A stretch of DNA of 64,000 nt from an uncultured bacterium. Lineage in GTDB: Bacteria; Krumholzibacteriota; Krumholzibacteriia; WVZY01; JAKEHA01. Position numbers and translations under genes: made by a program. The stretch is taken from positions 196,239 through 260,238 of the forward strand of contig CAZPQK010000006.1 in assembly GCA_964588695.1 (NCBI GenBank), in the 5' to 3' direction. The notes beneath the pieces are model-generated. The model was not told the origin of the DNA. It saw nothing but the letters and a program-made list of their open reading frames with translations, and did not search any database. Positions 1 through 64,000 of this stretch are shown one piece after another (positions within the stretch are counted from its first letter, which is position 1; each line of letters starts with the position of its first letter).

Positions 1-25
1 CAATCGCGCGCCAGCTGGTGGAGCA

Positions 26-805
26 CTACGAACGCTCAACGAAGGCCAGAAGTTCCTCCAAGGGAATGCGGTCGTCGGCAGACGGCACGGGAAAAGTGAT
101 TGAGTGTTCCGACCCCGGTTGAGGCCACCAAGCATCTTCACCACTGAAGTGCAACTGATTCTCTCCGAGCCCGTGCCATGCCCACCACTTCTTGTCCGAG
201 GCTTTGTGAATTCCATGCAACGCTGGTAGCTGCTCTTTCTTCTTCGTGTTCTTCGGTTTTGACCAGTACCACTCAAAATCGGAAGGCTCAAACACGGTCG
301 GAGCGTCACGTGTGCAGAGAGAGCGTTCGAAGTAGGTTACTTCACTACCCGGGAACACGAGCAGTCGGCTGTAAACAATCTCATCGAGTTGATACTTCTC
401 CAAGCTCTCTTTCGCGTGGTTGTTGCAGAACGCCATGATCGAGTCACCCAGTCTTTGTAGCCCTTTAGCCCCTTTTCGCGACCCTTCGATCAGGCGATCC
501 GCATTCGGAATCTTGGCTCGTTTCCATGTTACGGGCGTGGAGGCCTTCGTCGACTTTACCTGCCAACCTGCTTTTTCCTTTTGGTTTATCACATCGACGA
601 AATCGTAGGTGTCAAGCACAACTCCGGAGCGGACTATGCTTAGCACGGCTTCCATCAACGCTCCGGGAATCACGTCTGATGAGAACGGAAGTCGCAAGTA
701 CCCGCCTAGAATCCGCTTGATGCGATCCAATTGATCGGATGAAGACAACTGTGTCATGCTATCTCGGAGTACGGAATAGCTCGGCGTATGAAACATCGAA
801 CGCAA
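26..805 (-). CDS. Putative restriction endonuclease (R gene of a C-protein-controlled R-M module); product assignment tentative
   Basis: 259-aa ORF lies immediately downstream of, and overlaps by 47 nt, a textbook R-M controller (C) protein gene. In known C-regulated systems the C gene precedes and overlaps the R gene. No methyltransferase motifs (no DPPY/FxGxG) are present, so an R role is more likely than M. Residues DTYDFVDVINQKEK are compatible with a degenerate PD-(D/E)xK core. Confidence 0.45.
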   Translation of the reverse strand: MRSMFHTPSYSVLRDSMTQLSSSDQLDRIKRILGGYLRLPFSSDVIPGALMEAVLSIVRSGVVLDTYDFVDVINQKEKAGWQVKSTKASTPVTWKRAKIPNADRLIEGSRKGAKGLQRLGDSIMAFCNNHAKESLEKYQLDEIVYSRLLVFPGSEVTYFERSLCTRDAPTVFEPSDFEWYWSKPKNTKKKEQLPALHGIHKASDKKWWAWHGLGENQLHFSGEDAWWPQPGSEHSITFPVPSADDRIPLEELLAFVERS

Positions 806-971
806 GAGCTAGATCGGCTATAATAGTGACTGTCGGATTTCTGATCCCACGCTCGATGCCGCTGATATAGGTGCGATGAAGCCCACTCCTGTGTGCGAGT
901 TCCTCTTGCGACCAGCCGCGTTTCTCACGGAGGCGTCGAACGTTGAAGCCAACGAGGTTTTTTACGTCCAT
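759..971 (-). CDS. Restriction-modification controller (C) protein, XRE-family helix-turn-helix
   Basis: 70-aa protein carrying the hallmark LHRTYISGIERGIRNPTVTIIADLA segment (compare DRTYISGIERNSRN in C.Esp1396I-type C proteins). Tandem C-box operators sit 25 bp upstream of its start. Confidence 0.8.
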   Translation of the reverse strand: MDVKNLVGFNVRRLREKRGWSQEELAHRSGLHRTYISGIERGIRNPTVTIIADLALAFDVSYAELFRTPR

Positions 972-995
972 TGCCCTAGATGATCACAGAGCGCA

Positions 996-1021
996 GACCA
1001 TTGGTCTACAGACTATGAGTC
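996..1021. promoter_or_regulatory. Tandem C-box operators: GACCattGGTC - TACA - GACTatgAGTC
   Basis: Two adjacent palindromes with GAC(T/C)-N3-(A/G)GTC symmetry separated by TACA (TGTA on the coding strand). This matches the classic C-box architecture (GACT-N3-AGTC x2 with a TGTA centre), located directly upstream of the C gene. Confidence 0.65.
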
Positions 1022-2095
1022 ACATTGGATAGGATCAGCCCACAGAGACGTAGAGCTCTTATGTCTAGTATTAGGAGCTCTGTGGCCCGTTTCACTCGGC
1101 AACGTGCGCTCGCGCCAGACAGCGGTGGCAATGACCTTGCCGTCCTTGTTTCGCGTAGGGAACAGCCACTCCGTGCCGGGGTAGGCTTGGTCCCCAATCG
1201 CTAGTGATTCCCGAACAAGCGCAACCATGTATTCCGACAACGGCAAGTCGAACGGTTCGCCGCGCTTCATTTTCGGGATCGATATCGCCTGGTCGTCCAG
1301 ATGGAGCCATTCGCGCCGGAGGGAGACGAGCGTGCCCGGGCGGAGGCCGCTGAACAGGCCCAGCGTGTGCATGACGCGGCGTAGGGGATTGGGCAACGCC
1401 TGGACCTTTGCGTACCACTCGGGCAGTTCGTCGGGCAGCAGGACGCGCCCGGCCGAGCGGACCTTGTTGAACGTCACGGCCTGGACGGGATTGCCAGGCA
1501 GCGCGTCCGGGTCGTCAACCACGCGCAACGCAAGGTTGTATGCGGCGCGGAACAGGCGCATGGTGTTATTGGCGACAGCCTTGCCGTGACGCGTTGATAT
1601 CGTGCGGTGTTTCTCCCGCGCCATCGTGCGGGTAACTTCCGGTATCGGCAGCGTCTTCCAGTGCCGCAGGTAGCGGTCGACCTGCTTGAACATGTCGTCG
1701 ATTGTCCGGTCCGCGCACTCGCGTGCACGCAGGTCGTTACCGTATTCCTCGAACATCTGCTCGACCGACCACGCTTCCGCACCCGACGCACGTGCAGTCG
1801 CGTTCGGGTCGATGCCGCGGCGAATTTCGTTGAGCACTTCGGTTGCCTTTATGCGCGCTTCGTATAGCTTGAGATCGTCCGTGGTGCCCAGCGTGCGGCG
1901 CACCGTCTTGACCTTGCGCCGTCGGCCGTATTCGCCGACCCACAGGTCGCGCTGCACCTTGTACGACTTCGTGTGTTTGTGTACGGCGATCATCAAGCCG
2001 CGCACTTCCGTGTCGCGTACGACAATCGGTTTGCCGTCGTAAACAAGACGGCGAATGAATGCTTCGGTGAGTTTCGTTGGTGGCATGCGTAGCAC
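1013..2095 (-). CDS. Tyrosine recombinase/integrase (P4-like, N-terminal arm-binding domain); appears 3'-truncated
   Basis: N-terminus (LTEAFIRRLVYDGKPIVVRDTEVRGLMIAV) is typical of the DUF4102/P4-integrase arm domain. LRPGT (box I arginine) is present. The ORF ends at ...RHKSSTSLWADPIQ, just after the degenerate H-x-x-R region and before the expected LLGH...Y catalytic tyrosine segment. The stop codon abuts the C-box region. Confidence 0.7.
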   Translation of the reverse strand: MLRMPPTKLTEAFIRRLVYDGKPIVVRDTEVRGLMIAVHKHTKSYKVQRDLWVGEYGRRRKVKTVRRTLGTTDDLKLYEARIKATEVLNEIRRGIDPNATARASGAEAWSVEQMFEEYGNDLRARECADRTIDDMFKQVDRYLRHWKTLPIPEVTRTMAREKHRTISTRHGKAVANNTMRLFRAAYNLALRVVDDPDALPGNPVQAVTFNKVRSAGRVLLPDELPEWYAKVQALPNPLRRVMHTLGLFSGLRPGTLVSLRREWLHLDDQAISIPKMKRGEPFDLPLSEYMVALVRESLAIGDQAYPGTEWLFPTRNKDGKVIATAVWRERTLPSETGHRAPNTRHKSSTSLWADPIQCDS

Positions 2096-2263
2096 TCCTT
2101 AGCGAACCGTGTTACCTGCACTTGCGAACCGTTTGCGAACCGCGGTACAATGGGTTGCTTGCGGGCTCGTGAGGTAATTATGCTCGTAAGTCCTTGAAAA
2201 ACAAAGACTTTCAAGGGTGCTTAGGGGGCTCCCGGGGGCTTGCGAGGGCTTCTTCTAATCTGC

Positions 2264-2296
2264 AGGTCCCAGGTTCGAATCCTGGCGGGGTCGCCA
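2264..2296 (+). other. tRNA 3'-half remnant (T-stem CCAGG / TTCGAAT / CCTGG, acceptor CGGGGTC-G-CCA); probable att-site copy
   Basis: A perfect T-arm plus 7-nt acceptor strand, discriminator and CCA are present, but no complementary 5' acceptor strand (GACCCCG) or anticodon arm can be found upstream. It is therefore a fragment, as expected for the direct repeat left when an integrase-bearing island inserts into a tRNA 3' end. Confidence 0.5.
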
Positions 2297-2426
2297 TTCT
2301 CCACACTCGCCCATAAACCACACCCAGTTTTCCTCTAGTCGGGAACCAACGGCGTCGTCGCTACGTTACCCATATATTGGCCCGTCTGACCGTCCCTGGT
2401 TCATAACAATAGTTAAGAGGTGTTCG

Positions 2427-3632
2427 ATGAAACGTCGCCACTGGATCAATTGCATCGTCGTGGCAATAGTCGCGGTTGTCGCGGGCAGTACAACCGCATG
2501 TCGCCAGTCCACTGCGGACCAGGCCGATATCGACGCGTTTGCGGCGGCCGTCGGTGATCTGGCCAAAGAAATCGGATTACCGGGTATGTCGGCCGCGATC
2601 GTAAGGGACGGAGAGATGGTTTGGTCGGCCGGGTACGGTCATGCCGATGTCGAGCGGAACATTCTGGCACGCGCGGATACCCCGTACCGACTGGCGTCGC
2701 TTTCCAAGCCGTTCGCCGCGGTTATCCTGATGCAGTTGATGGAAGAGGGACGCGTGGAGCTGGATGGGCCGATGCGTGATTTCGCGGTTCATGCTTGGTT
2801 TGAACCCGGAGGCGGTTCTTGGGCGCATTATCCGTCTCGCTATGACGACGGCACTATTACCGTCCGACACATTCTGACGCACACCAGTCAGTCGGAGCCG
2901 CCTGGGTCGGCTTATGCTTACAGTGGAAACATCTTCGGCGACCTCACGTGGGTGATCGAAGACGCAGCGGGTCAGTCGTATCCCGTTGCCGTCCGCGATC
3001 GGATCCTCAAGCCGTTGCAAATGAACCGCTCGTGTCCGGGGCAGCTTGCGCCGTGGTGCGATGAAGTTGTCGGTGCACTCGCAAAACCTTACGACATTTC
3101 AAACGACTCATTGGTGGCAGGTACCTACCCCGGTTTCGGAGTCGATTCCGACGCTGACGTCACTGCCTGGGGGCTTGACCCGGCCTATCGACTGCCCGCT
3201 ACCACCCAGGACGCTCGGCGGAAAAGGCTTGGGAGTTCGTTTACGAGATTGTTCTCGTCGCAGTCGGCCGCGGGGATGATCTCGTCAGTTGAGGACCTGG
3301 CCAAGTTTGACATCGCGCTCGACGGAAACCGACTTGTGTCCAAGCAAAGTCGCGAACTGATGTTTACTGCAGCGCGCACACCGGATGGCGACGAGTTGCC
3401 GTACGGTCTCGGATGGTTCGTGGAGGACAACGACGGGACGAAGTTGGTCTGGCACTACGGCTGGTATCCGCCGACAGTTTCTGCACTCTACATAAAGGTC
3501 CCGTCGCGGCGCCTGTCGCTGATTCTGCTGTCCAACTGCGACGGGCTAAGCGCCGGGGTGTCCTGGTCGGCGCTCGGCGTCAAAGCCTCGCCGTTTGCGC
3601 GGCTCTTCCTGGAGCACTTCGCGGGCAACTAA
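2427..3632 (+). CDS. Serine hydrolase, beta-lactamase (class C / PBP4-like) fold, probable lipoprotein
   Basis: S-x-x-K motif (SLSKPF) follows AYRLASLSKPFAA. N-terminal signal peptide ends near ...VAGSTTAC. A GGAG-like RBS (AAGAGG) precedes the ATG. Confidence 0.8.
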   Translation: MKRRHWINCIVVAIVAVVAGSTTACRQSTADQADIDAFAAAVGDLAKEIGLPGMSAAIVRDGEMVWSAGYGHADVERNILARADTPYRLASLSKPFAAVILMQLMEEGRVELDGPMRDFAVHAWFEPGGGSWAHYPSRYDDGTITVRHILTHTSQSEPPGSAYAYSGNIFGDLTWVIEDAAGQSYPVAVRDRILKPLQMNRSCPGQLAPWCDEVVGALAKPYDISNDSLVAGTYPGFGVDSDADVTAWGLDPAYRLPATTQDARRKRLGSSFTRLFSSQSAAGMISSVEDLAKFDIALDGNRLVSKQSRELMFTAARTPDGDELPYGLGWFVEDNDGTKLVWHYGWYPPTVSALYIKVPSRRLSLILLSNCDGLSAGVSWSALGVKASPFARLFLEHFAGN

Positions 3633-3704
3633 GGGCAGGCAGGCCCTCGGCGCCTGTCGCGTTTGTGATCCGTCGATAAAAATTCTTGGAACCTCCCGGC
3701 GGTG

Positions 3705-3725
3705 ATAGTTGTATCATACAACTAT
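3705..3725. promoter_or_regulatory. Perfect 10-bp inverted repeat ATAGTTGTAT-c-ATACAACTAT, candidate MarR operator
   Basis: The palindrome sits 12 bp upstream of the marR start codon and overlaps the likely promoter/RBS region. MarR-family dimers bind such dyads. Confidence 0.55.
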
Positions 3726-3736
3726 CAGGAGGAGCC

Positions 3737-4231
3737 ATGTCCGCACGAACCACCGATATCGATCTCGACCGCGACGCGGAAGAACTTCACGCCGCCGTCC
3801 GAAGCTTGCTGCGCATCTACCAATTCCGCGACCGGCAGCGGACCTGCTACCACGACATCTCGGTTACCCAATGCTACGCGCTAGAGGCCCTGCAGGGTGG
3901 CGCGTTGCGGTTACTGGAGATTGCCGAGGCGCTGAATCTGGAGAAAAGTTCGGCAAGTCGAATGATCGACTCGCTGGAGGACAAGGGGTATGTGCGCCGG
4001 GCGGCCGATCCCAGCGACGGGCGCGCGAGTGTCATCGACATTACGCGGCGCGGGCAGGCGCTTCACGACAACATTGTGGCCGCGCTGGTTGACGAAAAGC
4101 GCGAACTACTCGCCGGGGTCGGCAAGGCGTCGCGACGGGCGGCGATTCGAATTATCAACGAACTATCGCGCTCCGCTGCGGAGCGTTTTAGCGACGAGTG
4201 TGCGCTCACCGAATTCAAAGAAGGACGCTAG
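3737..4231 (+). CDS. MarR-family transcriptional regulator
   Basis: Winged-helix region (TQCYALEALQGG...LAEALNLEKSSASRMIDSLEDKGYVRR..DPSDGRASVIDITRRG) is the MarR signature. Start is chosen at the ATG preceded by AGGAGG (3724-3729). A longer upstream ORF lacks an RBS. Confidence 0.85.
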   Translation: MSARTTDIDLDRDAEELHAAVRSLLRIYQFRDRQRTCYHDISVTQCYALEALQGGALRLLEIAEALNLEKSSASRMIDSLEDKGYVRRAADPSDGRASVIDITRRGQALHDNIVAALVDEKRELLAGVGKASRRAAIRIINELSRSAAERFSDECALTEFKEGR

Positions 4232-4232
4232 C

Positions 4233-5588
4233 ATGAAAACGATTTTCGCCGCGGGTTTGCTATTGATTTGCGTCGCTCCGACGGCGACGCCGCAGGTTGC
4301 CGAATGTTCGGACGCGTGCACAGAGGGTGCGCACAAGAGTGCCGCTACCTGCGAGCCGACGTCTGCGGTTTGCGGCCCGGCGTCATCGGCGTGCGGGGTC
4401 GCCACATCGGTTTGCGGGCCGGGGCAATCGTGCGGGACACTTGCGACGTTCGGCGTCGATCCAGCGCGACGGGTGGTTGCGCCTCAAACCGCGGCCACCA
4501 CGTTGCCGTTCAGGAACCTGGCATCTCTAATCGAGCCGGTACGCGCAAGCTATCGCGTTCCCGCGTTGGCGGTGGCGGTGTCGCGAACCGACGGAGTGGT
4601 TGCCGCCGGTGCGACCGGCGCGCGTATCGCCGGACACCCGCAGTCGGTAACACCGTTCGATCGTTTTCACCTGGGGTCGTGCGGTAAAGCGTTCACGGCC
4701 ACCGTCGCCGCGCGCCTGGTCGCGGCGAATCAAATCCGCTGGGAAACTACCGTGGCGGATGCGTTTCCAGAGTTGGTTGCCGATAACAATCCTTATCGCG
4801 ACGTTACGTTGCAACAACTGCTCGCGCATCGCTCGGGGCTACCGACCCGGTCCAACGCGATGATGCACGAAGCGTTGGGCTACACTGGCGATGCCATCGC
4901 GCAACGCGTTGCGTTTGTACGCATGGCGTTGTCGCTTCCCCCGGCCAGCGAACCGGGCACGACGTTCGGCTACACCGATGTGGGTTACACCGTCGCCGGC
5001 GCGATGTTAGAACGCGCGGCCGGAACATCCTGGGAAGAGCTGGTGCGCGAACACGTGCAAGCGCCGTTGGGTCTCACGAGTCTGGGCTTTGGCGAACCGG
5101 CAACCTTTGGCGGCACCGATCAACCCTGGGGACACATCGCCGAAGGCGATCGCATGGTGCCGTTCACGCCGGGGCCCAGCGCGAACGACGACAACCCGCC
5201 GGTGATTGGCCCGGCTGGCCTGGTGCACTTGTCGGTGGTGGATTGGGCGCGGTTCGCGGCGGCGCATCTAAGCGGCGCGCGGGGAGAGTCGCCCGATTCG
5301 TTTTTGTCGGCCGACGCGTTTGGCGTTCTTCACGCCGATTCATACTCGCAGGGTTACAGTCTCGGTTGGGGTGTTCAAACCACGGATCGCGGTCGCGGGC
5401 TTTCGCACACGGGATCGTGCGGGGAGTGGTATTCGCTGATTTGGATTTTACCCGACGCCGATCTTGCTATCGTGGTAGCAACGAACATTGGCGGCGGCAA
5501 TGCGGTTGCGGCCGCCAATGAAGCGTTGCAAGTGGTACTGACCGAAATCGAACAAGCCCCGTCGGCACGCGCCGCAGCCGACCACTAG
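4233..5588 (+). CDS. Serine hydrolase (beta-lactamase-related) with Cys-rich N-terminal module
   Basis: S-x-x-K motif SCGKAF. Signal peptide MKTIFAAGLLLICVAPTATPQVA, followed by a roughly 45-aa segment with 9 cysteines. Starts 2 nt after the marR stop, so the two genes form an operon. Confidence 0.8.
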   Translation: MKTIFAAGLLLICVAPTATPQVAECSDACTEGAHKSAATCEPTSAVCGPASSACGVATSVCGPGQSCGTLATFGVDPARRVVAPQTAATTLPFRNLASLIEPVRASYRVPALAVAVSRTDGVVAAGATGARIAGHPQSVTPFDRFHLGSCGKAFTATVAARLVAANQIRWETTVADAFPELVADNNPYRDVTLQQLLAHRSGLPTRSNAMMHEALGYTGDAIAQRVAFVRMALSLPPASEPGTTFGYTDVGYTVAGAMLERAAGTSWEELVREHVQAPLGLTSLGFGEPATFGGTDQPWGHIAEGDRMVPFTPGPSANDDNPPVIGPAGLVHLSVVDWARFAAAHLSGARGESPDSFLSADAFGVLHADSYSQGYSLGWGVQTTDRGRGLSHTGSCGEWYSLIWILPDADLAIVVATNIGGGNAVAAANEALQVVLTEIEQAPSARAAADH

Positions 5589-5589
5589 C

Positions 5590-6315
5590 CTATTCGTACC
5601 AGGCGGCCAGTCGGACTTCGATGTTCGGGTTCTTTGCGACCAGCTTTTTGAACTGCTCGACGTCGCTAAACCCACCCGATCCGCGGTAGTGATACGGATA
5701 CACTACCTTCGGTGCAAACTCCAGCACCGCACTTGCCGCCTGCTCGACGGTCATGGTGTAGGGAAGATTCATACACACAAACGCGTAGTCGATGTTCTTA
5801 AGCGCACGCATCTCAGGAATGTCTTCGGTGTCGCCCGACACGTAGACGCGTTTGCCCTGGTAGTTAACAACGTAACCGTTGCCGCGCCCCTTGGGATGAA
5901 ACTTCAACCGCTCTTCGGTTAAGTTGTACATCGCCACTGCGTCAATCTTGACATCTCCGACGGTGCGCGACGCGCCGTTGGCCAGCGTCTCGCCCAACTC
6001 CAACCGCTCTTGCACCGCTGCCCCCGCAATGACGACGGTGTTTTCGCCCGCGAGTTCGTGCACTAGTTTCACGGCCAGGTGGTCGGGGTGAATGTGGGTA
6101 ATCAAAATAATATCCGGAGTACCAAATCGTTGAAAGCGCTCTGGGGATCCGACGGGATCGACCAGAATCATCGCGTCGCCGGCTTCAATTGCCAGCGTAC
6201 CGTGTTCGATGGGATGAAAGGTAAATGGCGCATCGCTGTGATGGTCGGCCACCACCCCGGCGGGGATGAGTGCGAACAGGCCTACGAGAAGTAGAGTGGT
6301 AAGTTGGCGGCTCAC
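5590..6315 (-). CDS. MBL-fold metallo-hydrolase, secreted
   Basis: HxHxDH motif (THIHPDH). Start is placed at a GTG preceded by AGGAGG (revcomp of 6321-6326). Signal peptide SRQLTTLLLVGLFALIPAGVVA. Confidence 0.75.
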   Translation of the reverse strand: MSRQLTTLLLVGLFALIPAGVVADHHSDAPFTFHPIEHGTLAIEAGDAMILVDPVGSPERFQRFGTPDIILITHIHPDHLAVKLVHELAGENTVVIAGAAVQERLELGETLANGASRTVGDVKIDAVAMYNLTEERLKFHPKGRGNGYVVNYQGKRVYVSGDTEDIPEMRALKNIDYAFVCMNLPYTMTVEQAASAVLEFAPKVVYPYHYRGSGGFSDVEQFKKLVAKNPNIEVRLAAWYE

Positions 6316-6439
6316 AGGTTCCTCCTGGTTGGATGTCACTATTGCTAGTAGATACCCCGCCGAGGCGGCGAGGTGTTCCTTTGTCACGCGTGGTCCACGG
6401 GTCGGATGACAGTTCGACAGCGCCCGAAAGCGCGACGAG

Positions 6440-6469
6440 ACGGGGCGCCAGTCAAGCCCGGCGCCCCGT
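6440..6469 (-). terminator. GC-rich hairpin (ACGGGGCGCC / GGCGCCCCGT) downstream of the 6483..7634 gene
   Basis: Perfect 10-bp stem with a 10-nt loop. The U-tract is weak. Confidence 0.3.
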
Positions 6470-6482
6470 TTAATGCGGGTAA

Positions 6483-7634
6483 CTAGTCTACCAGATTTAA
6501 CTTAGCCTCCAATTCGGCCAGGCGAGCCCGCAGTTCGGCTAGTTCGCTGCGAACATCGCCGCCCCGATTGATGGGCTGGCTCGATGCGATTGTCGGGCCG
6601 GGCTTGCCCAGGCTGGCCGCATCGGCATCTGGGCCATCAGTGGTTAGTTGCGGGGTAACGATCCCATAGGCGTTCTCAAAATAGATGAGGTTGAGCGTCC
6701 GGTCGCCGACACTGGCACTACCACCATTGCTACCTCGCTCCCCGTTCATGTAGAAAGTGTTGCTGCCGGCGGTAACGGGGTAAATTGCCTGCGCCGTGGC
6801 CGGAAACGTGTAGGTTCCGGAGCCGGCGTTGTCGGGTACCTGAACGATCATGGTCTGGTTGGTCGGCAGTGTGCTAGGCGAGGTCGATGTACCAATCCAA
6901 GCGTAAGTTGGCAATCCATTAGAGTGGTTCAGGAAAATGTGGCACGTCGCGATCGCTAGTACGTAACCATCTCCCGGACAGTTTATGTTTAGTGTAACCA
7001 GGTTGTTAATCGTGCCCGGCCCGGTAAGCCCGCCTGACGTTACGCCCTTTTGGCTCGCGACACCCGGGTCGTTGCCGCTGCCGCCACCTCCGGTCGCAGA
7101 TATCGTGATGTTGCTACCGCTAGGCACAACGGTCATGCCCGTGCCCGCTAGCAGGTTGACATTGTCGGTGAGGCCGTTCAGCGAGCGGATCGCGGTGCCA
7201 TTTGCCATCTTCGTTGATATCACGGCATTGTTGGCAAGCTTGTTAGTGGTAACCGTGCCGTCCTCCACGCTTAGCGCGTTGATCGCGTAAGGCGTGGCGC
7301 TTAGTTCCGTACGCGGCGTCATCTCCGGGTCTGCGTTTACGGTGATTCCCAGCCAGTACGGCTCGTCAAAGTTCACGGCGGTGAGCGGAATATTGCTACC
7401 CAATATCGCTTCAAAACGACCATTGGTAACTGGTAGATTCTGAAACTCCAACCAAATCGGCGAGCCTCCGGCCGCAACTGTGTAAAGACGAAACCCGAGT
7501 GAGTAGTTACCATCCGCCACCGGAGTTCCGGCGTTGTCGGTTAGTACTCCCTGGTAGGAAAACGTACGCGGCGGATCGGCGCTCGCCGGCAGTGCAACCA
7601 AAAATAAAACTAGAGCAGCGATGATGTATTTCAT
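6483..7634 (-). CDS. Secreted Gly/Thr/Asn-rich beta-rich protein, tail-fibre-like, with C-terminal coiled coil
   Basis: Signal peptide MKYIIAALVLFLVALPASA. Low-complexity G/T/S/N repeats. C-terminal ELAELRARLAELEAKL heptads resemble phage tail-fibre / S74 chaperone-type ends. Confidence 0.55.
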   Translation of the reverse strand: MKYIIAALVLFLVALPASADPPRTFSYQGVLTDNAGTPVADGNYSLGFRLYTVAAGGSPIWLEFQNLPVTNGRFEAILGSNIPLTAVNFDEPYWLGITVNADPEMTPRTELSATPYAINALSVEDGTVTTNKLANNAVISTKMANGTAIRSLNGLTDNVNLLAGTGMTVVPSGSNITISATGGGGSGNDPGVASQKGVTSGGLTGPGTINNLVTLNINCPGDGYVLAIATCHIFLNHSNGLPTYAWIGTSTSPSTLPTNQTMIVQVPDNAGSGTYTFPATAQAIYPVTAGSNTFYMNGERGSNGGSASVGDRTLNLIYFENAYGIVTPQLTTDGPDADAASLGKPGPTIASSQPINRGGDVRSELAELRARLAELEAKLNLVD

Positions 7635-7668
7635 TGGAATAGTCTCCGAGTTCCGGTTTGAGCTGTGG

Positions 7669-8202
7669 TTACTTCAAGAGCACGAGTTTGCGCGACGTCA
7701 CAAAGCCAGGTGCTTCGATGCGGTAGAAGTACACGCCGCTGGCCAGTGAAGAGCCGTCGAACGGCACAACGTAGATGCCGCCGGGGCGCGATTCATTAAC
7801 TAACTCCGCAACCTCCGCACCGTTCACGTCAAAGATGCGAAGAACAACATGCGATTCTCGCGGCAACGCAAACCGAATCGTTGTTGTGGGGTTAAACGGG
7901 TTCGGGTAGTTCTGGTCCAGGCGAAATGTCTGCGGGAGAAGAGGGTTGTCACCGATGCTGGTTGGAAAGTTGCCCGGAGGTTCCCAAAATCCGTTAAGCG
8001 ATCCAAAGTTGGTGCTAGTGGCAGAGCCGATGGCCGCCTGACCGGCGGTTCCTAGTATCTGGTAGTTAGTACTCGAAGCGGTCGTCGCGCCGCTTGACGC
8101 AACTTGCTTCTGTAAACTGGTTTGAGCCGAAGTCAATCGAGGCGGAGCTACAAAGACCATAGCCAGGACAACGGTCAACCATAGGCCAGGGGGTGTTTTC
8201 AT
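7669..8202 (-). CDS. Small secreted protein with T9SS type-A C-terminal sorting domain
   Basis: Signal peptide. C-terminal LDQNYPNPFNPTTTIRF...GVYFYRIEAPGFVTSRKLVLLK is the canonical Por-secretion CTD. Confidence 0.8.
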   Translation of the reverse strand: MKTPPGLWLTVVLAMVFVAPPRLTSAQTSLQKQVASSGATTASSTNYQILGTAGQAAIGSATSTNFGSLNGFWEPPGNFPTSIGDNPLLPQTFRLDQNYPNPFNPTTTIRFALPRESHVVLRIFDVNGAEVAELVNESRPGGIYVVPFDGSSLASGVYFYRIEAPGFVTSRKLVLLK

Positions 8203-8352
8203 CTAAAGATGCCTCCTGCGCCGATAAGCGCGCTGTGTTGTGACCGAGACGTTAATATCATACCACCGCTACTGCTACCGACTCCAGAGTTCTAGCGCTC
8301 AAGCTCGTTGTTTCCGGGGTGCATGCGGTAAACCCAGGCTGGGGCACAAGGC

Positions 8353-9180
8353 TTGCTGAGTCCAATGTCGCCCACTTGCTATGCGTTGCCAGACCGCGTA
8401 GAATTAAATGCTATATCCGGCAACTCGGTTGCCATCGCCCAACTTACGCATTATCCGGAAGGGCAGGCTAGCGTGACGCAGGACGCCGCCAGCAGAAAAG
8501 AATGGTACGGAACCGGGGTCTATAGCTCCAAAATGGGGCTCTACACCGGTGGGTTTGAGCAGGCTGTGATTGCCCAGGAACTCGATCGCATCGGCACCAA
8601 CGTTTCGGTGCTCGACGTCGGCGGCGGCGATGGGCGAAACGCCGTTTTCGCCAAAGAGGTCGGGCACGATCCCGTTCTTTTGGAGTACGAGCCGCTACCG
8701 TTGCAACTGTTTTTGGAACGCGGTGTCACGCTTCCCGCCGTGCAAGCGAGTGGCATGGAGTTGCCGGTGGCCGACGGTTCGTTTCAAGCCGTCATGACCA
8801 TCGGCGTTAGCGCGTGCTTTACCGGCCAGGATGATATTAACGTTCGGTTTTTTGCAGAAGTGCATCGCGTATTGAAACCCGGTGGATTATTTCTGTTAAC
8901 CGCGCACAACAAAGGTTCGTACATCGGGCGCATTCGTCAGACTCACGGCGAAGGGCCCGGTTGGGCGGGCTACTACACCGACGATTGCGACGACTACTCG
9001 CGAAAACTTAACGCCGCCGGTTTCGACATCACCGCGTGTCACGGGTATCGCTGGTTGCCGTTTCCACACAACTCAAACAACCCGCTCATTCCCGCGTTGG
9101 CATTGGTTGAAAAAGTGCTTCCTCTGCGACGTAGCACCAGATTTAGTCCGTGGCTTTTCTTTGTCGCGCGAAAACGCTAA
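8353..9180 (+). CDS. Class I SAM-dependent methyltransferase (paralog 1)
   Basis: Motif I VLDVGGGDGRN and post-I LELPVADGSF. Clear paralog of the next gene, with colinear similarity through YRWLPF...FSPWLFFVARKR. The true start may be an internal GTG near 8474 (alignment with the paralog begins at KEWYG). Confidence 0.7.
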   Translation: MLSPMSPTCYALPDRVELNAISGNSVAIAQLTHYPEGQASVTQDAASRKEWYGTGVYSSKMGLYTGGFEQAVIAQELDRIGTNVSVLDVGGGDGRNAVFAKEVGHDPVLLEYEPLPLQLFLERGVTLPAVQASGMELPVADGSFQAVMTIGVSACFTGQDDINVRFFAEVHRVLKPGGLFLLTAHNKGSYIGRIRQTHGEGPGWAGYYTDDCDDYSRKLNAAGFDITACHGYRWLPFPHNSNNPLIPALALVEKVLPLRRSTRFSPWLFFVARKR

Positions 9181-9210
9181 CCCCGTGCGACTCGCCCTTT
9201 CAGGATCCGC

Positions 9211-9918
9211 ATGACCACCGCGACATCAACCGCAGAATGGTACTGGCTAAAGTCGTGTCGTTCGCGCATGGGCGTGTACACCGGCCGTATCGAGCAGGCG
9301 CTGATTGCCAAGTACCTGGCAGCCGAAGGAAGTAACCTAAGTGTGCTGGATGTCGGCGGCGGTTCCGGTCGCAACACCACGTTTGTAAAGTCACTGGGGC
9401 ATCGCCCCACGTTGCTAGAGTTTAACGGCGTTCCTATAAACTTGTTTCGGGAAGAACACGCCGACATTCCTGCCGTGCAGGCGAGCGGGTTAGAGCTTCC
9501 GGTAGCCGACGCGTCGTTCGACGCGGTCATCACCATCGAAGTGACCGTGTGTGTAACCGGTGAGAACGGCGCCAACGAGCGCTTCTTTCCCGACGTGCAT
9601 CGCGTGCTTAAAGCCAACGGCCTGTTTTTGTTGACCGTGTCCAACGGCGACTCGTACGTGGGGAACATAAAAAAGCGTGATCCCAACCTGGCCGACTACG
9701 AGACCGCGTACTACCACGACGGGTTTAACGACTACATGCGCAAGCTCGACGATGCCGGGTTTGTTGTGGAGGCATGTATCGGCTACCGCTGGATTCCGTT
9801 TACCCGCGATTCGGACAGTGCGTTAATTCCGGTGCTCGCCGGCGTCGAAAAGGCCCTGCAGTTGCGTCGCTTGCCACGATTTAGTCCGTGGGTTTTCATC
9901 GCCGCCCGCAAGCGGTAG
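9211..9918 (+). CDS. Class I SAM-dependent methyltransferase (paralog 2)
   Basis: VLDVGGGSGRN, LELPVADASF, C-terminal YRWIPF...FSPWVFIAARKR. Tandem duplicate of the 8353..9180 gene. Confidence 0.8.
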   Translation: MTTATSTAEWYWLKSCRSRMGVYTGRIEQALIAKYLAAEGSNLSVLDVGGGSGRNTTFVKSLGHRPTLLEFNGVPINLFREEHADIPAVQASGLELPVADASFDAVITIEVTVCVTGENGANERFFPDVHRVLKANGLFLLTVSNGDSYVGNIKKRDPNLADYETAYYHDGFNDYMRKLDDAGFVVEACIGYRWIPFTRDSDSALIPVLAGVEKALQLRRLPRFSPWVFIAARKR

Positions 9919-9927
9919 CAATCGCCA

Positions 9928-10983
9928 CTATCCCAGGTGGCGATACACCATCCGCCCGGCCCACCGAGATGCAAATCCCGGCGCATGATGCACGAACGTT
10001 TTCATGAGTCGGTACTTAAGGCTGTCTTCGGTCGTCGACGTTACGCCCTCGACGGGCGGAAGGTAGTAGTAGGGAAGCGTGTATTCGCGAGTGCCCCACA
10101 GTCGCTTGAAGTTCACGAGTCCCTTGTTGTCGGGTGACGTGCGACCAAAGTCGTACTGTTTGACACCATGCTCGCAAGCGTACTCCATCCCCTTCCACAC
10201 CAGAAAGTGATTGCCGCGAAACTCGGCAAAGTCGGTGTTGGATCCGGTGTACTTGTGAATCAGCAGGTCCTTGAAGTGAAAATAAACGTTGGCCGAGATC
10301 GGTTCGTCGCCGCGATAGGCAACGGTCACAAAGCCATAGCCCTTGGATATGACACGCTTCCAGATGTTGTGAAACAAGACAAACGGCTGAGGGATCATGC
10401 CGTGTTTGGTTCGTGTTAACAGGTTCAGCCGGTAGAACGTTTTAACATCGTCAAGCGAAGTGCCCTGGTGGAACCGCAAGTGGGGAAGGCATTTGTTACG
10501 CACGTACTGGCGCGCCCGCTTGCCGAACCGTGCGGTTAATTCGTCAAAATCGCCGCTAATGTCGGTGACGAACGTGTTGTAGTAGTCGTGTGTCGACAGT
10601 TGGTGGTTGGCGAGGACATCCGGCGGATACTCCGCGCGCAGTTCGATGTACCGCGCCTTGTCTTGTCGCTGAACTTCTATCGCGGCCGCAAGCAACGCCC
10701 GCAGGTGTTCGGCATCTTCGGCCAACGGAGGACATTCGTCTACGAACGGCACCGATACCACGCGATTGCCGGTCAGAAAGCTCCTAATCAACACCAGTGC
10801 CATGCCCGCGACAATTTCGTCGCTGCGCTCGACCGCCAAATAGCGCGGACGATAGCCATAGGTGTCGGCCAGGACGTGGGTCCACATTGAGGTGTGCACG
10901 AACGTGCCCTTCGTGTGGCGCTCCACAAACGTGTCCCAACGCGGGTCGGTCCGCGGGTCGATGGTAGTGACTTGTGTGTTCAC
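9928..10983 (-). CDS. FemAB-like / GNAT-fold acyltransferase (peptide- or aminoacyl-transferase family), tentative
   Basis: 351-aa protein whose size and overall pattern match the FemABX/CelD-like acyltransferase family. Assigned by composition only. Confidence 0.5.
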   Translation of the reverse strand: MNTQVTTIDPRTDPRWDTFVERHTKGTFVHTSMWTHVLADTYGYRPRYLAVERSDEIVAGMALVLIRSFLTGNRVVSVPFVDECPPLAEDAEHLRALLAAAIEVQRQDKARYIELRAEYPPDVLANHQLSTHDYYNTFVTDISGDFDELTARFGKRARQYVRNKCLPHLRFHQGTSLDDVKTFYRLNLLTRTKHGMIPQPFVLFHNIWKRVISKGYGFVTVAYRGDEPISANVYFHFKDLLIHKYTGSNTDFAEFRGNHFLVWKGMEYACEHGVKQYDFGRTSPDNKGLVNFKRLWGTREYTLPYYYLPPVEGVTSTTEDSLKYRLMKTFVHHAPGFASRWAGRMVYRHLG

Positions 10984-10997
10984 AAAAAAATGAACCG

Positions 10998-13256
10998 CTA
11001 GAAGCGAATCAAGTAGGAGTACTTGATAAAGAACTGGCGGCTGTCGTTGAGCAGGGTGTTGCGGGTGCGGCGCAATTCCCGCGGGTCAAGGTCTTCCAAT
11101 AGTTCCACGTTGCGATAGTTCGTATTCATACCAACATACAACGCCGTCCACGGATTGACCAGATAAGTAAACAGAAGGTCGCCGTTAAGGTTCCGGTCTC
11201 GGGTTTCGGACGTCAGGCTGCCGTTAACGTCGGTTTGCTCGTATTCGACGATCGCACGCACCGACAGCTCGCGGTTGAACTGATACCCAAGCCGTGCTCG
11301 AGCGATTTGATCGCGCAGGATGCGATCGCCGGTGCCTTCCTGGTTTAGCTGGAACAACGAATACAGGACGTCAAAACTGACATTCGTGCTGGGCTTAAAC
11401 GCCAACCCAAGTTCGCCGGCGTAGCGGTTGGCCAACTCGGGCTGCTCACCACCGGGCGGGTCGAAGTTAATGACTTTGCCCGCGTCAACTTCGATTTCGG
11501 TGACGAGTTCGTCGGTAATGTCGGTGCCAAAGTATCCGTAAAAGTTAAACGGGTCGTACTCGCGAACTTCCATAAGCGATGCAAAGTCGATTGGCCGTAG
11601 CCACTCGCGACGGGTCGTGGCCTGCAAAGCGACGCTGGTTTCGCGAACAAACTCGCCGTGCATGGTGAGTTCGTAGATTTCATCAAGCTTGGTCCCGTCG
11701 TGGTCCCACACCGATTGGTGGTACCATTCCGGGCCCCAGGCCAGCACAACATCGCCGGCGGTGCGGACACGATACGACCCCGACCAGTGAATGTCGCGCA
11801 AGTCAACGCGGGGAACAAAACCGGTAAGCGTTGCGAAATCCCGGCCAATGTCCTGGTAATGCACGTGCGTCCGAAAATGTTGCCCCGACCGATCAAATCG
11901 CCAGCTAACCGCAGGGTCTTCGATCTGCGTACCGTCATCGGTTTCTGTAACGCTGTGAATGGCCTGAAAGTTGGTGGTCCAGGTGGGAGTAAGTTTAATG
12001 CGACCGTCGATACCGCCGACGCGGTTGAATCCGCCGGCGAACTCTCGGTCGGTAAAGATCGCGCCGAGGTTCGACTGGTCCATGATGTCGCGACTAACTC
12101 GAGCCACACCAAAGTACGCGCTCTCGCCGTAGTTGGGATCGTCGGGTGAAAGGCTGTTGCCAGCGCCCTCGTCGTCGGCCAGGAGCAGACCCACCGCCCA
12201 CGGCCCCAGCTTGCCGGTCAAGCGACCGCCGGCGCGCGGGTCGCTAATCCGTCGGGTAAACAGCAAGTTGTATTCGCCCTCAAAGTAATTCGCGTTCTCC
12301 AGAAAGAACGGTCGCTGCTCCGGGAAGAACACTTCGAAGCGTTCGTTGACTGTCACCTGCGGTTGGTCCGATTCGACATGGCTAAAGTCCGGGTTCACCG
12401 TCAGGTCAAATACCAGCTTGTCTTTGATTACGGCTTTAAGGTCGAAGCCAGCTTCGGCCTCGCCATCGTCTTTAAATCTTGGACCGTTGGGGTGGCCTTC
12501 GTCGATCAGGCGAAAGGTCCGCGCCGTTCCATACGGGACAAACAGAATGTTGCGTCCGGGTGTAATCTCGTCGTCGATTCGCAGCGTCGCGGCCTGGTTC
12601 AGCCGGCCCTCAACACGGCTCGATACCGGCGGCCAGAATGCTTGTTCGGAATCGCGGCGAATTTCGCGGAGCACAATAAGCCCCCACTCTTGCGACGGCG
12701 CGGGATCGAAACGGAGGCTCTTAAAAGGAATCGCCATTAACACGACGTATCCGGAATCGGTGATAGCGCCTTCCGAATGCCAAACCGTGTCGAAGGAATC
12801 GTCAAACCCCAGACCTTCGGTCCAAATGGCGTCCCATTGCACACCGAGCGGGTTGCAGACAAACGCGATGGCCCGGCGTTGGTCGTTAAATGTGTCGAGC
12901 ATGATCTCGACGATGTCGTCGTGGAACAACGACTCGCGCGGCGATAAGCGACCGCGCACGCGGTCGGGTGCGTTGTCGTGAGCAACAAAGACGACATAGA
13001 GGTTGTTGTGATCGCGGCCCAGGTAAACGTCGGTGCGTTGCGTGCACGGCTCACCGTCTGCGGGTTCGCGCTGAATCAAACCCGTGACGTGGGCCATTTG
13101 TTTCGCGGTCGCCGTTGCTGCTGTCATGGAGCGGAAGTCGTCCAGGCGAGGTGCGGTCAAAAGTAGCGGGACAGTCACCGACGGGCGCTGTGGTTGCGCT
13201 AGTGCAGATGTGGTGAGGCCAGCTAGCGCAATTAGGGTGGGGCCGAAAATACGCAT
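10998..13256 (-). CDS. Outer-membrane beta-barrel protein with N-terminal CBM9-like domain (DUF5916-like)
   Basis: Signal peptide ...SALAQP. 752 aa. Alternating beta-strand pattern with a terminal aromatic residue (...YLIRF), typical of OM barrels. Confidence 0.55.
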   Translation of the reverse strand: MRIFGPTLIALAGLTTSALAQPQRPSVTVPLLLTAPRLDDFRSMTAATATAKQMAHVTGLIQREPADGEPCTQRTDVYLGRDHNNLYVVFVAHDNAPDRVRGRLSPRESLFHDDIVEIMLDTFNDQRRAIAFVCNPLGVQWDAIWTEGLGFDDSFDTVWHSEGAITDSGYVVLMAIPFKSLRFDPAPSQEWGLIVLREIRRDSEQAFWPPVSSRVEGRLNQAATLRIDDEITPGRNILFVPYGTARTFRLIDEGHPNGPRFKDDGEAEAGFDLKAVIKDKLVFDLTVNPDFSHVESDQPQVTVNERFEVFFPEQRPFFLENANYFEGEYNLLFTRRISDPRAGGRLTGKLGPWAVGLLLADDEGAGNSLSPDDPNYGESAYFGVARVSRDIMDQSNLGAIFTDREFAGGFNRVGGIDGRIKLTPTWTTNFQAIHSVTETDDGTQIEDPAVSWRFDRSGQHFRTHVHYQDIGRDFATLTGFVPRVDLRDIHWSGSYRVRTAGDVVLAWGPEWYHQSVWDHDGTKLDEIYELTMHGEFVRETSVALQATTRREWLRPIDFASLMEVREYDPFNFYGYFGTDITDELVTEIEVDAGKVINFDPPGGEQPELANRYAGELGLAFKPSTNVSFDVLYSLFQLNQEGTGDRILRDQIARARLGYQFNRELSVRAIVEYEQTDVNGSLTSETRDRNLNGDLLFTYLVNPWTALYVGMNTNYRNVELLEDLDPRELRRTRNTLLNDSRQFFIKYSYLIRF

Positions 13257-13319
13257 AGATTGATCTTAACACGCCGCGCCGGACTTGACAACTCGTTGGG
13301 GTAGAGCGGCTTATGGTCG

Positions 13320-14033
13320 TCAGTCTGTCTGGTCACCCTGGGAAACGGCAATGCGTTCGTCGAACACAAAGCAGTCGCCCTCCCAAAGAGACTCCTCACT
13401 GGAAACATTTTGCAGGTAGTTCAATATACCACCTTGCAGGTGAAGCACGTTGCCAAAGCCCTGCTCGCGCAGATACGCGGTTGCCTTCTCGCAACGCACG
13501 CCTCCGGTACAGAACATCGCAATCCGCTTGCCTTTGTGTGCCGCAAGGTTGTGTTCGACAAACGCGGGGAAGTCATGAAAGCTTTCGGTGTGCGGGTTGA
13601 TCGCACGCGCAAAGGTGCCAAAGCCGACTTCGTAGTCGTTGCGGGTATCCACTACGATTGTGTTGGGGTCGGCGATCAGATCGTTCCACTCATGCGGCGG
13701 AATGTGCTCGCCAACATTGTGGGTGACGTCTACAGCGCCAGCGCGCATGGTGACGATCTCGTCTTTGAGTTTTACCAGCGCCCGTTGGAAGGGAACTCGC
13801 GGAGCCTCCCATCGGTTTTCGATACGGTGGATGAAGCGACCGTCGACATCCAGCCAGTCCCGAAACGCATCAATCGCGTCGCGACTTCCCGCAACCGTGC
13901 CGTTAACCCCTTCGGTTGCGACAATGAGGGTACCTTTCAAGTCCAGTGCCCGCACTTGTCTGCGCAGATCGGCGGCCATCGCTGCCGGATCCTCGACCGG
14001 AAAGAATTTGTACATGGCAAGAACACTAATCAT
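13320..14033 (-). CDS. trhO: Rhodanese-domain tRNA U34 hydroxylase TrhO (YceA/UPF0176 family)
   Basis: N-terminus ISVLAMYKF..., rhodanese active-site region CTGGVRCEKATAYL. Start is chosen at the internal ATG matching the family N-terminus. Confidence 0.75.
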   Translation of the reverse strand: MISVLAMYKFFPVEDPAAMAADLRRQVRALDLKGTLIVATEGVNGTVAGSRDAIDAFRDWLDVDGRFIHRIENRWEAPRVPFQRALVKLKDEIVTMRAGAVDVTHNVGEHIPPHEWNDLIADPNTIVVDTRNDYEVGFGTFARAINPHTESFHDFPAFVEHNLAAHKGKRIAMFCTGGVRCEKATAYLREQGFGNVLHLQGGILNYLQNVSSEESLWEGDCFVFDERIAVSQGDQTD

Positions 14034-14164
14034 AGTGTAAATAGGATAGCAAGCAACCACTTGTATTGCAAATAGTTACACAGGTTTGTGGCATCTCGAC
14101 TGCCCGCAACAGGCCCTAGCTTGTTCCTTTCATGGTCACAGTGTAATGTCTACTGCGCCGTACG

Positions 14165-16243
14165 ATGCAATTACTTAAACGAATAAAAGTCGTAGTACTC
14201 GCGCTGGCGTTGCTGTCGGCGTTACTGCCCACCAACGCGAGCGCCGATGTCGTCCGCCTGGACGCCGGGTGGGAGTATCGACTGGGGCAATCTCCTGTCG
14301 ATGCCGCCGGCGACCCGGTGTGGCTTTACGACGAATCGAGTGTCGGCTGGCACGCGATGACCAAGATTGGATACCCCGACGAACGCAATGGCGAGAACTG
14401 GATTTGGTATCGCACTCGACTTCCCGCAAATCTTCCCGATTCGCCAGCGCTTTACATTCAACACCTCATGGAGGGGTTTGAAGCTTATGTTGACGGGGAG
14501 TTAATCAAAAAGTTTGGGCACCTGGGGTCCAACAATGAAAACAAGTACGCGTCGTCAACCATCCAGGTAATCTCTCTTCCGCAAGATGCCGCCGGCAAGA
14601 TGCTGGTGTTTCAAATCTATTCCGAGGGTTGCTGCTTGGGAATCCAGGGTGGCGACGGCGGTGTGTACTTGGGTCAAAAAGACGAAGCTATTCGTTTTCT
14701 TGCGCTCGACAATGCCGCGACCGTTGTTCTGGGCGTCCTGTTTATGTTCTTGGGCGTGTTTGCATTGGCTTCGTTCTTTGTCCGACTGCGCGAAGATTTT
14801 CTGGCTCCCCTCGCATTCGCCGCGTTTGCTATTCCTCTGGGGCTGTTCTACGTCCTGATTCCTCCGGGGCCGCAATACATTCTTAACGCGCCCGTGCAGT
14901 TGTTGTACGTCCGCGGGATCGCCTTTCTGCTGTTCGCGGTTGGGCTTTACACGTTCATTCGTTTGACTTTGCTCAATCATTCCGCGCGTTGGAGTCGGCA
15001 TTTGATGACTGCGCTGATTGCAGTTCACGCAATCACCGCGGCCGTGGTGGTTGCGTTGGATATCACCGGGCATGTGCGACTGCCCAACGGTGTACACGCG
15101 TCCAATAAGCTATTCATGTACACGGTTCCGACCGCTGTTATCGTTACCGCAGTTCGAGCGTTTCGTGGAAGCGCCGATGCCCGCGTTCTCATGAGTGGGT
15201 TTATTGTGTTTGGTTTGGTTGGAATTCTCGACTTACTGCAAGGGCTACAAGTTATTCCGTACTTCGCGTGGGTATCACAGTGGGGCGCGTTGGTGTTTGT
15301 GATGTGTTTGGGCTACCTGTTGGAGCGGCAGGCGGCAAGATCTCACCAACGACTAAAGCTATATTCGTCCGAGTTGGAAGAGTTGTCTTCGCAACTCGAG
15401 GAAAACAACCGCACGCTCGAACAGAAGGTCATTGAGCGAACCGAGGACTTGGACCTGAAGAATAAGGAGCTAAGTGGAACACTAGCCGAACTTCGCGAGA
15501 CCCAAGAGCAATTGTTGATGCAGGAAAAGATGGCGTCGCTGGGCAACCTGGTTGCGGGCGTAGCTCACGAAGTGAACAACCCGATTGGCGCGGTGGTTAG
15601 TGCAAGCGATGCGTCGGCGCGCGCAGCCGAAGTTGTTCAGAAGTTTGTGGCCGAGCAGGAACCCGACGCTAAGGCGCGTCCTCGTAAAGCGGCCGACATT
15701 CTGGTGGCAAACAACGGCGTCATTGGCGAGGCGGCCCGTCGGGTCGCGCGCATTGTTCGTAGTCTCAAGAATTTTGCGCGCCTGGACGAAGCGGAGTTTC
15801 AGCGAACCAATATCCACAACGGCATCGACAGCACGCTTACTCTCGTCAAGCACCTTCTGCAAAACCGAATCAAAGTGGTGTGCGACTACGGCGACATTCC
15901 TGAGTTGTTGGTTTACCCCAACGAACTCAATCAGGTGTTTATGAACCTCATCGTCAACGCCATCGACGCTATTCCGGGCGATGGAACCATCACCATCACC
16001 ACCCGCCGCGACCACAACCACGCGGTCATAACCGTTGCCGACACGGGGACGGGGATCGCCGCCGAAGACATCGGCCGCATTTTTGATCCCGGATTTACCC
16101 GCAAAGGTGTCGGAGTTGGTACCGGCCTCGGGCTTTCGATTTCCTACCGCATTATCGACAAGCACGAAGGTACGCTGAGCGTAACCAGCGAGCCCGGCAA
16201 CGGCGCCGTGTTCACCGTTCGACTGCCGATTCGCGACGCCTAG
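14165..16243 (+). CDS. Sensor histidine kinase with 7TMR-DISM extracellular and 7TM domains (orphan, no adjacent response regulator)
   Basis: N-terminal 7TMR-DISMED2-like region (WEYRLGQSPVD...WHAM...ENWIWYRTRLP), seven predicted TM helices, and a coiled coil. H-box AGVAHEVNNPIG. HATPase G-boxes DTGTGI...GTGLGLSISYRII. Confidence 0.85.
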   Translation: MQLLKRIKVVVLALALLSALLPTNASADVVRLDAGWEYRLGQSPVDAAGDPVWLYDESSVGWHAMTKIGYPDERNGENWIWYRTRLPANLPDSPALYIQHLMEGFEAYVDGELIKKFGHLGSNNENKYASSTIQVISLPQDAAGKMLVFQIYSEGCCLGIQGGDGGVYLGQKDEAIRFLALDNAATVVLGVLFMFLGVFALASFFVRLREDFLAPLAFAAFAIPLGLFYVLIPPGPQYILNAPVQLLYVRGIAFLLFAVGLYTFIRLTLLNHSARWSRHLMTALIAVHAITAAVVVALDITGHVRLPNGVHASNKLFMYTVPTAVIVTAVRAFRGSADARVLMSGFIVFGLVGILDLLQGLQVIPYFAWVSQWGALVFVMCLGYLLERQAARSHQRLKLYSSELEELSSQLEENNRTLEQKVIERTEDLDLKNKELSGTLAELRETQEQLLMQEKMASLGNLVAGVAHEVNNPIGAVVSASDASARAAEVVQKFVAEQEPDAKARPRKAADILVANNGVIGEAARRVARIVRSLKNFARLDEAEFQRTNIHNGIDSTLTLVKHLLQNRIKVVCDYGDIPELLVYPNELNQVFMNLIVNAIDAIPGDGTITITTRRDHNHAVITVADTGTGIAAEDIGRIFDPGFTRKGVGVGTGLGLSISYRIIDKHEGTLSVTSEPGNGAVFTVRLPIRDA

Positions 16244-16932
16244 ATGCCGAAGGGTCCAAAGGGTGCGGGTTCGGTCCTAAAGTCGCCGATTTCCGACGTG
16301 AGCCAATCGACTTCACCGATAAGCAAGTCGGCGGTCCCAATGGCGCCACCCGCATTAAGCGTGTTGGGTACGGTGAACTCGAAGATGAAGCAGCTGATCG
16401 TCTCGCCGGTATTTGCAGGTACGGCGTTTGCGGCGCAGCCGAAGTTGTCGAGCGTTGACCCGTTGCTCGAATACAAGTTAACCCCATAGCTCGTGATTCT
16501 ATCCAACGACGATATCCTGCTAAAGCCAATGTTCTGCGCGGTAGCGACTAACCCACCATTCCCGGCCAGGCCGACACGCACGGAGATCACCCCGGGAACC
16601 CGATGAGCAACTGCCAACGGCTGCGGAAAATGCACATGAATTGACACATTGGTTCCGGCTCCAACATTGGGGATGGTGACATTAGTTTGAGCGATAGCCT
16701 GAAAAACGGTGCTCTCGGGGCCGCCGTACATGCCCGGCGAGTAAAACACCGACTCGGTCCAATCGTCCGAGGCCACTTCGACCGTCACAGTGTTGGCACT
16801 TGTCGCGCACTTCGGTTGGGGTGCGGGTAGTCCCGACAGTAACGAGCCGTCGTCGCACCCGACGATTGTGGACAACCCGATCGCTACGATCCCTGCAAGC
16901 AGCCGTACGTCTAGTCTTGGTGTCATTGTCAT
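16240..16932 (-). CDS. Hypothetical lipoprotein
   Basis: Signal/lipobox ...LSTIVGC. Convergent with the histidine kinase gene, with a 4-nt overlap. Confidence 0.5.
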   Translation of the reverse strand: MTMTPRLDVRLLAGIVAIGLSTIVGCDDGSLLSGLPAPQPKCATSANTVTVEVASDDWTESVFYSPGMYGGPESTVFQAIAQTNVTIPNVGAGTNVSIHVHFPQPLAVAHRVPGVISVRVGLAGNGGLVATAQNIGFSRISSLDRITSYGVNLYSSNGSTLDNFGCAANAVPANTGETISCFIFEFTVPNTLNAGGAIGTADLLIGEVDWLTSEIGDFRTEPAPFGPFGI

Positions 16933-17130
16933 ACCTCGCGTCTGGTGTTGGATTCATCCGTTAGTAAACGCCGCAGAACGGCGATCTACCAACAACCAAA
17001 AAGTCGAGTTTAGTGAGCGGTCGCCGCCATCGTCATGTAACATATTGCAAATACGAGCGTTACATGACCGGTCGCTTTTCCGTTGTATGCGGGGCCCCGC
17101 CTCGCTATCCTTTAACCAGATTTTATCGAA

Positions 17131-17182
17131 CCGCGGCGCGCCCCCTTCCTCGACCCGGGGGGCACGCCGCGACTCGTTTTAT
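17131..17182 (+). terminator. GC-rich hairpin plus U-tract in the greA 5' leader (GraL-like attenuator/terminator)
   Basis: Imperfect stem CGCGGCGCGCCCCC...GGGGGGCACGCCGCG followed by ACTCGTTTTATT, about 30 nt upstream of greA. E. coli greA carries an analogous leader terminator that yields the GraL sRNA. Confidence 0.35.
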
Positions 17183-17212
17183 TAGACCGAAACCGAAAAT
17201 GGAGTGATGGGG

Positions 17213-17695
17213 ATGGCCCAGTTCTTTTTTACCGAAGCTGGCTTGAAGAAGTTAAAAGAGGAGATCGATCACCTCGAAAAGCTAGTGAAGCATGACATTG
17301 CTAAGGAAATCGCAGCGGCCGCGGATCATGGTGACTTGAAGGAGAACGCCGAGTACGCCGCCGCTAAGGAAAAGCAAGCGCATTACGCCAATAAGCTACG
17401 GGCGCTTCAGGAAAAAATGTCGGGCGCCAACGTGGTGCGCCGCGAAGATTTGCCCGAGGATTCGGTCTCCTTTGGCAAGAAAGTCAAAATTAAAGATGTT
17501 GATACCGGACGCGAGCGCGAGTACACCATTCTAGGTGAGGGGGAAAGCGACCCCGAACAGAACATCATTGCGTACCAAACGCCGCTGGCTAAAGCGCTGA
17601 TTGGTCACAAGATGGGCGAAGTGGTGGAAGTCCAGTTGCCCGCGGGTGTTCGCAACTTTGAGATTCTCGAAGTCGAGTTTTTTGACGGCTATTAG
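17213..17695 (+). CDS. greA: Transcription elongation factor GreA
   Basis: Colinear match to GreA (GDLKENAEY...). GGAG at 17201-17204 is correctly spaced for the ATG at 17213. Alternative in-frame starts exist at 17204 and 17207. Confidence 0.85.
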   Translation: MAQFFFTEAGLKKLKEEIDHLEKLVKHDIAKEIAAAADHGDLKENAEYAAAKEKQAHYANKLRALQEKMSGANVVRREDLPEDSVSFGKKVKIKDVDTGREREYTILGEGESDPEQNIIAYQTPLAKALIGHKMGEVVEVQLPAGVRNFEILEVEFFDGY

Positions 17696-17717
17696 CGATT
17701 AGCGGGGCACCGCTACC

Positions 17718-25938: not shown

Positions 25939-27663
25939 TTGGCTGCTTCCAATAGTGACGGACGGCGCGTTCGCCATGGCGCCTACCCCGAACTCACCTG
26001 GCCCGGTCTTCTCGTTGGATACTTTCTGGGAATTCTGATCACGATCAGCATCGCGTACGCGTCGCTGATCCTGGGATTTTCAATTGAGGGTTCCGAGTTG
26101 GCCGCCATTTTGGGTTTTGGGGTGCTGCGCGGCATCATGCGACGCACCAGTATCGTCGAGAACAACATTAACCAGACAATTGCCAGCGCGGTTAACGGCG
26201 CGTCGTCGGGAATGGTGTTCTCGGTTCCAGCTCTGTTCATCCTGGGCTACACCGAGTTCAACACGTTTTTTATGGTGTTGGGTTGTATGGCCGGGGGCGT
26301 ATTGGGGATTGCGTTTATTATTCCCCTGCGTAAGCAAATGATCGACTTTAACCGCCTGGCGTATCCCGGCGGTATCGCGGTGGCGACCATTCTTAAGTCG
26401 CCGGGCGCGGGTATTCGCAAGACCATGATCATGCTCTGGGCGGCGTTGGCCAGCGCATTGGTGCACGGGCTTGTGTATCAGTGGCAAGGTTTCCACGACT
26501 TACCACTGGGTAACTGGATCGGCATGCCCGAGTTCATGAACGGGGTTTGGTACTTTTCCCTGCTCACTATCGGTACCGGTTTTCTGGCCGGGAAAGGCGG
26601 GGTTTACTTTGTGGTTGGCGGTTACACCTGTTGGTGGATTCTATCGCCAATCTTAAACGCGCAGGGCATGCTGCCGTCGCCGGCCGAAGGCGAGAGTGTC
26701 GAACACGCGTTGCGCTACGGGCTGTTTCGGCCAGTCGGCATCGGTATGCTTATCGGTGGCGCGCTTGCAGGTGTGGTAACGGCTTTCCCGCTGGTTATCG
26801 GCGCTATCCGCAGCATGCAGCAGGCGGCCAAGTCGAAGGCGTCGCACTCGCGCGACGAAATGCCTATTCAACTGTTGTACCTGGCGGTTGCGTTAGCGTT
26901 CTTGCTGTTGCTGTTTATCGGCGTCAACTCCACGCCCGGAATCGGTATCGGTCGCGGCGCGCTAATGGCGCTGTTGGGAACGTTATGGATTTGGATGGCG
27001 GGCGTCATTCTTTCTGAATGCATTGGCCGCACCAACTGGTCGCCGCTTAGCGGGATGACACTTATAGGTGTAACCATCCTGATCATGGTGGCCAGCGGCG
27101 CGGGCGACCAAAAAGCGATCATTGCGTCGGTAATGGTAGGAGCCGCGATGTGCGTTGCGATGTCCCAAGCCACCGACTTGATGATGGATTTAAAAACGGG
27201 TTACCTGGTTGGAGCCACCCCGCGCAAACAGCAGATTGGACAATTCGCTGCGACCTGGTTGGGACCGATCGTCGTTATGTTTCTGTTGGTGACGTTGCAC
27301 AAGGCACATGGCTTGGGTAGCGATGCACTGCCGGCACCGCAGGCGCAGGCGCTCGCTTCGGTGATGAGCGGGATTCTGGGCGGCGATGTTCCCACGCAAA
27401 AGTACGTAGCGGGTGCTGTGATGGGCGGGTTTCTTTCGGCTAGCGGAATCGGCGGTCTGGGTATTCTCGTCGGGTTGGGATTCTACCTGCCATTTAACAT
27501 TGTACTGACTTACACGATCGGTACCATTTGGCGCGTTTTCGTCGACAAGAAGTACGGCCATCGTTGGGCCGACAACATTGGAATCCCCATCGCCGCTGGC
27601 TTTATTGTTGGTGAAGCGTTGGTGGGCGTCGGGGCAGCACTTTACCGCGTATTTCTCGCTTAA
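25939..27663 (+). CDS. OPT-family oligopeptide transporter
   Basis: About 15 TM helices with OPT-like conserved blocks (NNINQTIASAVNGASSG; PGGIAVAT). TTG start with GAAGGAG RBS. Divergent from the GCS2 ligase gene. Confidence 0.7.
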   Translation: MAASNSDGRRVRHGAYPELTWPGLLVGYFLGILITISIAYASLILGFSIEGSELAAILGFGVLRGIMRRTSIVENNINQTIASAVNGASSGMVFSVPALFILGYTEFNTFFMVLGCMAGGVLGIAFIIPLRKQMIDFNRLAYPGGIAVATILKSPGAGIRKTMIMLWAALASALVHGLVYQWQGFHDLPLGNWIGMPEFMNGVWYFSLLTIGTGFLAGKGGVYFVVGGYTCWWILSPILNAQGMLPSPAEGESVEHALRYGLFRPVGIGMLIGGALAGVVTAFPLVIGAIRSMQQAAKSKASHSRDEMPIQLLYLAVALAFLLLLFIGVNSTPGIGIGRGALMALLGTLWIWMAGVILSECIGRTNWSPLSGMTLIGVTILIMVASGAGDQKAIIASVMVGAAMCVAMSQATDLMMDLKTGYLVGATPRKQQIGQFAATWLGPIVVMFLLVTLHKAHGLGSDALPAPQAQALASVMSGILGGDVPTQKYVAGAVMGGFLSASGIGGLGILVGLGFYLPFNIVLTYTIGTIWRVFVDKKYGHRWADNIGIPIAAGFIVGEALVGVGAALYRVFLA

Positions 27664-27674
27664 AGGAGGGAATC

Positions 27675-28226
27675 ATGAGCGCAACGAAAATTGGTTACAT
27701 AATGTTGACGGTCGGGTTTCTCCTGGCGGCATATATGTCGGTACTGGATCGACTCGAAGTTGACTTTGCTAAATTCGGACCGGCGGCGTTGATTGCGATT
27801 GTTGGCGTTGTAGTGGCGCGTCGTGCCACCCGAAAAGCGGCAACTAAAGAAGAAACCGTCGCGGGTAACATTAATGACATCGAGACCAGTTTGGCAGCGA
27901 TTGTCGAAAAGGTCGGCAAGATTAACGCAGAGAAGGACGACATCTTTGTGTATGACTTGCCAAAAACCATCGACTCGATGCTGTTAGACGATCTCGATAC
28001 GTTTGTTAACGCACGCGAAACGATTGGCGTGAAGTATGGGCTGAATGCGTACGCGGAAATCATGAGTCACTATGCGGCGGGCGAGCGATACCTTAACCGC
28101 GTGTGGTCGTGTTCTGCGGACGGCTACGTCGACGAAGCGCACACCTATATTGGCCGCGCCTTCGAGCAGTTCAACGATACCAATCAACTGTTCCAAAAGC
28201 TTAAAGCCGGAGGGGCGATCGCGTAG
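27675..28226 (+). CDS. Hypothetical membrane-anchored protein
   Basis: AAAGGAGGG RBS, two N-terminal TM helices, no recognisable motif. Confidence 0.5.
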   Translation: MSATKIGYIMLTVGFLLAAYMSVLDRLEVDFAKFGPAALIAIVGVVVARRATRKAATKEETVAGNINDIETSLAAIVEKVGKINAEKDDIFVYDLPKTIDSMLLDDLDTFVNARETIGVKYGLNAYAEIMSHYAAGERYLNRVWSCSADGYVDEAHTYIGRAFEQFNDTNQLFQKLKAGGAIA

Positions 28227-28380
28227 GGTTTGGGTTGGGGGGCGACAAGCCCCCCAACATCGTAGATAGAGGGGGATTGGACGCCGGTCCCCCTCGAGTT
28301 GATCGACGGGAACTATCGCGGGAACCCGTTAAAACTGGTTCGGGCTCACAGTCGGAACCCCGTTGTAGTAGGTGTCCGCC

Positions 28381-28409
28381 TTGACGGTGCAGTCAAAACG
28401 CGCTATAAC
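28381..28409 (+). promoter_or_regulatory. Promoter TTGACG-N17-TATAAC upstream of ssb
   Basis: Near-consensus hexamers with 17-nt spacing, followed by a 5'-UTR hairpin GGCGGGGC-gtggt-GCCCCGCC (28418-28438). Confidence 0.45.
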
Positions 28410-28471
28410 AGTGATGTGGCGGGGCGTGGTGCCCCGCCTTTCTATTTTGGACCAAAACGAGGGAGGAAGAA

Positions 28472-28933
28472 GTGAGCGGGGTAAACAAAGTCATACTTGT
28501 CGGGCACTTAGGCCAGGACCCGACTATGCGGTACACGCAAAGCGGCACTGCGGTGGCCAACTTTACGGTGGCTACTTCGGAGCGGTTTAATAACCGTCAG
28601 GGCGAACGCGAAGAGCGCACCGAATGGCATCGTGTAGTCGCGTGGGCTAAGCTTGCTGAGATTTGCGGCAACTACCTGAAGAAGGGCAAGCAGGTGTACA
28701 TCGAGGGTCGGCTACAGACTCGCAGTTGGGAAGACCAGCAGGGTCAAAAACGCTATACCACCGAGGTCGTGGCCAATAACATGGTGATGCTGGGACGCGC
28801 TGGTGAAACCGGCAGCGTTCCGTCTGGTGGCCAGGACTTTCCATCGGATGACTTCGGTCCTGCGCCCAGCGGTGGCGGCGGCGGTCAACCGCAACCGGCA
28901 GTGGGAGACGATGACGACGACCTCCCATTCTAG
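28472..28933 (+). CDS. ssb: Single-stranded DNA-binding protein
   Basis: OB-fold N-terminus ([33 protein letters not shown]...WHRVVAW), Gly-rich linker and acidic tail [11 protein letters not shown] start with GGGAGGAAG RBS. Confidence 0.9.
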
Positions 28934-28961
28934 CAAAACTCCGGAAGTCGCTATTGAACGT

Positions 28962-28993
28962 AAAGAGCCCGCGTGAAATCACGCGGGCTCTTT
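28962..28993. terminator. Bidirectional hairpin AAAGAGCCCGCGTGA-aa-TCACGCGGGCTCTTT between convergent ssb and the 29020 gene
   Basis: Perfect 15-bp inverted repeat flanked by A/T runs on both sides. Confidence 0.6.
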
Positions 28994-29019
28994 GCGTCGG
29001 GCAAGGTGAGGTGCAAGGG

Positions 29020-29661
29020 TTAGCCGTCAGTAACCTGGTCGTAGCGCGTCACCACTTCGATGGCTTCGCCGCGGGGCGGCGAAACCTTTGCCGTTACTTC
29101 CAGGCGACCGTTGTCGTCGATCGTAATCCACTGTGTAACTTCGGGGCGGCTTCCTCGGCGAGTCCGCAAGGTAAGTTTCAGGTCTTCCCATTTCGCCCAA
29201 ACTTCGCGCTCGCCTAGAAGCGTTTTGTACTTTCGCTTTTTCCCGTCGGGTATCACCGTCATTGTGTCACCTTTGGCGTAGACCATTCGAATATCTTCGT
29301 CGTTCTGAAGAATCACGATCTCACCAAATCGACCAAGCTGTTCCTGGAGACGCTTCGGATCTGGCGCTCCACCACCGGGCGGTCCGCCCATGCCTCCACC
29401 TCGTCCCGGCCGGCCCATTCCCCCACCCGGGGTACCACCCATTCCCCCGCCCGGCGGTCCGCCCATGCCTCCGTTCGGACCCTTTCCGCGCATGGATTTC
29501 ATTCGTTCTTCCATGATTGCGGCCGGGTCGTCACTCAACTCGGTGTTTATCTTCCAGTGGCCGGCAATATAAAGTCCGTCGGAAAAACCCGCTGCCTGGT
29601 TACTAACTACGATGGGGATGTACACGGACGTTGCCAGCAGTACGGCCAGAAATCTCTTCAT
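29020..29661 (-). CDS. Secreted protein with Gly/Met-rich repeat (GGMGGPPGGGMGGTPGGGMG...), hypothetical (possible metal-binding periplasmic protein)
   Basis: Signal peptide MKRFLAVLLATSVYIPIVVS. A 60-aa low-complexity tract with regularly spaced Met residues. Last gene of the ECF-sigma operon. Confidence 0.55.
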   Translation of the reverse strand: MKRFLAVLLATSVYIPIVVSNQAAGFSDGLYIAGHWKINTELSDDPAAIMEERMKSMRGKGPNGGMGGPPGGGMGGTPGGGMGRPGRGGGMGGPPGGGAPDPKRLQEQLGRFGEIVILQNDEDIRMVYAKGDTMTVIPDGKKRKYKTLLGEREVWAKWEDLKLTLRTRRGSRPEVTQWITIDDNGRLEVTAKVSPPRGEAIEVVTRYDQVTDG

Positions 29662-29672
29662 CGTAATGCTCT

Positions 29673-30614
29673 CTAGTGATGGCCTCGCGATGGCCACAAG
29701 CGTTCCAGCGAATTTAGCTTTTGCATCTGCTCGGCGGAAAGCGCGGCGGCGAGTTGCGATTGCGTCGCGTCGCGCAGTTCCTGATGGCGCACCTTGCGCT
29801 GACTTGGAGTGTTCTTGATTTCTTCCCGAAGCGCAGCACGTTGTTCCATCGCGTCGGCAAAGATGTTGGCCACTCGCGTCCGTTGGCCATCATCCAGTGC
29901 TAACGCGAGCGTCAGCAACTCCACATGCTTGTCCATGCGTTTTTCGGCGCGTTCGCCGTGTTTGGTATGACGCTTTTCCTTCATCGCCTTAATCGAAGCT
30001 TGTTGTTGCTCGGTCAACACGCCTGCCAGGTTGGCGTCGGTGGTTTCACGCAACTTCGTCATAGCTTCGTCGTATGCAGCGTCTCCCAATGCACCGTTCT
30101 TGTGCTGTTCGTTTAGCGACTTGCGTTGTGCCCGGGACGATTCACGAATCTCTTTAAGTGCCTGGCGCTGTTCTCCAGTGATGCCTAGCTCTTTGGCGGC
30201 GCGCATTTTTTTGCGCATGCCCATCTGCTTGCCGTGTCCTTTTGCCTTGTGCTGACGCCTGCGCTCGCTGCGCTTCTCTAGCACAACGTCGACGACACCG
30301 TCGAGTTGTTCGGGGCTAAGCACCGAAGAGGCCGTTGCCAGAAACGTCATGGCGCCGGTGTAGCGGCCCTTGCCGTCGCTGCCTTCGTTCCACGCAGCCA
30401 GTGCGGTCGACAGCGTAGCCGCCTGGTCTTCGTCCAAAGTAACCGCCGTCCTGATGTCGCCAAGCGACAGAACCGGTACCGCTTCTTCGACTTTGGGGGC
30501 GTCGTCCACGGCGAGAGGTTCTTCAGATAAACAGCCCCAGCTCGGGATCATCAGGACGGCGAGAATTGCTGCGGTCCGCAGCGGGCCGGTTTGCGTTGTC
30601 CATGCTTTAAACAT
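29673..30614 (-). CDS. Periplasmic Spy/CpxP/ZraP-like (LTXXQ-repeat) stress protein
   Basis: Start is chosen at the ATG with AAGGAAGG RBS. Signal peptide. Repeated LTxxQ-like motifs (LTEQQQASIKAM, LSAEQMQKL). Highly charged helical sequence. Confidence 0.6.
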   Translation of the reverse strand: MFKAWTTQTGPLRTAAILAVLMIPSWGCLSEEPLAVDDAPKVEEAVPVLSLGDIRTAVTLDEDQAATLSTALAAWNEGSDGKGRYTGAMTFLATASSVLSPEQLDGVVDVVLEKRSERRRQHKAKGHGKQMGMRKKMRAAKELGITGEQRQALKEIRESSRAQRKSLNEQHKNGALGDAAYDEAMTKLRETTDANLAGVLTEQQQASIKAMKEKRHTKHGERAEKRMDKHVELLTLALALDDGQRTRVANIFADAMEQRAALREEIKNTPSQRKVRHQELRDATQSQLAAALSAEQMQKLNSLERLWPSRGHH

Positions 30615-30681
30615 AAGTGTTCCTTCCTTGTGGCGAGCCGTTCTAACCGTTAGGACGCCTGTGTGTAACGCGACTTGCACA

Positions 30682-31149
30682 TTATTTTCGTGGACCAAAA
30701 CGCGGGCTAAAAACCGCCCGCAGAATCCGTTCGCGCTGCTCGGGCGTAATCTCACTGTCGACATCTAACAGTCGGTTGGTTGCACGTTTCGACATCTCCA
30801 AACGAACGCTCGCCATTTCTGTTAGTAACGAGTCAACTTCGGCCCTGGGAACCGGATCCATAAGCATCCGGTCGATGATTGCTTGCTCAAGGGTCTGAGT
30901 TCGATCGGTGAGGTCGGTTATATCGCTCCGAAACTCCCTCATTTCGCGCTTAATAATCGCTCGGTCCGTCGAGTCAAGTTTCGCCCAGCTTGACTTGCCA
31001 TGAGCGGTTTTGTCGAATCGCTTGCCGCGCCAGTGTTTTTCCATTGGCGGCGGCTTCTTTGTCATGTGGACGTATAAAAACGCGCCCAACGCCCCGACGT
31101 TCATGACCGTCAGAATAGTTAGCAGCGTTATTAGAACTCGACTTTTCAT
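30682..31149 (-). CDS. Periplasmic LTXXQ / CnrX-like sensor-accessory protein
   Basis: N-terminal TM/signal anchor. Helical charged sequence containing an LTEM...-type repeat. Start overlaps the anti-sigma stop by 4 nt. Confidence 0.55.
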   Translation of the reverse strand: MKSRVLITLLTILTVMNVGALGAFLYVHMTKKPPPMEKHWRGKRFDKTAHGKSSWAKLDSTDRAIIKREMREFRSDITDLTDRTQTLEQAIIDRMLMDPVPRAEVDSLLTEMASVRLEMSKRATNRLLDVDSEITPEQRERILRAVFSPRFGPRK

Positions 31150-31610
31150 GGGGTTTCCTCGTCAGGGTTGGTCCACTGCCCGGATCCATCGCCAAAGCCA
31201 GACTGTGACCACGCCGTGTAGTAGTCTTCGGCCAGCGTGTCGACATCGCTTATCTCAATAGCTGGCGCTGCGGTTTCGCGGGTGGCAATGGCGGCGTTGT
31301 ATCCAATCACGACGCCGATCAGCAACGCCGCCGTTACCATGCCACCCCCGAGTGCTAGTCGCATCCACGAAGGACGCGAACGGTGTGTTTTGTTGGCGAC
31401 TTCGCCAGCCTCAATTCGCGACGCCAAGTACGGGTCGGGTTCAAGCGAGGGGGCGGCAATGCGACCGTCGGCCAATGTGCGATCCAGAATGTCGAAACGT
31501 CGGGCGCACTGTGGGCAGTTCGCCAGGTGTGCCTTCACTTCCTGACGCTGCTCGGCAGAAAGCCGATCGTCGGTCCAGTCGACATATAATTTGGTTACGT
31601 GTTGTTCCAT
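31146..31610 (-). CDS. Anti-sigma factor (zinc-finger ZAS type) with one TM helix
   Basis: H-x3-C-x2-C motif HLANCPQCARRF near the N-terminus, then a single TM segment (LALGGGMVTAALLIGVVIGY) and a periplasmic tail. Confidence 0.7.
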   Translation of the reverse strand: MEQHVTKLYVDWTDDRLSAEQRQEVKAHLANCPQCARRFDILDRTLADGRIAAPSLEPDPYLASRIEAGEVANKTHRSRPSWMRLALGGGMVTAALLIGVVIGYNAAIATRETAAPAIEISDVDTLAEDYYTAWSQSGFGDGSGQWTNPDEETP

Positions 31611-31643
31611 GTGTTTGACTCAGCCCCGTCGGGTCGAGTGGGG

Positions 31644-32228
31644 TTAAAGTTCGTCTACAAGGTTTCCCAAGGCACTAACGAGTTGTTTCTTGGCGCGATG
31701 AATTCGTGCTTCGACCGCGGAAACCGACAACTCCATTGCGTCCGCTACTTCGCGGTACGACAGTTCTTCGTAGTAATGCAACACCAATGGTACTCGGTAC
31801 TTTGGACCCAACGTTTGAATCGCGGTCCACACCGCTCGCGACCGGGCGCGAACCTCAAGCGTCCTTTGGTGATTACTGTCGGCGTCGGTGACCGTCGGAT
31901 CGGCAATCACTTCGTTCAAGTCATCAAGCGGCCGGTTCTTTTGTAATGTGCGCTTCTCTTTGCGTAAATAACTAAGCGTGTGATTTACGGCTACGCGGTA
32001 AAGCCACGTGTAAACCTGAGACCGGCCGGCAAAGGTGTCCAGTCGTTTATAGACCTTAAGCCACACGTCTTGCGCCAGGTCTTCGGCAGTCTGAGCGTTT
32101 CCGGTCATCCGATATATGACGTTAAGCACCCGTGCACCGTAGGCCTGGTACAGGGCGTCAAAAGTCGCGTCGGTAGCCGCTCCCGACTCGCGATCGTGGG
32201 GGGCTGCTCCCGGATCGATCGAGCTCAT
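31644..32228 (-). CDS. ECF (sigma-70 family, RpoE-like) RNA polymerase sigma factor
   Basis: Region 2 (DLAQDVWLKVYKRLDTF...YTWLYRVAVNHTLSYLR) and region 4 (YREVADAMELSVSAVEARIHRAKKQL). Start is trimmed to the internal ATG (MSSIDP...) because the long upstream extension is Arg-rich nonsense. Confidence 0.8.
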   Translation of the reverse strand: MSSIDPGAAPHDRESGAATDATFDALYQAYGARVLNVIYRMTGNAQTAEDLAQDVWLKVYKRLDTFAGRSQVYTWLYRVAVNHTLSYLRKEKRTLQKNRPLDDLNEVIADPTVTDADSNHQRTLEVRARSRAVWTAIQTLGPKYRVPLVLHYYEELSYREVADAMELSVSAVEARIHRAKKQLVSALGNLVDEL

Positions 32229-32316
32229 TGCCTGCCGGATGGGTTTCAGTGGTTCTTCCTGCCTGTCAAACTTAAGACGCTGCCGGGTGGGTGTCCCTTG
32301 CACAAAAGTGCGTTTT

Positions 32317-32907
32317 TTAAGGGGTGGGCGCCCGGTCGACGACGATAAGGAACGGGACTCTCGAGGCCACGTCGGCCCGGTCGATACCCGTAACTTGCCT
32401 ACCCCCGGAAGCCGCGTTGAGTTCCACCGCCCAGGAGAGAACCGCTGCGGATTCAGCCGCACCGGCTTGATGGCCGGGGTAACAAACAATCGCGAGAATC
32501 CCATCTGGCCGCAGAGCCTCAACGGCCGATTCCAGCGCTCGCACCGTAGATTGTGCCTGCGTTGTAACGGTTTTGTCGGACCCGGGCAAGTAGCCAAGGT
32601 TAAACATGACCGCCGTCACTTGGCCGTGATGCGCGGGGTCGACCCAGGTGGCGATATGTTGGTGGCCTTGTTCGATGAATCGTACGTCGACCCCGGGCGC
32701 GTGCTCGGCGACGAGCGCGCGAGTATTAGCCAGCGCGGAGGGTTGTATGTCGCACGCGTACACGATGCCGGTCGACCCCACAAGCTCGCACAGAAAACGT
32801 GTGTCGTGGCCGTTGCCAGCGGTGGCGTCGACGACAATATCGCCCGGCCGGACACGCGCGGCAACGATGTCGTGGGATTGATGTACCACGCGGTTGCGAC
32901 CAATCAC
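32317..32907 (-). CDS. mnmM: tRNA (mnm5s2U34) methyltransferase MnmM (YtqB family)
   Basis: Near-colinear match to B. subtilis YtqB/MnmM from memory: GDIVVDATAGNGHDTRFLCELVGSTGIVYACDIQ...FNLGYLPGSDKTVTT. Confidence 0.7.
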   Translation of the reverse strand: MIGRNRVVHQSHDIVAARVRPGDIVVDATAGNGHDTRFLCELVGSTGIVYACDIQPSALANTRALVAEHAPGVDVRFIEQGHQHIATWVDPAHHGQVTAVMFNLGYLPGSDKTVTTQAQSTVRALESAVEALRPDGILAIVCYPGHQAGAAESAAVLSWAVELNAASGGRQVTGIDRADVASRVPFLIVVDRAPTP

Positions 32908-33902
32908 ATGAACCGTCCGACATCGAGTTCCGCGTCAAGGGCGGAGCCATCGGTTATGTGTTGGGCAAGCGCCCGCGCCACCGTGGGAGCCATTAACACG
33001 CCCTTCGATCCGAGTCCGTTCATGATACCGATATGGCGTTGGTTGGGGTGTAGGCCGCAAATTGGGCGACCGCCTTGAACGATCGGGCGCACGGCCGCCT
33101 GGTGGTCAATGACCTCGAAGGGAACGCGAAGCCAACGTTTTAGTCGGCCGACAATGTATTCGCGGGCCTGCGTGGTGGTTTTGGTATCACGCGCGTCCCA
33201 GTCGTAGGTAGCGCCAGCTCGAAAGATTCGTTCGCCAACCGGAAACAGCCAGACGCCACCGCGATTAAAAATCGCATCGGCAGGTAAATCGGAAACGGCA
33301 AGGGTAAGGATCTCGCCTTTTGCCGGCCGAAAAGGTATCCCGGGAAATCGGTCCGAAGCCGTCATTGCGACACCGTCACAAAACACGTTGAGCGCGTCGG
33401 GTAGGGGAGCGGTCACGCGCTGGGCGTGCCAGCAATCGGCGAAATAGTTTTGCGTGATTTCTATAAAACGCGCGACGTTGAGATGGCCCGCCAGGTGAGT
33501 CTCGAAAGAGCCGAACGTATTGTCGATCGTATTGGGTATAGGGGTTGAAGCTTCGCACAAACATGACTGGTACTCCTGTCGCGTGCGTCGGTCTTCCCAG
33601 AGCCTTGCTTGTCGTTCTGAATCGAAGAGTCTCACCAGTGGCTTTGGATAAAACAAGGTGGAGTCGGTATCGGTTTCGACATAACGATAGAACGCGGTCG
33701 CTTCGCGCCAGAATTCGACGAAACGCCAGCTTAGTGCGAGTCGAGGACCGGTGATTGGATTGATGATTCCAGCCGCAATCCGGGATGAGGTTGCGGGTTC
33801 GTTACTGTCGTAGATGTCAAAGTGCTGACCCCGCGCATGCAGTTGCCACGCGAGCGTGCACCCGGCAATGCCACCGCCAACAATAACAATCGGCTTGTTC
33901 AT
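32904..33902 (-). CDS. FAD-dependent oxidoreductase resembling the MnmC C-terminal (cmnm5s2U oxidase) domain
   Basis: Dinucleotide-binding start IVIVGGGIAGCTLAWQL. DAO-family size. The 4-nt stop/start overlap with mnmM implies translational coupling. Confidence 0.6.
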   Translation of the reverse strand: MNKPIVIVGGGIAGCTLAWQLHARGQHFDIYDSNEPATSSRIAAGIINPITGPRLALSWRFVEFWREATAFYRYVETDTDSTLFYPKPLVRLFDSERQARLWEDRRTRQEYQSCLCEASTPIPNTIDNTFGSFETHLAGHLNVARFIEITQNYFADCWHAQRVTAPLPDALNVFCDGVAMTASDRFPGIPFRPAKGEILTLAVSDLPADAIFNRGGVWLFPVGERIFRAGATYDWDARDTKTTTQAREYIVGRLKRWLRVPFEVIDHQAAVRPIVQGGRPICGLHPNQRHIGIMNGLGSKGVLMAPTVARALAQHITDGSALDAELDVGRFM

Positions 33903-33947
33903 CGGGCTATTGTAGCAGTTGGTGCTTAGAGTGCGGGACGGTGAACG

Positions 33948-34694
33948 CTACGATTTCGTGTCGTCTGATGGCGTGACCAGGCCAAAGATAGTTCCCGCGG
34001 GATCGGCCATTACCACCAGGTCGCCAATGCCATCGGCGTGCTCCAGAGGTACCTGTACGATCGCACCCAAGCGCCGGGCGCGCTCCATGTCTGCGCCGAC
34101 CGATGCCGTTCGAAAGTAAGGAATCCACGGATTGGGCGGAGAGTGAAAGGGAAGGTCGCGCAGAAACAATCGATCGACATCGTTGTCGTGCAGCGCGTAG
34201 CCGCGCGTGGTCTGTCGCGCCGCGAGCCCCAACGTGGCGGCGTAGAAATCGACAACCCGGCCGGGTGTTTCGGTCCACAGTTCGGCAGTATAGGGAGAGC
34301 CCGGTTGCGGTGGCCACTGGTCGTCGCTGTGGCGGCGGATAAGGGTTAGCCGATTGCCAACCGGATCTTCGATGTCGACCAGGTCGCCCCAACCGTCGTG
34401 CGAATGAAGTCCTTTACGCACGTTGCCGCCAATACGTGGGACCAACGATTCGGCGACGTCGACATCGGCGGACAGGTAAACGTTCCACTGTGACGGGGCG
34501 AACGCACCCATTGCCATAAACGAGTTGGCGAACTCGTACTTGCCATTGAACCAAAGCGGCATGATGCCCCATGGGTCCATGTGCATGGCGCGCGAAGTCC
34601 ACAAGAACAAGTCGCGGTAAAAATTATCGGCAATTAACGAGCGGGGAGTGTTGAGTTCAAGCCACCCGATCGCTCCGGGAAAATGGTTGGGCAT
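33948..34694 (-). CDS. VOC-family (glyoxalase/bleomycin-resistance fold) protein
   Basis: Two-module beta-alpha-beta(3) pattern, about 248 aa. Weak motif-level assignment. Confidence 0.5.
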   Translation of the reverse strand: MPNHFPGAIGWLELNTPRSLIADNFYRDLFLWTSRAMHMDPWGIMPLWFNGKYEFANSFMAMGAFAPSQWNVYLSADVDVAESLVPRIGGNVRKGLHSHDGWGDLVDIEDPVGNRLTLIRRHSDDQWPPQPGSPYTAELWTETPGRVVDFYAATLGLAARQTTRGYALHDNDVDRLFLRDLPFHSPPNPWIPYFRTASVGADMERARRLGAIVQVPLEHADGIGDLVVMADPAGTIFGLVTPSDDTKS

Positions 34695-34695
34695 A

Positions 34696-35061
34696 CTAGC
34701 CTGAGAATAACATGCGCAGGCCGGTTAATACCACGACGCTTCCCAGAATGATCTGTACGTTGCGGGGTGCTTTGTCGTCCTGTGAGTCGCTGGTCGCCAC
34801 CGTCACGCCGCCAGCAGCGAGGATGATAGCGCCAGTCAGGTAGCGTCCCAGGGACGATTCGCTTTGCTCGCTGGTTCCGGACTCTGGCCGAGCGAGCGGT
34901 TGCGCGGTAGCGCCAGCCGCGCCGGCAATCAACGTGGGTACCGTCGGGGGAACGTGGGCGACGGCGGCGTCGCGCAGCAGGAAAGCCTCGCCCGCTGTCG
35001 CAGTACCGGTTGCCGCGATGAGCAAGGTCGTTGCTACCAACGCTAGTAGTAGTATCTTCAT
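34696..35061 (-). CDS. Small secreted/membrane protein, hypothetical
   Basis: Signal peptide MKILLLALVATTLLIAATGTATA and a C-terminal hydrophobic segment. Confidence 0.45.
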   Translation of the reverse strand: MKILLLALVATTLLIAATGTATAGEAFLLRDAAVAHVPPTVPTLIAGAAGATAQPLARPESGTSEQSESSLGRYLTGAIILAAGGVTVATSDSQDDKAPRNVQIILGSVVVLTGLRMLFSG

Positions 35062-35157
35062 TAATATGTCCGCAGAAAGATGATTGAAAAGACCTGACGT
35101 CAGCGCAGTATAGCGGCCACTTGTAAAGAGGGTATTAAGACCGAGGCGTTGGGCGGG

Positions 35158-37011
35158 TTAGTCCGGGAGTCTCACCAGTAGATCACCGGTGAGGAAAGTC
35201 AATTCCACGCCGTTTTGGGTTCGGGTCCCATTGATGTGATGAAGGTAAATGCTGACGCCGCTGTTTGCGTTCGCAGGTTCGAGTTGCATCTCCGTTGGTG
35301 CCAGTTCATGTTGACGGCTTCCAGCGTCGCTGTCGAGGCGGCGCACTAACGGCGCCACCGGGAACTGGGTGGTACTGCCGTCGGTATTGGTGACCTCTAT
35401 TTCGCCCGCGTCTGGGTTCATACGAACGGTGACGCCTTCAACGGTGGTCTCTTTCTGATCGGCGCTGAGCTCGAACCGATAGAACAGGTCGAAACTGCTT
35501 ACGTCATACGAATGTCCGTGAGGCAGCGACGTAAACGTGAAATGGCTGCCCGGGCTGGTGGCGACACCAGGCTCGCCAACGTTCAGCCAGCTAGCAATTA
35601 AGTCGACCCGTTGTCGACTCTTACGGTAGTTCGCAGTCTCTTGCGAAGTGCCAATGGTATCGATCTCGGCAAGGTTGCCCCTGAACCACGGCTCGATAGA
35701 CCCAGTGCCGTGATTGTTGATGAGGTAACGAAGCACTTCGCGAATCTCGCGCTTGGCGTCGTCGTCGAGGGTTGCCGGGGCCGCCAACGGGTGTGCGACG
35801 CCGTCCGATAGCATGCCGTTGTCCTGCAGGTAGCCAGCGAGCCGGTTGGTTTGAGACCGTTGCGATGTGGCGTATGCGCCCCAGGGACCAAACGACGTTG
35901 CCAGGGCGACAATGCACAACGTCATCGGTATCACTTTGATGTTCTTGTTGCGGCTGAACGTAAAGTAAAGCGCAATCGCTCCCAGCCAAACCGTTAACAC
36001 ACTCAAAAAGTAGCGCGGCTCGGTGATGGCGTACTGCGTGATTCGTTTTCCTACCGCCATACCCAACATGATAATGGCGGGAAAAATTCCAACGTAGAAC
36101 CAGCGAGAGAAGGTCGCAATCCATGACTCGGTGTCGCGAATCGGGTGCACGAGTAGCAGCGACAGGATTCCTGCAGTTGCAACCCAAGATACCAACGGGC
36201 CAATCAGTCCACTTGGCCATTCGCGACTAATCACGACTTTGCCCAAGTAAACGGTGAGAATGATCAGGTACACGATCACAATCGGTACCAGAATGTACTG
36301 GCTGAACACCTTTAACGGATGAGGGTAGTCGGTAGATTTTTCGAGCGCGTCGTAGTCGTTGGGAATACCACCCAGAAAAAACCAGGTGTTGTAAACGAAA
36401 GCAATGATGAAGAAGAGTCGAGGGTACGCCATATCCGACACGTCGATACCCAGCAGTTGGTCGATTGCAAAAAGGGCACCGGCAAGTCCTGCAAACAACA
36501 CCGCAGAATGAATCACCGAAGTTAATAGCCGCAGAAAGAGCGTCTTGTTGAACTGCCAGAATCCGTTGGTGGCCGAAGTATTGACATAGGGCAGAAACGC
36601 AACCGCGAGGTGAGCCGCAAGGTTAAACTGCACCAGGCGAATCCCGGTGGAAGGCGCTAGCCATGGTGGTAATGAAAAATAGTATCCGGTAAGGACGCCG
36701 ATCATTGCGACCTGGCTGCCGATAACCAGCGCCCGCGACCATCGTAATCGCTCGCCAGCCACCGCCAGCGCAATTAGCGCTGGAATCCCAAGTTGGCTGG
36801 CAATGACGCCGTTGATGACTTCGACGTTGGGGTCGTGCTGCGCGGCGCACACGGCAAGGGTCGCTGCGGTAACGGCGGTGGCAATAACGAATGGAAATCG
36901 CGCCGCCGCGGTTCTGGCCTGCTCGAAGGCCCGCGATAGAGAAGGCAATCGCATAGGGCTAGCGTGGCACGAACCCAGGACGTTCGCAACACCAAAGAAG
37001 TGGGGCGCCAT
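35158..37011 (-). CDS. Large polytopic membrane protein with C-terminal extracytoplasmic domain (DUF4153-like), hypothetical
   Basis: More than 10 predicted TM helices, followed by a soluble region of about 200 aa. Confidence 0.55.
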   Translation of the reverse strand: MAPHFFGVANVLGSCHASPMRLPSLSRAFEQARTAAARFPFVIATAVTAATLAVCAAQHDPNVEVINGVIASQLGIPALIALAVAGERLRWSRALVIGSQVAMIGVLTGYYFSLPPWLAPSTGIRLVQFNLAAHLAVAFLPYVNTSATNGFWQFNKTLFLRLLTSVIHSAVLFAGLAGALFAIDQLLGIDVSDMAYPRLFFIIAFVYNTWFFLGGIPNDYDALEKSTDYPHPLKVFSQYILVPIVIVYLIILTVYLGKVVISREWPSGLIGPLVSWVATAGILSLLLVHPIRDTESWIATFSRWFYVGIFPAIIMLGMAVGKRITQYAITEPRYFLSVLTVWLGAIALYFTFSRNKNIKVIPMTLCIVALATSFGPWGAYATSQRSQTNRLAGYLQDNGMLSDGVAHPLAAPATLDDDAKREIREVLRYLINNHGTGSIEPWFRGNLAEIDTIGTSQETANYRKSRQRVDLIASWLNVGEPGVATSPGSHFTFTSLPHGHSYDVSSFDLFYRFELSADQKETTVEGVTVRMNPDAGEIEVTNTDGSTTQFPVAPLVRRLDSDAGSRQHELAPTEMQLEPANANSGVSIYLHHINGTRTQNGVELTFLTGDLLVRLPD

Positions 37012-37066
37012 CGCTTGATGACGCCCCGCTTTTTGCCGTTAGGGTTTCGATACCCTCGAACCGGGG

Positions 37067-37378
37067 GTTATTTCAGCAGTACCATTTTGCGCGTGCGCAC
37101 AAAGTCGCCGGCGACAAGTCGGTAAAAGTACACTCCGCTGGACACCTGGGTGCCGGCGTTGTTGGTACCGTCCCACGTAATCGGCGCGACTTGTGCGGGA
37201 GTTTGCACCTGGTCAACTAACGTCCGCACCAGTTGTCCGCTTACGTTGTAAACCTTCAGTTGCACGTGCGCGCGATTTGCGAGCGAGTAACTGATAGTCG
37301 TCGTCGGGTTGAACGGGTTCGGATAGTTCTGTGTCAGTTCGTTGACCCGAGGTGCGCTCGGCGGCGTCGACACCGGGA
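37067..37378. repeat. 312-bp perfect direct repeat, copy 1 (3' end of T9SS cargo gene A)
   Basis: Identical base-for-base to 40198..40509. Identity breaks sharply at both ends. Confidence 0.9.
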
Positions 37379-40130
37379 CAATGTGCGCAAGGTACATCAT
37401 GACATCGCCTAAGTGGTCAATGTAGTCGGGGATAGGCGCTGGATGGTCGTCGTAAATCGCGCTGGCGGCAAACCCTCCCAATACCACACGAGCCTGGTAC
37501 CCGTTGGGATTGAGCGTCTCTTGGACAGCTACTGCTCCTCCGCCTCCGACGTAACTAGCGACCATCGTCATACTGCCCGGATCGGTGATCACATCAAATC
37601 CACCTTCTCCAGTCCAGGCGTTGGATAAGGTCAGGCAAGCCCCATCGACGTTCATAGAATCGCCATGAAACAACGATCCCGGTGCGCCAAGAATGAGAGG
37701 ATTCAGCGCGATGCCTTCCGCCGTGTGACTTCCCGACGTTCCTCCAAAATCGATGTATTTGTTTTTGAGTTGGCTGGCGCTAATCGACCCAAGAATTTCG
37801 AGGCCGCTGGGAAGCTCATTGCCTAGAAGGTAAAGTCCAACGTTTCCGGTTGCGTTTTCCAGAAAGCTGAACAATATGCCGGTGTCGTCGGTGTCTTCCG
37901 GGTTGCCATCACCGTCGCCCATAATGCGCGCCTGATTTCCAGTACTCCAGACAATACAGTCGTAAGCGGAATTAAGTTGGTTTGCGACGTTTACGACAGT
38001 TCCGCCCAATCGATTGTTGTTGTAGTTGTCTGACCCGCGAACGTCATAGCGATCCACAGTCGGAGAAAGCGCGATGTGGTCAAAGGCGGCGTCGATAACA
38101 GCCTGCTCGCCAAAGGTGTGAGCGCCGTCTACATAGAGCACGTTCGCAGTTCCAGTCGGTAAACAAGTGAACTCGTCCGCGCCCGCCGCGGCCGTGGCAA
38201 AGTCGTCGGTGACACCCGACTCCAAACCCCAATAAGTCACTTCGCCGATCGAGTTGGTTGCGCCAAAGAAAAACTTAACCGTGTCGCCCGGTGTAAACAA
38301 ATTGTCGTTGAGGTCTGCGCAGAACGTTCGGTCCTGGGGGTTGCCCACAATGTTGAATGATGTGTCCATTTGGATCACCGCCCAATCGATACCGCCCGCC
38401 GAGCCCGTACCTTGATACGGCCATCGCGGACCGCCGGACAACGCCGCGCCCGACTTGCCGGCTTGACCCTGCGGACACACCGCCGCGTAAAGAAAAACTG
38501 CGGCCGCCCCGCTTCCGGTAGTTCCCAATCCGTGTTCGGTGTCGAAAACTTCGACGACGACAGAGTCGCCGAACAGAATAGGGTTAAAGGATTGAGAAAT
38601 GTCGGTTCCCATGTCAGCTCGAACCGTTCCCGTGATGGTGCCGTCGCCAGGAAAGCTGTCCTGAAACAGCCTGGCGTCGTTAATGGTCCACTGGGGCCCG
38701 TTGCCGTCGAAGCGGATGATGCTGACGTTGTCGAACATCGGAGCGTGCGAGTGACACGTGCCGGGTCCGAAGGTTCCGCACCAAACATTACATAAGTCGA
38801 CGACGCCGAGAGCAACTTGCACATCCGTGGCGCCCTGCTCAATCAGGTCTCCAATCGGGAACGATTGGCGAGACCAGTCCTTTTGTGCCCCGTAAAAGAC
38901 AAAGCCGTTGTCTTCCCACTGACCGGGACAGCCGTCTACAATCGAGCGCACGTGCCACACCCAGAACACTACGTTTCCTAGCGGGAGATCACGGTACACG
39001 TCAAACTGTAGCTCCATGGATTCGCCGGATCCGATTAGCGGCACGGCTGGCGACCAGATCTCGTTATTTATAAACAACGGGGTGCCGGAAAGCACACCAG
39101 GGCCCTCGGTGCCGAAGGGCACCACTTCCTGGCCGGGAAAATTGTTGCCACCGCAGTCATATACGTAGCCCGAACCTTCGAAGAACCCCCATATACACGA
39201 GATGTTGCTGGTACAAAAGTCTTCGCTGACCGCCTGCGTGCCGGGGAACAGAGACGCGAATGTGCCGAACGCCTGCCGCGATGAAGCTTCCCAATTGTCT
39301 GCCGACATATCGCCAACCGATTCGTCTTCGAAGTCATCAAACGGAAGCCCGGGCCCGACGGTTGCGGTTACTCCGATGTCGTCGACAATAAACGCACCGT
39401 CTGTTTGCCACAGGCCGTCCTGGTCCGACCAAGCCCCATCACTCGTGAAGCGAAAGCGCAGGTCAACCTGTCCGCCGTGTAGCGAGTCCGGGATTGCGAC
39501 GGTAACAGTGTCCGTTCCGAAAAAGCCCCACGCCGCATCGAAATTAAGTGACGTATTGCCAACGCCGAGGTTGATCCAGTTCTCGGCTGGGTCAGTCGCG
39601 TCATCAACTTCCAAAAACGTAAAGTCGTAGCCGGGCTCGGAGTCGTAGTGAATCGCAAACGAGAGCGTTAACCCAGTGCCAACCGCCGGTGATGAGGTTG
39701 TTAGAAATTGCTGCCACCGGTTGCCATAGCCCGGCAATGTCGCGTAACCGCAAAGAACAGGGTCGGCCGGGTTTGGCGCCAAGCCACACCACATTGCTTG
39801 GTTACCACCGGGTGCAAACAGCAACCCGTTGTAGCCGCCGCCGAGTCCTGCGAAGTCATCCACGTGCGTATAGATGCCTTGGGCGGTTAGGTCTTGAGCG
39901 GTCCAACCCTGGGCATCGCATCCTTCGAAATCCCACGAGGCAACCCATGTGGTGTCGGGGGCAGCACGCATTGTTTTACCAAATGGCGATGGGCCGCTGT
40001 CCAACGATCGCACCAACGGTGTCGATGCTTCGCGCGGCGTTCGGGTTTCTTTGGCGCGCAAGTCGTTAGGTTTTGCCACGAAAACGACAAGGCCAACCAT
40101 TGTGGCGCTAAGTACAAGCTTCTTAGTCAT
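37068..40130 (-). CDS. Large secreted T9SS cargo protein (paralog A) with type-A C-terminal sorting domain
   Basis: Start is trimmed to MTKKLVLSATMVGLVVFVAKP (signal peptide); the upstream extension lies in the repeated CTD DNA of the neighbouring gene. C-terminal QNYPNPFNPTTTISYSL...GVYFYRLVAGDFVRTRKMVLLK. Confidence 0.8.
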   Translation of the reverse strand: MTKKLVLSATMVGLVVFVAKPNDLRAKETRTPREASTPLVRSLDSGPSPFGKTMRAAPDTTWVASWDFEGCDAQGWTAQDLTAQGIYTHVDDFAGLGGGYNGLLFAPGGNQAMWCGLAPNPADPVLCGYATLPGYGNRWQQFLTTSSPAVGTGLTLSFAIHYDSEPGYDFTFLEVDDATDPAENWINLGVGNTSLNFDAAWGFFGTDTVTVAIPDSLHGGQVDLRFRFTSDGAWSDQDGLWQTDGAFIVDDIGVTATVGPGLPFDDFEDESVGDMSADNWEASSRQAFGTFASLFPGTQAVSEDFCTSNISCIWGFFEGSGYVYDCGGNNFPGQEVVPFGTEGPGVLSGTPLFINNEIWSPAVPLIGSGESMELQFDVYRDLPLGNVVFWVWHVRSIVDGCPGQWEDNGFVFYGAQKDWSRQSFPIGDLIEQGATDVQVALGVVDLCNVWCGTFGPGTCHSHAPMFDNVSIIRFDGNGPQWTINDARLFQDSFPGDGTITGTVRADMGTDISQSFNPILFGDSVVVEVFDTEHGLGTTGSGAAAVFLYAAVCPQGQAGKSGAALSGGPRWPYQGTGSAGGIDWAVIQMDTSFNIVGNPQDRTFCADLNDNLFTPGDTVKFFFGATNSIGEVTYWGLESGVTDDFATAAAGADEFTCLPTGTANVLYVDGAHTFGEQAVIDAAFDHIALSPTVDRYDVRGSDNYNNNRLGGTVVNVANQLNSAYDCIVWSTGNQARIMGDGDGNPEDTDDTGILFSFLENATGNVGLYLLGNELPSGLEILGSISASQLKNKYIDFGGTSGSHTAEGIALNPLILGAPGSLFHGDSMNVDGACLTLSNAWTGEGGFDVITDPGSMTMVASYVGGGGAVAVQETLNPNGYQARVVLGGFAASAIYDDHPAPIPDYIDHLGDVMMYLAHIVPVSTPPSAPRVNELTQNYPNPFNPTTTISYSLANRAHVQLKVYNVSGQLVRTLVDQVQTPAQVAPITWDGTNNAGTQVSSGVYFYRLVAGDFVRTRKMVLLK

Positions 40131-40197
40131 GCGAACTCCCGGTAAAAAGTTAGCAATGTGACCGTTGCCGTCGCAACAGCCGCTGATGTTCGAGAAT

Positions 40198-40509
40198 GTT
40201 ATTTCAGCAGTACCATTTTGCGCGTGCGCACAAAGTCGCCGGCGACAAGTCGGTAAAAGTACACTCCGCTGGACACCTGGGTGCCGGCGTTGTTGGTACC
40301 GTCCCACGTAATCGGCGCGACTTGTGCGGGAGTTTGCACCTGGTCAACTAACGTCCGCACCAGTTGTCCGCTTACGTTGTAAACCTTCAGTTGCACGTGC
40401 GCGCGATTTGCGAGCGAGTAACTGATAGTCGTCGTCGGGTTGAACGGGTTCGGATAGTTCTGTGTCAGTTCGTTGACCCGAGGTGCGCTCGGCGGCGTCG
40501 ACACCGGGA
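40198..40509. repeat. 312-bp perfect direct repeat, copy 2 (3' end of T9SS cargo gene B)
   Basis: Identical to 37067..37378. Confidence 0.9.
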
Positions 40510-43270
40510 TCGAATGCGACAGGTAGTCCATCACGTCGCGAACGTGGTCGACGTAGTCTGGTGTCGGAGCGGGTTTGTCGTCGACAATATGGCTAATGGC
40601 AAAGCCACCCAACACAGTTCGGACCGGTTGCCCGTTGGGGTTCAGAGTCTCCTGTGTCAATACAGCGCCGTCCGCACCCTCATAGCGTGCGGCCACGACC
40701 GACGCTCCGGTAGCGTCGAGGACGTCAAAGCCTGCGCCCTCCCCCCAGCCCGCGTAAATGTTCAGACAGCTCCCATCGGCCATCAGGGTATCGGGCATGC
40801 CGCCGTGTTCAAAGATGCGCCCCGGCTCGCCGACGATCGTCGGTGACACGGGGAGACTTGTTTCCAGGTGGCTCCCGTCGGTTAGCGAGAAATTAAAATA
40901 CTTGTTTCTTAGCAATGTCGCCGATGCGCCACCGAGAGCGTCGAACGCTTCCGCAAAGTTGTCGCCGACCAGGTAGATGCCCCCTGGATTTGTTGCGTTC
41001 TCCAAGAACTCGTACAACACCTGCGTGTCATTGGTCTTTTCCGGGTTGCCGGTTCCATCGCCGAATCCGCGGTTGATGGTTCCGGTGCTCCACACGATGC
41101 AGTCGTACACCGAGTTGAGCTGCGCGGCGACATCGGAGATGTGGTAACCCAGGCGGTTATCGTTGTAGCCGTCGGACCCGCGAACGTCAAAGCGGTCGTA
41201 GGCAACGTGCGCAATGCCCGGCTCCAGGAACGGTTGGTCGCCGAAGGTGTGATCGCCGTCTACGTACAGCACCGACGCGTTGCCGGAAGGCAGGCAGGTC
41301 ACTTCGTCCGAGCCAAGCGCCGCGATCATCATGTCATCGGTCGTTCCCGATTCGATCCCCCAATAGGTGCGCTGACCTTCGGTGTTCTCTGCGCCGAAGA
41401 AAAACTTCACTTCGTCACCGGGCGTGAACAGGTTGTCGTTGAGGTCGACACAATACACGTCGGACAGCGCGCCGGTCCGGCTCGCGCTGTTGGTGAAAGC
41501 GGTGTCGACGCGCAGACACGTCCATTCTTCCGAGTCAATGGTCACGGTGCCGACGACCGGAAAGCGGAAGCTGTCTTGCGTCATAGCGCTGCCCGACTTG
41601 GGGGCTTGGGCGGGTTCCACCCGAGCGTACAAGTAAACGGCGGGGCCAAACCCGGTAAATGGGTCGCCCGCAAGCGCGTGCTCTTCGTCGGACACCGCAA
41701 CAACCGCCGAGTCGCCCAGCAGGATATTGGGACTGCTGCCGGACAGGATGTCGGCGCCCATGTCCATGCGGACCACACCGGTGGTTGTACCGTCGTCGGC
41801 GAAGCTATCCTGAAACAGAGTGCGGTCGGTGATTCTCCACTGCGGACCGTTACCGTCGAACCGAATGATGGACACGTTGTCGAACAGCGGACCAAAACTA
41901 TGACATGCACCGGTGCCGTAGATACCGCACCACGCGAAACACATGTCGATCACGCCCAGGCGGACTTGAACTTCGGCTGGCGTTGGAATTAACAAGTCGC
42001 CCACAGGTTGAACGTGACGACGCCACCGTGGGTTGGGGCCGTAGTACACAAAGTTGCGGTCGAGCCAAGGCATCGGGCAGAACCCGTTCCGTCCACGAAC
42101 CGACCAGGTAAAGAAAATGAGGTTGGTGAGTGGTAAGTCTTCGTAGACATCGAAGTGGAGTTCCCAGGACGCGCCGGCACCTGCGACGGTCACCCACGGC
42201 GAAACCAGTTCCTGATCGATGCCCGGTTCGAACGCGGGCGCAAACGGCACCACTTCTTGTGCCGGAAAGTTGTTTCCGCCGCACGTATAAAAGCTTCCCG
42301 AGCCCGCAAAGAATCCCCACATGCAGGAGATATTGCTGACGCAGTCGTCTTGAAACGGAGTCGATAGTGCGGGGAAGAGTGTTGAGAAGTCTCCAAAGCC
42401 AGGGTCGGCGGAGCCTTCCCAATCGTCGGCTACGGTGCTACCGACGGCCTCGCCTTCGAAGTCTTCCAGCGCAAGACCGGCGCCCGCGGCGGCGGTAACT
42501 TCGATGTCGTCGACGATGAATGCGCCGTCGGTGTCCCATAGCCCGTCTTCGTCGGACCATGCCCCGTCGCTAGTAAACTTAAAGTGCAGGTTCACCGCTC
42601 CGCCGTGCACCGAGTCGGGAATCGAAACGCTAATGGTGTCGGTACCCGTTCCTTCCCACGCCATACTCGGATGGGGGGAGATTGGTGTTGTGCCGACACC
42701 AAGGTTGATCCAGTTTTCGGATCCGTCGGTTGCGTCGTCGAACTCCAGGACGGTACGGTCGTACCCGGGTTCCGAGTCCCAGTGGAACGCAAACGACACG
42801 GTAAGCCCGGTGCCGCTGGCCGGGGATGACGTCGACAAATACTGCTCCCACCGATTGCCGTAACCCGGTAATGACGCGTAGCTGCAAATATACAGATCGG
42901 AGGTGTCGGGTCGTGCGCCACACCACATTGCCTGGTTGCCGTTAGGGGCTACCAGCAGACCGTTGATGCCACCGCCGAGGCCGGCGAAATCGTCGATGTG
43001 CGTGAAGATAGCGTAAGGTGCGGAGTTGTCTACCACCGTCCATCCTTGCGCGTCGCATCCTTCAAAGTCCCAAGAACCAATAACGGTGGTGTCAGGCATG
43101 GCCCGCCGCGCGGCCGGCAGCGGCGAGCTGTCCAACGATCGCTTTAGCCACGTTGGGGTTTCCTTTGGCGTGCGGACTTCTTTTGCAAGCGGTGCGTTCG
43201 ATGCACAAACGATCGTAAACACGATAACGGCAAACGCCATCGCAGCTACGGAACTACGACCGGGAATCAT
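40199..43270 (-). CDS. Large secreted T9SS cargo protein (paralog B) with identical C-terminal sorting domain
   Basis: Signal peptide MIPGRSSVAAMAFAVIVFTIVCASNA. Colinear with paralog A (both start WDFEGCDAQGWT...) at roughly 60-70% identity, but the last 103 codons are nucleotide-identical. Confidence 0.8.
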   Translation of the reverse strand: MIPGRSSVAAMAFAVIVFTIVCASNAPLAKEVRTPKETPTWLKRSLDSSPLPAARRAMPDTTVIGSWDFEGCDAQGWTVVDNSAPYAIFTHIDDFAGLGGGINGLLVAPNGNQAMWCGARPDTSDLYICSYASLPGYGNRWEQYLSTSSPASGTGLTVSFAFHWDSEPGYDRTVLEFDDATDGSENWINLGVGTTPISPHPSMAWEGTGTDTISVSIPDSVHGGAVNLHFKFTSDGAWSDEDGLWDTDGAFIVDDIEVTAAAGAGLALEDFEGEAVGSTVADDWEGSADPGFGDFSTLFPALSTPFQDDCVSNISCMWGFFAGSGSFYTCGGNNFPAQEVVPFAPAFEPGIDQELVSPWVTVAGAGASWELHFDVYEDLPLTNLIFFTWSVRGRNGFCPMPWLDRNFVYYGPNPRWRRHVQPVGDLLIPTPAEVQVRLGVIDMCFAWCGIYGTGACHSFGPLFDNVSIIRFDGNGPQWRITDRTLFQDSFADDGTTTGVVRMDMGADILSGSSPNILLGDSAVVAVSDEEHALAGDPFTGFGPAVYLYARVEPAQAPKSGSAMTQDSFRFPVVGTVTIDSEEWTCLRVDTAFTNSASRTGALSDVYCVDLNDNLFTPGDEVKFFFGAENTEGQRTYWGIESGTTDDMMIAALGSDEVTCLPSGNASVLYVDGDHTFGDQPFLEPGIAHVAYDRFDVRGSDGYNDNRLGYHISDVAAQLNSVYDCIVWSTGTINRGFGDGTGNPEKTNDTQVLYEFLENATNPGGIYLVGDNFAEAFDALGGASATLLRNKYFNFSLTDGSHLETSLPVSPTIVGEPGRIFEHGGMPDTLMADGSCLNIYAGWGEGAGFDVLDATGASVVAARYEGADGAVLTQETLNPNGQPVRTVLGGFAISHIVDDKPAPTPDYVDHVRDVMDYLSHSIPVSTPPSAPRVNELTQNYPNPFNPTTTISYSLANRAHVQLKVYNVSGQLVRTLVDQVQTPAQVAPITWDGTNNAGTQVSSGVYFYRLVAGDFVRTRKMVLLK

Positions 43271-43486
43271 GTGTGTCTCCCTTTGACTGGAGTGAGCAGA
43301 ACCAGTTCACGCGCAGGTGAGCAAGGGAAAGGGGGTAACACAAGTGTAGCACAGCAACGCAGGCGGGCAACCCGCTTGTAGACTTCGCAGGCCCATGCCC
43401 GCGCGGACGCCCCGCGGAGAACTTTTGCTTGCGGCCAGGGAGCACTTCATACATACTAGTCGGTAGGTAAACAACCCCAGGAACCG

Positions 43487-44098
43487 ATGGTAACCAAGCG
43501 CAACCCAGATTTGACCCGCGAGAAGCTGCTAACTGCAGCTTTTCAAGAGATTTACGCTCATGGGTATCGGTCTGCCAGCCTCGACGGGATCATTTCTGCT
43601 GCCGGTGTGACCAAGGGCGCGCTGTACCACCATTTTGCCAACACGCAGGCTTTGGGCTATGCGGTGCTCGAAGAAGTAATTCGTCAGCATGTGGTCGACG
43701 AGTGGATTCGTCCGATGGCGACCAGCGACGACCCGGTGGGACGAATCTTTGAACTCATGCAGGGCAAGTGCGAAAACATGTCCACCGATGAGCTGATCAA
43801 CGGTTGTCCGCTGAACAACCTGGCCCAGGAGATGGCCGGTGTGGACGAAGGATTTCGCGAGCGCGTCATGAAACTCTTCGAGTTGTGGCACAGCGGCTTT
43901 GCGGACGCGTTTCGGCGCGGTCAGAAGGCGGGTACGGTTCGCGCCGACGTTAATCCCGACGCGGTTGCGGCCCACATTCTGGCGACGTTCGAAGGCGCGC
44001 TAAGTATGGCGAAGGTGACTCGCAACGTTAGCACCGTCGTACAGCACTGCGAGAGTATGGTTGCCTACCTGGAAAGTATACGCATCGTTAAGAATTAG
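43487..44098 (+). CDS. TetR/AcrR-family transcriptional regulator
   Basis: N-terminal HTH (TREKLLTAAFQEIYAHGYRSASLDGIISAAGVTKGALYHHF). Confidence 0.85.
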   Translation: MVTKRNPDLTREKLLTAAFQEIYAHGYRSASLDGIISAAGVTKGALYHHFANTQALGYAVLEEVIRQHVVDEWIRPMATSDDPVGRIFELMQGKCENMSTDELINGCPLNNLAQEMAGVDEGFRERVMKLFELWHSGFADAFRRGQKAGTVRADVNPDAVAAHILATFEGALSMAKVTRNVSTVVQHCESMVAYLESIRIVKN

Positions 44099-44145
44099 GG
44101 GGACGGTCAGCGCGGACAGGGGTTCGTGTTTGGGCCGCTTTCCTC

Positions 44146-44165
44146 AACATACCAGTTAGTATGTT
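44146..44165. promoter_or_regulatory. Inverted repeat AACATAC-cagtta-GTATGTT between tetR and the MMPL gene (candidate TetR operator)
   Basis: 7-bp perfect dyad in the 130-bp tetR-mmpL intergenic region. Confidence 0.4.
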
Positions 44166-44228
44166 TTTGCTTACAAATAAGTTACCTATCATTCCCCATT
44201 ATTCCTCTAACCCAGCCGGGAGACAGTA

Positions 44229-46586
44229 ATGAGCCAGCCAAGCCAGGGAGGATGGGTGGTCGGCTACACGCGGTGGCTGATCAAGTGGAAGTATCTGGTG
44301 ATACCCCTCTGCTTGATCGTCGCATTGGCCGCGGGTAGTGGCGCCCGATTTTTAGCCTTTGACACCGACTATCGTGCGTTCTTTAGCGAAGAGAACCCGC
44401 AGTTGTTGGCGTTTGAAGCGCTTCAGAACATTTACACCAAGAACGACAACGTTATGTTCATGGTGGAGACCAAGGATGGGAAGATCTTCACCAAAGAGCA
44501 TCTTGCCGCCATCGAAGAGTTAACCGAAGAAGCGTGGCAGGTGCCGTTCACCATTCGCGTCGACGCTATTACCAACTTCCAGAACACAACCGCCAGCGAA
44601 GACGATCTGCTGGTTGAGGATTTGGTGGAAGACGCGATGAACCTGAGTGCCGCGCAAATCGAAAACGCCAAGCAAGTCGCGCTGGCCGAGCCGGTGATCG
44701 TGAACCGGTTGTTGTCCAATCGCGCGCATGTTGCCGGCGTTAACGCCACGTTGCAACTTCCCGGCGATGATATTAATGAAGTCCCAGAGGCAGTTGCGTA
44801 CGCGCGCGACCTCGAAAAGCGAATCGAAGCGAAGTATCCCGACATAAATGTGCGGCTTAGCGGCGTGGTTATGCTCAATAACGCATTTTCCGAAGCCGGT
44901 ATGAAGGACATGTCCACACTGAACCCGATCATGTATGCGGGTATGTTCCTGGTGATGCTGATTCTGCTTCGGTCGTTGATGGGGTCGATTGCTACTATGA
45001 TCGTGGTCGCGTTTTCGACAGTAACGGCGATGGGTCTTGCCGGATACTACGGCATCAAGCTGACACCTCCGTCGGTAACGGCGCCTACTATGATCATGAC
45101 CCTTGCGATTGCCGACAGTATCCACGTGCTGGTGACGATGTTAACCGAGATGCGCGGCGGTCGAACCAAGTACGACGCGATCGTCGAGTCGATGCGCATC
45201 AATATGACGCCGGTGTTCCTGACCAGTGTCACCACCGCGATTGGTTTTCTTAGTCTTAACTTTTCCGATGCTCCGCCGTTTCGCGACCTGGGAAACATCA
45301 CTGCCACCGGTGTGATGGCGGCGTTTGTTTTTTCTGTCGTCCTGTTGCCCGCGCTGGTCGCCGCATTGCCGGTTCGTGCCAAGGCTCTCGCTGGCCGGGG
45401 CGCCAGCCCGATCGAACGCTTCGCCGAATTTGTGATCAGCAAGCGCAAGCCTCTGCTTTGGGCTTCGGTGGTGACGGTAGTCGCGTTGGCTGCGTTTATT
45501 CCCTCGAACGAGCTTAACGACCAGTTTGTCGAATACTTTGACGAGCGAATCGAGTTTCGTCGGGACAGCGACTTTATGGCGGAGAACCTGACCGGAATTT
45601 ACCAGGTGGAGTACTCGATCACTGCCGACGGAGAAAATGGAATCAGTGATCCCGGGTATCTGGCAAAGTTGGAAGAGTTCAGCAATTGGTTTCGTCAGCA
45701 AGACGGTGTTTTACACGTAGCCACGTTCACCGACGTCATGAAGCGGTTGAACAAGACGTTGCACGGCGACGACCCCTCGTGGTATCGCGTGCCTGACAAT
45801 CGCGAGTTAGCAGCGCAGTACCTGCTGCTTTACGAACTGTCGTTGCCGTTTGGGTTGGACCTTAACAACCAGATCAACATCGACAAGTCAGCCACTAGAT
45901 TTTCGGCCACCCTGGCCAACGTGTCGTCCAACGAAATTCGTGCGATTGGCGATGCTGGGCAGGCGTGGCTCCGGACCAACGCGCCTGCGCACATGGACGC
46001 GGTTCCCGCTGGGCCCGCGTACATGTTTTCGCACATTTCTAAGCGAAACATCATTAGCATGGTGTCCGGAACCACCGCGGCGCTAATCTTGATTTCGTTG
46101 CTGCTGATATTTGCGCTACGGAGTTTCAAGTACGGCGCGATCAGTTTGATTCCCAACCTGGTCCCGGCCGTGCTGGCGTTTGGCTTGTGGGGACTTCTGG
46201 TTGGGAAGGTCGGCGTCGGTTTGTCGGTGGTAACGGGTATGACGCTTGGGATTGTTGTCGACGATTCGATTCACTTCTTAAGCAAGTATATCCGCGCGCG
46301 CCGGGAAAAGGGACTAAGCGCTCCCGACGCGGTTCGTTACGCCTTTCGCACCGTAGGTGTGGCGTTGACGGTGACGACGATTATTCTGGTCGCGGGCTTC
46401 CTGGTACTGTCGCAGTCTTCGTTCGAAATGAATTCCGGTATGGGTCGCCTGACCGCCATCGCCATCTTTCTGGCGCTGGTCGCCGACTTCGTTCTTTTAC
46501 CGCCGGTGCTGATTGCCATCGACGGACGCAAATCCAAAACTTCGACTCAGGAGGTAAGTAATGAAGCAGCAGTCGGTACAGCATAG
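44229..46586 (+). CDS. RND-superfamily exporter, MMPL/HpnN-like (12 TM, two periplasmic loops)
   Basis: 785 aa. Two 6-TM bundles each preceded by a large periplasmic domain. SSD-like segments (PIMYAGMFLVMLILLRSLMGS...). Confidence 0.75.
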   Translation: MSQPSQGGWVVGYTRWLIKWKYLVIPLCLIVALAAGSGARFLAFDTDYRAFFSEENPQLLAFEALQNIYTKNDNVMFMVETKDGKIFTKEHLAAIEELTEEAWQVPFTIRVDAITNFQNTTASEDDLLVEDLVEDAMNLSAAQIENAKQVALAEPVIVNRLLSNRAHVAGVNATLQLPGDDINEVPEAVAYARDLEKRIEAKYPDINVRLSGVVMLNNAFSEAGMKDMSTLNPIMYAGMFLVMLILLRSLMGSIATMIVVAFSTVTAMGLAGYYGIKLTPPSVTAPTMIMTLAIADSIHVLVTMLTEMRGGRTKYDAIVESMRINMTPVFLTSVTTAIGFLSLNFSDAPPFRDLGNITATGVMAAFVFSVVLLPALVAALPVRAKALAGRGASPIERFAEFVISKRKPLLWASVVTVVALAAFIPSNELNDQFVEYFDERIEFRRDSDFMAENLTGIYQVEYSITADGENGISDPGYLAKLEEFSNWFRQQDGVLHVATFTDVMKRLNKTLHGDDPSWYRVPDNRELAAQYLLLYELSLPFGLDLNNQINIDKSATRFSATLANVSSNEIRAIGDAGQAWLRTNAPAHMDAVPAGPAYMFSHISKRNIISMVSGTTAALILISLLLIFALRSFKYGAISLIPNLVPAVLAFGLWGLLVGKVGVGLSVVTGMTLGIVVDDSIHFLSKYIRARREKGLSAPDAVRYAFRTVGVALTVTTIILVAGFLVLSQSSFEMNSGMGRLTAIAIFLALVADFVLLPPVLIAIDGRKSKTSTQEVSNEAAVGTA

Positions 46587-47412
46587 TCGCCCGCGAGCGC
46601 TTGCCATTGCCCGCGACGGCGACGTCTGGCGCGCGGTAGCAGTGTTGATGGTGTTTGTGTTGATGATCTTTGCCGCCCGCGCGATCGGACAGACGCCGGA
46701 GGAACGCGGGTTGGAAATCGCCAAACTGGTTGACGCCGCCGACGAAGGCTTTGGCGACAACTCGTCGGAGATGGTGATGATTCTGCGCAACCGTCACGGC
46801 CAGGAAGACACCCGCAAAATCCGCAACCGCACGCTGGAGGTTAAAGGCGACGGCGACAAGACAATGGTGATTTTCGACACTCCGCACGACGTAAAGGGGA
46901 CGGCGTTCCTTAGTTTTACGCACAAGGAAGGCGACGACGACCAGTGGTTGTACTTGCCGGCCTTAAAGCGGGTTAAGCGGATCTCGTCTTCCAACAAGTC
47001 GGGCCCGTTTATGGGCAGCGAGTTTGCCTACGAAGACATCGCGTCGCAAGAGATCGAAAAGTACACCTATAAGTACATTCGTGACGAAGAAGTAGGTGGA
47101 GAACCGTGTCACGTTGTCGAGCGTTACCCGGTAGATAAGAAGTCCGGGTACACCAAAATCGTTTCGTGGATTCACGCCAATCATTATCGCTTGGAAAAGG
47201 CGGAGTTTTACGACAAACGCGGTGCTCATCTCAAAACTCTGGAAACGAAGGGGTACCAGCAGTACAAGGACAAGTTCTGGCGCGCCGACGAGTTCCATAT
47301 GACCAACCATATCACGGGTAAGAGCACGTCGCTCGTGTGGGAAAACTATGAGTTTCAAACCGGGCTAACCGATCGTGACTTCGACAAAAACAGTCTCGCG
47401 CGAGCCCGCTAG
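46561..47412 (+). CDS. LolA-like outer-membrane lipoprotein-sorting/carrier protein, accessory to the MMPL exporter
   Basis: Signal peptide. About 280 aa. The family commonly follows MMPL/RND exporter genes. Overlaps the mmpL stop (coupled). Confidence 0.55.
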   Translation: MKQQSVQHSRPRALAIARDGDVWRAVAVLMVFVLMIFAARAIGQTPEERGLEIAKLVDAADEGFGDNSSEMVMILRNRHGQEDTRKIRNRTLEVKGDGDKTMVIFDTPHDVKGTAFLSFTHKEGDDDQWLYLPALKRVKRISSSNKSGPFMGSEFAYEDIASQEIEKYTYKYIRDEEVGGEPCHVVERYPVDKKSGYTKIVSWIHANHYRLEKAEFYDKRGAHLKTLETKGYQQYKDKFWRADEFHMTNHITGKSTSLVWENYEFQTGLTDRDFDKNSLARAR

Positions 47413-47423
47413 AAAGGATTGAT

Positions 47424-48668
47424 GTGCTGACTCGGCTGACTATGTTGGTGATGGCGGTGGTCGCGATCGTCGCCACCCCGGTTTCTGCAGATGTGTACCA
47501 GGAACTGCGAGGATCGTTTCTTGTTGAGACCCGCTACTTTGTCGACGACCCAATCGATCCGTCCCAGCAGTTTACCGGCGGGACGGCGTCGATTGCGTTT
47601 GCGCCCGAGTGGTTTGTGGAGTGGGATGACGGTAATCAGCGAATCGTGGCGTCTTTGTTTGGTCGCTACGACGGAGACGATCCTCAACGAACGCATGCGG
47701 ACATCCGCGAGTTGTACTATGAGCGAGTGTCGCGCGTGGTCGAGTTTCGTGCCGGGCTTCGCAAAGTGTTCTGGGGTGTAGCCGAAACCCAACACCTGGC
47801 TGACTTTCTGAACCAGACCGATCTGGTGGAGAGCTTTGACGGAGAAGACAAGCTTGGGCAACCCATGGTGGATGTGTCGCTGGTTTCCGACTTTGGTGTG
47901 CTGAAGCTATTCGCCATGCCGTACTTTCGTGAGCGTACGTTTCCCGGACGTCGCGGCCGGCTACGCCCACCACTCCGGGTCGATACCGACAACCCAATCT
48001 ATGAGTCTTCGGACGAGGAAACTCACTTTGATTGGGCTGCTCGATACTCGCATTATTTTAGTATCTTCGACATTGGTGTTGCTCACTTTTCGGGAACGTC
48101 GCGCGATCCTGGCTTCGTTCCAATCGCTGGCGGAGAGGTCCTGCCCGAACCAGGCCCGTTGATTGACGTGGCTGCTCCGGAAGCGTTGCGTCCGTACTAC
48201 CCACTGATCGACCGAACATCGATCGACGTTCAAGCCACAACCGGGTCGGCACTGTGGAAGCTGGAAGTTGTCAGCGCGGAGGTCCAGGACCAGCGTTACA
48301 CGGCGGCGGTGGGCGGACTCGAGTATACGTTCTTTACCATTCTTGGATCGGGCGCGGATCTCGGTGTCCTGGTTGAATACCACGCGGATGATCGCGATGA
48401 CTTTCGCGCCGTGGGCTTTCAGAACGATGTTTTTGTAGGCGCACGCCTGGCGCTAAACGATTCGCAGGACACCGCGTTGCTCGGCGGCGTTATCGAAGAC
48501 CTCGACGTGTCTAGCCGGCTGAGTTTTGTCGAAGCCAGTCGCCGGATTAACAACAACCTAAAAGCCGAACTCGAGTATCGCGGATTCCACGACATTGACC
48601 AACGTGACGCATTGGCCGGGTTTGCGCAAGATAGCTACGTGCAGTTTGGGTTGGGTTTTTATTTTTAA
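47424..48668 (+). CDS. Outer-membrane beta-barrel protein (DUF1302-like) of the MMPL export module
   Basis: Signal peptide MLTRLTMLVMAVVAIVATPVSA. Amphipathic beta-strand periodicity. C-terminal GLGFYF. Confidence 0.6.
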   Translation: MLTRLTMLVMAVVAIVATPVSADVYQELRGSFLVETRYFVDDPIDPSQQFTGGTASIAFAPEWFVEWDDGNQRIVASLFGRYDGDDPQRTHADIRELYYERVSRVVEFRAGLRKVFWGVAETQHLADFLNQTDLVESFDGEDKLGQPMVDVSLVSDFGVLKLFAMPYFRERTFPGRRGRLRPPLRVDTDNPIYESSDEETHFDWAARYSHYFSIFDIGVAHFSGTSRDPGFVPIAGGEVLPEPGPLIDVAAPEALRPYYPLIDRTSIDVQATTGSALWKLEVVSAEVQDQRYTAAVGGLEYTFFTILGSGADLGVLVEYHADDRDDFRAVGFQNDVFVGARLALNDSQDTALLGGVIEDLDVSSRLSFVEASRRINNNLKAELEYRGFHDIDQRDALAGFAQDSYVQFGLGFYF

Positions 48669-48706
48669 CGAATGATCCACGGCAACCTCGAGAGGGGTTG
48701 CAAGCA

Positions 48707-48744
48707 GAGCGGAACGGGTTAGAGGGGCTCGTTCCGCTTTTTGC
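48707..48744 (+). terminator. Rho-independent terminator after the MMPL operon
   Basis: Stem AGCGGAACG...CGTTCCGCT followed by TTTTT. Confidence 0.6.
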
Positions 48745-49586
48745 TATTCGGGTGGTGTGGGCAGTTGCTTGACGTGCAAGTCGAGCTGCGGGTAGGCGAT
48801 GGTGACGCCCGCATCCTTCAGTGCAAACCAGACCGTTTCGTTGAGAACCGACTTGGTCACAAGTCCTCGGCGGGCTTCTTCTATCCAAATGAACACGTTC
48901 CAGTTCACCGACGAATCGGCAAATTCCTGCATCAGCACCAGCGGCTCCCGCGCGGGAAACGTAAGTTCTTTGCCAACCTTTTCCAGTACTTCGCGAACCA
49001 GCTTCATATCGGAATCGTAGGAAACGCCGACTGTGGTACCGACGCGAAGTTGCGTGTCGCGGAGTGTGTAGTTACGCACACTTGAGGTCACCAATGTAGA
49101 GTTGGGAATAATCACGTCGGTGTCGTTGGGTGCGCGGACAATTGTTGCGCGAATCCCCATGTTAGTGACACGAACGATTTCGCCGTTGTACTCCAGCAGA
49201 TCGCCAAGTTTGATGGAGCGCTCTCCAATCATAATGAGTCCGGCCACCAGATTTTGAACGATGTTTTGTGTCGCGAAGCCGACAGCTACGGCGACCAGCG
49301 CGCCAGCGGTGAATAGTCGCGAGATTGGAATTCCAAAAATATTGATGGCAATGAGCAATCCAACGGTGGTGCTCAGGTAGCGCACGACGCGCCCCAACAT
49401 GATCGCCGAGTTGTTCTGGCTGCCGTCACGGTGGCGCCAGGAACGAACAATAAATTTGCTCAACCAGATACCGCCCAGCCAGCCAGCCATAAGAGCGACA
49501 ATCGCCGAGCCCAGGCGGATGGGCGTGATATCCACACCGGAGATGGTCACCAAGGACTCCTGCAGCGTGCTAAGCAACTCCTGCAC
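48744..49586 (-). CDS. Mechanosensitive ion channel, MscS family
   Basis: Three TM helices, then the conserved MscS beta-domain (GDLLEYNGEIVRVTNMGIRATIVRAPNDTDVIIPNS). Confidence 0.8.
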   Translation of the reverse strand: MQELLSTLQESLVTISGVDITPIRLGSAIVALMAGWLGGIWLSKFIVRSWRHRDGSQNNSAIMLGRVVRYLSTTVGLLIAINIFGIPISRLFTAGALVAVAVGFATQNIVQNLVAGLIMIGERSIKLGDLLEYNGEIVRVTNMGIRATIVRAPNDTDVIIPNSTLVTSSVRNYTLRDTQLRVGTTVGVSYDSDMKLVREVLEKVGKELTFPAREPLVLMQEFADSSVNWNVFIWIEEARRGLVTKSVLNETVWFALKDAGVTIAYPQLDLHVKQLPTPPE

Positions 49587-50708
49587 TTACCACCAGCCCT
49601 TGCGCTTGAAGTAGCCCATCATGAATACGGTTAGCGCAATCATCACGGCCCACACCGCAGGGTAGCCATACTTCCAGCCTAGTTCTGGGAGGTTGAAAGG
49701 CGAGCCGGTGTCAAAGTTCATTCCGTAGAGTCCTACGATGAAAGATAACGGAATAAAGATTGTGCCGATGATGGTAAGCACTTTCATGGTTTCGTTCATG
49801 CGTTGGCTTGCATAAGACATGTGGAGTTCGACCAGGCTGGAGACAATGTCCCGGTACGACTCGACAAGTTCGTAGGTAGAGCGGACGTGATCGTAGACAT
49901 CGAGAAAATAGGGGCGCACGTCCCGCGAGACGAAATCGTTGTCGTCTTTTACCAGCAGCGCCAGTACGTCGCGTGTTGGATATAGGTAGCGGCGCAGCAC
50001 AACCAGGTCGCGTTTTAGCCAGTGCAGCTCCTGTAGCGTGTCGGCATCGGCGTCGGCCACACGATCTTCAATTTGGTCGATTCGATCGGTGTAGCGTTCC
50101 ACCATGGGCATGTAACCGTCGACGACCGTATCCATTAGCGCAAACGCAAGGTAGTCGACGCCCATTTGGCGAAGGCGCGAGCCTTCGACCTGCAGTCGCT
50201 TGCGGACAGGATCGAAAGTATCCCCAGGGTACTCCTGTATAGTGATCAGGAAGTCGGGTCCGACGAGAATGCTCAACTGCTCGGTAGCCAGCTCTTCGTG
50301 GGAGCGAGGCATGCGCATCACGATGTAGACAAAGCCGGAGTAAGCGTCAAGTTTGGGACGCTGCGGAATGTTTAGAATGTCTTCCAGCACCAGAGTGCTA
50401 ATGCCAAACTCCTGTCCCAACGCCTCAAAGACACCAGCGTCACCCAGGCCGGTGACGTCTAACCACAAATGACCGCGCTGTTCGCGAAGGGCTTTGACAC
50501 CGGAAAGGTCGGCGAGTGTCTGGGTTTCGACCTCTCCTTCGTGGTAAGTGGTGGCGGTGACCACCGGATGCGGGCTATCGGGATGCGCAACCAGGGTACC
50601 CGGAGCAGTTCCCGGCTTAAACCCTGGGCGTGTCAGGCGAACGCGGCGGCGAACAGGTTTTTTAAACATTGGCTTCGTGGTTGGTATGGCGACCAGGCAG
50701 CCAGCCAC
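49587..50708 (-). CDS. corA: Magnesium/cobalt transporter CorA
   Basis: C-terminal two TM helices with YGMNF signature and ELGWKYGYP. Confidence 0.85.
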   Translation of the reverse strand: MAGCLVAIPTTKPMFKKPVRRRVRLTRPGFKPGTAPGTLVAHPDSPHPVVTATTYHEGEVETQTLADLSGVKALREQRGHLWLDVTGLGDAGVFEALGQEFGISTLVLEDILNIPQRPKLDAYSGFVYIVMRMPRSHEELATEQLSILVGPDFLITIQEYPGDTFDPVRKRLQVEGSRLRQMGVDYLAFALMDTVVDGYMPMVERYTDRIDQIEDRVADADADTLQELHWLKRDLVVLRRYLYPTRDVLALLVKDDNDFVSRDVRPYFLDVYDHVRSTYELVESYRDIVSSLVELHMSYASQRMNETMKVLTIIGTIFIPLSFIVGLYGMNFDTGSPFNLPELGWKYGYPAVWAVMIALTVFMMGYFKRKGWW

Positions 50709-50739
50709 GGGTCACTTGTGTGACCCGTGGCAGCGCCAA

Positions 50740-51114
50740 CTACTTGGCTGGGATTTTAAGCTTTTGACCAACTTTGATGAGGTCAGGGTTGGTCAGGATA
50801 TCGTTGTTCAGCTCAAAAATTTCCATGTAGCGCATCGGGTCACCGTAGTGGAGCTTCGAAATTTTTGACAGCGAGTCACCCGAAACGACTTCGTAGACGC
50901 CATAGATTTCGGTGTTGGCGACATTGATGTCTGCTTCGATTTCGTTCTCCCAGCCCTGGTGGCCTTTGATTTTGTCCCACAGGCGGTCTTTGTCATACTG
51001 ATACTCGGCGGTGCCACCAATCTTCAGCTTGCCGCCCTCTTCGTTAACATAACCATCCTTAACACCAAGCTCTTCGCCCAGCGAAAGCACGTCGCGGTAC
51101 TTATCTTGAAGCAC
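50740..51114 (-). CDS. LysM-domain protein
   Basis: C-terminal LysM (YEVVSGDSLSKISKLHYGDPMRYMEIFELNNDILTNPDLIKVGQKLKIP). Gene GC is visibly lower than the surroundings. Confidence 0.7.
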   Translation of the reverse strand: MLQDKYRDVLSLGEELGVKDGYVNEEGGKLKIGGTAEYQYDKDRLWDKIKGHQGWENEIEADINVANTEIYGVYEVVSGDSLSKISKLHYGDPMRYMEIFELNNDILTNPDLIKVGQKLKIPAK

Positions 51115-51139
51115 GTGATTTCCTCCCTTGGTCGGGTAA

Positions 51140-52633
<1,494 letters not shown>

Positions 52634-52637
52634 CGCG

Positions 52638-53270
52638 CTACTTGCGGAGTTCGATGTAAAACAGGTCGCGCCCCTCTTGCTCATACTTGAGCTCGAAGTT
52701 CGTCTTGTATTCGGGGTCAAACAGGCGCTCGTTTTTGGCCTCGCGAATGTCCGACCACAGCGACTTTGTCTCCATGATGCTTTCCCGAAACATCGCGACG
52801 TAGTCGGCGTTGTCGCTGGCCAGCTCTACCAAACCGCCTGACTTGACCCGATCGTGCAATCGGGTAAAGAAATCGGCGGTCAGTAATCGCCGCTTATGGT
52901 GACGTTTCTTGTGCCAGGGATCAGGAAAGTAGATGTGGCAAACCGTTAACGATTCGGTCGCGACGTAGCTATTAATCACATCGTTGGCTTCGGCCTTAAA
53001 AAAGCGCAAGTTTCCCACGTCGCGCTTCTTTTGTTTTTCGTGCCCTTTCTTGAGATACTTCCACACATAGTCAAATCCCACGAAGTTGATGTCGGGATGA
53101 GCCTGTGCGCGATACAGCAGGAACTTTCCCTTGCCGGAGCCGATTTCAAGCTCGAGCGGCGCCGGGTGTTCGAACAGGTCTTCCAGGCGCGCCGCGCCGG
53201 TTTCCACCAGGTACGCGGGACCGGGTCGGCGACGCAGTGGCGACGTGCGAGTGTGGGTGGGCAAATGCAT
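52638..53270 (-). CDS. trmB: tRNA (guanine46-N7)-methyltransferase TrmB
   Basis: LELEIGSGKGKFLL SAM motif and YFPDPWHKKRHHKRRL conserved block. Confidence 0.85.
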   Translation of the reverse strand: MHLPTHTRTSPLRRRPGPAYLVETGAARLEDLFEHPAPLELEIGSGKGKFLLYRAQAHPDINFVGFDYVWKYLKKGHEKQKKRDVGNLRFFKAEANDVINSYVATESLTVCHIYFPDPWHKKRHHKRRLLTADFFTRLHDRVKSGGLVELASDNADYVAMFRESIMETKSLWSDIREAKNERLFDPEYKTNFELKYEQEGRDLFYIELRK

Positions 53271-53398
53271 CCAACCATTCTACCGTCCCCACGGCGCAAG
53301 TTCCAGTGCTATCCCATTGCTGTTAAGCCTGTTACACTAGCGACCAACGGGCTGTTACTCGGGCGCGTGCTCGCGTCCGCAGATGCCGAGGAGGAATC

Positions 53399-54283
53399 AT
53401 GGATAGGTTGATTGAGTTGATGAACGTCGAACTGATTGTCACCGAGATGGTGGCGTTCCTGCCGCGATTGGGGATAGGAATTGTCATCCTGTTTTTGTTT
53501 TATGCGCTGTTCCGACTCACCCGTGCGCCGCTAAAAGGGCTGCTAAACCGAATGAATTTGGACCCGGTGTTGACCACCTTGCTGGTGGATCGCATCTATC
53601 GCGCGGTGCTGGTGATCTTTGGGCTGGTGATGGCCGCTAGCCAGGTTGGTATTAACGTTACCGCCGCGCTTACCGGCCTGGGGGTCGCGGGTATCGCCAT
53701 TGGTTTTGCAGCGCAGGACATCCTGGCCAACATCATTGCGGGGTTTGTCATCTTCATGGACAAGCCGTTTAAGGTCGGTGACTTCATCACTGTCGACGAA
53801 CAGTACGGCGACGTGCGCGACATAACGCTGCGCTCCACCCGCATTCGAACCCGCCGCAATACCTACGTCGTGATTCCCAATAAGGTGATCATCGATGCGG
53901 TGCTGGAAAACCATTCCAAACACGGCCACACGCGAATCGATATCCCTGTCGGGATTGCGTATAAGGAAGACATCGCGCAAGCCCGTGAAGTATTGATGCA
54001 AGCTACCGAGTCAATCGACAAGGTGCTGAAGCGACCGGCTACGCAGATTGCCATGGTGGAGTTGGGCGATTCGAGCGTGAACTTGCAGGTTCGCGTTTGG
54101 ATCGAAAACGCCGCCGACGAGATGGACGTTACCGTACGCACGCTGGAAGCATGCAAGGTCGCGCTGGACAACGCAGATATTCAGATTCCGTTTCCGCATC
54201 TACAGTTGTTTATGGACGACATCGAAGACCGCGCGCTCGACAAGATGGCGAAGCTGCCGCGAATGGCACGCGAAGCGTCGTAG
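53399..54283 (+). CDS. Mechanosensitive ion channel, MscS family (second paralog)
   Basis: TM helices, then GDFITVDEQYGDVRDITLRSTRIRTRRNTYVVIPN MscS core. Confidence 0.8.
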   Translation: MDRLIELMNVELIVTEMVAFLPRLGIGIVILFLFYALFRLTRAPLKGLLNRMNLDPVLTTLLVDRIYRAVLVIFGLVMAASQVGINVTAALTGLGVAGIAIGFAAQDILANIIAGFVIFMDKPFKVGDFITVDEQYGDVRDITLRSTRIRTRRNTYVVIPNKVIIDAVLENHSKHGHTRIDIPVGIAYKEDIAQAREVLMQATESIDKVLKRPATQIAMVELGDSSVNLQVRVWIENAADEMDVTVRTLEACKVALDNADIQIPFPHLQLFMDDIEDRALDKMAKLPRMAREAS

Positions 54284-54298
54284 GATCTGTTGGCAAAA

Positions 54299-54324
54299 GT
54301 GCCGCGAGCCCGTGCTCGCGGCAC
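54299..54324. terminator. Bidirectional hairpin GTGCCGCGAGC-ccgt-GCTCGCGGCAC
   Basis: Perfect 11-bp stem. A-run upstream and T-run on the minus-strand reading. Sits between convergent mscS and the OMP gene. Confidence 0.6.
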
Positions 54325-54332
54325 CAGTTCTG

Positions 54333-54938
54333 CTATTGGAAAGCGTACCCGAACGTAACGGTAAATGTGGGAACTGTCGCGCCGTCGCGCTCGTCGCCAC
54401 CTGAAATGAAGAACGTTGGAACTTGCGCGCGGATGTCGGCGCGCTCGTTAAGCCGTTTGCCAATCCCAAAGTTAATGACCAGCCCGCCGACGGTCCCGTC
54501 TTCGGACTGCGAACTACCGCCATTGGCAAGCGGTGTTCCCAACGAGGTGTCGGTGTCGCTCTGCTCTTCCCACGAAACTGAAATGGCGCCAACGCCTACA
54601 CCAGTCACAAAGTACGGGCCGCCGCTCTCTTTGTTGTAACCGAAGAGGTAGTTGGCGATCGCGCCGACCACAAACACGTCTGTGGTTTCGGTATAAGTGT
54701 TAGCGCCGTTGTCGGACTCTTCTTCAAAAGAACCGCCGAACAGCATGATCCCCATCTCAAACGCGTTCACTCCCTGGAACTGGGTGTAATCGAGTTGCGC
54801 GCCGAACGCGATACCGCCGGTTATGTCGGTACCGATTCCGACCCGGCCTCCGACTCGACCGGTTTGCTCTTGGGCTACCGCAACATCGACGATCGAGACG
54901 GCTAGCACACACGCGGCGATTAGTCCGAATTTGTACAT
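54333..54938 (-). CDS. Small outer-membrane beta-barrel protein (OmpA-like/OmpW-like barrel)
   Basis: AGGAGG RBS. Signal peptide MYKFGLIAACVLAVSIVDVAVA. Gly-rich alternating strands with C-terminal ...FGYAFQ. Confidence 0.6.
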   Translation of the reverse strand: MYKFGLIAACVLAVSIVDVAVAQEQTGRVGGRVGIGTDITGGIAFGAQLDYTQFQGVNAFEMGIMLFGGSFEEESDNGANTYTETTDVFVVGAIANYLFGYNKESGGPYFVTGVGVGAISVSWEEQSDTDTSLGTPLANGGSSQSEDGTVGGLVINFGIGKRLNERADIRAQVPTFFISGGDERDGATVPTFTVTFGYAFQ

Positions 54939-54979
54939 TGTAGGTCTCCTCCTGGGTTGGCTGTTGTTACCAATACATA

Positions 54980-55786
54980 TCATCGGCGATAAAGTTGGGG
55001 TGCCTGGCGAAACAGGATCGCCCGGGTGTTGGCATCCGGGCTTAGCGGTCGGTTAAACGGCCGCGCTTCGTGGTTTGGCTGAAGCTGGTATGGGGCTAGC
55101 GCATCGCAGATGGCGATTGGGTCTACCCCCAACGCGGGGTGGACATCTAACAAAAGCGCGTTGATGCCGCGCGACAATGTCGCCATCGCGCCGTTGATAA
55201 CTTGCGCTTCCGCGCCTTCAACGTCGATTTTGATTACGTCGGCGCGTCCGTCGGTGTGCTCGGCAAGCAATGTGTCCATCGTTATAGTCTTTACGTTTAA
55301 CCGATCACCAGAACTACGCGCGTCGGTGGCCAGGCTGTGCCATCCACTCTTCTTGCCCAGGTGCAAGGTCGCAGTTCCGTCGCGGTCGCTGAGCGCGGCT
55401 TGTACCAGGCGAACGTTACGGCAGCCGTTGGATTCCAGACTTTGTTGAATCCACTTGCAGTTTTCCGGCTCGGGTTCGACCGCGATGACTTTGCCCTCTT
55501 TGCCCACCAGGCCAGATGCCAACAGCGAAAAGTCTCCCTTGTTGGCTCCCACGTCCACGAACACGTCGCCGGGATTAAGCAGGTGTTTCAGCGCGGCTTG
55601 CTTGCTGCGTTCGAATCGGCCAAACGCGCGCCACAACATCATTTCGGATTCGGTGACGTCCAGGTAGATGTGGCCGTAGGGGGCGTGGTAGCGGCGGTGG
55701 CCGCTCGGGTAGAGCTTTGACCACAGCGGGTAGGTCCACACCAGGGCGCGGAACCGGGCACCTTTTAATGTCTTGCGGGAGGCCAT
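54980..55786 (-). CDS. FkbM-family SAM-dependent methyltransferase
   Basis: VFVDVGANKGDFS motif. Confidence 0.7.
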   Translation of the reverse strand: MASRKTLKGARFRALVWTYPLWSKLYPSGHRRYHAPYGHIYLDVTESEMMLWRAFGRFERSKQAALKHLLNPGDVFVDVGANKGDFSLLASGLVGKEGKVIAVEPEPENCKWIQQSLESNGCRNVRLVQAALSDRDGTATLHLGKKSGWHSLATDARSSGDRLNVKTITMDTLLAEHTDGRADVIKIDVEGAEAQVINGAMATLSRGINALLLDVHPALGVDPIAICDALAPYQLQPNHEARPFNRPLSPDANTRAILFRQAPQLYRR

Positions 55787-55872
55787 GGCGGCAGGATAGC
55801 AGAAGCTACCGGCCAGCAGGGAATTTGTTAACCTATCAAAAGTGATGTAATATTTATAGCTGGCGGGTATTG

Positions 55873-55893
55873 GGCATCATAATTGATATGTTA
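55873..55893. promoter_or_regulatory. Direct repeat 1 GGCATCATAATTGATATGTTA in the AT-rich hipBA promoter region
   Basis: 19/21 identical to the second copy 44 bp downstream. Contains an internal ATCA-N4-TGAT dyad. Confidence 0.4.
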
Positions 55894-55916
55894 TCCGTTA
55901 TTTCTAGTTGTGTTAA

Positions 55917-55937
55917 GGCATCATAACTGATATATTA
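55917..55937. promoter_or_regulatory. Direct repeat 2 GGCATCATAACTGATATATTA
   Basis: Second copy, 30 bp upstream of the hipB start. Confidence 0.4.
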
Positions 55938-55966
55938 AAGCACGTAGGACACCTAGCACATCACTT

Positions 55967-56335
55967 ATGAGGGGATACATGATTACCTCCACAACCAGCG
56001 ATGCTGCCGCCATGGAGACGATTGGGAAGCGACTGGCCCGCTACCGACTAAACCGGAACCTCACCCAAAAGCAGCTGGCGCGCGAGGCCGGCGTGTCGGT
56101 GCCGACGGTCCAACGATTGGAGGCCGGGAACTCCGTGCAACTGGACACATTAATCGGTGTGCTCCGCGCGCTCGACCTGCTGGCCAATCTGGAGGCGATG
56201 GTGCCGGAGCCGCCGGTGAGTCCGCTGCAACAACTCGAGTTGGATGGCAAACGGCGGCAACGCGGAACCGGCAGTCGTGGTCGCAAAGAACAGTCGAAGG
56301 AAGACACCCCGTGGACGTGGGGCGATGAGTCATGA
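55967..56335 (+). CDS. hipB: HipB-like XRE-family HTH antitoxin
   Basis: HTH LTQKQLAREAGVSVPTVQRLEAG. An alternative start at 55979 has a GAGGGG RBS. Overlaps the hipA start by 4 nt. Confidence 0.75.
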   Translation: MRGYMITSTTSDAAAMETIGKRLARYRLNRNLTQKQLAREAGVSVPTVQRLEAGNSVQLDTLIGVLRALDLLANLEAMVPEPPVSPLQQLELDGKRRQRGTGSRGRKEQSKEDTPWTWGDES

Positions 56336-57630
56336 CGGTCGCAAGTGTACGACTTTGGGGGCGCACTATTGGTGCGGTCAGTTGGGATGCTGATCGGCGA
56401 CTGGGCAACTTCGAATACGTGGATGCCTTTCAGCGAAGCGGGATCCAAGTCGCGCCGCTAACAATGCCACTCTCGGACCAGATCTTCTCGTTTCCGGCGT
56501 TGGCTCCGGAGACCTTTCGCGGCTTACCGGGTCTGCTTGCCGACTCGCTCCCCGACAAGTTTGGTAATGCTGTTATCGATGCATGGCTCGCGCGCGAAGG
56601 CAAAGACATCGGCGCGTTTACGCCGGTCGAACGGCTGTGTTACGTGGGAACTCGCGGTATGGGCGCGCTTGAGTTTGAGCCCGCCTTGGGTCCGCCGCGT
56701 GACGACGACGCATTGCTGGAAGTGGCGTCGTTGGTCGAGCTGGCCGGTGAGATTCTCGCCGAGCGCGAAGGGTTGCAAGCATCTTTCGACGAGCCGGATC
56801 GCGAGCAGGCGCTGCGTGATATTCTAAGTGTGGGAACTTCGGCCGGCGGCGCACGCGCCAAGGCTATTATCGCGTGGAACCCCGACACCAACGAGGTTCG
56901 CTCAGGACAGGTAGCAGCGCGCCCGGGTTTTGCCCATTGGTTGTTGAAATTCGACGGAGTGCATGGCGACCGCGACCGCGAACTGGATGTGCCCCGTGGC
57001 TACGGCCAGATCGAGTATGCCTATTACTTGATGGCGAAAGCCGCTGGCGTGGAGATGAGCGAGTGTCGATTGTTAACCGAAGGGAATCGTCGTCACTTTA
57101 TGACTCGCCGCTTCGACCGCACCAAAGGCGGAGAGAAAGTTCACATGCAGACGCTAGGCGCGCTGGCTCATTTCGATTTCAATCGTGCCAATGCCTATGC
57201 CTACGAGCAAGTGTTTCAACTGATGCGACGGCTGTCGCTGCCGGTGGAGCAGATCGAGCAGATGTTTGTGCGAATGGTTTTTAATGTGATCGCGCGCAAT
57301 CAGGACGACCACGTTAAGAACGTAGCGTTTCTTATGGACAAGGCCGGGCGTTGGCGGCTATCGCCAGCTTACGACGTGACGTTTGCCTATAACCCCAACG
57401 GACCATGGACTGCGCAGCACCAGCTGAGTCTTAACGGTAAGCGTGACGACTTTGCCGTGACCGACCTGGAAGCGGTCGCCGACTTTGCCTCACTACGGCG
57501 AGGTTTCGCCCGGGATACGTTGGAGCGGGTTCAAGAGGCGACGGAGCGCTGGCCGGACTTCGCCGACCAGGCGGCGGTGACGTCAAAGTTTCGCGGCGAA
57601 ATCGGAAAGTCAATTCGCCGGCTGGTGTGA
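56332..57630 (+). CDS. hipA: HipA-family serine/threonine kinase toxin
   Basis: HipA N-terminal coupling region (LWGRTIGAVSWD) and C-terminal kinase core (ARNQDDHVKNVAFL...LSPAYDV). Confidence 0.8.
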   Translation: MTVASVRLWGRTIGAVSWDADRRLGNFEYVDAFQRSGIQVAPLTMPLSDQIFSFPALAPETFRGLPGLLADSLPDKFGNAVIDAWLAREGKDIGAFTPVERLCYVGTRGMGALEFEPALGPPRDDDALLEVASLVELAGEILAEREGLQASFDEPDREQALRDILSVGTSAGGARAKAIIAWNPDTNEVRSGQVAARPGFAHWLLKFDGVHGDRDRELDVPRGYGQIEYAYYLMAKAAGVEMSECRLLTEGNRRHFMTRRFDRTKGGEKVHMQTLGALAHFDFNRANAYAYEQVFQLMRRLSLPVEQIEQMFVRMVFNVIARNQDDHVKNVAFLMDKAGRWRLSPAYDVTFAYNPNGPWTAQHQLSLNGKRDDFAVTDLEAVADFASLRRGFARDTLERVQEATERWPDFADQAAVTSKFRGEIGKSIRRLV

Positions 57631-57674
57631 CCGGTATAATCGCCGGGGCCAACGGCTAAGGCGTTGCCAGGCAA

Positions 57675-57707
57675 TCAGATACTCTGTGGGTATCTGACAT
57701 GGTTTTT
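57675..57707 (+). terminator. Hairpin TCAGATAC-tctgtgg-GTATCTGA plus TTTTT after hipA
   Basis: Perfect 8-bp stem with a T5 run 5 nt downstream. Confidence 0.35.
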
Positions 57708-57802
57708 CCGCCAACTTTGAGCTGGCAGTGCTGTACGTATGACTAGCAACATCACTTCGCACACCGGCACAAGCCGGGTACACGCATCACAGGGGGTTTG
57801 TC

Positions 57803-60800
57803 ATGAGCAAGCGCCGTTGGGCGCGCGCAGCGTGCTCGTTTTTGGTTCTGGCGACGACGTTGTTGACCACGACGTCGGTTTGGGGAGATAGCACGACTGG
57901 TCGACCGGTTAAGCACTACGACAGTCCAACGCGGATTGTGGATGGGACGCCGCGCACGGTGACTGTTTCTCCCGAACAGGAAGCGGCGCTTCGTGCGCAC
58001 GTCGTTCGCTACCGTCCTGATCATCCCTTGCTAGCTCGAAATCACAAACGGCCCGCTGGCGACGGGTCCGCCCGTGGTCGTGAACTTTCGTCGACGCCCG
58101 GCCTGGAGAGTGCGCCGTTACAGCGCCCCGGGTTTCCAGATCTGTACCACTCGACAGCAAAGGGAGACGAAGGTCCGCAGCGAAGCCTGACGTCGGTGCT
58201 GGATGAAGCGGGGATGCTAGTGGACGCAGGCGGCGACGATGTGGAAGTAGCGAGCACCGAAAATACCGCGCCCCTTTTGGCAATCACATCTGGCGGCGAA
58301 TACCTCCTGGCGGTAAGGAATGTCTCATCGGTGGCGGTTTACAAGTCGTCTGACGGGGGCGAAAGCTGGACGCTGTGGAGTACCTTCTCCGATGCCAGTG
58401 GATTGCTCTTCGGAGCTGCGATGACCATCGGTGAGGGTACCAACAACCGCATCTTTCTGGCGTACACCAACACCACTGGCGACGATCAGGTTCATGTGGC
58501 CTACGCGGACTTTACCGTTGCTTCGCCAACCTGGGTGGTCGTGACCGCCCTTGCGAACGCGGGTGTCGACCACGGGAAGTTTGGACGGTTGTCCATTGAT
58601 ACCGACTACGAAAACTTCACGTCTTACTACGTCTACGTTGCCGCGTTAGGCGACGACGGTAATGGCGACGACATTTGGTTCGCTCGTTCCACCGATCGGG
58701 GCGGCTCTTACGCCCCCGGTTACCGCGTTTTGGATTCAGCTACGAGTTCTTACGATTCGTTCGACAGTCCCTACATAGCGTTCGGCGCCGGGAACTACGT
58801 TCATCTGGGAGCGAATGCGGATTACACGACAACCGGCACTGTTACCGATGTCATCCACGCGCGCGCGTTGGGTTGGGCCGGCAGTGGGCTTGCCAGTTGG
58901 GAAGCGCCAACGGTAATTAGTGCCGGGACCGTTTCCGCCGACCATCTGCTTGGTTCGCTGGGCGCGGACACCAACTTCGGTACGGTTGTGTTCGCGATGA
59001 CGAACTTCGACGGTTCGCCGTTTCGCGATTGGGTGAGTGTTTCAACCAACTATGGCACGGCCTTTGGTGGTCTGGTCGAGTCGGGGTTGGACAACTCGCC
59101 GGGGAAGATTGTGTTTTCGACGAGCGGCGATATTGTGATGGCGGGGGTGGAAGTAGGGGAGTACTGGCCACCCTTTAACCAGGTGCAGTTGGTAAGGTCA
59201 ACGTTGGCGGCGCCGACGACTTTTACCGCTCCGGCCACGTACACCCGAACCATCTGGGATGCGGGAACTTTACCGCGAGTGTACGGCCTGGCGTTGGATC
59301 CCACACGCGGAGAGCAACCGGCGATCGCGTGGACGGCCTCGGTTGACCCCGACTATACCGTTCGTTTCGACGCCGAATGGCGTCGCGACCCCGGCTATGC
59401 CAATACCGAAGTCGGCTTTCCGCTGGCTGTGACTGGTGGCGGTCATACGCCCCCCGCGATTGCCGAAGTCGACGGCGATCCGGAAAAAGAGATCGTGTTC
59501 GCGACGATCTCGGGTGACGTGCATGTAGTCAATCACGATGGAACCACGGTTCCGGGTTGGCCGGTGAACATAGGGCAGATCGCGTTCGATACACCGGTAG
59601 CGGTTGGCGATTTGATTGGTAATGGTAACAACACGATTGCGGTCGGTAACGGGTTTGGCGAAGTGTACGCTTTTAACGGCGACGGCGCCGTCCTGCCTGG
59701 GTTCCCGGTGCAACTCGATGATACCAATTTTGTGCATGTTTCGATTGGCGCGTTGGGTCCTCCCAATCGCCGGTACATTGTTGCGATGGCGGGACACGAT
59801 ATAAAAGTACTCAACTATCAGGGAATAAATATGGCGCCAGCGCTCGGTGACTTTGTTAACAACGCTATCGGACCGGCGGCCATCGGGGATGTCGACAACG
59901 ACGGCGAGATGGAGATCGTGACCTCGCGCAACAATTGGTTCCACGTGCTCACCCGCAGTGGCGGTGTTAAATCTTTTCGCAATGTGTTTGGCGAGCAGGT
60001 AACCGGCCCGCCAGCTCTTGCCGATCTCGATTCTGACGGCGACCTGGAGATTGTTATTCCAAGTGTGGACGGCAGCGGCAGTCGCATGTACGTAATGAAT
60101 CACGATCTCACAGACTATCCCGGATTCCCGGCGGTAATTGCCTCGGGTGCGTCCCTAACCAGCGCTTCGCTTGCGAACATTATTAGTGGCGGCGAACCGG
60201 AGATTATCTTTGCCGAGCGTGACGGATCGGGGAACGTGCACATGTTTCGTTCCGACGGAACCGAGCCCAGTTGGTTCCCGGTTAATGTCGGCCCGTCTTT
60301 TATTTTTACGCCGCCGGCAATCGACATCGTGCATCAGTTTCCCTCACAGATTGTCACCGCGACGCGTGCCAATGTAGGTTATTCGTACACCAACTTTGGC
60401 GTAGATTCACCGGGTTGGCCGCGCAACTTGAATGGTGTTATCGAAGAGACGCCAGCAATTGGCGACATCGACAACGACGGACGTAACGAAGTCGTTATGC
60501 TGGGAGCCAACGAGCTTCGGGTGCTAGACACCGGGGCCGCGCCGCACGGCAGCGACGTTTACAGTTGGAGGATGTTTCAGAATGACGCCGCGCGTACCGG
60601 TTGTTGGAACTGTGAAGACGTGATAACTGCCGTTGGTGATGCTCCGTCGCCGCGCACGGACGAGCGGTTGGACGTGTATCCCAATCCCTTTAACCCGACG
60701 ACGAACGTGTCGTACCAGGTTGCGGCGGAGGGTAAGGTGCGCGTCGCGCTTTATGACGTTAAGGGTCGGCAGGTTGACGTGCTTGTCGACGGCGTTGTAC

Positions 60801-60916
60801 AGCCGCCGGGCAACTATCGGGTGACGTACTCGCCGCGACTTGCAAGTGGTGTCTACTTCTTGCGGATGGAATCTGCGAGTGGCGCGATTACCCGAAAGAT
60901 CCATTTACTCAAGTAG
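57803..60916 (+). CDS. Large secreted BNR(Asp-box) + FG-GAP/VCBS-repeat beta-propeller protein with T9SS C-terminal sorting domain
   Basis: Signal peptide. Asp-box SSDGGESWT. At least five FG-GAP-like repeats (EVDGDPEKEIVF, IGDVDNDGEMEIV, ADLDSDGDLEIVIP, IGDIDNDGRNEVV). C-terminal VYPNPFNPTTNVSY...GVYFLRM...IHLLK. Confidence 0.8.
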   Translation: MSKRRWARAACSFLVLATTLLTTTSVWGDSTTGRPVKHYDSPTRIVDGTPRTVTVSPEQEAALRAHVVRYRPDHPLLARNHKRPAGDGSARGRELSSTPGLESAPLQRPGFPDLYHSTAKGDEGPQRSLTSVLDEAGMLVDAGGDDVEVASTENTAPLLAITSGGEYLLAVRNVSSVAVYKSSDGGESWTLWSTFSDASGLLFGAAMTIGEGTNNRIFLAYTNTTGDDQVHVAYADFTVASPTWVVVTALANAGVDHGKFGRLSIDTDYENFTSYYVYVAALGDDGNGDDIWFARSTDRGGSYAPGYRVLDSATSSYDSFDSPYIAFGAGNYVHLGANADYTTTGTVTDVIHARALGWAGSGLASWEAPTVISAGTVSADHLLGSLGADTNFGTVVFAMTNFDGSPFRDWVSVSTNYGTAFGGLVESGLDNSPGKIVFSTSGDIVMAGVEVGEYWPPFNQVQLVRSTLAAPTTFTAPATYTRTIWDAGTLPRVYGLALDPTRGEQPAIAWTASVDPDYTVRFDAEWRRDPGYANTEVGFPLAVTGGGHTPPAIAEVDGDPEKEIVFATISGDVHVVNHDGTTVPGWPVNIGQIAFDTPVAVGDLIGNGNNTIAVGNGFGEVYAFNGDGAVLPGFPVQLDDTNFVHVSIGALGPPNRRYIVAMAGHDIKVLNYQGINMAPALGDFVNNAIGPAAIGDVDNDGEMEIVTSRNNWFHVLTRSGGVKSFRNVFGEQVTGPPALADLDSDGDLEIVIPSVDGSGSRMYVMNHDLTDYPGFPAVIASGASLTSASLANIISGGEPEIIFAERDGSGNVHMFRSDGTEPSWFPVNVGPSFIFTPPAIDIVHQFPSQIVTATRANVGYSYTNFGVDSPGWPRNLNGVIEETPAIGDIDNDGRNEVVMLGANELRVLDTGAAPHGSDVYSWRMFQNDAARTGCWNCEDVITAVGDAPSPRTDERLDVYPNPFNPTTNVSYQVAAEGKVRVALYDVKGRQVDVLVDGVVQPPGNYRVTYSPRLASGVYFLRMESASGAITRKIHLLK

Positions 60917-60968
60917 CCCGAGGCCACCGTACGCGCCGGTATTAGCGCTTACAATGCGGTGTAGTTTG

Positions 60969-61009
60969 GTCAGTCAGACGGCGGGTAGTTACTCCGCCGT
61001 CTGACTGAC
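60969..61009. terminator. Perfect 16-bp hairpin GTCAGTCAGACGGCGG-gtagttact-CCGCCGTCTGACTGAC
   Basis: Lies between convergent genes. No clear U-tract, so it may be a bidirectional terminator or a REP-like element. Confidence 0.45.
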
Positions 61010-61031
61010 ATGTCGCCAGGCTTCTGGTCGG

Positions 61032-61283
61032 CTAGGCTTCGGAACTCGCCTTAGCAGCGCGGTCGATGCCAATACCAATGAGAACGATTGCACCGACGGT
61101 GACGACCAGCCTGACCCAGTCGGTGGCCTGTCCCCAATCAGTGCGCAGGAACTCGGTCGCGGAATAGATCAGAAGCAGAGCGCCTGCCAGACCCATCGAG
61201 CCGAGTTTGATCGAGAGTCGCTCCAAAACGCCTATCGACAACGCGATAGCGATGACGCAACCTGCGGCCCATATTCCCAACAT
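61032..61283 (-). CDS. Small two-TM membrane protein, hypothetical
   Basis: 83 aa, hydrophobic. Confidence 0.4.
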   Translation of the reverse strand: MLGIWAAGCVIAIALSIGVLERLSIKLGSMGLAGALLLIYSATEFLRTDWGQATDWVRLVVTVGAIVLIGIGIDRAAKASSEA

Positions 61284-61313
61284 TATCGTTCTCCTTTCGG
61301 ATAGAGAGCCTGC

Positions 61314-62165
61314 CTAGAAGCAGGGTCCGTGTGCACACGGAAAGAAATAGTCGTCGAGACCGTTGACCATTTCTTCAAACAGGATCGATGAGGCGGCTCC
61401 TAGAATCGACCCCAGTGTGTCGCCGAGCAATCGGCGCGTTTTGACGCCCAGCAGGGTGTCAACAATGCGGCCCGCAAACCCCGTTGCTTCGCCACCGCCG
61501 TGATTGTTGCCACCGCCGCCCTGGCCTCCATTTCCACCTCCACCGTTTCCGTTGTCGCCCGGCCGCAATGTTCCGTCGATGTTCGTTGCCGACCACAGCT
61601 CGGTCGATGCGGTAAACAGGTCGACCGCGGCCCGATAGTCAGGGCTACTGTCACGGCTTCGCACCTGAAGCGTCGCGATGTCGTCCGTTGAGAACAGAAG
61701 TTCACGCAGCCCGGTGATCTCTTCGTTGGTATACCCGTCGTGAACCCGCATGTGGTCCAGGAACCGGTTGACCCGGTTGCGGTCCAGCCGCGAAAAGTCG
61801 AAGACTCCGGTCGTAATCAGGTCGTTGTGATAGCGAAGTACTTCCATAACGTCCTCTCTGCCGATGGTTTCGGTGGCGCCCAGCGACGCCAGTACTTCAT
61901 TGACGGCGCCAGAGAAGTTTTCGACAAAGCGATCCAGGTTGGGCGCTTGCGAACCGCGTCGAGCGATGTACGCGCGAGCAATCTGGTTGTGAACTTCTCC
62001 GAATTGATCATCGGTGACGTATTCGCCGTGAAGTTCAATCTTCGGCAGCGCGATGTCCGATGTTGACGTAGCGTCGGTGGGTGTAGTGCCTTGGTTGCAG
62101 CCAACGGACGTAAGAACCAGCGCTGCGGCGACTAGAAACGTGATGGTTGCGATGCAATACTTCAT
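61314..62165 (-). CDS. Hypothetical lipoprotein with Gly/Asn-rich tract
   Basis: Lipobox LTSVGC. GNGGGGNGGQGGGGNNHGGG tract. Confidence 0.5.
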   Translation of the reverse strand: MKYCIATITFLVAAALVLTSVGCNQGTTPTDATSTSDIALPKIELHGEYVTDDQFGEVHNQIARAYIARRGSQAPNLDRFVENFSGAVNEVLASLGATETIGREDVMEVLRYHNDLITTGVFDFSRLDRNRVNRFLDHMRVHDGYTNEEITGLRELLFSTDDIATLQVRSRDSSPDYRAAVDLFTASTELWSATNIDGTLRPGDNGNGGGGNGGQGGGGNNHGGGEATGFAGRIVDTLLGVKTRRLLGDTLGSILGAASSILFEEMVNGLDDYFFPCAHGPCF

Positions 62166-62334
62166 CGTTATCCTCCCAAGTGCCGACGAGTCGGCGTTAA
62201 AGGTCAGCGGGAGGAGGTCGTCCGCAAAGGGGGCAGCGACCGATGTTTGTACTAGATACTACGAATGTAGATTATCAAAGTTTCGTGTCAACGCAGATCG
62301 GGGCGATTTCGGCGAAGCCGGGTGTACAATCGGT

Positions 62335-62374
62335 AGACATGTCGACATTTCGACAGGTGTCGTTGAATCGACAC
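62335..62374. promoter_or_regulatory. Cluster of TGTCG/CGACA half-sites (GACATGTCGACAtttCGACAggTGTCGttgaaTCGACAc)
   Basis: Four or five copies of the TCGACA/TGTCG half-site within 40 bp, inside the 455-bp leader of the PorV/PorQ-like gene. Confidence 0.3.
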
Positions 62375-62620
62375 GGTCTCGTATTTGCGCATGTGCTACG
62401 ATAACCGTAGAAGCCAGCCCGTATTTCAAAAGGGGGAGTTATGCGTGCAGAACGTTACCGCCTCGATATTAACGAGCCGTAACCGCGCGGGCTGATGGTT
62501 TGGCTGCGGCCGTTCCCCCAATCACATACATTTTGGATGTGAATGGGGCGCTCCAATCTTGCTTAAGTTCTGATACACTGCTGGGAGTCGCCCCCTGCTT
62601 ACCTTCGGCCAAGGGAAGCA

Positions 62621-63649
62621 TTGAAACCTCCGATTCCACGTATTCTGGTTCTTCTGTCACTGCTGTTCGGCAGCCACGCGCACGCCGAAATCCACGAGTT
62701 CGGAGCATCGCCCAGCATGCGGTCGACCGCGATGGGGCACACCGGCGTGGCCGACGGGTCCGAAAGTGGCACTCGTTCGCTCAATCCCGCGATCGCGCCG
62801 TGGGGAAACGAAGTGGTGTCGCTGAATGTGTTTTCGCGCGAAGTGTTGCGAAACATCCGCAACGATGCAAGGTACAGCGGTGTTGATTTAGGAATGGCCG
62901 CGTATCACTGGCGGGACGGACGCTGGTATTCGCTCGGTGCTTTTGCTCAGACCTTCGGGTTTGGTCATGAATGGATTGAGAATGATCATCAGCAGGACGC
63001 AATTAAGTTTGGCGTTGGCGCCGGAGTGGCGACGTCGCGGTCGTTTTTGAGTTTCGGTGTTGCCCGTACTGGCGTGGAGATCATCGACATTAGCAAGACG
63101 GCGACGGATCCAGTGGTCGCCCGCGCCGATTCCGACGAGGGTGCCAACTACGACGTCGGAGTGTTGGCGGGGCGACGCTACGGCCGGTCGCGCGGCTATC
63201 GCACGACGCTGTCGCTGGGTGTGGTTCGATCTGGGTTGGGCAAGAAGCTCGTTCCCGCGGCCGTGGGGCCCGACGATCAAACTACTGTGGGCACCCGTGT
63301 GCGATTAGCGTCTCCGGTGCGGGGATTTCTCCTGCGCCGTAAAGCGCCCATGGTGGTTGTGCTGGGTAACGTTGAGTCCGTGCTTGCCGACGGACGATCG
63401 GCGGAGTGGCGACTGGGCGGCGAGATTGGGGTTTTGGATACGTTGTTTCTGCGCGGCGGATTGCACGAGTGGCAGGGCGAGTTTTTACCGGACGAGTGGC
63501 GGTCGTCGTGGGGATTCGGGGTTGTGCTTGCGATTGAGGCGACACTGGTCCGCCTCGAATGGGCGAGCGTAGAGATCGACGACGGCGCTGCGGACCACGG
63601 TGTCTCACTCCGTATTGGGGTTCCGAACGGCGGCAAGCGGCGATATTAG
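62621..63649 (+). CDS. PorV/PorQ-family (FadL-like) outer-membrane protein, T9SS-associated
   Basis: Signal peptide. N-terminal motif EFGASPSMRSTAMGHTGVADGSESGTRSLNPAIA parallels the PorV/PorQ N-terminus (GARAAGMGGAFVAVADD...NPAGLA). TTG start, so the exact start is uncertain. Confidence 0.5.
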   Translation: MKPPIPRILVLLSLLFGSHAHAEIHEFGASPSMRSTAMGHTGVADGSESGTRSLNPAIAPWGNEVVSLNVFSREVLRNIRNDARYSGVDLGMAAYHWRDGRWYSLGAFAQTFGFGHEWIENDHQQDAIKFGVGAGVATSRSFLSFGVARTGVEIIDISKTATDPVVARADSDEGANYDVGVLAGRRYGRSRGYRTTLSLGVVRSGLGKKLVPAAVGPDDQTTVGTRVRLASPVRGFLLRRKAPMVVVLGNVESVLADGRSAEWRLGGEIGVLDTLFLRGGLHEWQGEFLPDEWRSSWGFGVVLAIEATLVRLEWASVEIDDGAADHGVSLRIGVPNGGKRRY

Positions 63650-64000
63650 GCGCGCACCTGGCCAAATTGCCGTTTGGCTGCGGATTTGCTATATTTCGGC
63701 TAGCTTCAGCGGGCGCCCGGCGCGCCCGTGCATCTGCTTCGAACTGTGGGGGCGATTTGGCTTCGACGGGGGTGAGGGATGCTTAGGCTGCGTGTCGAGC
63801 AATGTCACTGAACTCGTTAATTGCTGTGGCAAAAATGTAAGTGCAGACAACAACGTCGCACTGGCTGCTTAACTAGACAGCCCGTCCCGCATTCTCTGGG
63901 TTTCCAGGGGGGATGTAGGGGCGTCATTTTCTGGGAGCTAGCGTTAGCACGTGTCCGGGTGTAACACGCGAAACTTTTCGGACTGGCCTGTTGCTAATTT

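Follow-up and report, generated by a model that had tools for sequence, protein, structure and literature searches.

In the PvuII restriction-modification (R-M) system, a small helix-turn-helix controller (C) protein with an HRTY recognition helix is encoded directly upstream of the restriction endonuclease gene (R) and in the same orientation, under an operator of the form GACT-N3-AGTC-TGTA-GACN-N3-NGTC. The TGTA spacer of such operators correlates with C proteins of the HRTY type (PMC2175313), and leaderless CR transcripts have been described for PvuII and others. In Esp1396I, the C-R operon and the methyltransferase gene (M) are convergent, and C binds to two sites at the promoter of C-R and, as one dimer, to a single site at that of M, where it represses M; an intergenic bidirectional terminator lies between R and M, and there is a conventional leader with a Shine-Dalgarno sequence. 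As for the nucleases, the ThaI / HinP1I / MspI group of PD-(D/E)XK Type II endonucleases is among the closest known systems, and non-acidic residues at the (D/E) position of this fold are known, for example serine in ThaI and NgoMIV. Genomic islands integrated in tRNA genes with P4-type integrases, which have Arm-DNA-bind_3 and Phage_integrase domains, are bounded by the tRNA gene at one end and by a copy of its 3' half at the other.

The window analysed here is a stretch of 64,000 nucleotides from an uncultured bacterium. Taking its left end together with the adjoining DNA, window positions 1-1025 very probably represent the right-hand two thirds of a complete three-gene Type II R-M system, composed of C, R and a convergent cytosine-5 methyltransferase gene M, which is carried as cargo by a tRNA-Arg(TCT) islet that later underwent an internal deletion. 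To judge from its genes, this is an R-M system with a controller protein of a kind ordinary for bacteria, and apparently an intact one. The likeness to PvuII lies in the C protein, in its position and orientation with respect to R and in the operator, whereas that to Esp1396I lies in the convergence of the C-R operon and M, in a single C-box at the M start and in the C protein itself, C.Esp1396I (E 3e-10) being one of the nearest C proteins of solved structure. Unlike in Esp1396I, R and M overlap here, the C start has no obvious leader and the C-R operator follows the PvuII pattern; between the two systems, the enzymes are unrelated. The islet resembles the tRNA-integrated islands in its tRNA-Arg(TCT) gene, its 3'-half repeat and its integrase domains, but it is only 4.04 kb long, its cargo is essentially one R-M system, and its integrase ends after residue 338, without the tyrosine nucleophile. 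The coordinates of the features are collected in Table 1.

Table 1. Features at the left end of the window (window positions; strand relative to the sequence as presented).
Feature	Position	Strand	Description
3' end of cognate cytosine-5 DNA methyltransferase gene (M)	3..122	+	Last 39 codons (IARQLVEHY...ECSDPG), TGA stop 120-122
Restriction endonuclease gene (R)	26..757	-	243 aa from ATG 757, stop at 26-28; family without curated model
Controller (C) protein gene	759..971	-	70 aa, HTH_3 fold, HRTY recognition helix
Stretch between proximal C-box and C start codon	972..995	-	24 nt; presumed -10 region of C-dependent promoter
Tandem C-boxes (operator)	996..1021	-	Distal box GACTCATAGTC 1021..1011, spacer TGTA 1010..1007, proximal box GACCAATGGTC 1006..996
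Truncated P4-type tyrosine integrase gene	1013..2086	-	Homology from 2086 down to 1082 (...LPSETGH); stop 1015..1013
Probable 5' remnant of vsr (very-short-patch repair endonuclease) gene	1025..1081	+	19 codons, TTG-DRISPQRRRALMSSIRSS; divergent from C, cut off at deletion junction
3' half of tRNA-Arg(TCT) gene	2252..2297	+	Anticodon loop to acceptor end; right-hand repeat of islet

A first-pass annotation, made from the letters of the window alone, had proposed a module under C-protein control, with a 70-aa controller ORF downstream of tandem C-boxes. The ORF is present as described and contains HRTYISGIERGIRNPT, and several comparisons argue for its role as a controller. Its product matches HTH_3 in Pfam (E 2e-19), its best matches among PDB sequences are C.BclI (3.9e-12), C.AhdI (2.5e-11) and C.Esp1396I (3.4e-10), and the five best PADLOC models are all 'Control_protein' (3.4e-16). 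It is a small single-domain XRE/HTH_3 protein within the range of ~70-100 aa, nearest to known C proteins, as is typical of the PvuII-like group, and it shows the HRTY/TGTA pairing of that group, with HRTYISGIERG in the ORF and TGTA as the spacer of the operator. Its stop codon occupies 759-761, so that the start of R lies one base past it. C is immediately upstream of R in 50 of the 69 loci compared (68 other genomes and this locus), and co-transcription of the two genes is predicted. An exact look-up of the C sequence retrieved two short contigs only. In the public annotation of the long contig the C gene has not been called.

On the forward strand the C-boxes read GACCATTGGTC (996-1006), TACA (1007-1010) and GACTATGAGTC (1011-1021); on the coding strand the operator, GACTCATAGTC-TGTA-GACCAATGGTC, ends 24 nt ahead of the C ATG, and not 25 as first reported. 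It fits the published consensus GACT-N3-AGTC-N4-GACT-N3-AGTC without mismatch, and over its first 18 nt it does not differ from the symmetrised PvuII C-box (GACTCATAGTCTGTAGAC... / GACTCATAGTCTGTAGACTCAAAGTC). A degenerate double-box pattern occurs once in the 64 kb even when two mismatches are allowed, and in none of 100 shuffles. Of 54 relatives, 37 also have the element ahead of C, compared with 2.2% of random windows, and its distance to the C start is 21-27 nt in most relatives. Thus, the closest solved C proteins, the PADLOC models and a PvuII-type operator conserved in relatives together point to control of the module by the C protein, as had been proposed. The -10 region of the C-dependent promoter is presumed to lie between the proximal box and the C start codon, and the C-R mRNA may be leaderless; the -10 and -35 assignments were made by eye. 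A strict sigma-70 scan of window positions 1-1200 returned no promoter site, and none between the C-box and the C start might be expected, because the promoter would be activator-dependent.

The nuclease gene had been described as a 259-aa ORF. Such a frame does exist (26..805, with a TTG start), although it is only the mechanical maximum, and the start that fits the homologues is ATG 757, matching 35 homologues of 241-251 aa, which most likely makes the protein 243 aa long. In the public annotation of the long contig R has been shortened to 209 aa, 34 codons short. No match to R was obtained in Pfam (searched with the sequence alone or with 36 family members), NCBIfam, PADLOC, PDB sequences (as single sequence and as profile) or plasmids, and a Foldseek search of the PDB produced no significant hit. 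Neither the 243-aa protein nor the 209-aa public version led to a contig in exact-sequence look-ups, and none of the homologues in species-representative genomes is 100% identical. The family itself is large, with at least 875 homologues, and extends over many phyla, being present in 68 other species-level genomes. R keeps all 61 invariant columns of the family. Among them, E36 is placed in a helix, D52/D55 just before a strand and Q66-V-K68 in the middle of the next strand, which is the arrangement described for the PD-(D/E)XK fold, except that the (D/E) position is occupied by Gln. R is therefore likely to be a nuclease of the PD-(D/E)XK type, with E36, D52 or D55, and Q66-x-K68 as its catalytic residues, an assignment that is provisional, given the Gln in place of the acidic residue of (D/E)XK. 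It has also been considered that the 243-aa protein could be a methyltransferase partner of another sort (for instance a nuclease that nicks or acts in repair, one that depends on methylation, or a specificity or accessory factor) and not a classical restriction enzyme. We regard this as improbable. R, with its likely nuclease fold, provides the separate endonuclease expected of a Type II R-M system. Regarding specificity, a guess at the recognition site of the restriction endonuclease from palindrome under-representation in 61.7 kb of host sequence yielded no palindrome that stands out, the lowest being CAGCTG (0.55, z -1.5) and AATT (0.66).

It had been reported that no methyltransferase was in view, and that the gene either lay beyond the left edge of the window or was missing, in which case the nuclease would be a lethal orphan unless inactive. 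The first statement does not strictly hold, since a cytosine-5 methyltransferase gene ends inside the window, with the 39 C-terminal residues and the stop codon at positions 3..122. This tail follows motif X and contains no recognisable motif, and therefore it was invisible to a reader without tools. The expectation of a gene past the edge was right. A public contig extending leftwards (L011), which was reached via a neighbouring beta-lactamase-family gene, matches the window letter for letter across 13,632 nt, although it belongs to a separate assembly and is not the window's own record. It carries the whole M gene at 6488..7696 (window -1086..122), 1.09 kb of which lies beyond the left edge. 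The 402-aa product matches PF00145 and TIGR00675 dcm (E 7e-49), and FCGCGG, PPCQGFS, ENV, QRRKR and GNAVPP are legible in it, so that motifs I, IV (PCQ), VI, VIII and X are all present. The nuclease gene is thus adjoined by a methyltransferase gene with a complete catalytic motif set, as in Type II R-M systems, and R overlaps its 3' end by 97 nt (26..122), in antisense. For each of the M, R and integrase proteins, the longest recorded contig measures 270,285 nt and comes from NCBI, which is consistent with a single record.

The proposal of an orphan, according to which a C-R operon has lost its methyltransferase and the nuclease is inactive or the arrangement lethal, drew on the fact that no methyltransferase motif is visible inside the window. 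One relative (L048) does carry an R homologue without M or C within 4 kb, and orphan copies may exist elsewhere. At this locus, however, the full-length methyltransferase lies directly to the left of R and ends inside the window, and none of the residues that are invariant in the family has been lost from R. Consequently, the proposal carries next to no credence and is refuted for this locus, unless L011 is a chimeric assembly. On the contiguous sequence there is no lethal orphan nuclease, because the methyltransferase gene straddles the left edge, with all but its last 39 codons outside the window; the "missing" gene is an artefact of that edge, which removes the apparent paradox.

A single C-box, TACTATGAGTC, is located at L011 6484-6494, outside the window, where it overlaps the M start and a -10-like TACTAT. 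As a 14-nt match present in two copies, this box could be due to chance in this locus alone, and it gains weight because it is conserved in relatives: in 23 of 65 loci a degenerate single-box pattern lies within the 120 nt that surround the M start, compared with 3.8% of random windows, these loci being mutually related and not independent. As in Esp1396I, M is convergent here and has one C operator at its promoter, and repression through this operator is suggested by analogy.

Taking PvuII and Esp1396I as models, the following sequence of events can be proposed. On entry into a naive cell, M would be transcribed from its own promoter and the genome would be methylated, while C would be made slowly from a weak promoter. 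The first C dimer would then occupy the distal box, activating the C-R operon, and at high levels of C the proximal box, which would overlap the promoter, would also be filled, capping expression. Since the third, single C-box overlaps the -10-like TACTAT at the M start, C would probably turn M down as well.

The gene order is shared with many relatives. M is convergent in 58 of the 69 loci, and the overlaps between R and M fall into classes of 4-18 nt and 79-103 nt, this locus belonging to the latter. A vsr gene is present near the module in 12 of the 69, and in the six of these that were inspected it lies immediately upstream of C and points away from it; the intact Vsr genes of relatives match PF03852. 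In this locus a full-length Vsr domain (PF03852) is absent and ~19 N-terminal codons are left, which align in register with the N-termini of the Vsr proteins of relatives. With the Vsr HMM this fragment ranks 3rd of 2047 window fragments, with an E of 0.6, which by itself falls short of significance. No specific account of a system of this type, combining C, vsr and a cytosine-5 methyltransferase, came up in a literature search.

The integrase that faces this remnant is also incomplete. It matches Arm-DNA-bind_3 in Pfam, and Phage_integrase only over profile positions 3-105 of 172. Its homologues are 397-432 aa long and cover 93% of the query. In the alignment, homology stops after ...ETGH338. 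Missing are the arginine (R) of HxLRHT, the LLDH motif and the tyrosine of GVYIH, so that the full tyrosine-recombinase catalytic set (R, K, H-x-x-R, H/W, Y) is lacking; beyond the end of homology the frame runs on for a final 23 codons (1081..1016), through the vsr remnant and into the C-box. A deletion at ~1081/1082 has cut off the catalytic end of the integrase and, probably, most of vsr. Beyond the integrase, an intact tRNA-Arg(TCT) gene outside the window (L011 5752-5828) and its half-copy, situated 4,042 nt to the right, are linked by a 46-nt direct repeat that is 76% identical and shows compensating T-stem changes (L011 5784-5829 and 9826-9871, with the same spacing of 4,042 nt). ARAGORN detected no complete tRNA in window positions 1-6000, and the tRNA-like 3' half was recognised only through the repeat search. 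As in genomic islands, a tRNA gene lies at one end and its 3' part is repeated directly at the other, and on this evidence a 4.04-kb islet has inserted in tRNA-Arg(TCT) with the R-M module as its cargo. The earlier suggestion that the module is probably mobile holds as far as its residence in such an islet is concerned, but not for the adjoining integrase, which has lost the second catalytic Arg, the His and the Tyr nucleophile; therefore, the islet is no longer self-mobile.

These truncations could also be read as signs of decay, the deletion in vsr and the integrase marking an islet on its way to loss, with R-M expression already off. The integrase without its catalytic C-terminus, a vsr of ~19 codons, the small size of the islet (4 kb) and public gene calls on the long contig that miss C and shorten R would agree with this. 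Nevertheless, the C, R and M frames are open and full length relative to their homologues, the C-boxes are without mismatch, R keeps its invariant residues and M all its motifs, the deletion ends 60 nt short of the operator, and the loss of M or C ahead of R would be counter-selected, all of which makes a decaying remnant very improbable. It is proposed instead that, in an otherwise complete system, a later internal deletion would have taken the 3' ends of the vsr and convergent integrase genes, fixing the islet in place and leaving C, R and M untouched.

Knowledge of how such R-M systems work is unchanged by this locus, and the public gene calls are corrected with respect to the short R and the uncalled C. 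Beyond this, it can be suggested, tentatively and with some doubt, that R is the founder of a widespread, never-characterised family of Type II restriction enzymes without a Pfam, NCBIfam, PADLOC or PDB relative, whose specificity is possibly new. The family would perhaps be governed by a C regulon of three promoters, in which tandem boxes activate and then repress C-R, and a single box lies over the -10 region of M and another over that of the divergent vsr in loci that have one. A large restriction-enzyme family without a curated model, provided with a ready-made regulatory signature, may be of interest for enzyme discovery and for R-M annotation pipelines.

The methyltransferase of this R-M system, which the first-pass annotation had either placed past the left edge of the window or considered missing, is indeed located past that edge. 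The leftward extension is L011, a public 45-kb Logan contig reached via a neighbouring beta-lactamase-family protein (window 2427..3632). It matches the window base for base over the 13,632 nt that they share (subtracting 7574 from an L011 position gives the window position), and it encodes a cytosine-5 methyltransferase, M. This protein matches TIGR00675 'dcm' (E 7e-49) and the PADLOC model MTase_II (E 3e-98), its PDB relatives include DNMT1, M.HaeIII and M.HhaI, and the motifs DLFCGCGG, GGPPCQGFS, ENV, QRRKR and GNAVPP are readable in it. The gene ends at window 122 (stop at 120..122) and, therefore, window 3..119 encodes the final 39 residues of M, antisense to the 3' end of the nuclease gene R, with an overlap of 97 nt. 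For M, R and the integrase alike, the longest contig on record is one of 270,285 nt from NCBI, which fits their coming from a single NCBI record. Thus, the proposal that R could be a lethal orphan is refuted by M, and the apparent anomaly of a missing methyltransferase is a product of the window boundary. At the sequence level, the predicted system is in every respect of Type II.

Features of the R-M system and its islet (window positions unless L011 is named)
Feature	Position	Strand	Remarks
tRNA-Arg(TCT)	L011 5752-5828		left of M
Islet ORF	L011 6044..6439 = window -1530..-1135		100-131 aa; between tRNA-Arg and M
Third C-box (candidate)	L011 6484-6494		reads TACTATGAGTC; overlaps annotated M start
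M gene	L011 6488..7696	+	METHYLTRANSFERASE, 402 aa, PF00145
R gene	26..757	-	243 aa, ATG 757
C gene	759..971	-	70 aa, contains HRTYISGIERGIRNPT
Tandem C-box operator	996-1021		+ strand reads GACCATTGGTC-TACA-GACTATGAGTC
vsr remnant (probable)	1025..1081	+	TTG-DRISPQRRRALMSSIRSS; between integrase homology end and C-box
Integrase ORF	1013..2095	-	Arm-DNA-bind_3 match

The reading of the 70-aa ORF as an R-M controller protein is borne out, since C matches Pfam HTH_3 (E 2e-19), its closest solved-structure relatives are C.BclI (3.9e-12), C.AhdI (2.5e-11) and C.Esp1396I (3.4e-10), and its top five PADLOC models are all 'Control_protein' (5/5). The tandem C-boxes proposed upstream of it hold as well: on the C-coding strand the operator reads GACTCATAGTC-TGTA-GACCAATGGTC, with 24 nt from its end to the ATG of C, and a degenerate double-box pattern (<=2 mismatches) occurs once in 64 kb and in 0 of 100 shuffles. 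The C-box consensus is GACT-N3-AGTC-N4-GACT-N3-AGTC, the symmetrised PvuII operator is GACTCATAGTCTGTAGACTCAAAGTC, and the HRTY recognition helix of C proteins pairs with a TGTA spacer (Mruk et al. 2007, PMC2175313). This HRTY/TGTA pairing is present here, and the first 18 nt of the PvuII operator are common to the window element. The likeness to PvuII lies in the operator and the C type and, judged by sequence, C has every trait predicted for a PvuII-group C protein. Among the relatives, a double C-box (up to 3 mismatches over 12 specified positions) precedes C in 37 of 54 loci, usually with 21-27 nt between it and the start codon, as compared with 2.2% of random 120-nt windows drawn from these loci; binomial p-values for this and the single-box count below overstate independence because the loci are kin to one another. 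Despite this kinship, the double C-box is an intergenic element kept at 46-64% protein identity, which speaks for a function.

A repeat search (family D4) paired the candidate third box, at the M start, with the distal C-box (1011-1021; ACTATGAGTCTCAT vs ACTATGAGTCACAT), a pairing that alone is within chance. In many relatives, (T/G)ACTAT(G/A)AGT(A/C) stands at the M start or shortly before it, in many cases 16-19 nt past a TTGAC-type hexamer, and the single-box pattern KACY-N3-RGKM, counted within 120 nt around the M start, is found in 23 of 65 loci vs 3.8% of random windows. The first six bases of the M-start box, TACTAT, are -10-like. If this is the -10, M would start at its second ATG (L011 6497), with 399 aa, which fits the 398-399 aa of the relatives, and its mRNA would be nearly leaderless. 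C bound to this box would occlude the M promoter, following the logic demonstrated experimentally for Esp1396I, in which the C-R and M units are convergent and one C dimer binds at the M promoter (PMC2691842). The likeness to Esp1396I concerns the gene layout and the M-promoter C site, a candidate site here.

The mechanical ORF for R (26..805, TTG start) had been taken, at 259 aa, for the restriction nuclease. However, 35 homologues (241-251 aa) begin aligning at the Met of ATG 757, one base past the C stop codon, and the C and R genes of relatives either adjoin or share up to 4 nt; R is therefore the shorter product, so that the former length falls. The nucleases listed in the fold comparison are SfiI, BglI, EcoRV, MutH, SwaI, Sau3AI, PvuII and NaeI. 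Foldseek gave no significant match, that of highest probability being again ThaI (probability 0.51, E 0.11), and the predicted PD-(D/E)XK-type fold is therefore a moderate call, not a strong one. R retains 61 of 61 invariant alignment columns, with E36 within helix 32-42, D52/D55 directly ahead of strand 56-58, and Q66-V-K68 midway along strand 63-71, all of them invariant. A Q-x-K variant is present in HinP1I too. Provisionally, E36, D52/D55 and Q66-V-K68 of R occupy the catalytic places of the fold, as laid out for ThaI (PMC3025569), and form a putative catalytic set with Gln at the (D/E) position, where non-acidic residues are documented (Ser in ThaI and NgoMIV; PMC3025569). Palindromes in the host portion of the window, tested for avoidance, gave no pointer to the recognition site. 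Public gene calls over window 26..971 (L011 7600..8545) look wrong: R is called as 209 aa from Met35, losing an N-terminal helix with invariant residues, and C lacks a call on the long contig, its exact sequence being on record from just two Logan contigs, both short.

The neighbourhoods of three R homologues read vsr(<-) C(->) R(->) M(<-, PF00145). When species-representative genomes were scanned, 69 candidate loci came up, spread over many phyla, among them Nitrospirota, Chloroflexota, Acidobacteriota, Cyanobacteria, Gemmatimonadota, Verrucomicrobiota and several Proteobacteria classes. L081, a locus without a usable R match, was left out; the other 68 and L011 make up the 69 loci of the following counts. 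A convergent cytosine-5 M lies directly downstream of R in 58/69, M is otherwise arranged in 7 and undetected in 4 (3 at contig ends), C is directly upstream of R in 50, and vsr is present in 12. The R/M 3' overlap measures either 4-18 nt or 79-103 nt, and that of the window is typical of the longer class. In seven loci, mostly Acidimicrobiia MAGs (L044, L064, L066, L068, L071, L077, L079), M has no more than 41-46% identity and precedes R instead of being convergent downstream of it, and several lack a C gene; this subgroup is an alternative architecture of the R family. A Rickettsiales MAG (L048, JAITCH010000003.1, 4001..4714) carries a full-length R homologue (55% identity), with methyltransferase, C and vsr all undetected within 4 kb either side, possibly a genuine orphan or the partner of an unrelated methyltransferase.

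Integrase homologues (397-432 aa) cover 93% of the window ORF and place its start at the Met at window 2086. The ORF matches only positions 3-105 of 172 of the Phage_integrase profile, and homology ends past ...LPSETGH338, at window 1082, where relatives go on ILRHT...LLDH...GVYIH; the ORF therefore lacks the second catalytic Arg, the His and the Tyr nucleophile. Window 1025..1081 can be aligned in register to the N-terminal ends of Vsr proteins encoded divergently upstream of C in relatives (e.g., MDRVNKETRSKVMSAVRSKGT) and ranks 3rd of 2047 window fragments with a Vsr HMM, but at E 0.6; it is probably a vsr remnant. A single deletion, with its junction at ~1081/1082, would explain both truncations. 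Two short nested inverted repeats, CCACAGAG/CTCTGTGG (1040-1047 and 1078-1085) and AGAGCTCTTA/TAGGAGCTCT (1052-1061 and 1072-1081), have right arms spanning this junction, and may have mediated the deletion or be coincidental. In relatives with divergent vsr (L013, L017 and others), the vsr start codon is inside the distal C-box or a few nt from it (GCCTATGAGTAACATT... in L017), and window 1011..1027 keeps this arrangement (GACTATGAGTCACATTGG), which mirrors the box-plus-ACAT(G) at the M start, so C may control vsr too.

GC content is ~52% over window 1-1050 vs 60-65% over the integrase gene. The 3' 46 nt of tRNA-Arg(TCT) (L011 5784..5829) recur with 76% identity at L011 9826-9871 (window 2252-2297). 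The match begins at the anticodon loop, CTTCTAA, which suggests a crossover site there. The T-stems of the copies differ by compensating changes (GAAGG/CCTTC vs CCAGG/CCTGG); therefore, each derives from a functional tRNA gene of its own, one islet-borne and the other native. The 4,042-nt unit between the repeats comprises, in order, the islet ORF, M, R, C, the vsr remnant and the truncated integrase gene. The module had been considered probably mobile; the islet was formerly mobile but, with its integrase so truncated, is now fixed. The islet ORF (…LVEPYVHGV…GWKLFVV…) found no match in Pfam, NCBIfam or PADLOC and resembles, by eye and without tool support, a WYL-like domain. Directly right of the islet, two beta-lactamase-family (PF00144) genes flank a MarR-type regulator gene (2427..5588), followed by a metallo-beta-lactamase-fold gene (5590..6387(-)); these genes (2427..6387) are host context, unrelated to the R-M system.

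The R-M system departs in nothing from the known kind. R has at least 875 homologues at E<=1e-3 and gave no match in Pfam (for R itself or for each of 36 members of its family), NCBIfam, PADLOC, PDB sequences (single sequence or profile) or plasmid records, which places it outside every named family. The remaining value of the finding is a widespread family of predicted restriction enzymes without prior characterisation.

Follow-up and report, generated by a model that had tools for sequence, protein, structure and literature searches.

A Truncated Integrase and a Split tRNA-Arg(UCU) Gene at the Probable Right End of a Decayed Integrative Element

Genes and Features of the Locus

The window analyzed here, a 64,000-nucleotide stretch of a metagenome-assembled contig from an uncultured bacterium, carries at its left edge part of a gene island, the features of which are listed in Table 1. 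An exact match to the neighboring β-lactamase-family protein led to a second locus, L001, which extends the window leftward by 7.5 kb and is 100% identical to it over the shared 13,632 bp. Together, the window and L001 provide a combined sequence of 71 kb for searches. Three samples contain the L001 contig, and positions 1731–3970 of the window recur with 100% identity in an independent run (L002), which spans the junction from the integrase gene (int) through the right attachment site (attR) to the β-lactamase-family gene (bla). The island comprises an ORFan (orf230), a tRNA gene, a 100-residue open reading frame (orf100), a putative C-controlled restriction–modification (R-M) cassette composed of the M, R, and C genes, and a dead integrase gene. 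No family match was found for orf100 or orf230 in Pfam, NCBIfam, or PADLOC, and a homology search with orf230 returned itself alone.

C-controlled type II R-M systems of the PvuII, AhdI, and Esp1396I type have a small helix-turn-helix controller gene upstream of and co-oriented with R, a GACT-N3-AGTC C-box before C, and a related half-site at the start of M, which is convergent. The cassette of the island shares the orientation of C and R, the C-box, the half-site at the M start, and the convergent M gene. It differs from these systems in its R protein, which belongs to an uncharacterized family of ~245 residues with no Pfam or PDB match. The M protein matches Pfam DNA_methylase (E = 1.2e-60) and NCBIfam dcm (E = 7e-49), and shares 63% identity with the M protein of the same C-R/M cassette in two other loci, L071 and L072. 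Searches of Pfam, NCBIfam, PADLOC, and PDB sequences with R returned no match. There are 875 homologues of R, of ~245 residues, covering 100% of the version present here, and L071/L072 contain a 64% identical homologue in the same C-R > < M arrangement. R is thus a putative endonuclease, assigned by its conserved position. Upstream of the C gene, AATGTGACTCATAG..CTGTAGAC is kept in L071, and a half-site related to the C-box, ACTATGAGT, overlaps the start codon of M both here and in L071. The cassette is conserved as a unit in L071/L072, where no tRNA accompanies it. A Vsr gene, absent here, adjoins the homologous cassette in L071.

Table 1. Features of the island and its right flank (window positions unless L001 is given)
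Feature	Position	Strand	Description
C5 cytosine DNA methyltransferase (M), 3′ end	1..122	+	gene runs from L001 6488 to 7696 (= window 122)
Putative restriction endonuclease (R), 243 aa	26..757	-	converges on M, 97 bp overlap
Controller (C) protein, 70 aa, helix-turn-helix	759..971	-	Pfam HTH_3 E = 2e-19; PADLOC Control_protein E = 3.4e-16
C-box operator region upstream of the C gene	995..1021	.	GACTATGAGTC at 1011-1021; near-palindrome AGACCATTGGTCT at 995-1007
Truncated tyrosine integrase	1013..2086	-	335 homologous codons, 22 unrelated codons, TAG; Pfam, alignments
Novel joint	1080..1081	.	integrase homology to 1081; leftward from 1080, unrelated DNA into the R-M control region
Three arm-type repeats, P arm	2102..2143	+	GCGAACCGT at 2102-2110 and 2124-2132; GCGAACCGC at 2135-2143; direct-repeat family D1
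Core-proximal P arm	2224..2251	+	GGGGGCT / GGGGGCT / AGGGCT repeats; element DNA, not tRNA
Common core CTTCTAA, tRNA-Arg(UCU) anticodon loop	2252..2258	+	the only repeat at both island ends; presumed crossover region
Displaced 3′ half, host tRNA-Arg(UCU)	2259..2296	+	TCTGC anticodon-stem strand, variable loop, T arm, CGGGGTC acceptor strand, G, CCA
Host flank	from 2297		β-lactamase-family gene at 2427-3632; Pfam
Intact tRNA-Arg(tct)	L001 5752-5828	same orientation as fragment	ARAGORN; 72.8 bits on the Rfam tRNA model

The integrase reading frame is listed as 1013–2095 from a GTG codon; its likeliest start is the ATG at 2086, which yields the 357-residue database protein P0001. The frame contains an Arm-DNA-bind_3 domain (PF13356, E = 6.6e-9) and a Phage_integrase domain (PF00589), the latter matched at 31 bits against a cutoff of 27.1 and over profile positions 3–105 of 172 only. 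The box I region with the first catalytic Arg is retained, and its GLRPGTL stretch is conserved with respect to homologues. In an alignment to eight full-length homologues (397–410 residues), similarity reaches ...LPSETGH and then ceases. The homologues continue with ILRHTYRT...LLDH...GVY(I/V)HE, and the closest relative, P0002 (90% identical), reads on as ETGH-ILRHTYRT, whereas in the stump 22 unrelated codons (RAPNTRHKSSTSLWADPIQCDS) follow before a stop. At the DNA level, a blastn comparison of window positions 941–1200 (minus strand) with two related loci, L008 and L006, places the end of homology at query base 120, corresponding to window position 1081. Homology is lost beyond this base in all three frames and at the DNA level, and the truncation is therefore not a frameshift. 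The missing C terminus was not found in any downstream frame, nor by tblastn across L001 and the whole window (71 kb), which indicates that a deletion occurred. A simple insertion splitting int was rejected on the same observation. The reading frame is, as judged by domain matches and alignment, a pseudogene-like stump of a true member of the tyrosine recombinase family.

The original prediction of a truncated integrase thus stands, and no homologue stops at the same position. Its proposal that an R-M cassette or a deletion had replaced the 3′ end of int holds for the deletion, the sequence being absent from the 71 kb; the R-M cassette may have been inserted into int or may already have traveled as cargo of the element. 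The stop codon does touch the C-box, TAG (1013–1015) lying within the 11-bp element. The degenerate H-x-x-R box that had been described is not found: of box II, the His of H-x-x-R alone is kept, and the rest of the motif, the second His, and the catalytic Tyr are absent. The letters after this His are therefore junk sequence beyond the breakpoint.

Two Orphan tRNA Halves and an Intact tRNA

At the right edge of the island, the tRNA-derived stretch opens with the anticodon loop CTTCTAA, the first base of which is 2252. Positions 2264–2296 of this stretch contain the variable loop, a T arm with 5/5 pairs and the loop TTCGAAT, and an acceptor strand of 7 nt, which is followed by the discriminator G and CCA. 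No full tRNA is called at the fragment by ARAGORN, and the Rfam tRNA model has no match there at E ≤ 10. No full cloverleaf folds over 2220–2296, and the folding of 2205–2296 is no better than that of shuffled sequence (z = 0.94). The DNA preceding the core, 2224–2251, fails to pair with the anticodon-stem strand TCTGC; the core-proximal repeats within it are conserved in L008 and L006, and AGGG-type repeats are present in remoter relatives. Matches of the Rfam mascRNA model to the fragment and to the tRNA of the island are far under the gathering threshold and were set aside as tRNA-like noise.

An orphan 5′ half, GGCCCCGTAGCTCAGCTGGATAGAGCAGCAGA-CTTCTAA, is located at L001 4802–4840 (39 nt), 4,992 bp left of the fragment and 2.7 kb left of the window. 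Its strands GCAGA (anticodon stem) and GGCCCCG (acceptor) are the exact complements needed by TCTGC and CGGGGTC of the fragment, and joining the 5′ half to the 3′ half of the window results in a 77-nt tRNA-Arg(tct) cloverleaf with all stems paired. Because two pieces 5 kb apart form a perfect tRNA-Arg(UCU), the resemblance of the fragment to tRNA is far above chance, and because both halves are orphans that fit perfectly, the host gene must have been split at its 7-bp anticodon loop and left unrestored. The fragment is, on the evidence of this pairing, the 3′ half of the host tRNA-Arg(UCU) gene itself, now displaced.

The two ends of the island read ...GCAGA-CTTCTAA-GCCGAGG (attL) and ...GGGCTT-CTTCTAA-TCTGCAG (attR), and a functional tRNA is called at neither by ARAGORN or Rfam. 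The crossover presumably took place within CTTCTAA. In addition to the three arm-type repeats of the P arm, two further copies are found in the P′ arm, at L001 4905–4924, and the triplet directly upstream of int is kept in nearly all relatives. For a P4-like integrase with an arm-binding domain, these repeats constitute putative arm-type sites on both sides of the core. With the matching 5′ half at L001 4802–4840 as its left boundary, the island is ~5.0 kb rather than 4.0 kb in length. Contigs of genomes scanned with the neighbor protein for an empty site gave matches of ≤61% identity, with no nearby tRNA and no syntenic relative, and the exact 24-nt pattern of the right junction has zero matches in metagenome contigs.

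A second, intact tRNA-Arg(tct) is situated between the two host halves, 4,042 bp left of the fragment and 1.75–1.82 kb left of window base 1. It lies behind the ORFan, with the P′ arm repeats ~830 nt away. It is the sole match to the Rfam tRNA model within L001 4600–10000, and ARAGORN calls no other tRNA-Arg within the window. The DNA upstream of it shows no sigma-70-like promoter. The 3′ half of this tRNA is 76% identical to the fragment over 46 nt, and the two have only CTTCTAA and GGGTCGCCAT in common. In chimeras of the island tRNA with the gene formed by the fragment and its 5′ half, two of the five anticodon-stem pairs are broken in both combinations. Most likely, to judge from this arrangement, the island tRNA was brought by the element and serves as the replacement of the host gene. 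A crossover at GGGTCGCCAT, the 3′ end common to both, with an element-borne fragment, was considered and dropped in view of the orphan 5′ half and the host-specific 3′ halves seen in relatives.

These features agree with the original prediction of a T arm, acceptor strand, and CCA with no adjoining 5′ half, apart from the fragment in fact starting at 2252, and with its proposal that the fragment marks the edge of an island carrying the R-M genes, for which an attachment-site junction is present at the right edge. An intact tRNA was expected a few to tens of kilobases to the left in the same orientation, and one exists there, but its 3′ end is not identical to that of the fragment. The view of the fragment as a direct-repeat copy of this 3′ end does not hold at the identity observed, with the fragment's own 5′ half located elsewhere.

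Relatives of the Element

Both ends of the element are visible in two relatives, L048 and L053 (integrases 56% identical). At the far end of each, a host 5′ half ending in CTTCTAA is followed by ~70 nt with two GCGAACCGT repeats and by a complete, different tRNA-Arg(tct), which begins 13 nt past the arm repeats. At the int end, the host 3′ half is found, and the paired halves rebuild perfect tRNAs. The common cores are 10 bp in L048 and 9 bp in L053. This evidence from both ends comes from two relatives, both distant; no relative with an integrase of 70–90% identity shows both ends. At the int end, the pattern is general: a T arm, acceptor strand, and CCA lie 160–235 nt upstream of int, divergently oriented, in 38 of the 43 evaluable relatives, with the loop CTTCTAA in 29 of these and an Arg-CCU loop in 6. 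The stems of these fragments vary by host, with compensating changes. A different arrangement is visualized in L067 (Sulfitobacter), in which a full copy of the 3′ half is present at the far end. L067 is thus apparently of the restoring type, so that not every member of the family follows the replacement strategy. No replacement tRNA is present within 10 kb of int in the Sulfitobacter and Roseicitreum genomes.

Besides int, intact relatives have genes for HTH_17, a DUF5906 or VapE primase, and a resolvase; none of these three is present here. Phage structural or lysis genes are found neither in the island nor in the 10 kb after int of relatives, which contain HTH_17, primase, resolvase, and small open reading frames, and only two relatives are on viral contigs (IMG/VR). 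From this gene content, the intact elements look like small satellite-type or mobilizable elements rather than recognizable phage. Roseobacter-type bacteria are among the hosts of the relatives.

Origin of the Island and Comparison with Known Systems

The locus is probably the right-hand end (attR) of an integrative element of ~5.0 kb, now decayed, that inserted into the tRNA-Arg(UCU) gene of the host at its anticodon loop. In the proposed history, a member of a widespread family with a P4-like integrase, three P-arm sites near int, and two sites in the P′ arm would have recombined at the 7-bp CTTCTAA. The target gene would not have been rebuilt, the host 5′ half being stranded at the far end and the 3′ half beside int, and the complete, distinct tRNA-Arg(UCU) inside the island would have taken over its function. 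A later deletion from integrase codon 336 onward may then have fused what was left of the integrase gene to the control region of the putative C-regulated type II R-M cassette, with C and R on the minus strand and M convergent; the genes for excision and replication that relatives have are missing as well. The order of these events, the arrival of the island tRNA with the element, and its role as the working, or even the only, tRNA-Arg(UCU) of the cell are inferred. With a dead integrase, the island has no means of excising itself. Two things probably hold it there: the takeover of the host function by its tRNA and the resistance of R-M systems to loss.

In a canonical island, the intact tRNA would have been rebuilt from a host 5′ part and an element-borne 3′ part, and 2252–2296 would be the displaced direct-repeat copy. 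This is the usual layout of islands that target tRNA genes (PMC4383910, PMC7192596), L067 seemingly uses it, and the intact tRNA-Arg(UCU) at 4,042 bp has the isotype and orientation that it calls for. It is nevertheless very improbable here: the divergence of the two copies, the two stem pairs that are broken when the 5′ half of the intact tRNA is combined with the fragment, and the perfectly fitting orphan 5′ half, which lies another 950 bp leftward with arm-type repeats after it, all argue against it. An artifact, by mis-assembly of unrelated metagenomic pieces or by a sequencing frameshift that mimics a truncation, is just as remote. The contig is metagenome-assembled, and other short integrase variants of the family (P0005, P0040) are found on short contigs, but the recovery of an identical contig from several samples, its agreement with the independent run, the disappearance of homology in every frame beyond 1081, and the exact match of the tRNA halves across 5 kb are at odds with such an origin.

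Less easily dismissed, yet still unlikely, is a composite origin, in which the int element split the host gene and a separate event delivered the intact tRNA-Arg, along with the R-M genes or on another element; the tRNA would then not belong to the strategy of the element family at this locus. An interval of ~830 nt, which holds an ORFan, separates the tRNA from the P′ arm repeats, compared with 13 nt in L048 and L053, and the tRNA could therefore have come separately. The GC content of L001 5000–8500, which includes orf230, the tRNA, and the R-M genes, is ~50–60% compared with 60–67% in int, and the locus has clearly been rearranged. However, bacteria commonly have a single gene for tRNA-Arg(UCU), and a cell in which this gene is split would need a replacement at the moment of integration. 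Moreover, the replacement tRNA belongs to the element in both relatives with visible ends, and the homologous R-M cassette is found elsewhere with no tRNA. The preferred reading is insertion of a single element that most likely carried its own tRNA-Arg.

The strategy itself is already known from a few phages, and the locus is instructive rather than a new kind of island scar. In the tRNA-dependent lysogeny of actinobacteriophages, described for Fionnbharth, Cluster L, and Gaia (Guerrero-Bustamante & Hatfull, mBio 2024, PMC10865867), the element also carries a complete tRNA of the same isotype, the common core is similarly short (7 bp here), the junctions contain no functional tRNA, and close integrase relatives restore the target (Boilgate in that system and apparently L067 in this one). 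The element described here differs in being no recognizable phage, in its P4-like Arm-DNA-bind_3 integrase, in its uncultured hosts, and in being known from sequence alone. In addition, with the integrase active site lost, the tRNA replacement is fixed, unlike in the actinobacteriophages. With the island as the most likely supplier of the replacement, "tRNA-dependent" integration, experimentally known only in mycobacteriophages, extends to a broad non-phage family in environmental bacteria.

Similar disruption of a target that is left unrestored and supplanted by an element-borne homologue has been termed "gene replacement" for integrative elements, including a tmRNA-encoding island in the Rhodobacter tmRNA gene and islands in hrpB (PMC7192596), and host tRNA genes in Sinorhizobium meliloti have been substituted by phage-related sequences (PMC11476347). 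Those elements have other targets and integrases, whereas here the decay of the integrase freezes the event and an R-M module accompanies it. The locus would thereby offer a concrete example of how a foreign gene can supplant a core tRNA gene and become fixed once the integrase decays.

A broader proposal, which we advance tentatively and hold to be nearly as probable as not, is that a widespread family of small integrative elements other than actinobacteriophages, with P4-like integrases, make themselves indispensable by splitting tRNA-Arg(UCU) at its anticodon loop and supplying their own copy. The present locus would be an end point of this process, with a dead integrase, a native gene permanently supplanted by the foreign tRNA, and an R-M module as passenger. 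Such elements would then be a route for the horizontal replacement of core tRNA genes and, with an R-M cassette, a double "addiction" device.

A dead integrase beside a tRNA fragment is by itself a routine island scar, and it is the anatomy that is the useful point. The canonical tRNA- and tmRNA-gene islands mapped by Islander and TIGER (PMC4383910, PMC7192596) likewise have a tyrosine integrase gene at one end by att, a tRNA target, a displaced fragment that marks an end, and crossovers at the symmetric anticodon stem-loop. In these islands, the target is restored by an attP-borne fragment with a direct repeat of tens of base pairs, whereas the repeat here is 7 bp and both halves are orphaned. 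If the broader proposal is correct, tools that match each fragment to the closest intact tRNA would systematically mis-map islands of this type; here, an Islander-type search would pair the wrong tRNA and place the left end ~950 bp off.

A tRNA-Arg gene split around the island

The segment at window 2252-2296 begins with an anticodon loop, CTTCTAA (anticodon UCU), and ends with an acceptor strand, discriminator and CCA end, CGGGGTC-G-CCA; between them lie the anticodon-stem 3′ strand TCTGC, the variable loop AGGTC and the T arm CCAGG-TTCGAAT-CCTGG. ARAGORN finds no complete tRNA here, the sole tRNA of the whole window being tRNA-His at 22529, the Rfam tRNA model gives no match at E ≤ 10 at the fragment, and the fold of 2205-2296 is not better than that of shuffled sequence. 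The Rfam model of a tRNA-like RNA, mascRNA-menRNA, has sub-threshold matches at window 2228-2292 and L001 5752-5824; on the fragment, GCTCCCG (2228-2234) in the G+C-rich P-arm DNA is paired with the acceptor strand, at 6/7 positions and by chance.

The sequence to the left is provided by L001, a 45-kb contig found in three samples, which encodes the same beta-lactamase-family protein as window 2427-3632. Window 1-13632 is 100% identical to L001, which extends a further 7,574 bp leftwards (adding 7574 to a window coordinate gives that of L001), and window 1731-3970 is also covered by a second, independent 2.2-kb contig. As the original prediction had anticipated, an intact tRNA, tRNA-Arg(UCU), lies to the left (72.8 bits on the Rfam tRNA model). 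The fragment had also been expected to copy the end of this tRNA. The two 3′ halves are only 76% identical, with just CTTCTAA and GGGTCGCCAT in common. In addition, the strands of the intact tRNA match one another (acceptor GACCCTG/CAGGGTC, anticodon stem CCAGC/GCTGG), and the fragment demands different partner strands, GCAGA and G(G/A)CCCCG. The fragment therefore does not duplicate the end of the intact tRNA.

Its partner is an orphan 5′ half further left, GGCCCCGTAGCTCAGCTGGATAGAGCAGCAGA-CTTCTAA, in which GCAGA and GGCCCCG occur exactly as predicted. Together with window 2259-2296 it forms a 77-nt tRNA-Arg(UCU) whose acceptor has 7/7 pairs (one G-U) and whose D (4/4), anticodon (5/5) and T (5/5) stems are fully paired. 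In chimeras with the island tRNA, two of the five anticodon-stem pairs are broken and the acceptor stem is weaker, with a mismatch in one chimera and a G-U wobble in the other. The two copies of the common 7-bp core are 4,992 bp apart, a complete tRNA of the same isotype lies between the halves, and arm-type repeats are present in both arms; those after the orphan 5′ half read GCGAACGT...GCGAACCGT, their starts 12 nt apart, as in the related locus L048. The host tRNA-Arg(UCU) gene is thus split here and not rebuilt, and a complete tRNA, most likely its replacement, lies inside the element, as in L048 and L053. An empty site was found neither by scanning genome contigs with the neighbour protein nor by searching metagenome contigs for the junction pattern. 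Upstream of the island tRNA, a scan for the sigma-70 consensus detected no promoter (weak evidence; the consensus may not be the host's).

Features of the island and of complete tRNAs beside the P arm in related loci
Feature	Position	Strand	Remark
Host 5′ half + core	L001 4802-4840		outside window
P′ arm repeats	L001 4905-4924		outside window
ORFan, 230 aa	L001 5017-5709	+	between P′ arm and island tRNA; N-terminal hydrophobic segments; no homologue but itself among 5.8 billion proteins
Replacement tRNA-Arg	L001 5752-5828	+	outside window
ORF, 100 aa	L001 6137-6439		outside window; no match
C5 methyltransferase (M)	L001 6488-7696		up to window 122
Putative endonuclease (R)	window 26-757	-	
C protein	window 759-971	-	
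C-box	window 995-1021		
Integrase stump	window 1013-2086	-	
Novel joint	window 1080/1081		
P-arm repeats	window 2102-2143		
Core	window 2252-2258		
Host 3′ half	window 2259-2296		
Complete tRNA (Met-CAT or Pro-TGG)	L003/L017 9789-9865; L005 253-326; L020 9781-9858		beside P arm

Element ends in the integrase family

Contexts were surveyed in 51 metagenome loci, two IMG/VR loci and several more by exact look-up. A near-universal layout is observed upstream of, and divergent from, int: three GCGAACCGT repeats, a spacer of ~100 nt, AGGG-rich repeats, and (A)CTTCTAA with a tRNA 3′ half ending in CCA. A scripted search for a T arm paired throughout and closed by a TTC(G/A)A loop, an acceptor strand and CCA recovered all three in 38 of the 43 loci that could be evaluated, among which there are mutual duplicates; CTTCTAA is present in 29 of the 38 and an Arg-CCU loop in six. 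Two variant loci excepted, ARAGORN finds no complete tRNA at the int-proximal junction of relatives. The tRNA stems differ between loci with compensating changes, and the int-side halves are therefore real and host-specific. The order at this junction is P arm, core, host 3′ half.

Two relatives only, both distant, include the far end (L048 and L053, integrases 56% identical). Both mirror the island locus, with a complete tRNA-Arg(UCU) at 7.8 and 10.3 kb from the int start, two GCGAACCGT repeats immediately upstream of it and, ~70 nt further out, an orphan 5′ half ending in CTTCTAA, which forms a perfect tRNA-Arg(UCU) with the int-proximal 3′ half. In these loci too, the host gene is split without rebuilding and a complete replacement tRNA is carried on the element. 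The tRNA lies 13 nt from the arm repeats in both, versus ~830 nt in the island.

Other arrangements are also seen. In relatives whose integrases are 70-74% identical, a complete tRNA takes the place of the Arg 3′ half, with its 5′ end directly against the conserved P arm. From int up to and including the T stem, L003 and L005 have the same sequence, and they part only in the 3′ strand of the acceptor, which suggests that such variants may provide three-quarters of the target tRNA, counted from its 5′ end, with the crossover close to the T loop. At the far end of L067 (Sulfitobacter donghicola, 20640-20750), a full tRNA-Arg(CCU) 3′ half copy, with several differences from the int-proximal one, lies immediately beyond the 3′ end of another integrase gene; the locus resembles the restoring type and would also be a tandem array, with two elements in the same tRNA gene.

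In canonical tRNA-gene islands, the target is restored from an attP-borne fragment (PMC4383910, PMC7192596); this defining feature was tested in the present island and is absent. The anatomy instead matches the "tRNA-dependent lysogeny" of mycobacteriophages, in which the core is short, the target is not reconstructed and a same-isotype phage tRNA is required for lysogeny (PMC10865867); in those phages, as apparently in the island's family, sister elements use the restoring mode. The island also matches the "gene replacement" nuance of integrative elements (PMC7192596) and tRNA substitution in Sinorhizobium meliloti (PMC11476347, PMC12429752). The strategy is already known, and this locus adds a differing integrase group, a non-phage element type, different hosts and a frozen state.

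The truncated integrase and the history of the locus

The integrase ORF contains the PF13356 arm-binding domain and only the first 60% of the PF00589 tyrosine-recombinase catalytic domain (Pfam; profile positions 3-105 of 172). It has 455 homologues in a database of 5.8 billion proteins; among the matches listed, these are 369-496 aa long, barring a few short or partial entries, and most span ~93% of the query. In an alignment, identity to eight full-length homologues lasts up to ...WRERTLPSETGH, with none beyond. Past this break, the homologues read ILRHTYRTIAQRVGIDKIDARLLLDH.VPGIDGVYIHE..., comprising the H-x-x-R Arg, the second His and the catalytic Tyr, and the closest relative (P0002, 90% identical) likewise goes on ETGH-ILRHTYRT; the window integrase has 22 unrelated codons and then TAG at 1013-1015, and its active site is lost. 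Because DNA-level homology to two relatives ends exactly at 1081, the other two reading frames hold no integrase-like sequence, and five integrase C-terminal segments have no tblastn match in the window or the 7.5 kb to its left, the integrase is truly truncated, by DNA loss and not by frameshift or simple insertion. With neither a complete tRNA at the fragment nor homologues ending naturally at this position, the predicted pairing of a truncated integrase with a tRNA 3′ half lacking its 5′ half holds. The start is likely the ATG at 2086, giving 357 aa, equal to P0001, the database copy of this protein.

In two other family members, P0005 (352 aa) and P0040 (298 aa), homology likewise ends ahead of the catalytic C terminus, each time at a different position, which may reflect recurrent decay or, alternatively, contig-end artefacts. 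The joint is spanned by an inverted repeat at window 1040-1085, CCACAGAG / CTCTGTGG, which encloses GAGCTCT repeats, and a third copy of CACAGAGC lies at 985-992; the repeat may fold as a hairpin or represent microhomology at the joint.

Intact relatives of the element carry int, HTH_17 (AlpA/Xis-like), DUF5906 or VapE primase and resolvase genes and small ORFs; one has a C5 methyltransferase, 29% identical, ~10 kb from int. The locus is most simply explained by an internal deletion that began at integrase codon 336 and ended just upstream of an R-M cassette which the element already carried as cargo. Alternatively, the cassette may itself have been inserted, with an accompanying deletion. As to mechanism, strand exchange would have occurred within CTTCTAA, and the island tRNA probably arrived with the element and now would serve as the cell's tRNA-Arg(UCU). 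With Arg-II, His and Tyr missing from Int, the island should be unable to excise itself, and the native gene could then not re-form. Loss of the island would be counter-selected by both the tRNA and the R-M system.

The putative restriction-modification cassette

C is an HTH protein (Pfam) that also matches the PADLOC "Control_protein", and M is a dcm-type methyltransferase. R, a presumed restriction endonuclease assigned by its conserved position, matches no family or structure in Pfam, NCBIfam, PADLOC or the PDB; its 875 homologues of ~245 aa are "hypothetical" proteins, two JGI entries being mis-named "ribosomal protein L24E". In L071/L072, a 64% homologue of R is found in a like C-R > < M cassette, adjoined by a Vsr gene, and the chromosomal surroundings are unrelated. 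These loci retain the operator AATGTGACTCATAG, and the half-site ACTATGAGT, which lies over the M start codon (L001 6485-6498) and upstream of C (window 1012-1025), is kept over the M start in L071. Because arrangement, operator and half-site recur, the cassette is a self-contained unit. The placement and conservation of the half-site suggest that C may also repress M. A sigma-70-like TTGCCG-16-TATACT is located at L001 6460-6487. The convergent R and M genes overlap at their 3′ ends by 97 bp (window 26-122), and by ~94 bp in L071/L072.

Follow-up and report, generated by a model that had tools for sequence, protein, structure and literature searches.

How bacteria convert cmnm5s2U to mnm5s2U outside the Proteobacteria, which use MnmC, and the Firmicutes, which use MnmL plus MnmM, is only partly mapped. 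The genes mnmM and mnmC are largely mutually exclusive, and an MnmC(o)-like partner of MnmM was left unassigned (Cho et al. 2023). In Firmicutes that partner is the radical-SAM protein MnmL (Jaroch et al., bioRxiv 10.1101/2023.12.21.572861). Here we consider a 64,000-nucleotide stretch of DNA from an uncultured bacterium, hereafter called the window, in which a gene for a free-standing FAD-dependent oxidase overlaps a methyltransferase gene. Do the two enzymes act in consecutive steps on the tRNA wobble base, and is the oxidase a demodifying partner of MnmM?

Both open reading frames lie on the minus strand and meet in a 4-nt overlap, as the preliminary description of this locus had reported (Table 1). 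The oxidase ends with a TGA stop codon at 32904-32906, and the GTG start codon of the methyltransferase gene (32907-32905) overlaps the final codon and stop of the oxidase; the junction reads TTC ATG TGA TTG. A Shine-Dalgarno-like GGACGG lies 8-13 nt 5' of this GTG. An in-frame GTG at codon 7 offers an alternative start, with which the overlap would become a 14-nt gap. We prefer the first GTG because it gives the best N-terminal alignment with Bacillus subtilis MnmM, and because homologous loci are most often spaced in this way, with a 4-nt overlap in 12 of 45 (see below). The overlap suggests that translation of the two genes is coupled.

Table 1. Features of the oxidase-methyltransferase gene pair, numbered from the first nucleotide of the window
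Feature	Coordinates	Strand	Basis or remark
Stand-alone FAD-dependent oxidase, 332 aa, DAO superfamily, glycine-oxidase/MnmC1-like fold	32904..33902	(-)	ATG start
MnmM (YtqB-type) SAM-dependent tRNA nm5s2U34 methyltransferase, 196 aa	32317..32907	(-)	GTG start
GTGA overlap, 4 nt, oxidase stop codon/MnmM start codon	32904..32907	(-)	Sequence
GGGIAG dinucleotide-binding (FAD) motif, oxidase residues 9-14	33861..33878	(-)	G9, G11 and G14 invariant in family alignment
Oxidase Arg272 (AAVRP motif)	33087..33089	(-)	Family-invariant; aligned residues: E. coli MnmC Arg567, B. subtilis ThiO Arg302
MnmM active-site residues N103, Y106, K112, Y143, G145, H146	32470..32601	(-)	Alignment of 73 MnmM sequences
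MnmM D35	32803-32805	(-)	Alignment of 73 MnmM sequences

Two observations bear on whether the arrangement is genuine. First, an identical methyltransferase sequence occurs on an independent Logan contig, again with an upstream gene overlapping by 4 nt and an ECF sigma gene downstream; the oxidase/MnmM arrangement is therefore no accident of assembly. Second, the C-terminus of the oxidase falls where those of the sub-clade's 24 other stand-alone proteins fall, a match that rules out a fusion gene split by a frameshift. Opposite-strand open reading frames within the oxidase/MnmM interval are without homology support, and a scan for promoters and terminators of an operon gave no signal above shuffled background.

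The pair is surrounded by a VOC/glyoxalase-like gene, a DUF4153 gene, an ECF sigma factor, an anti-sigma factor and a periplasmic stress-type operon. We considered the upstream VOC/glyoxalase-like gene as a third member of the module, possibly for aldehyde handling, and rejected it, as no homologue is present in any related locus. Proteins with T9SS tails in the window hint at a T9SS-bearing lineage of FCB type.

The downstream methyltransferase

The methyltransferase scores 188.5 bits against NCBIfam NF053511, the MnmM equivalog (cutoff 135), in a full-length match that aligns its residues 6-191 with profile positions 2-181 of 183. Against Pfam PF06962 it scores 128.7 bits; 'putative rRNA methylase' is the historical Pfam name of this YtqB/MnmM family. 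Among proteins of solved structure it comes closest to B. subtilis YtqB/MnmM (PDB 4pon, 8h0s; E 4e-40) and Staphylococcus aureus MnmM, both of them crystallised and assayed enzymes.

The residues on which catalysis depends are largely retained. Cho et al. (PMC9976899) identified the residues of B. subtilis MnmM that bind the flipped-out U33/U34 and transfer the methyl group: mutants of K11, D34, N101, Y104, K110, Y141 and H144 lost all activity, and mutants of the U35 contacts Q163 and Q176 kept 20-60%. In an alignment of 73 sequences, D35, N103, Y106, K112, Y143, G145 and H146 of the window protein correspond to B. subtilis D34, N101, Y104, K110, Y141, G143 and H144, so that all seven tested positions, comprising the catalytic Asn and the residues that recognise U33/U34, are kept. 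The counterpart of B. subtilis K11 is His12; most of the aligned proteins (58 of 73) likewise carry His there. Only the two U35 contacts, Q163 and Q176, are not conserved.

Because it passes the equivalog cutoff, conserves the catalytic residues and is close to B. subtilis YtqB, we accept the gene, on these sequence grounds, as a bona fide MnmM. Neither the window nor any of the 82 related loci described below yielded a DUF752/MnmC(m)-type methyltransferase in a tblastn search of low sensitivity with E. coli MnmC as query. The preliminary assignment of the downstream gene to MnmM rather than to MnmC(m) is thereby borne out, and the link to rRNA methylases comes down to the old Pfam label of the MnmM family. 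The description of this MnmM as Firmicutes-like has to be dropped, since its nearest relatives, at 40-53% identity, come from the PVC group and Firmicutes alike.

Family and descent of the oxidase

The oxidase matches Pfam DAO (PF01266) over residues 5-314 with 94.5 bits. Its Arg272 stands in the place of ThiO Arg302, by which that enzyme binds the carboxylate of its substrate. The protein also matches the MnmC-conserved positions G518, R567, G578 and G619, and a glycine-oxidase-like FAD fold is present. The residues invariant in MnmC have been tabulated (Kim and Almo, PMC3648344 Table 2), and these positions do not discriminate between the oxidase families.

Profile scores do not place the protein in either named family. 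Against TIGR03197 (MnmC_Cterm) it reaches 62.6 bits (cutoff 174.2), with the match confined to the FAD-binding N-terminus at residues 5-84, and five of its relatives score 42-64 bits. Against the bifunctional MnmC model PRK01747.1-1 it reaches 48.7 bits (cutoff 540), and against the ThiO equivalog TIGR02352 79.8 bits (cutoff 250.8). A profile built from 23 stand-alone relatives gives 59-73 bits for glycine oxidases in the PDB and 35-41 bits for MnmC. An AlphaFold model of the oxidase (pLDDT 93.4) retrieved CmiS2, glycine oxidases, iminodiacetate oxidase and sarcosine oxidases in Foldseek. By HMM and fold scores, the oxidase is as close to the glycine oxidases as to MnmC(o), or slightly closer.

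This fold would suit a demodifying enzyme, because relatives of the glycine-oxidase type turn an N-substituted glycine into an amine and glyoxylate, as removal of the carboxymethyl group of cmnm5U requires. Kim and Almo (PMC3648344) had noted the homology of MnmC1 to glycine oxidase and the analogy between the reactions of the two enzymes.

We placed the family in a rough neighbour-joining tree (Kimura-corrected distances, 200 bootstraps, a single SoxB outgroup) that sampled 24 of its members, three Bacillaceae ThiO/glycine oxidases and seven MnmC(o) domains, from E. coli, another enterobacterium, Aeromonas, Pseudomonas aeruginosa, Legionella, Ralstonia and Piscirickettsia. The diverse MnmC(o) sequences were taken from PLSDB records; when E. 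coli MnmC(o) was the query of a protein search, every match was an enterobacterial MnmC of 71-100% identity. The oxidase family was monophyletic in 100% of replicates, as was MnmC(o), with the window family outside it. The oxidase family and MnmC(o) formed a clade in 93-100% of bootstraps, and the oxidase family and the glycine oxidases/ThiO did so in 0-2%, which tentatively suggests a clade that is sister to MnmC(o) and not to ThiO. The sister placement may be a rooting or long-branch effect, since mean identity among the oxidase family, MnmC(o) and the glycine oxidases is ~18% and the glycine oxidases share 22.7% with the single outgroup. Judged by sequence, then, the oxidase is neither a canonical MnmC(o) nor a ThiO, and belongs to a well-conserved clade of glycine-oxidase-fold enzymes of its own.

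This clade is found mainly in Verrucomicrobiota, Planctomycetota and Hyphomicrobiales, and its stand-alone members are annotated only as 'FAD-dependent oxidoreductase' or 'glycine oxidase'. The sub-clade to which the window oxidase belongs is free of fusions and comprises 25 stand-alone proteins, all of them short at 320-342 aa. The two closest homologues of the window oxidase are 49% and 47% identical to it. A tblastn search of PLSDB plasmids with the window oxidase gave no match.

The preliminary description had called the enzyme a free-standing, MnmC C-domain-like oxidase of Proteobacterial type. It is indeed a free-standing FAD oxidase, and a tie to MnmM finds support below; a Proteobacteria-like MnmC orthologue it is not, having failed TIGR03197. 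In the neighbour-joining tree it neither groups with ThiO (0-2%, as against 93-100% for MnmC(o)) nor nests within MnmC(o).

Could the oxidase nevertheless be a glycine oxidase of the ThiO type, which makes iminoglycine for the thiazole of thiamin and lies beside MnmM by chance? We consider this highly improbable. Its score falls far below the ThiO cutoff (79.8 against 250.8 bits), it is only 16-20% identical to ThiO, CmiS2 and the iminodiacetate oxidase IdaA, and it stands in a separate clade of the neighbour-joining tree, with ThiO joining its family in 0-2% of bootstraps. The context differs as well: ThiO is found among thi genes, as in the thiE-thiO-thiS-thiG-thiF-thiD cluster of a genuine thiO in Cytobacillus, whereas the window oxidase adjoins MnmM, with none of thiS, thiG, thiE or thiF nearby. 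Moreover, repeated fusion to MnmM and tight synteny with it across phyla, both described below, cannot be incidental.

A second alternative concerns the substrate. The pair might act on a different xm5U derivative, on some other RNA base with an N-substituted glycine side chain, or on a small N-carboxymethyl amine that is then N-methylated. Such a role would be in keeping with a clade distinct from MnmC(o), with the varied N-carboxymethyl amines on which same-fold relatives act (CmiS2, IdaA and the phage N-alpha-glycinylthymidine lyase 8z79), and with the loss in the window MnmM of the residues equivalent to Q163 and Q176. Loss of the U35 contacts is tolerated, however, given the 20-60% activity of the B. 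subtilis mutants (PMC9976899), and the window MnmM keeps all the U33/U34-binding and catalytic residues and passes a curated equivalog model. In addition, cmnm5(s2)U is the simplest substrate that would yield a primary amine for MnmM. We judge another substrate to be unlikely, and take cmnm5(s2)U34 as the predicted one.

Fusion and synteny with MnmM

The relatives of the oxidase show how it is associated with MnmM. Seventeen of its 120 best relatives (37-49% identity) are proteins of 540-572 aa that combine DAO with PF06962. In these fusions the oxidase is N-terminal and MnmM C-terminal, which is the gene order of the window and the reverse of the domain order in E. coli MnmC; in each of three fusions tested, the MnmM domain scored above the equivalog cutoff. 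One fusion, MDB5306425.1, bears the NCBI name 'bifunctional tRNA (..s2U34)-methyltransferase/FAD-dependent cmnm5s2U34 oxidoreductase'. The window oxidase is 37-42% identical to the oxidase domains of the fusions and shares a 100%-supported clade with them.

Beyond the fusions, a scan of species-representative genomes confirmed at least 546 relatives of the oxidase. We examined synteny at 82 loci, namely the best 80 of these relatives and two others, drawn from Verrucomicrobiota, Planctomycetota, Hyphomicrobiales and other groups. MnmM is fused or downstream at 49 of the 82, as a separate same-strand gene in 46 and as a fusion in 3. Spacing could be measured in 45 of the split pairs, and in 33 of them the genes overlap or lie at most 30 nt apart: 21 overlap, 12 of these by exactly 4 nt, the commonest spacing, and another 12 are separated by 0-30 nt. 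The remainder are spaced by 31-150 nt (nine pairs) or farther (three). All eight downstream partners tested passed the MnmM cutoff, and the two closest homologues of the window oxidase show the same oxidase-MnmM layout.

The linkage is not obligatory, since 27 or more of the 82 loci lack an MnmM up to a distance of ~4 kb. In total 33 loci showed no MnmM in the DNA examined, several of these loci being incomplete. Where no MnmM adjoins the oxidase gene, clustering of the neighbouring genes revealed no alternative conserved partner.

Such loci bear on a third alternative, in which MnmM works alone on nm5s2U from the MnmEG ammonium route proposed for Chlamydia, and the oxidase has an accessory or unrelated redox role and merely shares the transcript. 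Organisms that combine MnmM alone with the ammonium route have been predicted (Jaroch et al., bioRxiv 10.1101/2023.12.21.572861), and the 27 or more oxidase loci without an adjacent MnmM could be read the same way. That the two domains are covalently joined in many genomes argues instead for consecutive steps on one substrate. The fold of the oxidase and its conserved arginine, presumed to bind carboxylate, also fit the removal of a carboxymethyl group, and we regard action of MnmM by itself as quite improbable.

Recurrent fusion and conserved synteny thus support a functional tie between the oxidase and MnmM, and of the evidence that genome sequences can give on this point we regard it as decisive.

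A predicted route to mnm5(s2)U34

Comparison with characterised systems sets the pair apart from each of them. E. coli MnmC (PDB 3awi, 3ps9) is a bifunctional protein that unites MnmC(m)/MnmC2 with MnmC(o)/MnmC1, whereas the window encodes two separate proteins. The methyltransferase of MnmC is N-terminal, an order reversed in the window genes, and it belongs to DUF752 (PF05430), which is unrelated to the PF06962 family of the window MnmM. Its oxidase is ~17-19% identical to the window oxidase, which fails the TIGR03197 and PRK01747 cutoffs, and the methyltransferase that takes the next step after MnmC(o) is MnmC(m), where the window oxidase adjoins MnmM. The B. subtilis operon of MnmL (YtqA) and MnmM (YtqB) has the same MnmM and follows the same logic of a demodification enzyme plus MnmM. 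There, however, the demodification partner is the oxygen-sensitive radical-SAM enzyme MnmL; in the window it is a putative O2-dependent flavin oxidase, and a flavin oxidase in place of MnmL implies an aerobic version of the route.

The published MnmC1-MnmM ('MnmC1-YtqB') fusions of Planctomycetota, Verrucomicrobiota and Zetaproteobacteria share with the window pair the same two families, the same oxidase-then-MnmM order and the same predicted function. They differ in being one polypeptide, whereas the window pair is made as separate polypeptides from overlapping genes. In its Data S4a, the preprint of Jaroch et al. (bioRxiv 10.1101/2023.12.21.572861) lists 27 such fusions, among them entries of 428-590 aa; Fuerstiella marisgermanici (A0A1P8WME9), a Zetaproteobacterium, Planctomycetaceae and Opitutae are represented. 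Their taxa, lengths and architecture identify them with the fusions found here. The preprint predicts, pending validation, that MnmC1 plus MnmM converts cmnm5s2U to mnm5s2U. Our locus is the unfused form of this published, predicted route, and the concept is unchanged, because the fused form and its interpretation had already been published. The CDD-based census in the same preprint found no MnmC1 in Planctomycetes and described MnmC1 as 'always fused'. A census that scores the enzyme in this way has missed the stand-alone form, which is the commoner one in the loci sampled here (46 split against 3 fused).

The functional part of the preliminary description, a flavin oxidase followed by MnmM, was largely right. 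Its picture of a mosaic of two lineages, with a Proteobacterial oxidation step and a Firmicutes methylation step, gives way to an old, widely conserved two-gene module, whose oxidase forms its own clade and whose MnmM is not specific to Firmicutes.

Combining these observations, we think it likely that the pair is a bicistronic module for the completion of mnm5(s2)U34 at the wobble position of tRNA. MnmE and MnmG would first install cmnm5 using glycine. Neither mnmE, mnmG nor mnmA was found within the 64-kb window, and all three are presumably encoded elsewhere in the genome. Next, cmnm5(s2)U34, an N-substituted glycine, would be oxidised at its N-CH2-COOH bond by the free-standing FAD oxidase; the imine product would hydrolyse to nm5(s2)U34 and glyoxylate, and the flavin would be re-oxidised by O2. 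Finally, MnmM would methylate the freed amine with SAM, giving mnm5(s2)U34. The 4-nt overlap of stop and start codons would keep both enzymes co-expressed, as fusion would in other lineages. The function put forward for the oxidase is a prediction by guilt by association.

MnmC(o) needs O2, and 59% of 1,322 genomes, mostly from aerobes, lack both MnmC and MnmL when scored by KEGG orthology (2026 YhcC preprint). This under-annotated clade of oxidases may close part of the gap. We see an even chance that the stand-alone oxidases represent a separate, anciently diverged lineage of tRNA cmnm5(s2)U-demodifying flavoenzymes, which works as a free protein with MnmM and has been missed by KEGG, CDD and TIGRFAM censuses. 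If so, many Verrucomicrobiota, Planctomycetota and Hyphomicrobiales, and possibly Bacteroidota, lineages at present scored as lacking both MnmC and MnmL, would owe their 'missing' aerobic demodification step to it. In this locus and its relatives the predicted third combination, a flavin oxidase with MnmM, is encoded mostly by two separate, tightly linked genes. Recognition of the stand-alone oxidase would improve the annotation of tRNA modification in PVC, FCB and alphaproteobacterial genomes, and these small, soluble proteins are candidates with which the predicted route could be tested biochemically for the first time.

Genes flanking the oxidase–MnmM pair

In the window, a gene encoding a glyoxalase/VOC-fold protein lies on the same strand 45 nt 5' of the oxidase gene; because none of the related loci encodes a homologue, it is probably not a member of the module. 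Directly 3' of MnmM, after an 88-nt gap, an ECF sigma factor gene opens what looks like an envelope-stress cluster, continuing with a zf-HC2 anti-sigma factor, a Metal_resist (Spy/CpxP-like) protein, an LTXXQ protein and a Gly/Pro-rich protein, with no evident tie to the tRNA module.

Further from the pair, two adjoining paralogues carry near-identical C-terminal FlgD_ig/Por_Secre_tail (type IX secretion) domains. Together with a third, T9SS-dependent protein, they suggest a source organism of an FCB-type lineage that is equipped with type IX secretion.

Features of the window and small ORFs of related loci (L-numbers)
Feature	Position	Strand	Remark
tRNA-His(GTG)	22529-22604	+	sole tRNA gene of the window
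Envelope-stress-like cluster	29020-32228	-	
ECF sigma factor	31644-32228	-	
VOC-fold protein	33948-34694	-	248 aa
Type IX-tailed paralogue	37068-40307	-	about 1000 aa
Type IX-tailed paralogue	40199-43270	-	about 1000 aa
HipA-family toxin-like ORF	56332-57630	+	weak
M6-like protein	57803-60916	+	T9SS-dependent
Small basic ORF	L001:3777-4004		
Small basic ORF	L085:1-282		
Small basic ORF	L086:1257-1502		

Oxidase genes without a neighbouring MnmM

Linkage to MnmM is not universal. In about one third of the oxidase loci, MnmM was not found within about 4 kb (L010, L012, L018, L028, L032, L034, L035, L038, L041, L043, L044, L048, L049, L054, L062, L067-L069, L073, L075, L076, L078 and others), and the genes around these oxidases showed no conservation. 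Prosthecobacter, Isosphaera/Singulisphaera, and Saprospiraceae and Sphingobacteriales MAGs are among them. The oxidase in such genomes may have an unlinked MnmM as its partner; in Bacteroidota, that partner may instead be MnmC2 (the methyltransferase half of MnmC) as a separate protein.

Separately, a Piscirickettsia salmonis plasmid (NZ_CP038209, L094:1250-2655) appears to hold a degraded or split mnmC copy: a 43-aa remnant annotated "MnmC family methyltransferase" precedes an ORF for canonical MnmC(o) that stands alone.

A small basic ORF upstream of the oxidase

In the Verrucomicrobiales-type loci nearest the window oxidase, the oxidase gene is directly preceded by a conserved ORF for a basic product of about 75 aa with the motif LTHKQV.KAR.GR..T.R.QK. 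It recurs in L004, L005, L014 and L049 besides the three tabulated loci, at a distance of at most about 100 nt, and in those three it overlaps the oxidase start. The ORF has no Pfam match and no counterpart in the window. Within this Verrucomicrobiales-type sub-clade, it may be a third component of the module or its regulator.

Follow-up and report, generated by a model that had tools for sequence, protein, structure and literature searches.

The window (the whole 64,000-nucleotide stretch of DNA that was analysed) contains two large head-to-tail genes on its minus strand. The upstream paralog, gene B (40199..43270, minus strand), is an open reading frame with a translation of 1023 amino acids, and the downstream paralog, gene A (37068..40130, minus strand; 1020 amino acids), has the same architecture, as expected from the original prediction of two colinear tandem paralogs of about 1020 residues. 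The ATG of gene B has AGGGAG 6 nt ahead of it, and the ATG at position 40130, which we take as the start of gene A, is preceded by GGGAG; this ribosome-binding site lies in the non-homologous spacer between the genes (40131..40197, minus strand). A GTG at 40307, which would give the mechanically called open reading frame of 1,079 amino acids, was rejected as the start of gene A (the frame runs back into the 3' end of gene B). From the stop codon of gene B to the start of gene A there are 68 nt, the first base past the stop (40198) being a base of the repeated tract described below. No terminator-like hairpin was found in the spacer, and one is present about 40 nt downstream of the gene A stop codon (37002..37027, minus strand; 11 pairs, 8 of them G-C). 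This hairpin is likely to mark the end of a B-A transcription unit, from which the two genes would be co-transcribed. GC content is 56.7% and 59.6% in the two genes and 57.3% in the window as a whole.

Both proteins end in a domain that agrees in sequence and in predicted fold with the type A C-terminal sorting domain (CTD) of the type IX secretion system (T9SS). Profile matches place it at residues 936-1017 of gene A (37080..37325, minus strand) and residues 939-1020 of gene B (40211..40456, minus strand), stopping 3 residues short of the stop codon. The TIGR04183 scores are 40.5 bits (gene A) and 40.8 bits (cut-off 23), the PF13860 score is 39.9 bits (cut-off 27), and PF18962 is passed marginally (27.5 bits, cut-off 27). 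The AlphaFold2 model of gene A places the beta-strands of this domain at residues 944-946, 954-961, 967-976, 984-986, 999-1007 and 1010-1018. Each protein has a hydrophobic, signal-like N-terminal segment, with Kyte-Doolittle means (15-residue windows) of 2.6 and 2.8 in the first 25 amino acids. In the window open reading frames scanned, no T9SS machinery (PorU/PorV/SprA/GldKLMN) was found. Assignment to the T9SS-dependent M6-like inactivated metalloproteases (NF052323) was rejected, since the score (28.7 bits) is below the cut-off of 600 and only the CTD is matched. A scan of genome contigs was dominated by the ubiquitous CTD motif NxPNPFNPxT and returned mainly unrelated CTD proteins. A protein search with the CTD alone gave nothing but short fragments, none above 71% identity; genes A and B themselves were not among them, so this search is uninformative on other identical CTDs.

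The remainder of each protein, a body of about 917 amino acids (about 920 in gene B), has no sequence match in Pfam, NCBIfam or the PDB, the Pfam and NCBIfam matches of gene B being limited to residues 939-1020. The AlphaFold2 model of gene A (pLDDT 88.5, pTM 0.79) predicts a beta-sandwich region at residues ~58-640 (38211..39959, minus strand), with several jelly-roll domains resembling those of carbohydrate-binding modules (CBMs), MAM domains and the gingipain K1 adhesin. It is followed by a predicted alpha/beta domain at residues ~650-915 (37386..38183, minus strand) with a class I glutamine-amidotransferase-like (ThuA-like) fold; in the model this domain matches GATase1-like proteins structurally, and the nearly invariant Cys832 is predicted to sit between a strand and a helix. 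A Foldseek search with the whole protein gave only low-TM matches to beta-sandwiches.

The 3' ends of the two genes are identical over 312 nt. The copy in gene A (37067..37378, minus strand) and the copy in gene B (40198..40509, minus strand) match exactly, with an immediate mismatch on either side, bearing out the earlier report of complete identity with abrupt ends. They are direct repeats offset by 3131 nt, and no further copy exists in the 64-kb window. In gene A numbering, the tract opens with the final 2 nt of codon 918 and runs through codons 919-1020 and the TAA stop codon to 1 nt beyond, and it thus covers a linker (residues 919-~935) and the CTD (residues 936-1020); it begins 5 residues past the last helix (902-913) of the preceding domain in the gene A model. 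Counted back from the stop in steps of 20 codons, identity is 100, 100, 100, 100 and 100%, and then 70, 63, 60 and 50%. Chance is dismissed as the source of this identity: 312 consecutive matches have a probability of 10^-69 at a background identity of 60%, and of 10^-30 even at 80%. The absence of any difference in 312 nt limits the divergence of the tract to less than about 1% (95% confidence).

Outside the tract, genes A and B share 58% protein identity, 60% DNA identity and 40% identity at third codon positions. With an overall protein identity of 62%, the range of 60-70% first proposed was slightly generous. A comparison of synonymous divergence across the border, as called for with the original prediction, shows homogenization inside the tract only. 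At four-fold degenerate sites (counted in codons with an identical amino acid), 89 of 270 are the same in both genes outside the tract (0.33), compared with all 60 of 60 inside it (Fisher p = 5e-25), and the synonymous sites of the bodies are at saturation. We conclude from this difference that the bodies diverged anciently and that the tract is young. The two genes are colinear, and the closest homologue of each is the other (~60% identity, with anything else at 50% or less). As a control we compared family genes from different loci, for which tail and body have four-fold identities of 0.43 and 0.39; the window also holds two further CTD genes, whose CTDs are only 40-45% identical. Protein-level constraint on the CTD is therefore not the cause of the identity.

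The proteins belong to a family of more than 600 uncharacterized cargo proteins of about 1020 amino acids in Krumholzibacteria/Latescibacteria-type bacteria, in which 10 of 13 multi-copy loci are head-to-tail arrays of two or three copies. The organism that carries genes A and B is probably itself an uncultured bacterium of this type. At least four other loci of relatives (L001, L094, L130 and L116) carry the same signal, partly decayed, at older ages. In L001, whose copies lie 6.7 kb apart, nucleotide identity is 92-94% in the last ~300 nt versus 61-76% upstream; the similarity ends at the stop codon and the identical run extends back ~330 nt. Four-fold identity in the tail versus the body is 0.76 versus 0.38 in L001, 0.79 versus 0.39 in L094, 0.74 versus 0.46 in L130 and 0.68 versus 0.43 in L116, and a further pair of proteins (P0081/P0097) is 99% identical in the last 100 amino acids versus 51% in the body. 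In all of these the drop in identity falls 100-120 codons from the stop, at the linker/CTD junction as in genes A and B. Most co-resident pairs in relatives have no significant excess of identity in the tail, indicating that conversion is episodic and not constant.

Could the identity have been created during assembly? Two CTD segments that differed, or were ~90-97% identical, might have been equalized by graph simplification or polishing, or, at the extreme, there might be no second copy. An exact repeat of 312 bp exceeds the usual k-mer size and needs repeat resolution; the source resembles a metagenome-assembled contig (its closest homologues are proteins of metagenome-assembled genomes), genes A and B are each found on a single NCBI contig, and bubble-popping or polishing could turn ~95-99% identity into 100%. 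Such smoothing covers the last few percent, however, and not a step from ~60% to ~100%. All four flanks of the repeat are also unique, and the sole linear path that includes both bodies runs from B through the repeat, spacer, A and the second repeat into the downstream sequence. Moreover, tandem copies are usual in independent assemblies of the family, and other assemblies keep CTD pairs of 88-93% identity separate with the border at the same position. Taken together, these observations make an artefact improbable. Selection at the nucleotide level (acting, for example, on an RNA, regulatory element or overlapping gene inside the segment) is an explanation to which we give very little credence. 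The mechanical open reading frame of gene A does overlap the CTD region of gene B in another frame, but this extension exists only upstream of gene A and is absent at gene A's own CTD. The tract has no Rfam match and an ordinary folding energy (z = -0.32, with no unusual fold), tail synonymous sites are not conserved across loci (the control values given above), and full identity that spans even the non-conserved linker is a mark of copying. Surface proteins are able to evolve fast, and one might therefore propose a recent duplication of the whole gene followed by very rapid adaptive divergence of the bodies with the CTD unchanged; the saturation of four-fold sites in the bodies, which selection on the protein cannot yield, leaves this history with almost no probability.

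The original prediction also offered cassette-like exchange, in which a foreign or variable N-terminal body is joined to a constant resident CTD. The tract border does lie at a domain boundary, just past the last helix of the body, and modular domain rearrangement is known among T9SS cargo proteins of P. gingivalis (PMC5266723). Exchange of this kind is nevertheless very unlikely here: genes A and B are colinear and are each other's closest relatives across the whole body, their GC contents are similar to each other and to that of the window, the CTD is not shared by the window's other CTD genes, and neither flanking inverted repeats nor mobile-element genes were found.

We favor a recent, non-reciprocal gene conversion between old tandem duplicates, that copied the segment from the linker to the stop codon, CTD included, and we assign this reading a probability of about 0.8. 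It agrees with the earlier proposal of recent conversion over the sorting domain, and three observations carry it: an abrupt, near-identical tract in diverged colinear paralogs, homogenized synonymous sites within it, and recurrence in independent lineages. The process invoked is ordinary recombination; that it acted here is what we infer from the sequences, and either gene could be the donor. Genes B and A would descend from an old tandem duplication, each encoding a large protein that is secreted or displayed on the surface. A putative signal peptide, predicted beta-sandwiches of the CBM/MAM type, the predicted GATase1-like domain and the linker would precede its T9SS type A CTD. Homologous recombination would have moved the last ~310 bp of one copy onto the other without reciprocal exchange, replacing the linker, sorting domain and stop codon of the recipient. 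Because strand exchange needs sufficiently similar copies, the tract would be short and sharp-edged, limited on its 5' side by a body that is only ~60% identical and on its 3' side by the loss of homology at the stop codon. Unequal crossover was rejected as the origin (its product would be a deletion or an additional, third copy, and not a pair of different bodies sharing one CTD). Once homogenized, the segment would be a better substrate for recombination, with the result that the CTDs may evolve in concert while the bodies still diverge. Identical sorting signals may bring a selective benefit. A stronger version, in which the linker and CTD form a self-contained recombination module, with paralogs re-synchronizing at the same junction and kept so by selection for identical T9SS recognition and cleavage (as opposed to a neutral by-product of the most conserved DNA), seems to us rather doubtful.

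In Neisseria pilE/pilS and Borrelia vlsE, the variable part of a surface protein is converted from silent promoterless cassettes and the constant part is kept. These systems share with genes A and B gene conversion between linked surface-protein paralogs; in contrast, genes A and B are both complete, and conversion affects the constant sorting domain. Gene conversion and domain rearrangement are known among RgpA, Kgp and HagA of P. gingivalis, T9SS cargo paralogs that share adhesin modules and a conserved CTD (PMC5266723), whereas genes A and B are adjacent, their family has no sequence similarity to gingipains, and the shared segment consists only of the linker and sorting domain. The tufA/tufB genes of Salmonella and E. 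coli are likewise duplicates that recombine non-reciprocally, with conversion tracts that extend no further than homology allows (PMC5485169), but the tuf copies are near-identical over their full length and far apart on the chromosome, and in genes A and B only ~10% is homogenized, substitutions having reached saturation in the remainder. In their study of prokaryotic concerted evolution, Wang and Chen (2018; PMC6053082) likewise describe co-resident paralogs that are closer to each other than to orthologues, repeatedly and in separate lineages; the present case differs in involving part of a gene (one domain) and in being episodic, most surveyed lineages having no current signal.

Genes A and B provide a clean case of partial-gene concerted evolution, in which the secretion/anchoring signal of functionally diverging paralogs is kept in step. 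The perfect direct repeat of 312 bp is a place at which short-read assemblies can break or collapse, and at which the genome can lose or amplify a 3.1-kb unit. Of the instability originally proposed, inversion is not expected, since the repeats are direct; they would favor RecA-type events that delete (or amplify) the 3131-bp unit. Gene callers may mis-start gene A within the CTD of gene B. The locus also flags a large and widespread cargo family, whose ~917-amino-acid body has no Pfam family and is predicted to combine CBM/MAM-like sandwiches with a GATase1-like domain.

The 3' ends of genes A and B, two head-to-tail paralogs on the minus strand that encode large T9SS cargo proteins, share an identical tract: a direct-repeat scan with base-by-base extension matched positions 37067-37378 to 40198-40509 at 100% over 312 nt (offset 3131 nt), with mismatches starting at once on either side. 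Gene B (40199-43270, 1023 aa) lies upstream of gene A (37068-40130, 1020 aa), with a spacer of 68 nt between the stop of B and the start of A, and each gene ends in one copy of the repeat, which comprises the final two bases of codon 918, codons 919-1020, the TAA stop and one base beyond. No further copy was found in the 64-kb window, just short weak matches in two other genes encoding a C-terminal T9SS type A sorting domain (CTD). The longest ORF for gene A (1079 aa) begins at a GTG at 40307, within the CTD of B and ahead of the ATG (40131-40307, minus strand), but the ATG at 40130 is the better start, because GGGAG precedes it and because it aligns with the start of B; gene callers could annotate a wrong, overlapping start for A. 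Downstream of A is a strong terminator-like hairpin, and the B-A spacer has no such hairpin, suggesting that B and A are co-transcribed.

In a protein-guided codon alignment, A and B are 58% identical in amino acids, 60% in nucleotides and 40% at third positions outside the tract, versus 100% within it. When the count is limited to four-fold degenerate sites in codons for the same amino acid, 89/270 sites (0.33) are identical in the body, as against 60/60 in the last 100 codons (Fisher p = 5e-25). The synonymous sites of the body are effectively saturated, and the absence of any difference in the tract places its divergence below about 1%; a run of 312 matches has a probability of 10^-69 at background identity and would still have one of only 10^-30 at 80%. 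The tract is most simply explained as gene conversion between A and B, by non-reciprocal recombination of the RecA type. The original prediction had described an exact 312-nt identity with abrupt borders, had proposed this comparison of synonymous divergence across the border and had read the pattern as recent gene conversion over the sorting domain; the identity is real and the interpretation correct, the tract being young beside a saturated body.

The identity is not a general property of CTDs. Those encoded at 7669-8202 (minus strand) and 57803-60916 (plus strand) in the window are 45% and 40% identical to that of A and B, and, in 150 random pairings of family genes taken from different loci, four-fold identity is 0.43 in the tail (last 100 codons) versus 0.39 in the body, indicating that neither protein constraint nor codon bias makes synonymous sites of the CTD identical. 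Rfam gave no match to the tract, whose folding energy is unremarkable (z = -0.32). Unequal crossover cannot yield two different bodies with one CTD, and the saturated synonymous sites rule out a recent duplication with rapid divergence since. The cassette-like exchange also raised in the original prediction, in which a foreign body is imported onto a constant CTD, is unlikely, given that A and B are similar in GC content and are each other's closest relatives (mutual best matches in the database search at ~60%, with the next best at 50%). Graph simplification or polishing during assembly could have erased a few real differences in the tract, and the two proteins are found on one contig only; however, the step from ~60% to ~100% is beyond smoothing, the unique flanks leave only one linear path through both copies, and CTD pairs that are 88-93% identical stay distinct in other assemblies.

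Gene conversion would nucleate in the CTD-coding DNA, where nucleotide conservation in the gene is highest; among pairs whose conversion signal is not strong, the DNA encoding QNYPNPFNPTT, ~260 nt from the stop, holds several of the longest exact matches (23-34 nt). Upstream, the ~60% identity would halt extension of the heteroduplex; downstream, it would go no further than the stop codon, where homology ends. This mechanism is ordinary, and the identical sorting signals may be either neutral or under selection, for instance so that the T9SS sortase handles both proteins alike.

We sought similar pairs among the 120 best homologs, taking proteins whose contigs have the same length and that are thus probably on one contig. 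The last 100 aa are 99% identical (body 51%) in P0081/P0097 and 98% identical (body 60%) in P0071/P0082; the remaining probably co-resident pairs exhibit only the general CTD conservation of the family. In the DNA of the latter pair (locus L001) the copies lie 6.7 kb apart and are 92-94% identical over the last ~300 nt versus 61-76% upstream, the raised identity extending ~330 nt back and the similarity stopping at the stop codon, as in the window. A metagenome scan using a body-only alignment gave 79 loci; 13 sources (counting L001 and the window) carry more than one family gene (two or three), and in 10 of these the copies are immediate neighbors in head-to-tail order. Four-fold identity is higher in the tail than in the body at L094 (0.79 versus 0.39, p = 1e-6), L001 (0.76 versus 0.38, p = 2e-7), L130 (0.74 versus 0.46, p = 4e-4) and L116 (0.68 versus 0.43, p = 4e-3), and most other co-resident pairs show no such excess. 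Nucleotide identity drops in the 100-120-codon bin from the stop in every pair examined, and the protein identity of P0081/P0097 drops one bin further upstream (120-140 residues). Between these lineages the bodies are saturated, so the conversions are independent events, of different ages, and that of A and B is the youngest. Around and between the two family genes of L001 (6707-17310) are five to six AraC-family (HTH_18) regulator paralogs (~396 aa) and a T2SSE/MshEN ATPase.

It is already well known that paralogous surface proteins can undergo partial concerted evolution. The nearest analog is the RgpA/Kgp/HagA set of P. gingivalis, T9SS cargo with common adhesin modules and a conserved CTD arising through rearrangement and gene conversion (PMC5266723). 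The general mechanism is represented by tufA/tufB and by the catalog of cases of Wang and Chen (PMC6053082). Two small additions made here are conversion recurring at a fixed domain junction across an uncharacterized family and the predicted architecture of that family.

The database search returned over 600 proteins that share the architecture of A and B and are ~1020 aa long; the handful with names are from Krumholzibacteria and Latescibacteria MAGs. The C-termini of A and B match TIGR04183 (T9SS type A sorting domain; 40.5 and 40.8 bits, cut-off 23), PF13860 (FlgD_ig; 39.9 bits, cut-off 27) and PF18962 (27.5 bits, cut-off 27). The ~917-aa bodies (37380-40130 and 40511-43270, minus strand) match no Pfam family, PDB sequence or NCBIfam model, also when 14 family members were scanned singly, NCBIfam matches being confined to the CTD. 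An AlphaFold2 model built on 114 homologs is confident (pLDDT 88.5, pTM 0.79): behind a hydrophobic N-terminus and a disordered segment, residues ~58-640 form several beta-sandwiches resembling CBM22/CBM61/CBM16, MAM and ephrin-receptor domains, InhA2 accessory domains and the gingipain K1 adhesin, and at the C-terminal end a linker of low confidence leads into the beta-sandwich of the CTD (944-1018). The tract, which begins five residues past the last helix of an alpha/beta domain, thus corresponds to linker plus CTD. The predicted architecture is CBM/MAM-like sandwiches plus a GATase1-like domain, and the most defensible reading of the product is a putative secreted or surface-anchored binding protein, without catalytic assignment. 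Conserved motifs include HVDDFAGLGGG, LPGYGN.W.Q, SDGAWSD.DG and CHSHAP. C832 is nearly invariant (consensus AYGGCP.INDFDV; gene A residues ~825-840, window ~37611-37658), as are His802 and His906 of the gene A product; C832 is flanked by a strand and a helix of the GATase1-like domain, in a position resembling a nucleophile elbow, and could be a candidate cysteine-hydrolase site.

The surroundings of A and B are ordinary chromosome (TetR with an MMPL/RND exporter and a LolA-like protein, DUF4153, GDH, GreA and TrhO), and no T9SS machinery gene was found among the scanned window ORFs. Divergent from B, 43487-48668 (plus strand) encodes the TetR regulator, the MMPL/HAE3-type RND exporter (HpnN-like matches under cut-off), the LolA-like protein and a 414-aa ORF of unknown function, and looks like a putative lipid or hydrophobe export cluster. 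Two paralogous genes for mechanosensitive channels of the MscS type are found within 5 kb of each other (48744-49586, minus strand, adjoined by a CorA gene, and 53399-54283, plus strand). The product of 57803-60916 is a third large T9SS-CTD protein (1037 aa) with FG-GAP/beta-propeller repeats, directly preceded by a HipA-like toxin kinase (HipA_C plus Couple_hipA; 56332-57630, plus strand); that of 7669-8202 is a 177-aa protein that is nearly all CTD, and many such short CTD-only proteins or fragments occur in metagenomes. A FemAB-family protein of the XrtA/PEP-CTERM-associated type (9928-10983, minus strand; 158.9 bits, under the cut-off of 260) and a weakly PrsK-like histidine kinase (14165-16243, plus strand) may hint that the genome has a second system for sorting proteins.

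Follow-up and report, generated by a model that had tools for sequence, protein, structure and literature searches.

The window analyzed here, a stretch of 64,000 nucleotides from an uncultured Krumholzibacteriota bacterium, contains a hipBA-like gene pair located behind an AT-rich region with two direct repeats. This raises the question of whether the pair is a working toxin-antitoxin operon, whether the repeats are operators of its own antitoxin, and whether the AT-rich DNA marks a horizontally acquired cassette, as proposed in the initial annotation. Judging from the sequence and its relatives, the locus is very likely to be a type II hipBA toxin-antitoxin operon that is intact and autoregulated and belongs to a widespread HipA subfamily, with HipB predicted to act on four dyads. 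The operon and its surroundings comprise the following elements:

55787 to 55978, no strand assigned: AT-rich intergenic region separating hipB, on the plus strand, from a divergent FkbM methyltransferase gene on the minus strand
55969 to 55974, plus strand: Shine-Dalgarno sequence GAGGGG, read from the sequence, 4 nt 5' of the hipB ATG at 55979
55979 to 56335, plus strand: hipB, encoding a 118-aa XRE-type helix-turn-helix antitoxin/repressor with an HTH_3 match
56332 to 57630, plus strand: hipA, encoding a Ser/Thr kinase toxin of the HipA family (432 aa) in which a Couple_hipA domain at the N-terminus precedes a HipA_C kinase core
57675 to 57707, plus strand: terminator-like hairpin with a 10-bp stem followed by CAUGGUUUUU, 45 nt past the hipA stop codon

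The stop codon of hipB and the start codon of hipA share an ATGA motif (56332-56335), which is the 4-nt overlap described initially. The most likely start of hipB is ATG 55979, on which the family alignment and an independent gene call for the source contig concur; the alternative ATG at 55967 is a less likely start. The hairpin downstream from hipA folds with -20.5 kcal/mol (z = -2.83) and was also matched by the terminator scan. An Rfam search of the hipBA region returned nothing meaningful. The operon is flanked by the FkbM-type methyltransferase gene (Methyltransf_21, 1.3e-21) and by a gene for an FG-GAP protein that carries the T9SS sorting domain Por_Secre_tail (3.7e-8); both neighbors had been correctly named as a methyltransferase and a T9SS cargo gene. 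A large SIR2_2-domain gene is present on the same contig, about 6.9 kb downstream from hipA.

All predicted operators and candidate promoters are located in the 192-bp intergenic region. Its GC content is 0.41 overall and 0.32-0.40 per 100-nt window (about 55800-55980), versus 0.57 for the whole window, in agreement with the GC drop noticed at first; the 100-mer of lowest GC in the entire 64-kb window lies inside this region.

Pfam searches established the identity of both gene products, as originally assigned. HipA contains a HipA_C domain (173.3 bits, cutoff 30.5, E = 7.4e-51) that spans residues 169-407 and the whole profile (1-213), and a Couple_hipA domain fused to its N-terminus (68.7 bits, cutoff 22.5, E = 6.6e-19; residues 5-115). 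Such a fused N-terminal subdomain sets HipA apart from HipT. The kinase catalytic residues, whose absence the initial annotation would have taken as evidence against a HipA toxin, are present. In the profile-to-PDB alignment, D325, H327, K329 and N330 align with D309, H311, K313 and N314 of E. coli HipA, and D348 with the Mg-binding D332; all five are invariant in 18 homologues. An invariant Gly-rich loop, V167-GTSAGGARA-K177, resembles S-x-x-G-x-x-x-K, and the alignments to solved HipA proteins start only at residue 227-233. In E. coli HipA, the Gly-rich loop with the adjacent autophosphorylated Ser is S150-VAGAQE-K157. Read from the motif alone, in a loop lying outside the HMM alignments, S170 may be the equivalent of S150.

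At the structural level, the best 30 Foldseek matches of the HipA model in the PDB are all HipA or HipT proteins (E from 4.8e-10 to 1e-5, probability 1.00), with TM-scores of 0.45-0.5 at full length and of about 0.7 when normalized to the HipT core. Owing to its mean pLDDT of 59.5, the model was used for fold-level matching only; confidence is low overall, and especially so in its N-terminal half and Gly-rich loop (pLDDT < 50 at residues 99-175). Identity to solved HipA and HipT structures is only 13-18%. The sole NCBIfam match of HipA was the YjjJ model, at 42.4 bits versus a cutoff of 401, and sequences with the subfamily motifs were not found among the entries listed from Table S1 of the Hip Tree (Gerdes et al. 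2021).

HipB matches HTH_3 (1.3e-11) and HTH_31 (1.6e-9), and its relatives in the PDB include chains deposited as HipB (9u9g, 2.5e-6; 8ezt, 1e-4). It remains under the NCBIfam equivalog/subfamily cutoffs (21.9 bits versus 79 for NF007271, HipB; 42.2 versus 71.65 for TIGR03070, couple_hipB). Besides a basic linker, the protein has a C-terminal tail, W-x-W-G-D-E, that is invariant, with W-x-W conserved in 65/65 family members. One position at which 97% of the family has Arg is occupied by Gly, a substitution that could weaken its function.

Upstream of hipB, the two 21-bp repeats reported initially are GGCATCATAATTGATATGTTA at 55873-55893 and GGCATCATAACTGATATATTA at 55917-55937. They are indeed 19/21 identical, lie 44 bp apart from start to start and each contain ATCA-N4-TGAT. 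Both sites are thus real, but they are the inner two of a set of four 16-bp dyads of the form nYATCA-N4-TGATRn, centered at 55840.5, 55881.5, 55925.5 and 55965.5. The dyads and the candidate promoter elements around them are:

55833 to 55848, plus strand: predicted operator dyad A, CTATCA-AAAG-TGATGT, with an exact ATCA-N4-TGAT core at 55835-55846
55874 to 55889, plus strand: predicted operator dyad B, GCATCA-TAAT-TGATAT, within the first 21-bp repeat
55918 to 55933, plus strand: predicted operator dyad C, GCATCA-TAAC-TGATAT, within the second 21-bp repeat
55958 to 55973, plus strand: predicted operator dyad D, ACATCA-CTTA-TGAGGG, from the inverted-repeat scan, with a degenerate core ATCACTTATGAg at 55960-55971
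55825 to 55853, plus strand: candidate promoter P1, TTGTTA and TAATAT with a 17-nt spacer holding dyad A; 8/12 to consensus, under the scan threshold
55910 to 55938, plus strand: candidate promoter P2, GTGTTA and TATTAA (or TATATT at 55931-55936) with a 17-nt spacer holding dyad C
55888 to 55916, minus strand: promoter-like site, TTAACA and TAACAT with a 17-nt spacer, directed at the methyltransferase gene and lying between/over dyads B and C

Centers are separated by 41 bp (A-B), 44 bp (B-C) and 40 bp (C-D). The dyads group as pairs A-B and C-D, and the two 21-bp repeats (B and C) fall in different pairs. Dyad A agrees with the half-site consensus of its own locus at 10/12 positions, while foreign consensus sequences match 0.005 times per locus. 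The right half of dyad D is degenerate (TGAG for TGAT) and overlaps the Shine-Dalgarno sequence. A 27-nt repeat connects P1 and dyad A with their counterparts at dyad C, and each of dyads A, B and C is followed by a TAnnnT box. The -10-like TATAGT that the family usually carries beside the proximal dyad is missing here (CCTAGC instead), and the assigned promoters reach just 8/12 to consensus. The minus-strand site is the only match of the consensus promoter scan (9/12), for which 0.8 matches are expected by chance. A tandem duplication of an 85-bp promoter-operator unit, with A-B and C-D as its copies, was considered but not adopted, since the two units have little in common apart from the dyads and the TGTTAA box (33/86 positions).

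To place these dyads in a wider context, 80 loci from many phyla were retrieved by HipA similarity. Since tblastn of HipB against them gave just 2 matches despite evident homologues, loci were anchored with a regular expression on the helix-turn-helix motif. This succeeded for 63/80, giving 64 upstream regions with that of the window. Within these, a 10-mer is repeated upstream of hipB at a lag of 40 bp in 38 loci and of 41 bp in 13, versus about 5 at other lags. The repeated unit is an xxxxCA-N4-TGxxxx dyad found at fixed positions, -63 and -103 from the anchor, in 44/64 loci. Dyad C starts at -103, in the register common to these 44 loci, and corresponds to the conserved distal operator of the family; dyad D starts at -63, 40 bp from C as in most related loci, and corresponds to the proximal one. 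Four-dyad arrays spaced by about 40 / 39-48 / 40 bp are also present in loci L001, L011, L013 and L041, and locus L027 has spacings of 40 / 71 / 40.

The sequence of the dyads follows that of the protein. The four half-sites of a locus agree at 4.31/6 positions, compared with about 1.6/6 at shifted control registers. The distance between half-sites is correlated with that between recognition helices (Mantel r = 0.459, equalled in 0/2,000 permutations; 0.15, 0.25 and -0.04 at shifted registers), in statistics that are inflated by the shared ancestry of the loci and use an operator register picked by maximizing the palindrome score. Of the 108 half-sites that accompany helix residues KR, 107 have G at position 3; KN or VN go with AC at positions 3-4, and VP (the residues of the window HipB), SA or LT with AT. 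L053 and L027, whose recognition helices are most like that of the window HipB, likewise have CATCA half-sites. The conserved architecture and the helix covariation provide strong comparative evidence for the dyads as predicted HipB operators. The original suggestion that the repeats are HipB sites thus has good comparative support: the dyad pairs accompany hipB in dozens of loci across phyla, and their half-sites covary with its recognition helix.

Two other origins of the repeats were weighed. An AT-rich region (GC 0.36-0.41) favors A/T-rich matches, and the repeats might reflect chance similarity in low-complexity DNA. Exact ATCAN4TGAT occurs four times in the 64-kb window against 0.5 expected, with three copies within 100 bp upstream of hipB, and 0/100 whole-window shuffles equal three copies within 100 bp. 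As a local null, the 192-bp intergenic region was shuffled 2,000 times with dinucleotides preserved: neither the 19/21 direct repeat nor three ATCAN4TGAT copies were obtained (0/2,000 for each), and three copies of any 4-N4-4 dyad arose once. With the 40-bp lag peak across the family, chance is effectively refuted, its probability being negligible. The repeats could also be promoter elements, or sites of another regulator, serving the divergent FkbM methyltransferase gene rather than HipB. This gene shares the intergenic region, its ATG lies only about 50 bp from dyad A, and the sole promoter match of the consensus scan (55916-55888, minus strand) points towards it. Against this stand the dyad pairs at fixed offsets from hipB in 44/64 loci from many phyla, the covariation of the half-site with the HipB recognition helix, and the occurrence of methyltransferase homologues in unrelated contexts devoid of hipBA. 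We consider it very improbable that the repeats serve the methyltransferase gene instead of hipB. Co-repression of the divergent gene by HipB is possible and would fit the HipB-operator explanation as well.

A model of regulation can be proposed on this basis. HipB, as an XRE helix-turn-helix dimer, would most likely bind the four 16-bp dyads 5' of its own gene, arranged as two pairs whose members are about 40 bp, or four helical turns, apart. Because the dyads overlap candidate promoter elements and the ribosome-binding site, their occupancy would be expected to stop hipBA transcription, and it may also act on the divergent methyltransferase promoter. Translation of hipA is probably coupled to that of hipB through the ATGA overlap. 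HipB would neutralize HipA through direct binding, with its W-x-W tail as a likely docking element, degradation signal or both. By analogy with the HipA/HipT kinases already studied, HipA would halt growth through its kinase activity once HipB is depleted; the protein phosphorylated would be an essential one, probably an aminoacyl-tRNA synthetase. E. coli K-12 HipA phosphorylates GltX.

Two readings of the module depart from this model in its present state or in its role. The degenerate dyad D, the loss of the family -10 box beside the proximal dyad and the Gly replacing an Arg in HipB could be signs of a decaying or inactive remnant that no longer works as a toxin-antitoxin pair. However, both open reading frames are full length with their ATGA coupling kept, every invariant or catalytic HipA residue checked is present, the W-x-W tail of HipB is intact and 3/4 dyads are exact, which makes decay a poor explanation with little chance of being right. 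A module with the same autoregulated hipBA machinery could instead be triggered by infection and serve in anti-phage abortive infection rather than in persistence or addiction. Toxin-antitoxin modules are involved in defense generally (reviewed in PMC8262856), HipA weakly matches the PADLOC candidate defense family PDC-M03A (6.1e-7), and the SIR2_2-domain gene lies further downstream on the contig. Yet the PADLOC match is partial and sub-threshold, other defense genes are not found adjacent to the operon, phage records gave only 3 weak matches, and the 304 plasmid records with relatives suit plasmid stabilization equally well. The sequence contains nothing that tells defense from plasmid stabilization, and we regard a defense role as a minority possibility, unlikely but worth keeping in mind.

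The proposal that the module lies on a horizontally acquired compositional island found no local support. Low GC is confined to the intergenic promoter/operator DNA, and the coding sequences are host-like, with GC3 values of 0.66 (hipA) and 0.73 (hipB) for a window mean of 0.671 (sd 0.035). The idea of the AT-rich patch as a foreign-island mark is thereby corrected. Insertion scars were sought at the locus, and no tRNA, integrase or flanking direct repeats were found. The closest homologue of the adjoining methyltransferase is only 53% identical, and the two contexts inspected are unrelated polysaccharide clusters. The HipBA family as a whole is clearly mobile: its relatives are found on 304 plasmid records and have a patchy phyletic distribution, and matches in phage records are limited to 3 weak ones. 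The subfamily has more than 8,000 database matches in many phyla.

For the window, the main outcome is a clean annotation: the hipBA operon is intact and comes with four predicted operators, candidate promoter elements, a ribosome-binding site and a terminator-like hairpin. Beyond it, the comparison shows a very large HipBA subfamily to share one operator grammar, consisting of 16-bp xxxxCA-N4-TGxxxx dyads in pairs about 40 bp apart, whose outer bases follow two recognition-helix residues of HipB. If upheld, this last relation amounts to a recognition code (KR for G-N, KN for A-C, and VP, SA or LT for A-T at half-site positions 3-4) that could be used to reprogram HipB specificity. The grammar offers direct and cheap predictions for EMSA and specificity swaps, and with its help HipB operators can be annotated in metagenomic data in a simple manner.

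Literature searches found nothing specific on experiments with this HipBA subfamily or with PDB entry 9u9g, and a paper on Acidovorax hipBA gives no operator sequence. Among solved kinases, the closest by sequence is HipT(Lp) of the Legionella pneumophila HipBST system (profile E = 1.6e-15 over the kinase core; target-normalized TM-score about 0.7), and HipB(Lp) is a detectable relative of the window HipB (1e-4). HipBST of L. pneumophila and E. coli O127 consists of three genes, with the N-terminal subdomain encoded as a separate HipS antitoxin, whereas here the kinase itself carries the fused Couple_hipA domain and a hipS gene is absent.

The locus resembles E. coli K-12 HipBA as a type II toxin-antitoxin operon with four operators (predicted ones here), in which HipB is, or is predicted to be, both repressor and antitoxin. 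The catalytic Asp/His/Lys/Asn motif of E. coli HipA has been kept together with its Mg-binding Asp, and E. coli HipB likewise has a conserved C-terminal Trp (PMC3376134). Similarity to E. coli HipA itself is marginal, restricted to residues 227-355 in phmmer (E = 5e-5) with 13-16% identity in the fold alignment, and HipB has 118 aa with a basic linker and the W-x-W-G-D-E tail, versus 88 aa ending in a single Trp. As first pointed out, the operators differ too: nYATCA-N4-TGATRn here against four TATCC-N8-GGATA sites in E. coli (PMC3376134), with an N4 rather than N8 spacer and center-to-center distances of 41/44/40 bp rather than 10/21/10-bp gaps between 18-bp sites. A mechanism unlike that of E. 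coli HipBA in at least one respect is conceivable, though we would not expect it: the W-x-W-G-D-E tail of HipB might plug the Gly-rich loop or the active site of the kinase (compare HipS Trp65 in HipBST), the 40-bp-phased operator pairs might nucleate a higher-order HipA-HipB-DNA assembly, or the target might be other than GltX or TrpS.

Of the four GTGTA-N6-TACAC operators of Shewanella oneidensis MR-1 HipAB (SO0705/SO0706), one lies within hipB (PMC4150777). The half-sites thus differ from nYATCA-N4-TGATRn, centers are about 40-44 bp apart here and 50 bp apart in Shewanella (16-bp sites with 34 bp between), and the genes overlap by 4 nt here but are separated by a 3-bp gap there. In Foldseek, the HipA model matches the Shewanella HipA structure 4pu4 best (E = 4.8e-10), with only 16-18% identity in the structural alignment. 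Both systems have hipB followed by hipA, a full-length HipA with its N-terminal subdomain, a helix-turn-helix HipB with a C-terminal tail (flexible in Shewanella), and four 16-bp palindromic operators (predicted ones here) regularly spaced upstream, the last of which reaches the start of hipB.

The initial annotation had recognised a hipBA module at this locus, and the identification holds. hipB and hipA overlap by 4 nt (ATGA at 56332-56335) and lie, as described, between a minus-strand gene for an FkbM-type methyltransferase and a gene for an FG-GAP protein that carries the T9SS domain Por_Secre_tail. At the N-terminus of HipA is a Couple_hipA domain, and the HipA_C kinase core is complete (7.4e-51). 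In a profile alignment with 18 homologues, D325, H327, K329 and N330 fall on E. coli D309, H311, K313 and N314, and D348 on D332; all five are invariant. The catalytic residues whose absence would have counted against the module are therefore present. An invariant VGTSAGGARAK stretch (residues 167-177) resembles a Gly-rich loop plus Ser and lies outside every alignment to solved structures. AlphaFold modelled the kinase core well but the protein as a whole poorly (pLDDT 59.5); the 30 PDB entries that best match the model are without exception HipA or HipT, with 13-18% identity. This HipA branches off distantly among the Hip kinases. Legionella HipT is nearer to it in sequence than E. coli HipA is, and none of the NCBIfam equivalog cutoffs was reached. 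In a Hip phylogeny published in 2021, clade I is the only clade of hipBA-encoded HipA kinases with experimentally studied members (PMC8262856).

A low-GC patch precedes hipB, as had been noted (GC 0.32-0.40 over ~55800-55980, against a window mean of 0.573), and a scan of the 64-kb window placed its lowest-GC 100-mer there. Two 21-mers were recovered in this patch, at 55873-55893 (GGCATCATAATTGATATGTTA) and 55917-55937 (GGCATCATAACTGATATATTA), identical at 19/21 positions, 44 bp apart and each enclosing ATCA-N4-TGAT. The latter motif occurs four times in the window against 0.5 expected, with three of the four copies within 100 bp at the hipBA intergenic region. The sole further exact copy, at 669-680 (ATCACGTCTGAT), is isolated and, given 0.5 expected, consistent with chance. 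Because the intergenic region is AT-rich, a local null was built from 2000 dinucleotide-preserving shuffles of its 192 bp alone. Neither the 19/21 direct repeat nor three ATCA-N4-TGAT copies arose in any shuffle (0/2000 each), and three copies of any 4-N4-4 dyad arose in 1/2000. The two annotated repeats are real, and they hold the middle two (B and C) of four related dyads, with centre-to-centre spacings of 41, 44 and 40 bp. A repeat search also paired 55826-55852 with 55911-55937 as direct repeats and found an inverted copy of the 21-bp repeats at 55954-55970.

Elements of the hipBA locus (coordinates in the window)
55833-55848, dyad A, CTATCA-AAAG-TGATGT
55874-55889, dyad B, GCATCA-TAAT-TGATAT
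55918-55933, dyad C, GCATCA-TAAC-TGATAT
55958-55973, dyad D, ACATCA-CTTA-TGAGGG, right half degenerate
55969-55974, plus strand, Shine-Dalgarno GAGGGG serving the ATG at 55979, coinciding with the right half of dyad D
57675-57707, plus strand, terminator-like hairpin 3' of hipA (-20.5 kcal/mol, z = -2.83)

hipB likely starts at the ATG at 55979 and not at 55967, since the gene call of the source contig gives a 118-aa product and the family start Met aligns there (65-member alignment).

To compare operator architecture, 80 loci with HipA relatives at 56-64% identity were fetched from Planctomycetota, Pseudomonadota, Verrucomicrobiota, Myxococcota, Cyanobacteria-related lineages, Actinomycetota and others. 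All 80 carry a hipB-like gene directly upstream of the hipA relative, and 63 of them could be anchored on the HipB HTH motif, giving 64 upstream regions with the window. Autocorrelation over 210 nt upstream showed a single sharp peak: allowing up to 2 mismatches, 38 of the 64 loci repeat a 10-mer exactly 40 bp apart and 13 do so at 41 bp, against a score of about 5 at other lags. What recurs is a dyad of 16 bp, xxxxCA-N4-TGxxxx. In 44/64 loci the proximal dyad starts 62-65 nt before the HTH anchor, that is, 10-14 nt before the start codon, with a distal dyad 39-41 bp further upstream. Dyads C and D of the window correspond to this distal and proximal pair (offsets -103 and -63).

Within a locus the four half-sites agree at 4.31 of 6 positions; when the register is shifted as a control, agreement falls to about 1.6. 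Half-site positions 5-6 (CA) are near-invariant family-wide, while positions 1-4 vary by clade and track the recognition helix. Helix and half-site distances were correlated (Mantel 0.459, reached by 0/2000 permutations; shifted registers 0.15, 0.25 and -0.04), these covariation statistics being inflated by shared ancestry and the operator register having been picked by optimising palindrome score. Helix residues KR accompany G at half-site position 3 in 107/108 half-sites, KN or VN pair with AC, and AT occurs with the rare residues VP (window), SA (locus L027) and LT (L001). The helix nearest to that of the window (SVPTVQRLE) is STPTVQRVE of L053, which, like L027, uses CATCA half-sites. Dyad-restricted conservation, fixed position relative to hipB and co-change of half-site and helix are jointly hard to explain otherwise, and it is therefore strongly supported by sequence comparison that HipB reads the dyads as operators. 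What had been plausible for two sites thus extends to four.

Additional upstream dyads matching the locus's own consensus (at least one) were found in 13 of the 44 well-registered loci, at 0.455 matches per locus versus 0.005 with a foreign consensus. Six loci (L001, L011, L013, L027, L041 and the window) have a second pair of dyads ~40 bp apart. Spacings in L011 (40/48/41), L013 (40/46/40) and L041 (41/46/41) are near-identical to those of the window. The annotated repeats thus come from two pairs, B from A-B and C from C-D.

A TAnnnT box (consensus TATAGT) abuts the proximal dyad in 28 of the 44 well-registered loci, window included in the 44. Where a -10-like TATAGT stands there, the start codon follows within ~10-14 nt, implying a very short leader with the Shine-Dalgarno inside the operator. 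The window reads CCTAGC instead, and its promoter elements seem to have moved relative to the family position. In the window a TAnnnT box lies after each of dyads A, B and C, and TGTTAA precedes A and C, on which basis two candidate hipBA promoters are proposed.

Promoter-like sites in the intergenic region
55825-55853, plus strand, candidate promoter P1, TTGTTA-17-TAATAT, dyad A in the spacer
55910-55938, plus strand, candidate promoter P2, GTGTTA-17-TATTAA, dyad C in the spacer
55916-55888, minus strand, TTAACA-17-TAACAT, overlapping dyads B and C and the DNA between them, facing the methyltransferase gene

P1 and P2 each match the consensus at 8/12 positions, were uncalled by the promoter scan and would have a partner dyad near +22. 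The minus-strand site is the only consensus-scan match in the region, and HipB on dyads B and C might therefore also affect, or co-repress, the divergent methyltransferase gene. The latter (54980-55786) shares 4 nt (54980-54983) with the 5' end of the minus-strand ORF that follows it (54333-54983; 216 aa, Gly-rich, signal-like N-terminus), which suggests that the two genes form an operon with its promoter in the shared intergenic region. An 18-nt inverted repeat (55783-55800 / 55998-56015; 16/18 complementary) flanks the entire AT-rich intergenic region, one arm holding the methyltransferase ATG (minus strand) and the other an internal hipB Met codon. It contains a perfect 12-mer (CCATGGCGGCAG / CTGCCGCCATGG), of which roughly 0.01 would be expected there by chance.

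The AT-rich patch had also been read as a compositional island suggesting local horizontal acquisition. Neither reading was supported: the patch is promoter/operator DNA, and in many related loci hipB is preceded by similarly AT-rich DNA, in some cases on GC-rich contigs. GC3 of hipA (0.66) and hipB (0.73) lies within the window distribution (0.671 ± 0.035), and no tRNA, integrase or flanking repeat was found around the hipBA locus. The family as a whole is mobile: its nearest relatives (~65% identity) occur here and there across phyla, and relatives are present on 304 plasmid records. Of the plasmid-borne relatives, the best (58.5% identity) is on Sulfitobacter sp. W027 plasmid NZ_CP083567.1 (1170-3778), where it adjoins an IS6 transposase. 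Upstream of its hipB, whose annotated start may be too far downstream, two dyad-like repeats (GCCACAAGAGGCCATATG and GTCACAAAAGGCCATATG) form a comparable pair. Just past window position 64000, ~6.9 kb downstream of hipA, the source contig (L081:18234-21299) encodes a SIR2_2-domain protein of at least 1172 aa. Defence systems frequently include SIR2-domain proteins, so this part of the contig may be a small region of defence or accessory genes.

HipB is an XRE-type helix-turn-helix protein (HTH_3, 1.3e-11) whose PDB relatives include chains deposited as HipB. Its conserved post-HTH extension comprises an S-P motif, a basic K-x-R-x-R-A-S stretch and a W-x-W-G-D-E tail, with both tail Trp invariant in 65/65 sequences. 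The window HipB has Gly (G60 in 118-aa numbering, G64 in 122-aa; 56156-56158) where 97% of the 65 members have Arg, so that the NLIRVLRAL motif reads TLIGVLRAL. In E. coli, a pocket of HipA takes up the C-terminal Trp88 of HipB, and the HipB tail is a Lon degradation signal, W88A leaving affinity unchanged (PMC3376134; PMC10627512); in HipBST, a HipS Trp plugs the kinase (PMC10627512). By analogy, the tail of the window HipB may dock in the HipA pocket, signal degradation by Lon or plug the kinase.

The subfamily-wide operator grammar, with its helix-to-base correspondence, is a useful and testable by-product, of no surprise to a specialist. By analogy with known systems, HipB dimers on the dyads would repress the hipBA operon, HipA would be made by translational coupling and held inactive by HipB, and loss of HipB would free the HipA kinase. 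E. coli hipBA has four TATCC-N8-GGATA operators (PMC3376134), and the four operators of Shewanella hipBA are GTGTA-N6-TACAC sites separated by 34 bp, of which the last lies within hipB (PMC4150777).
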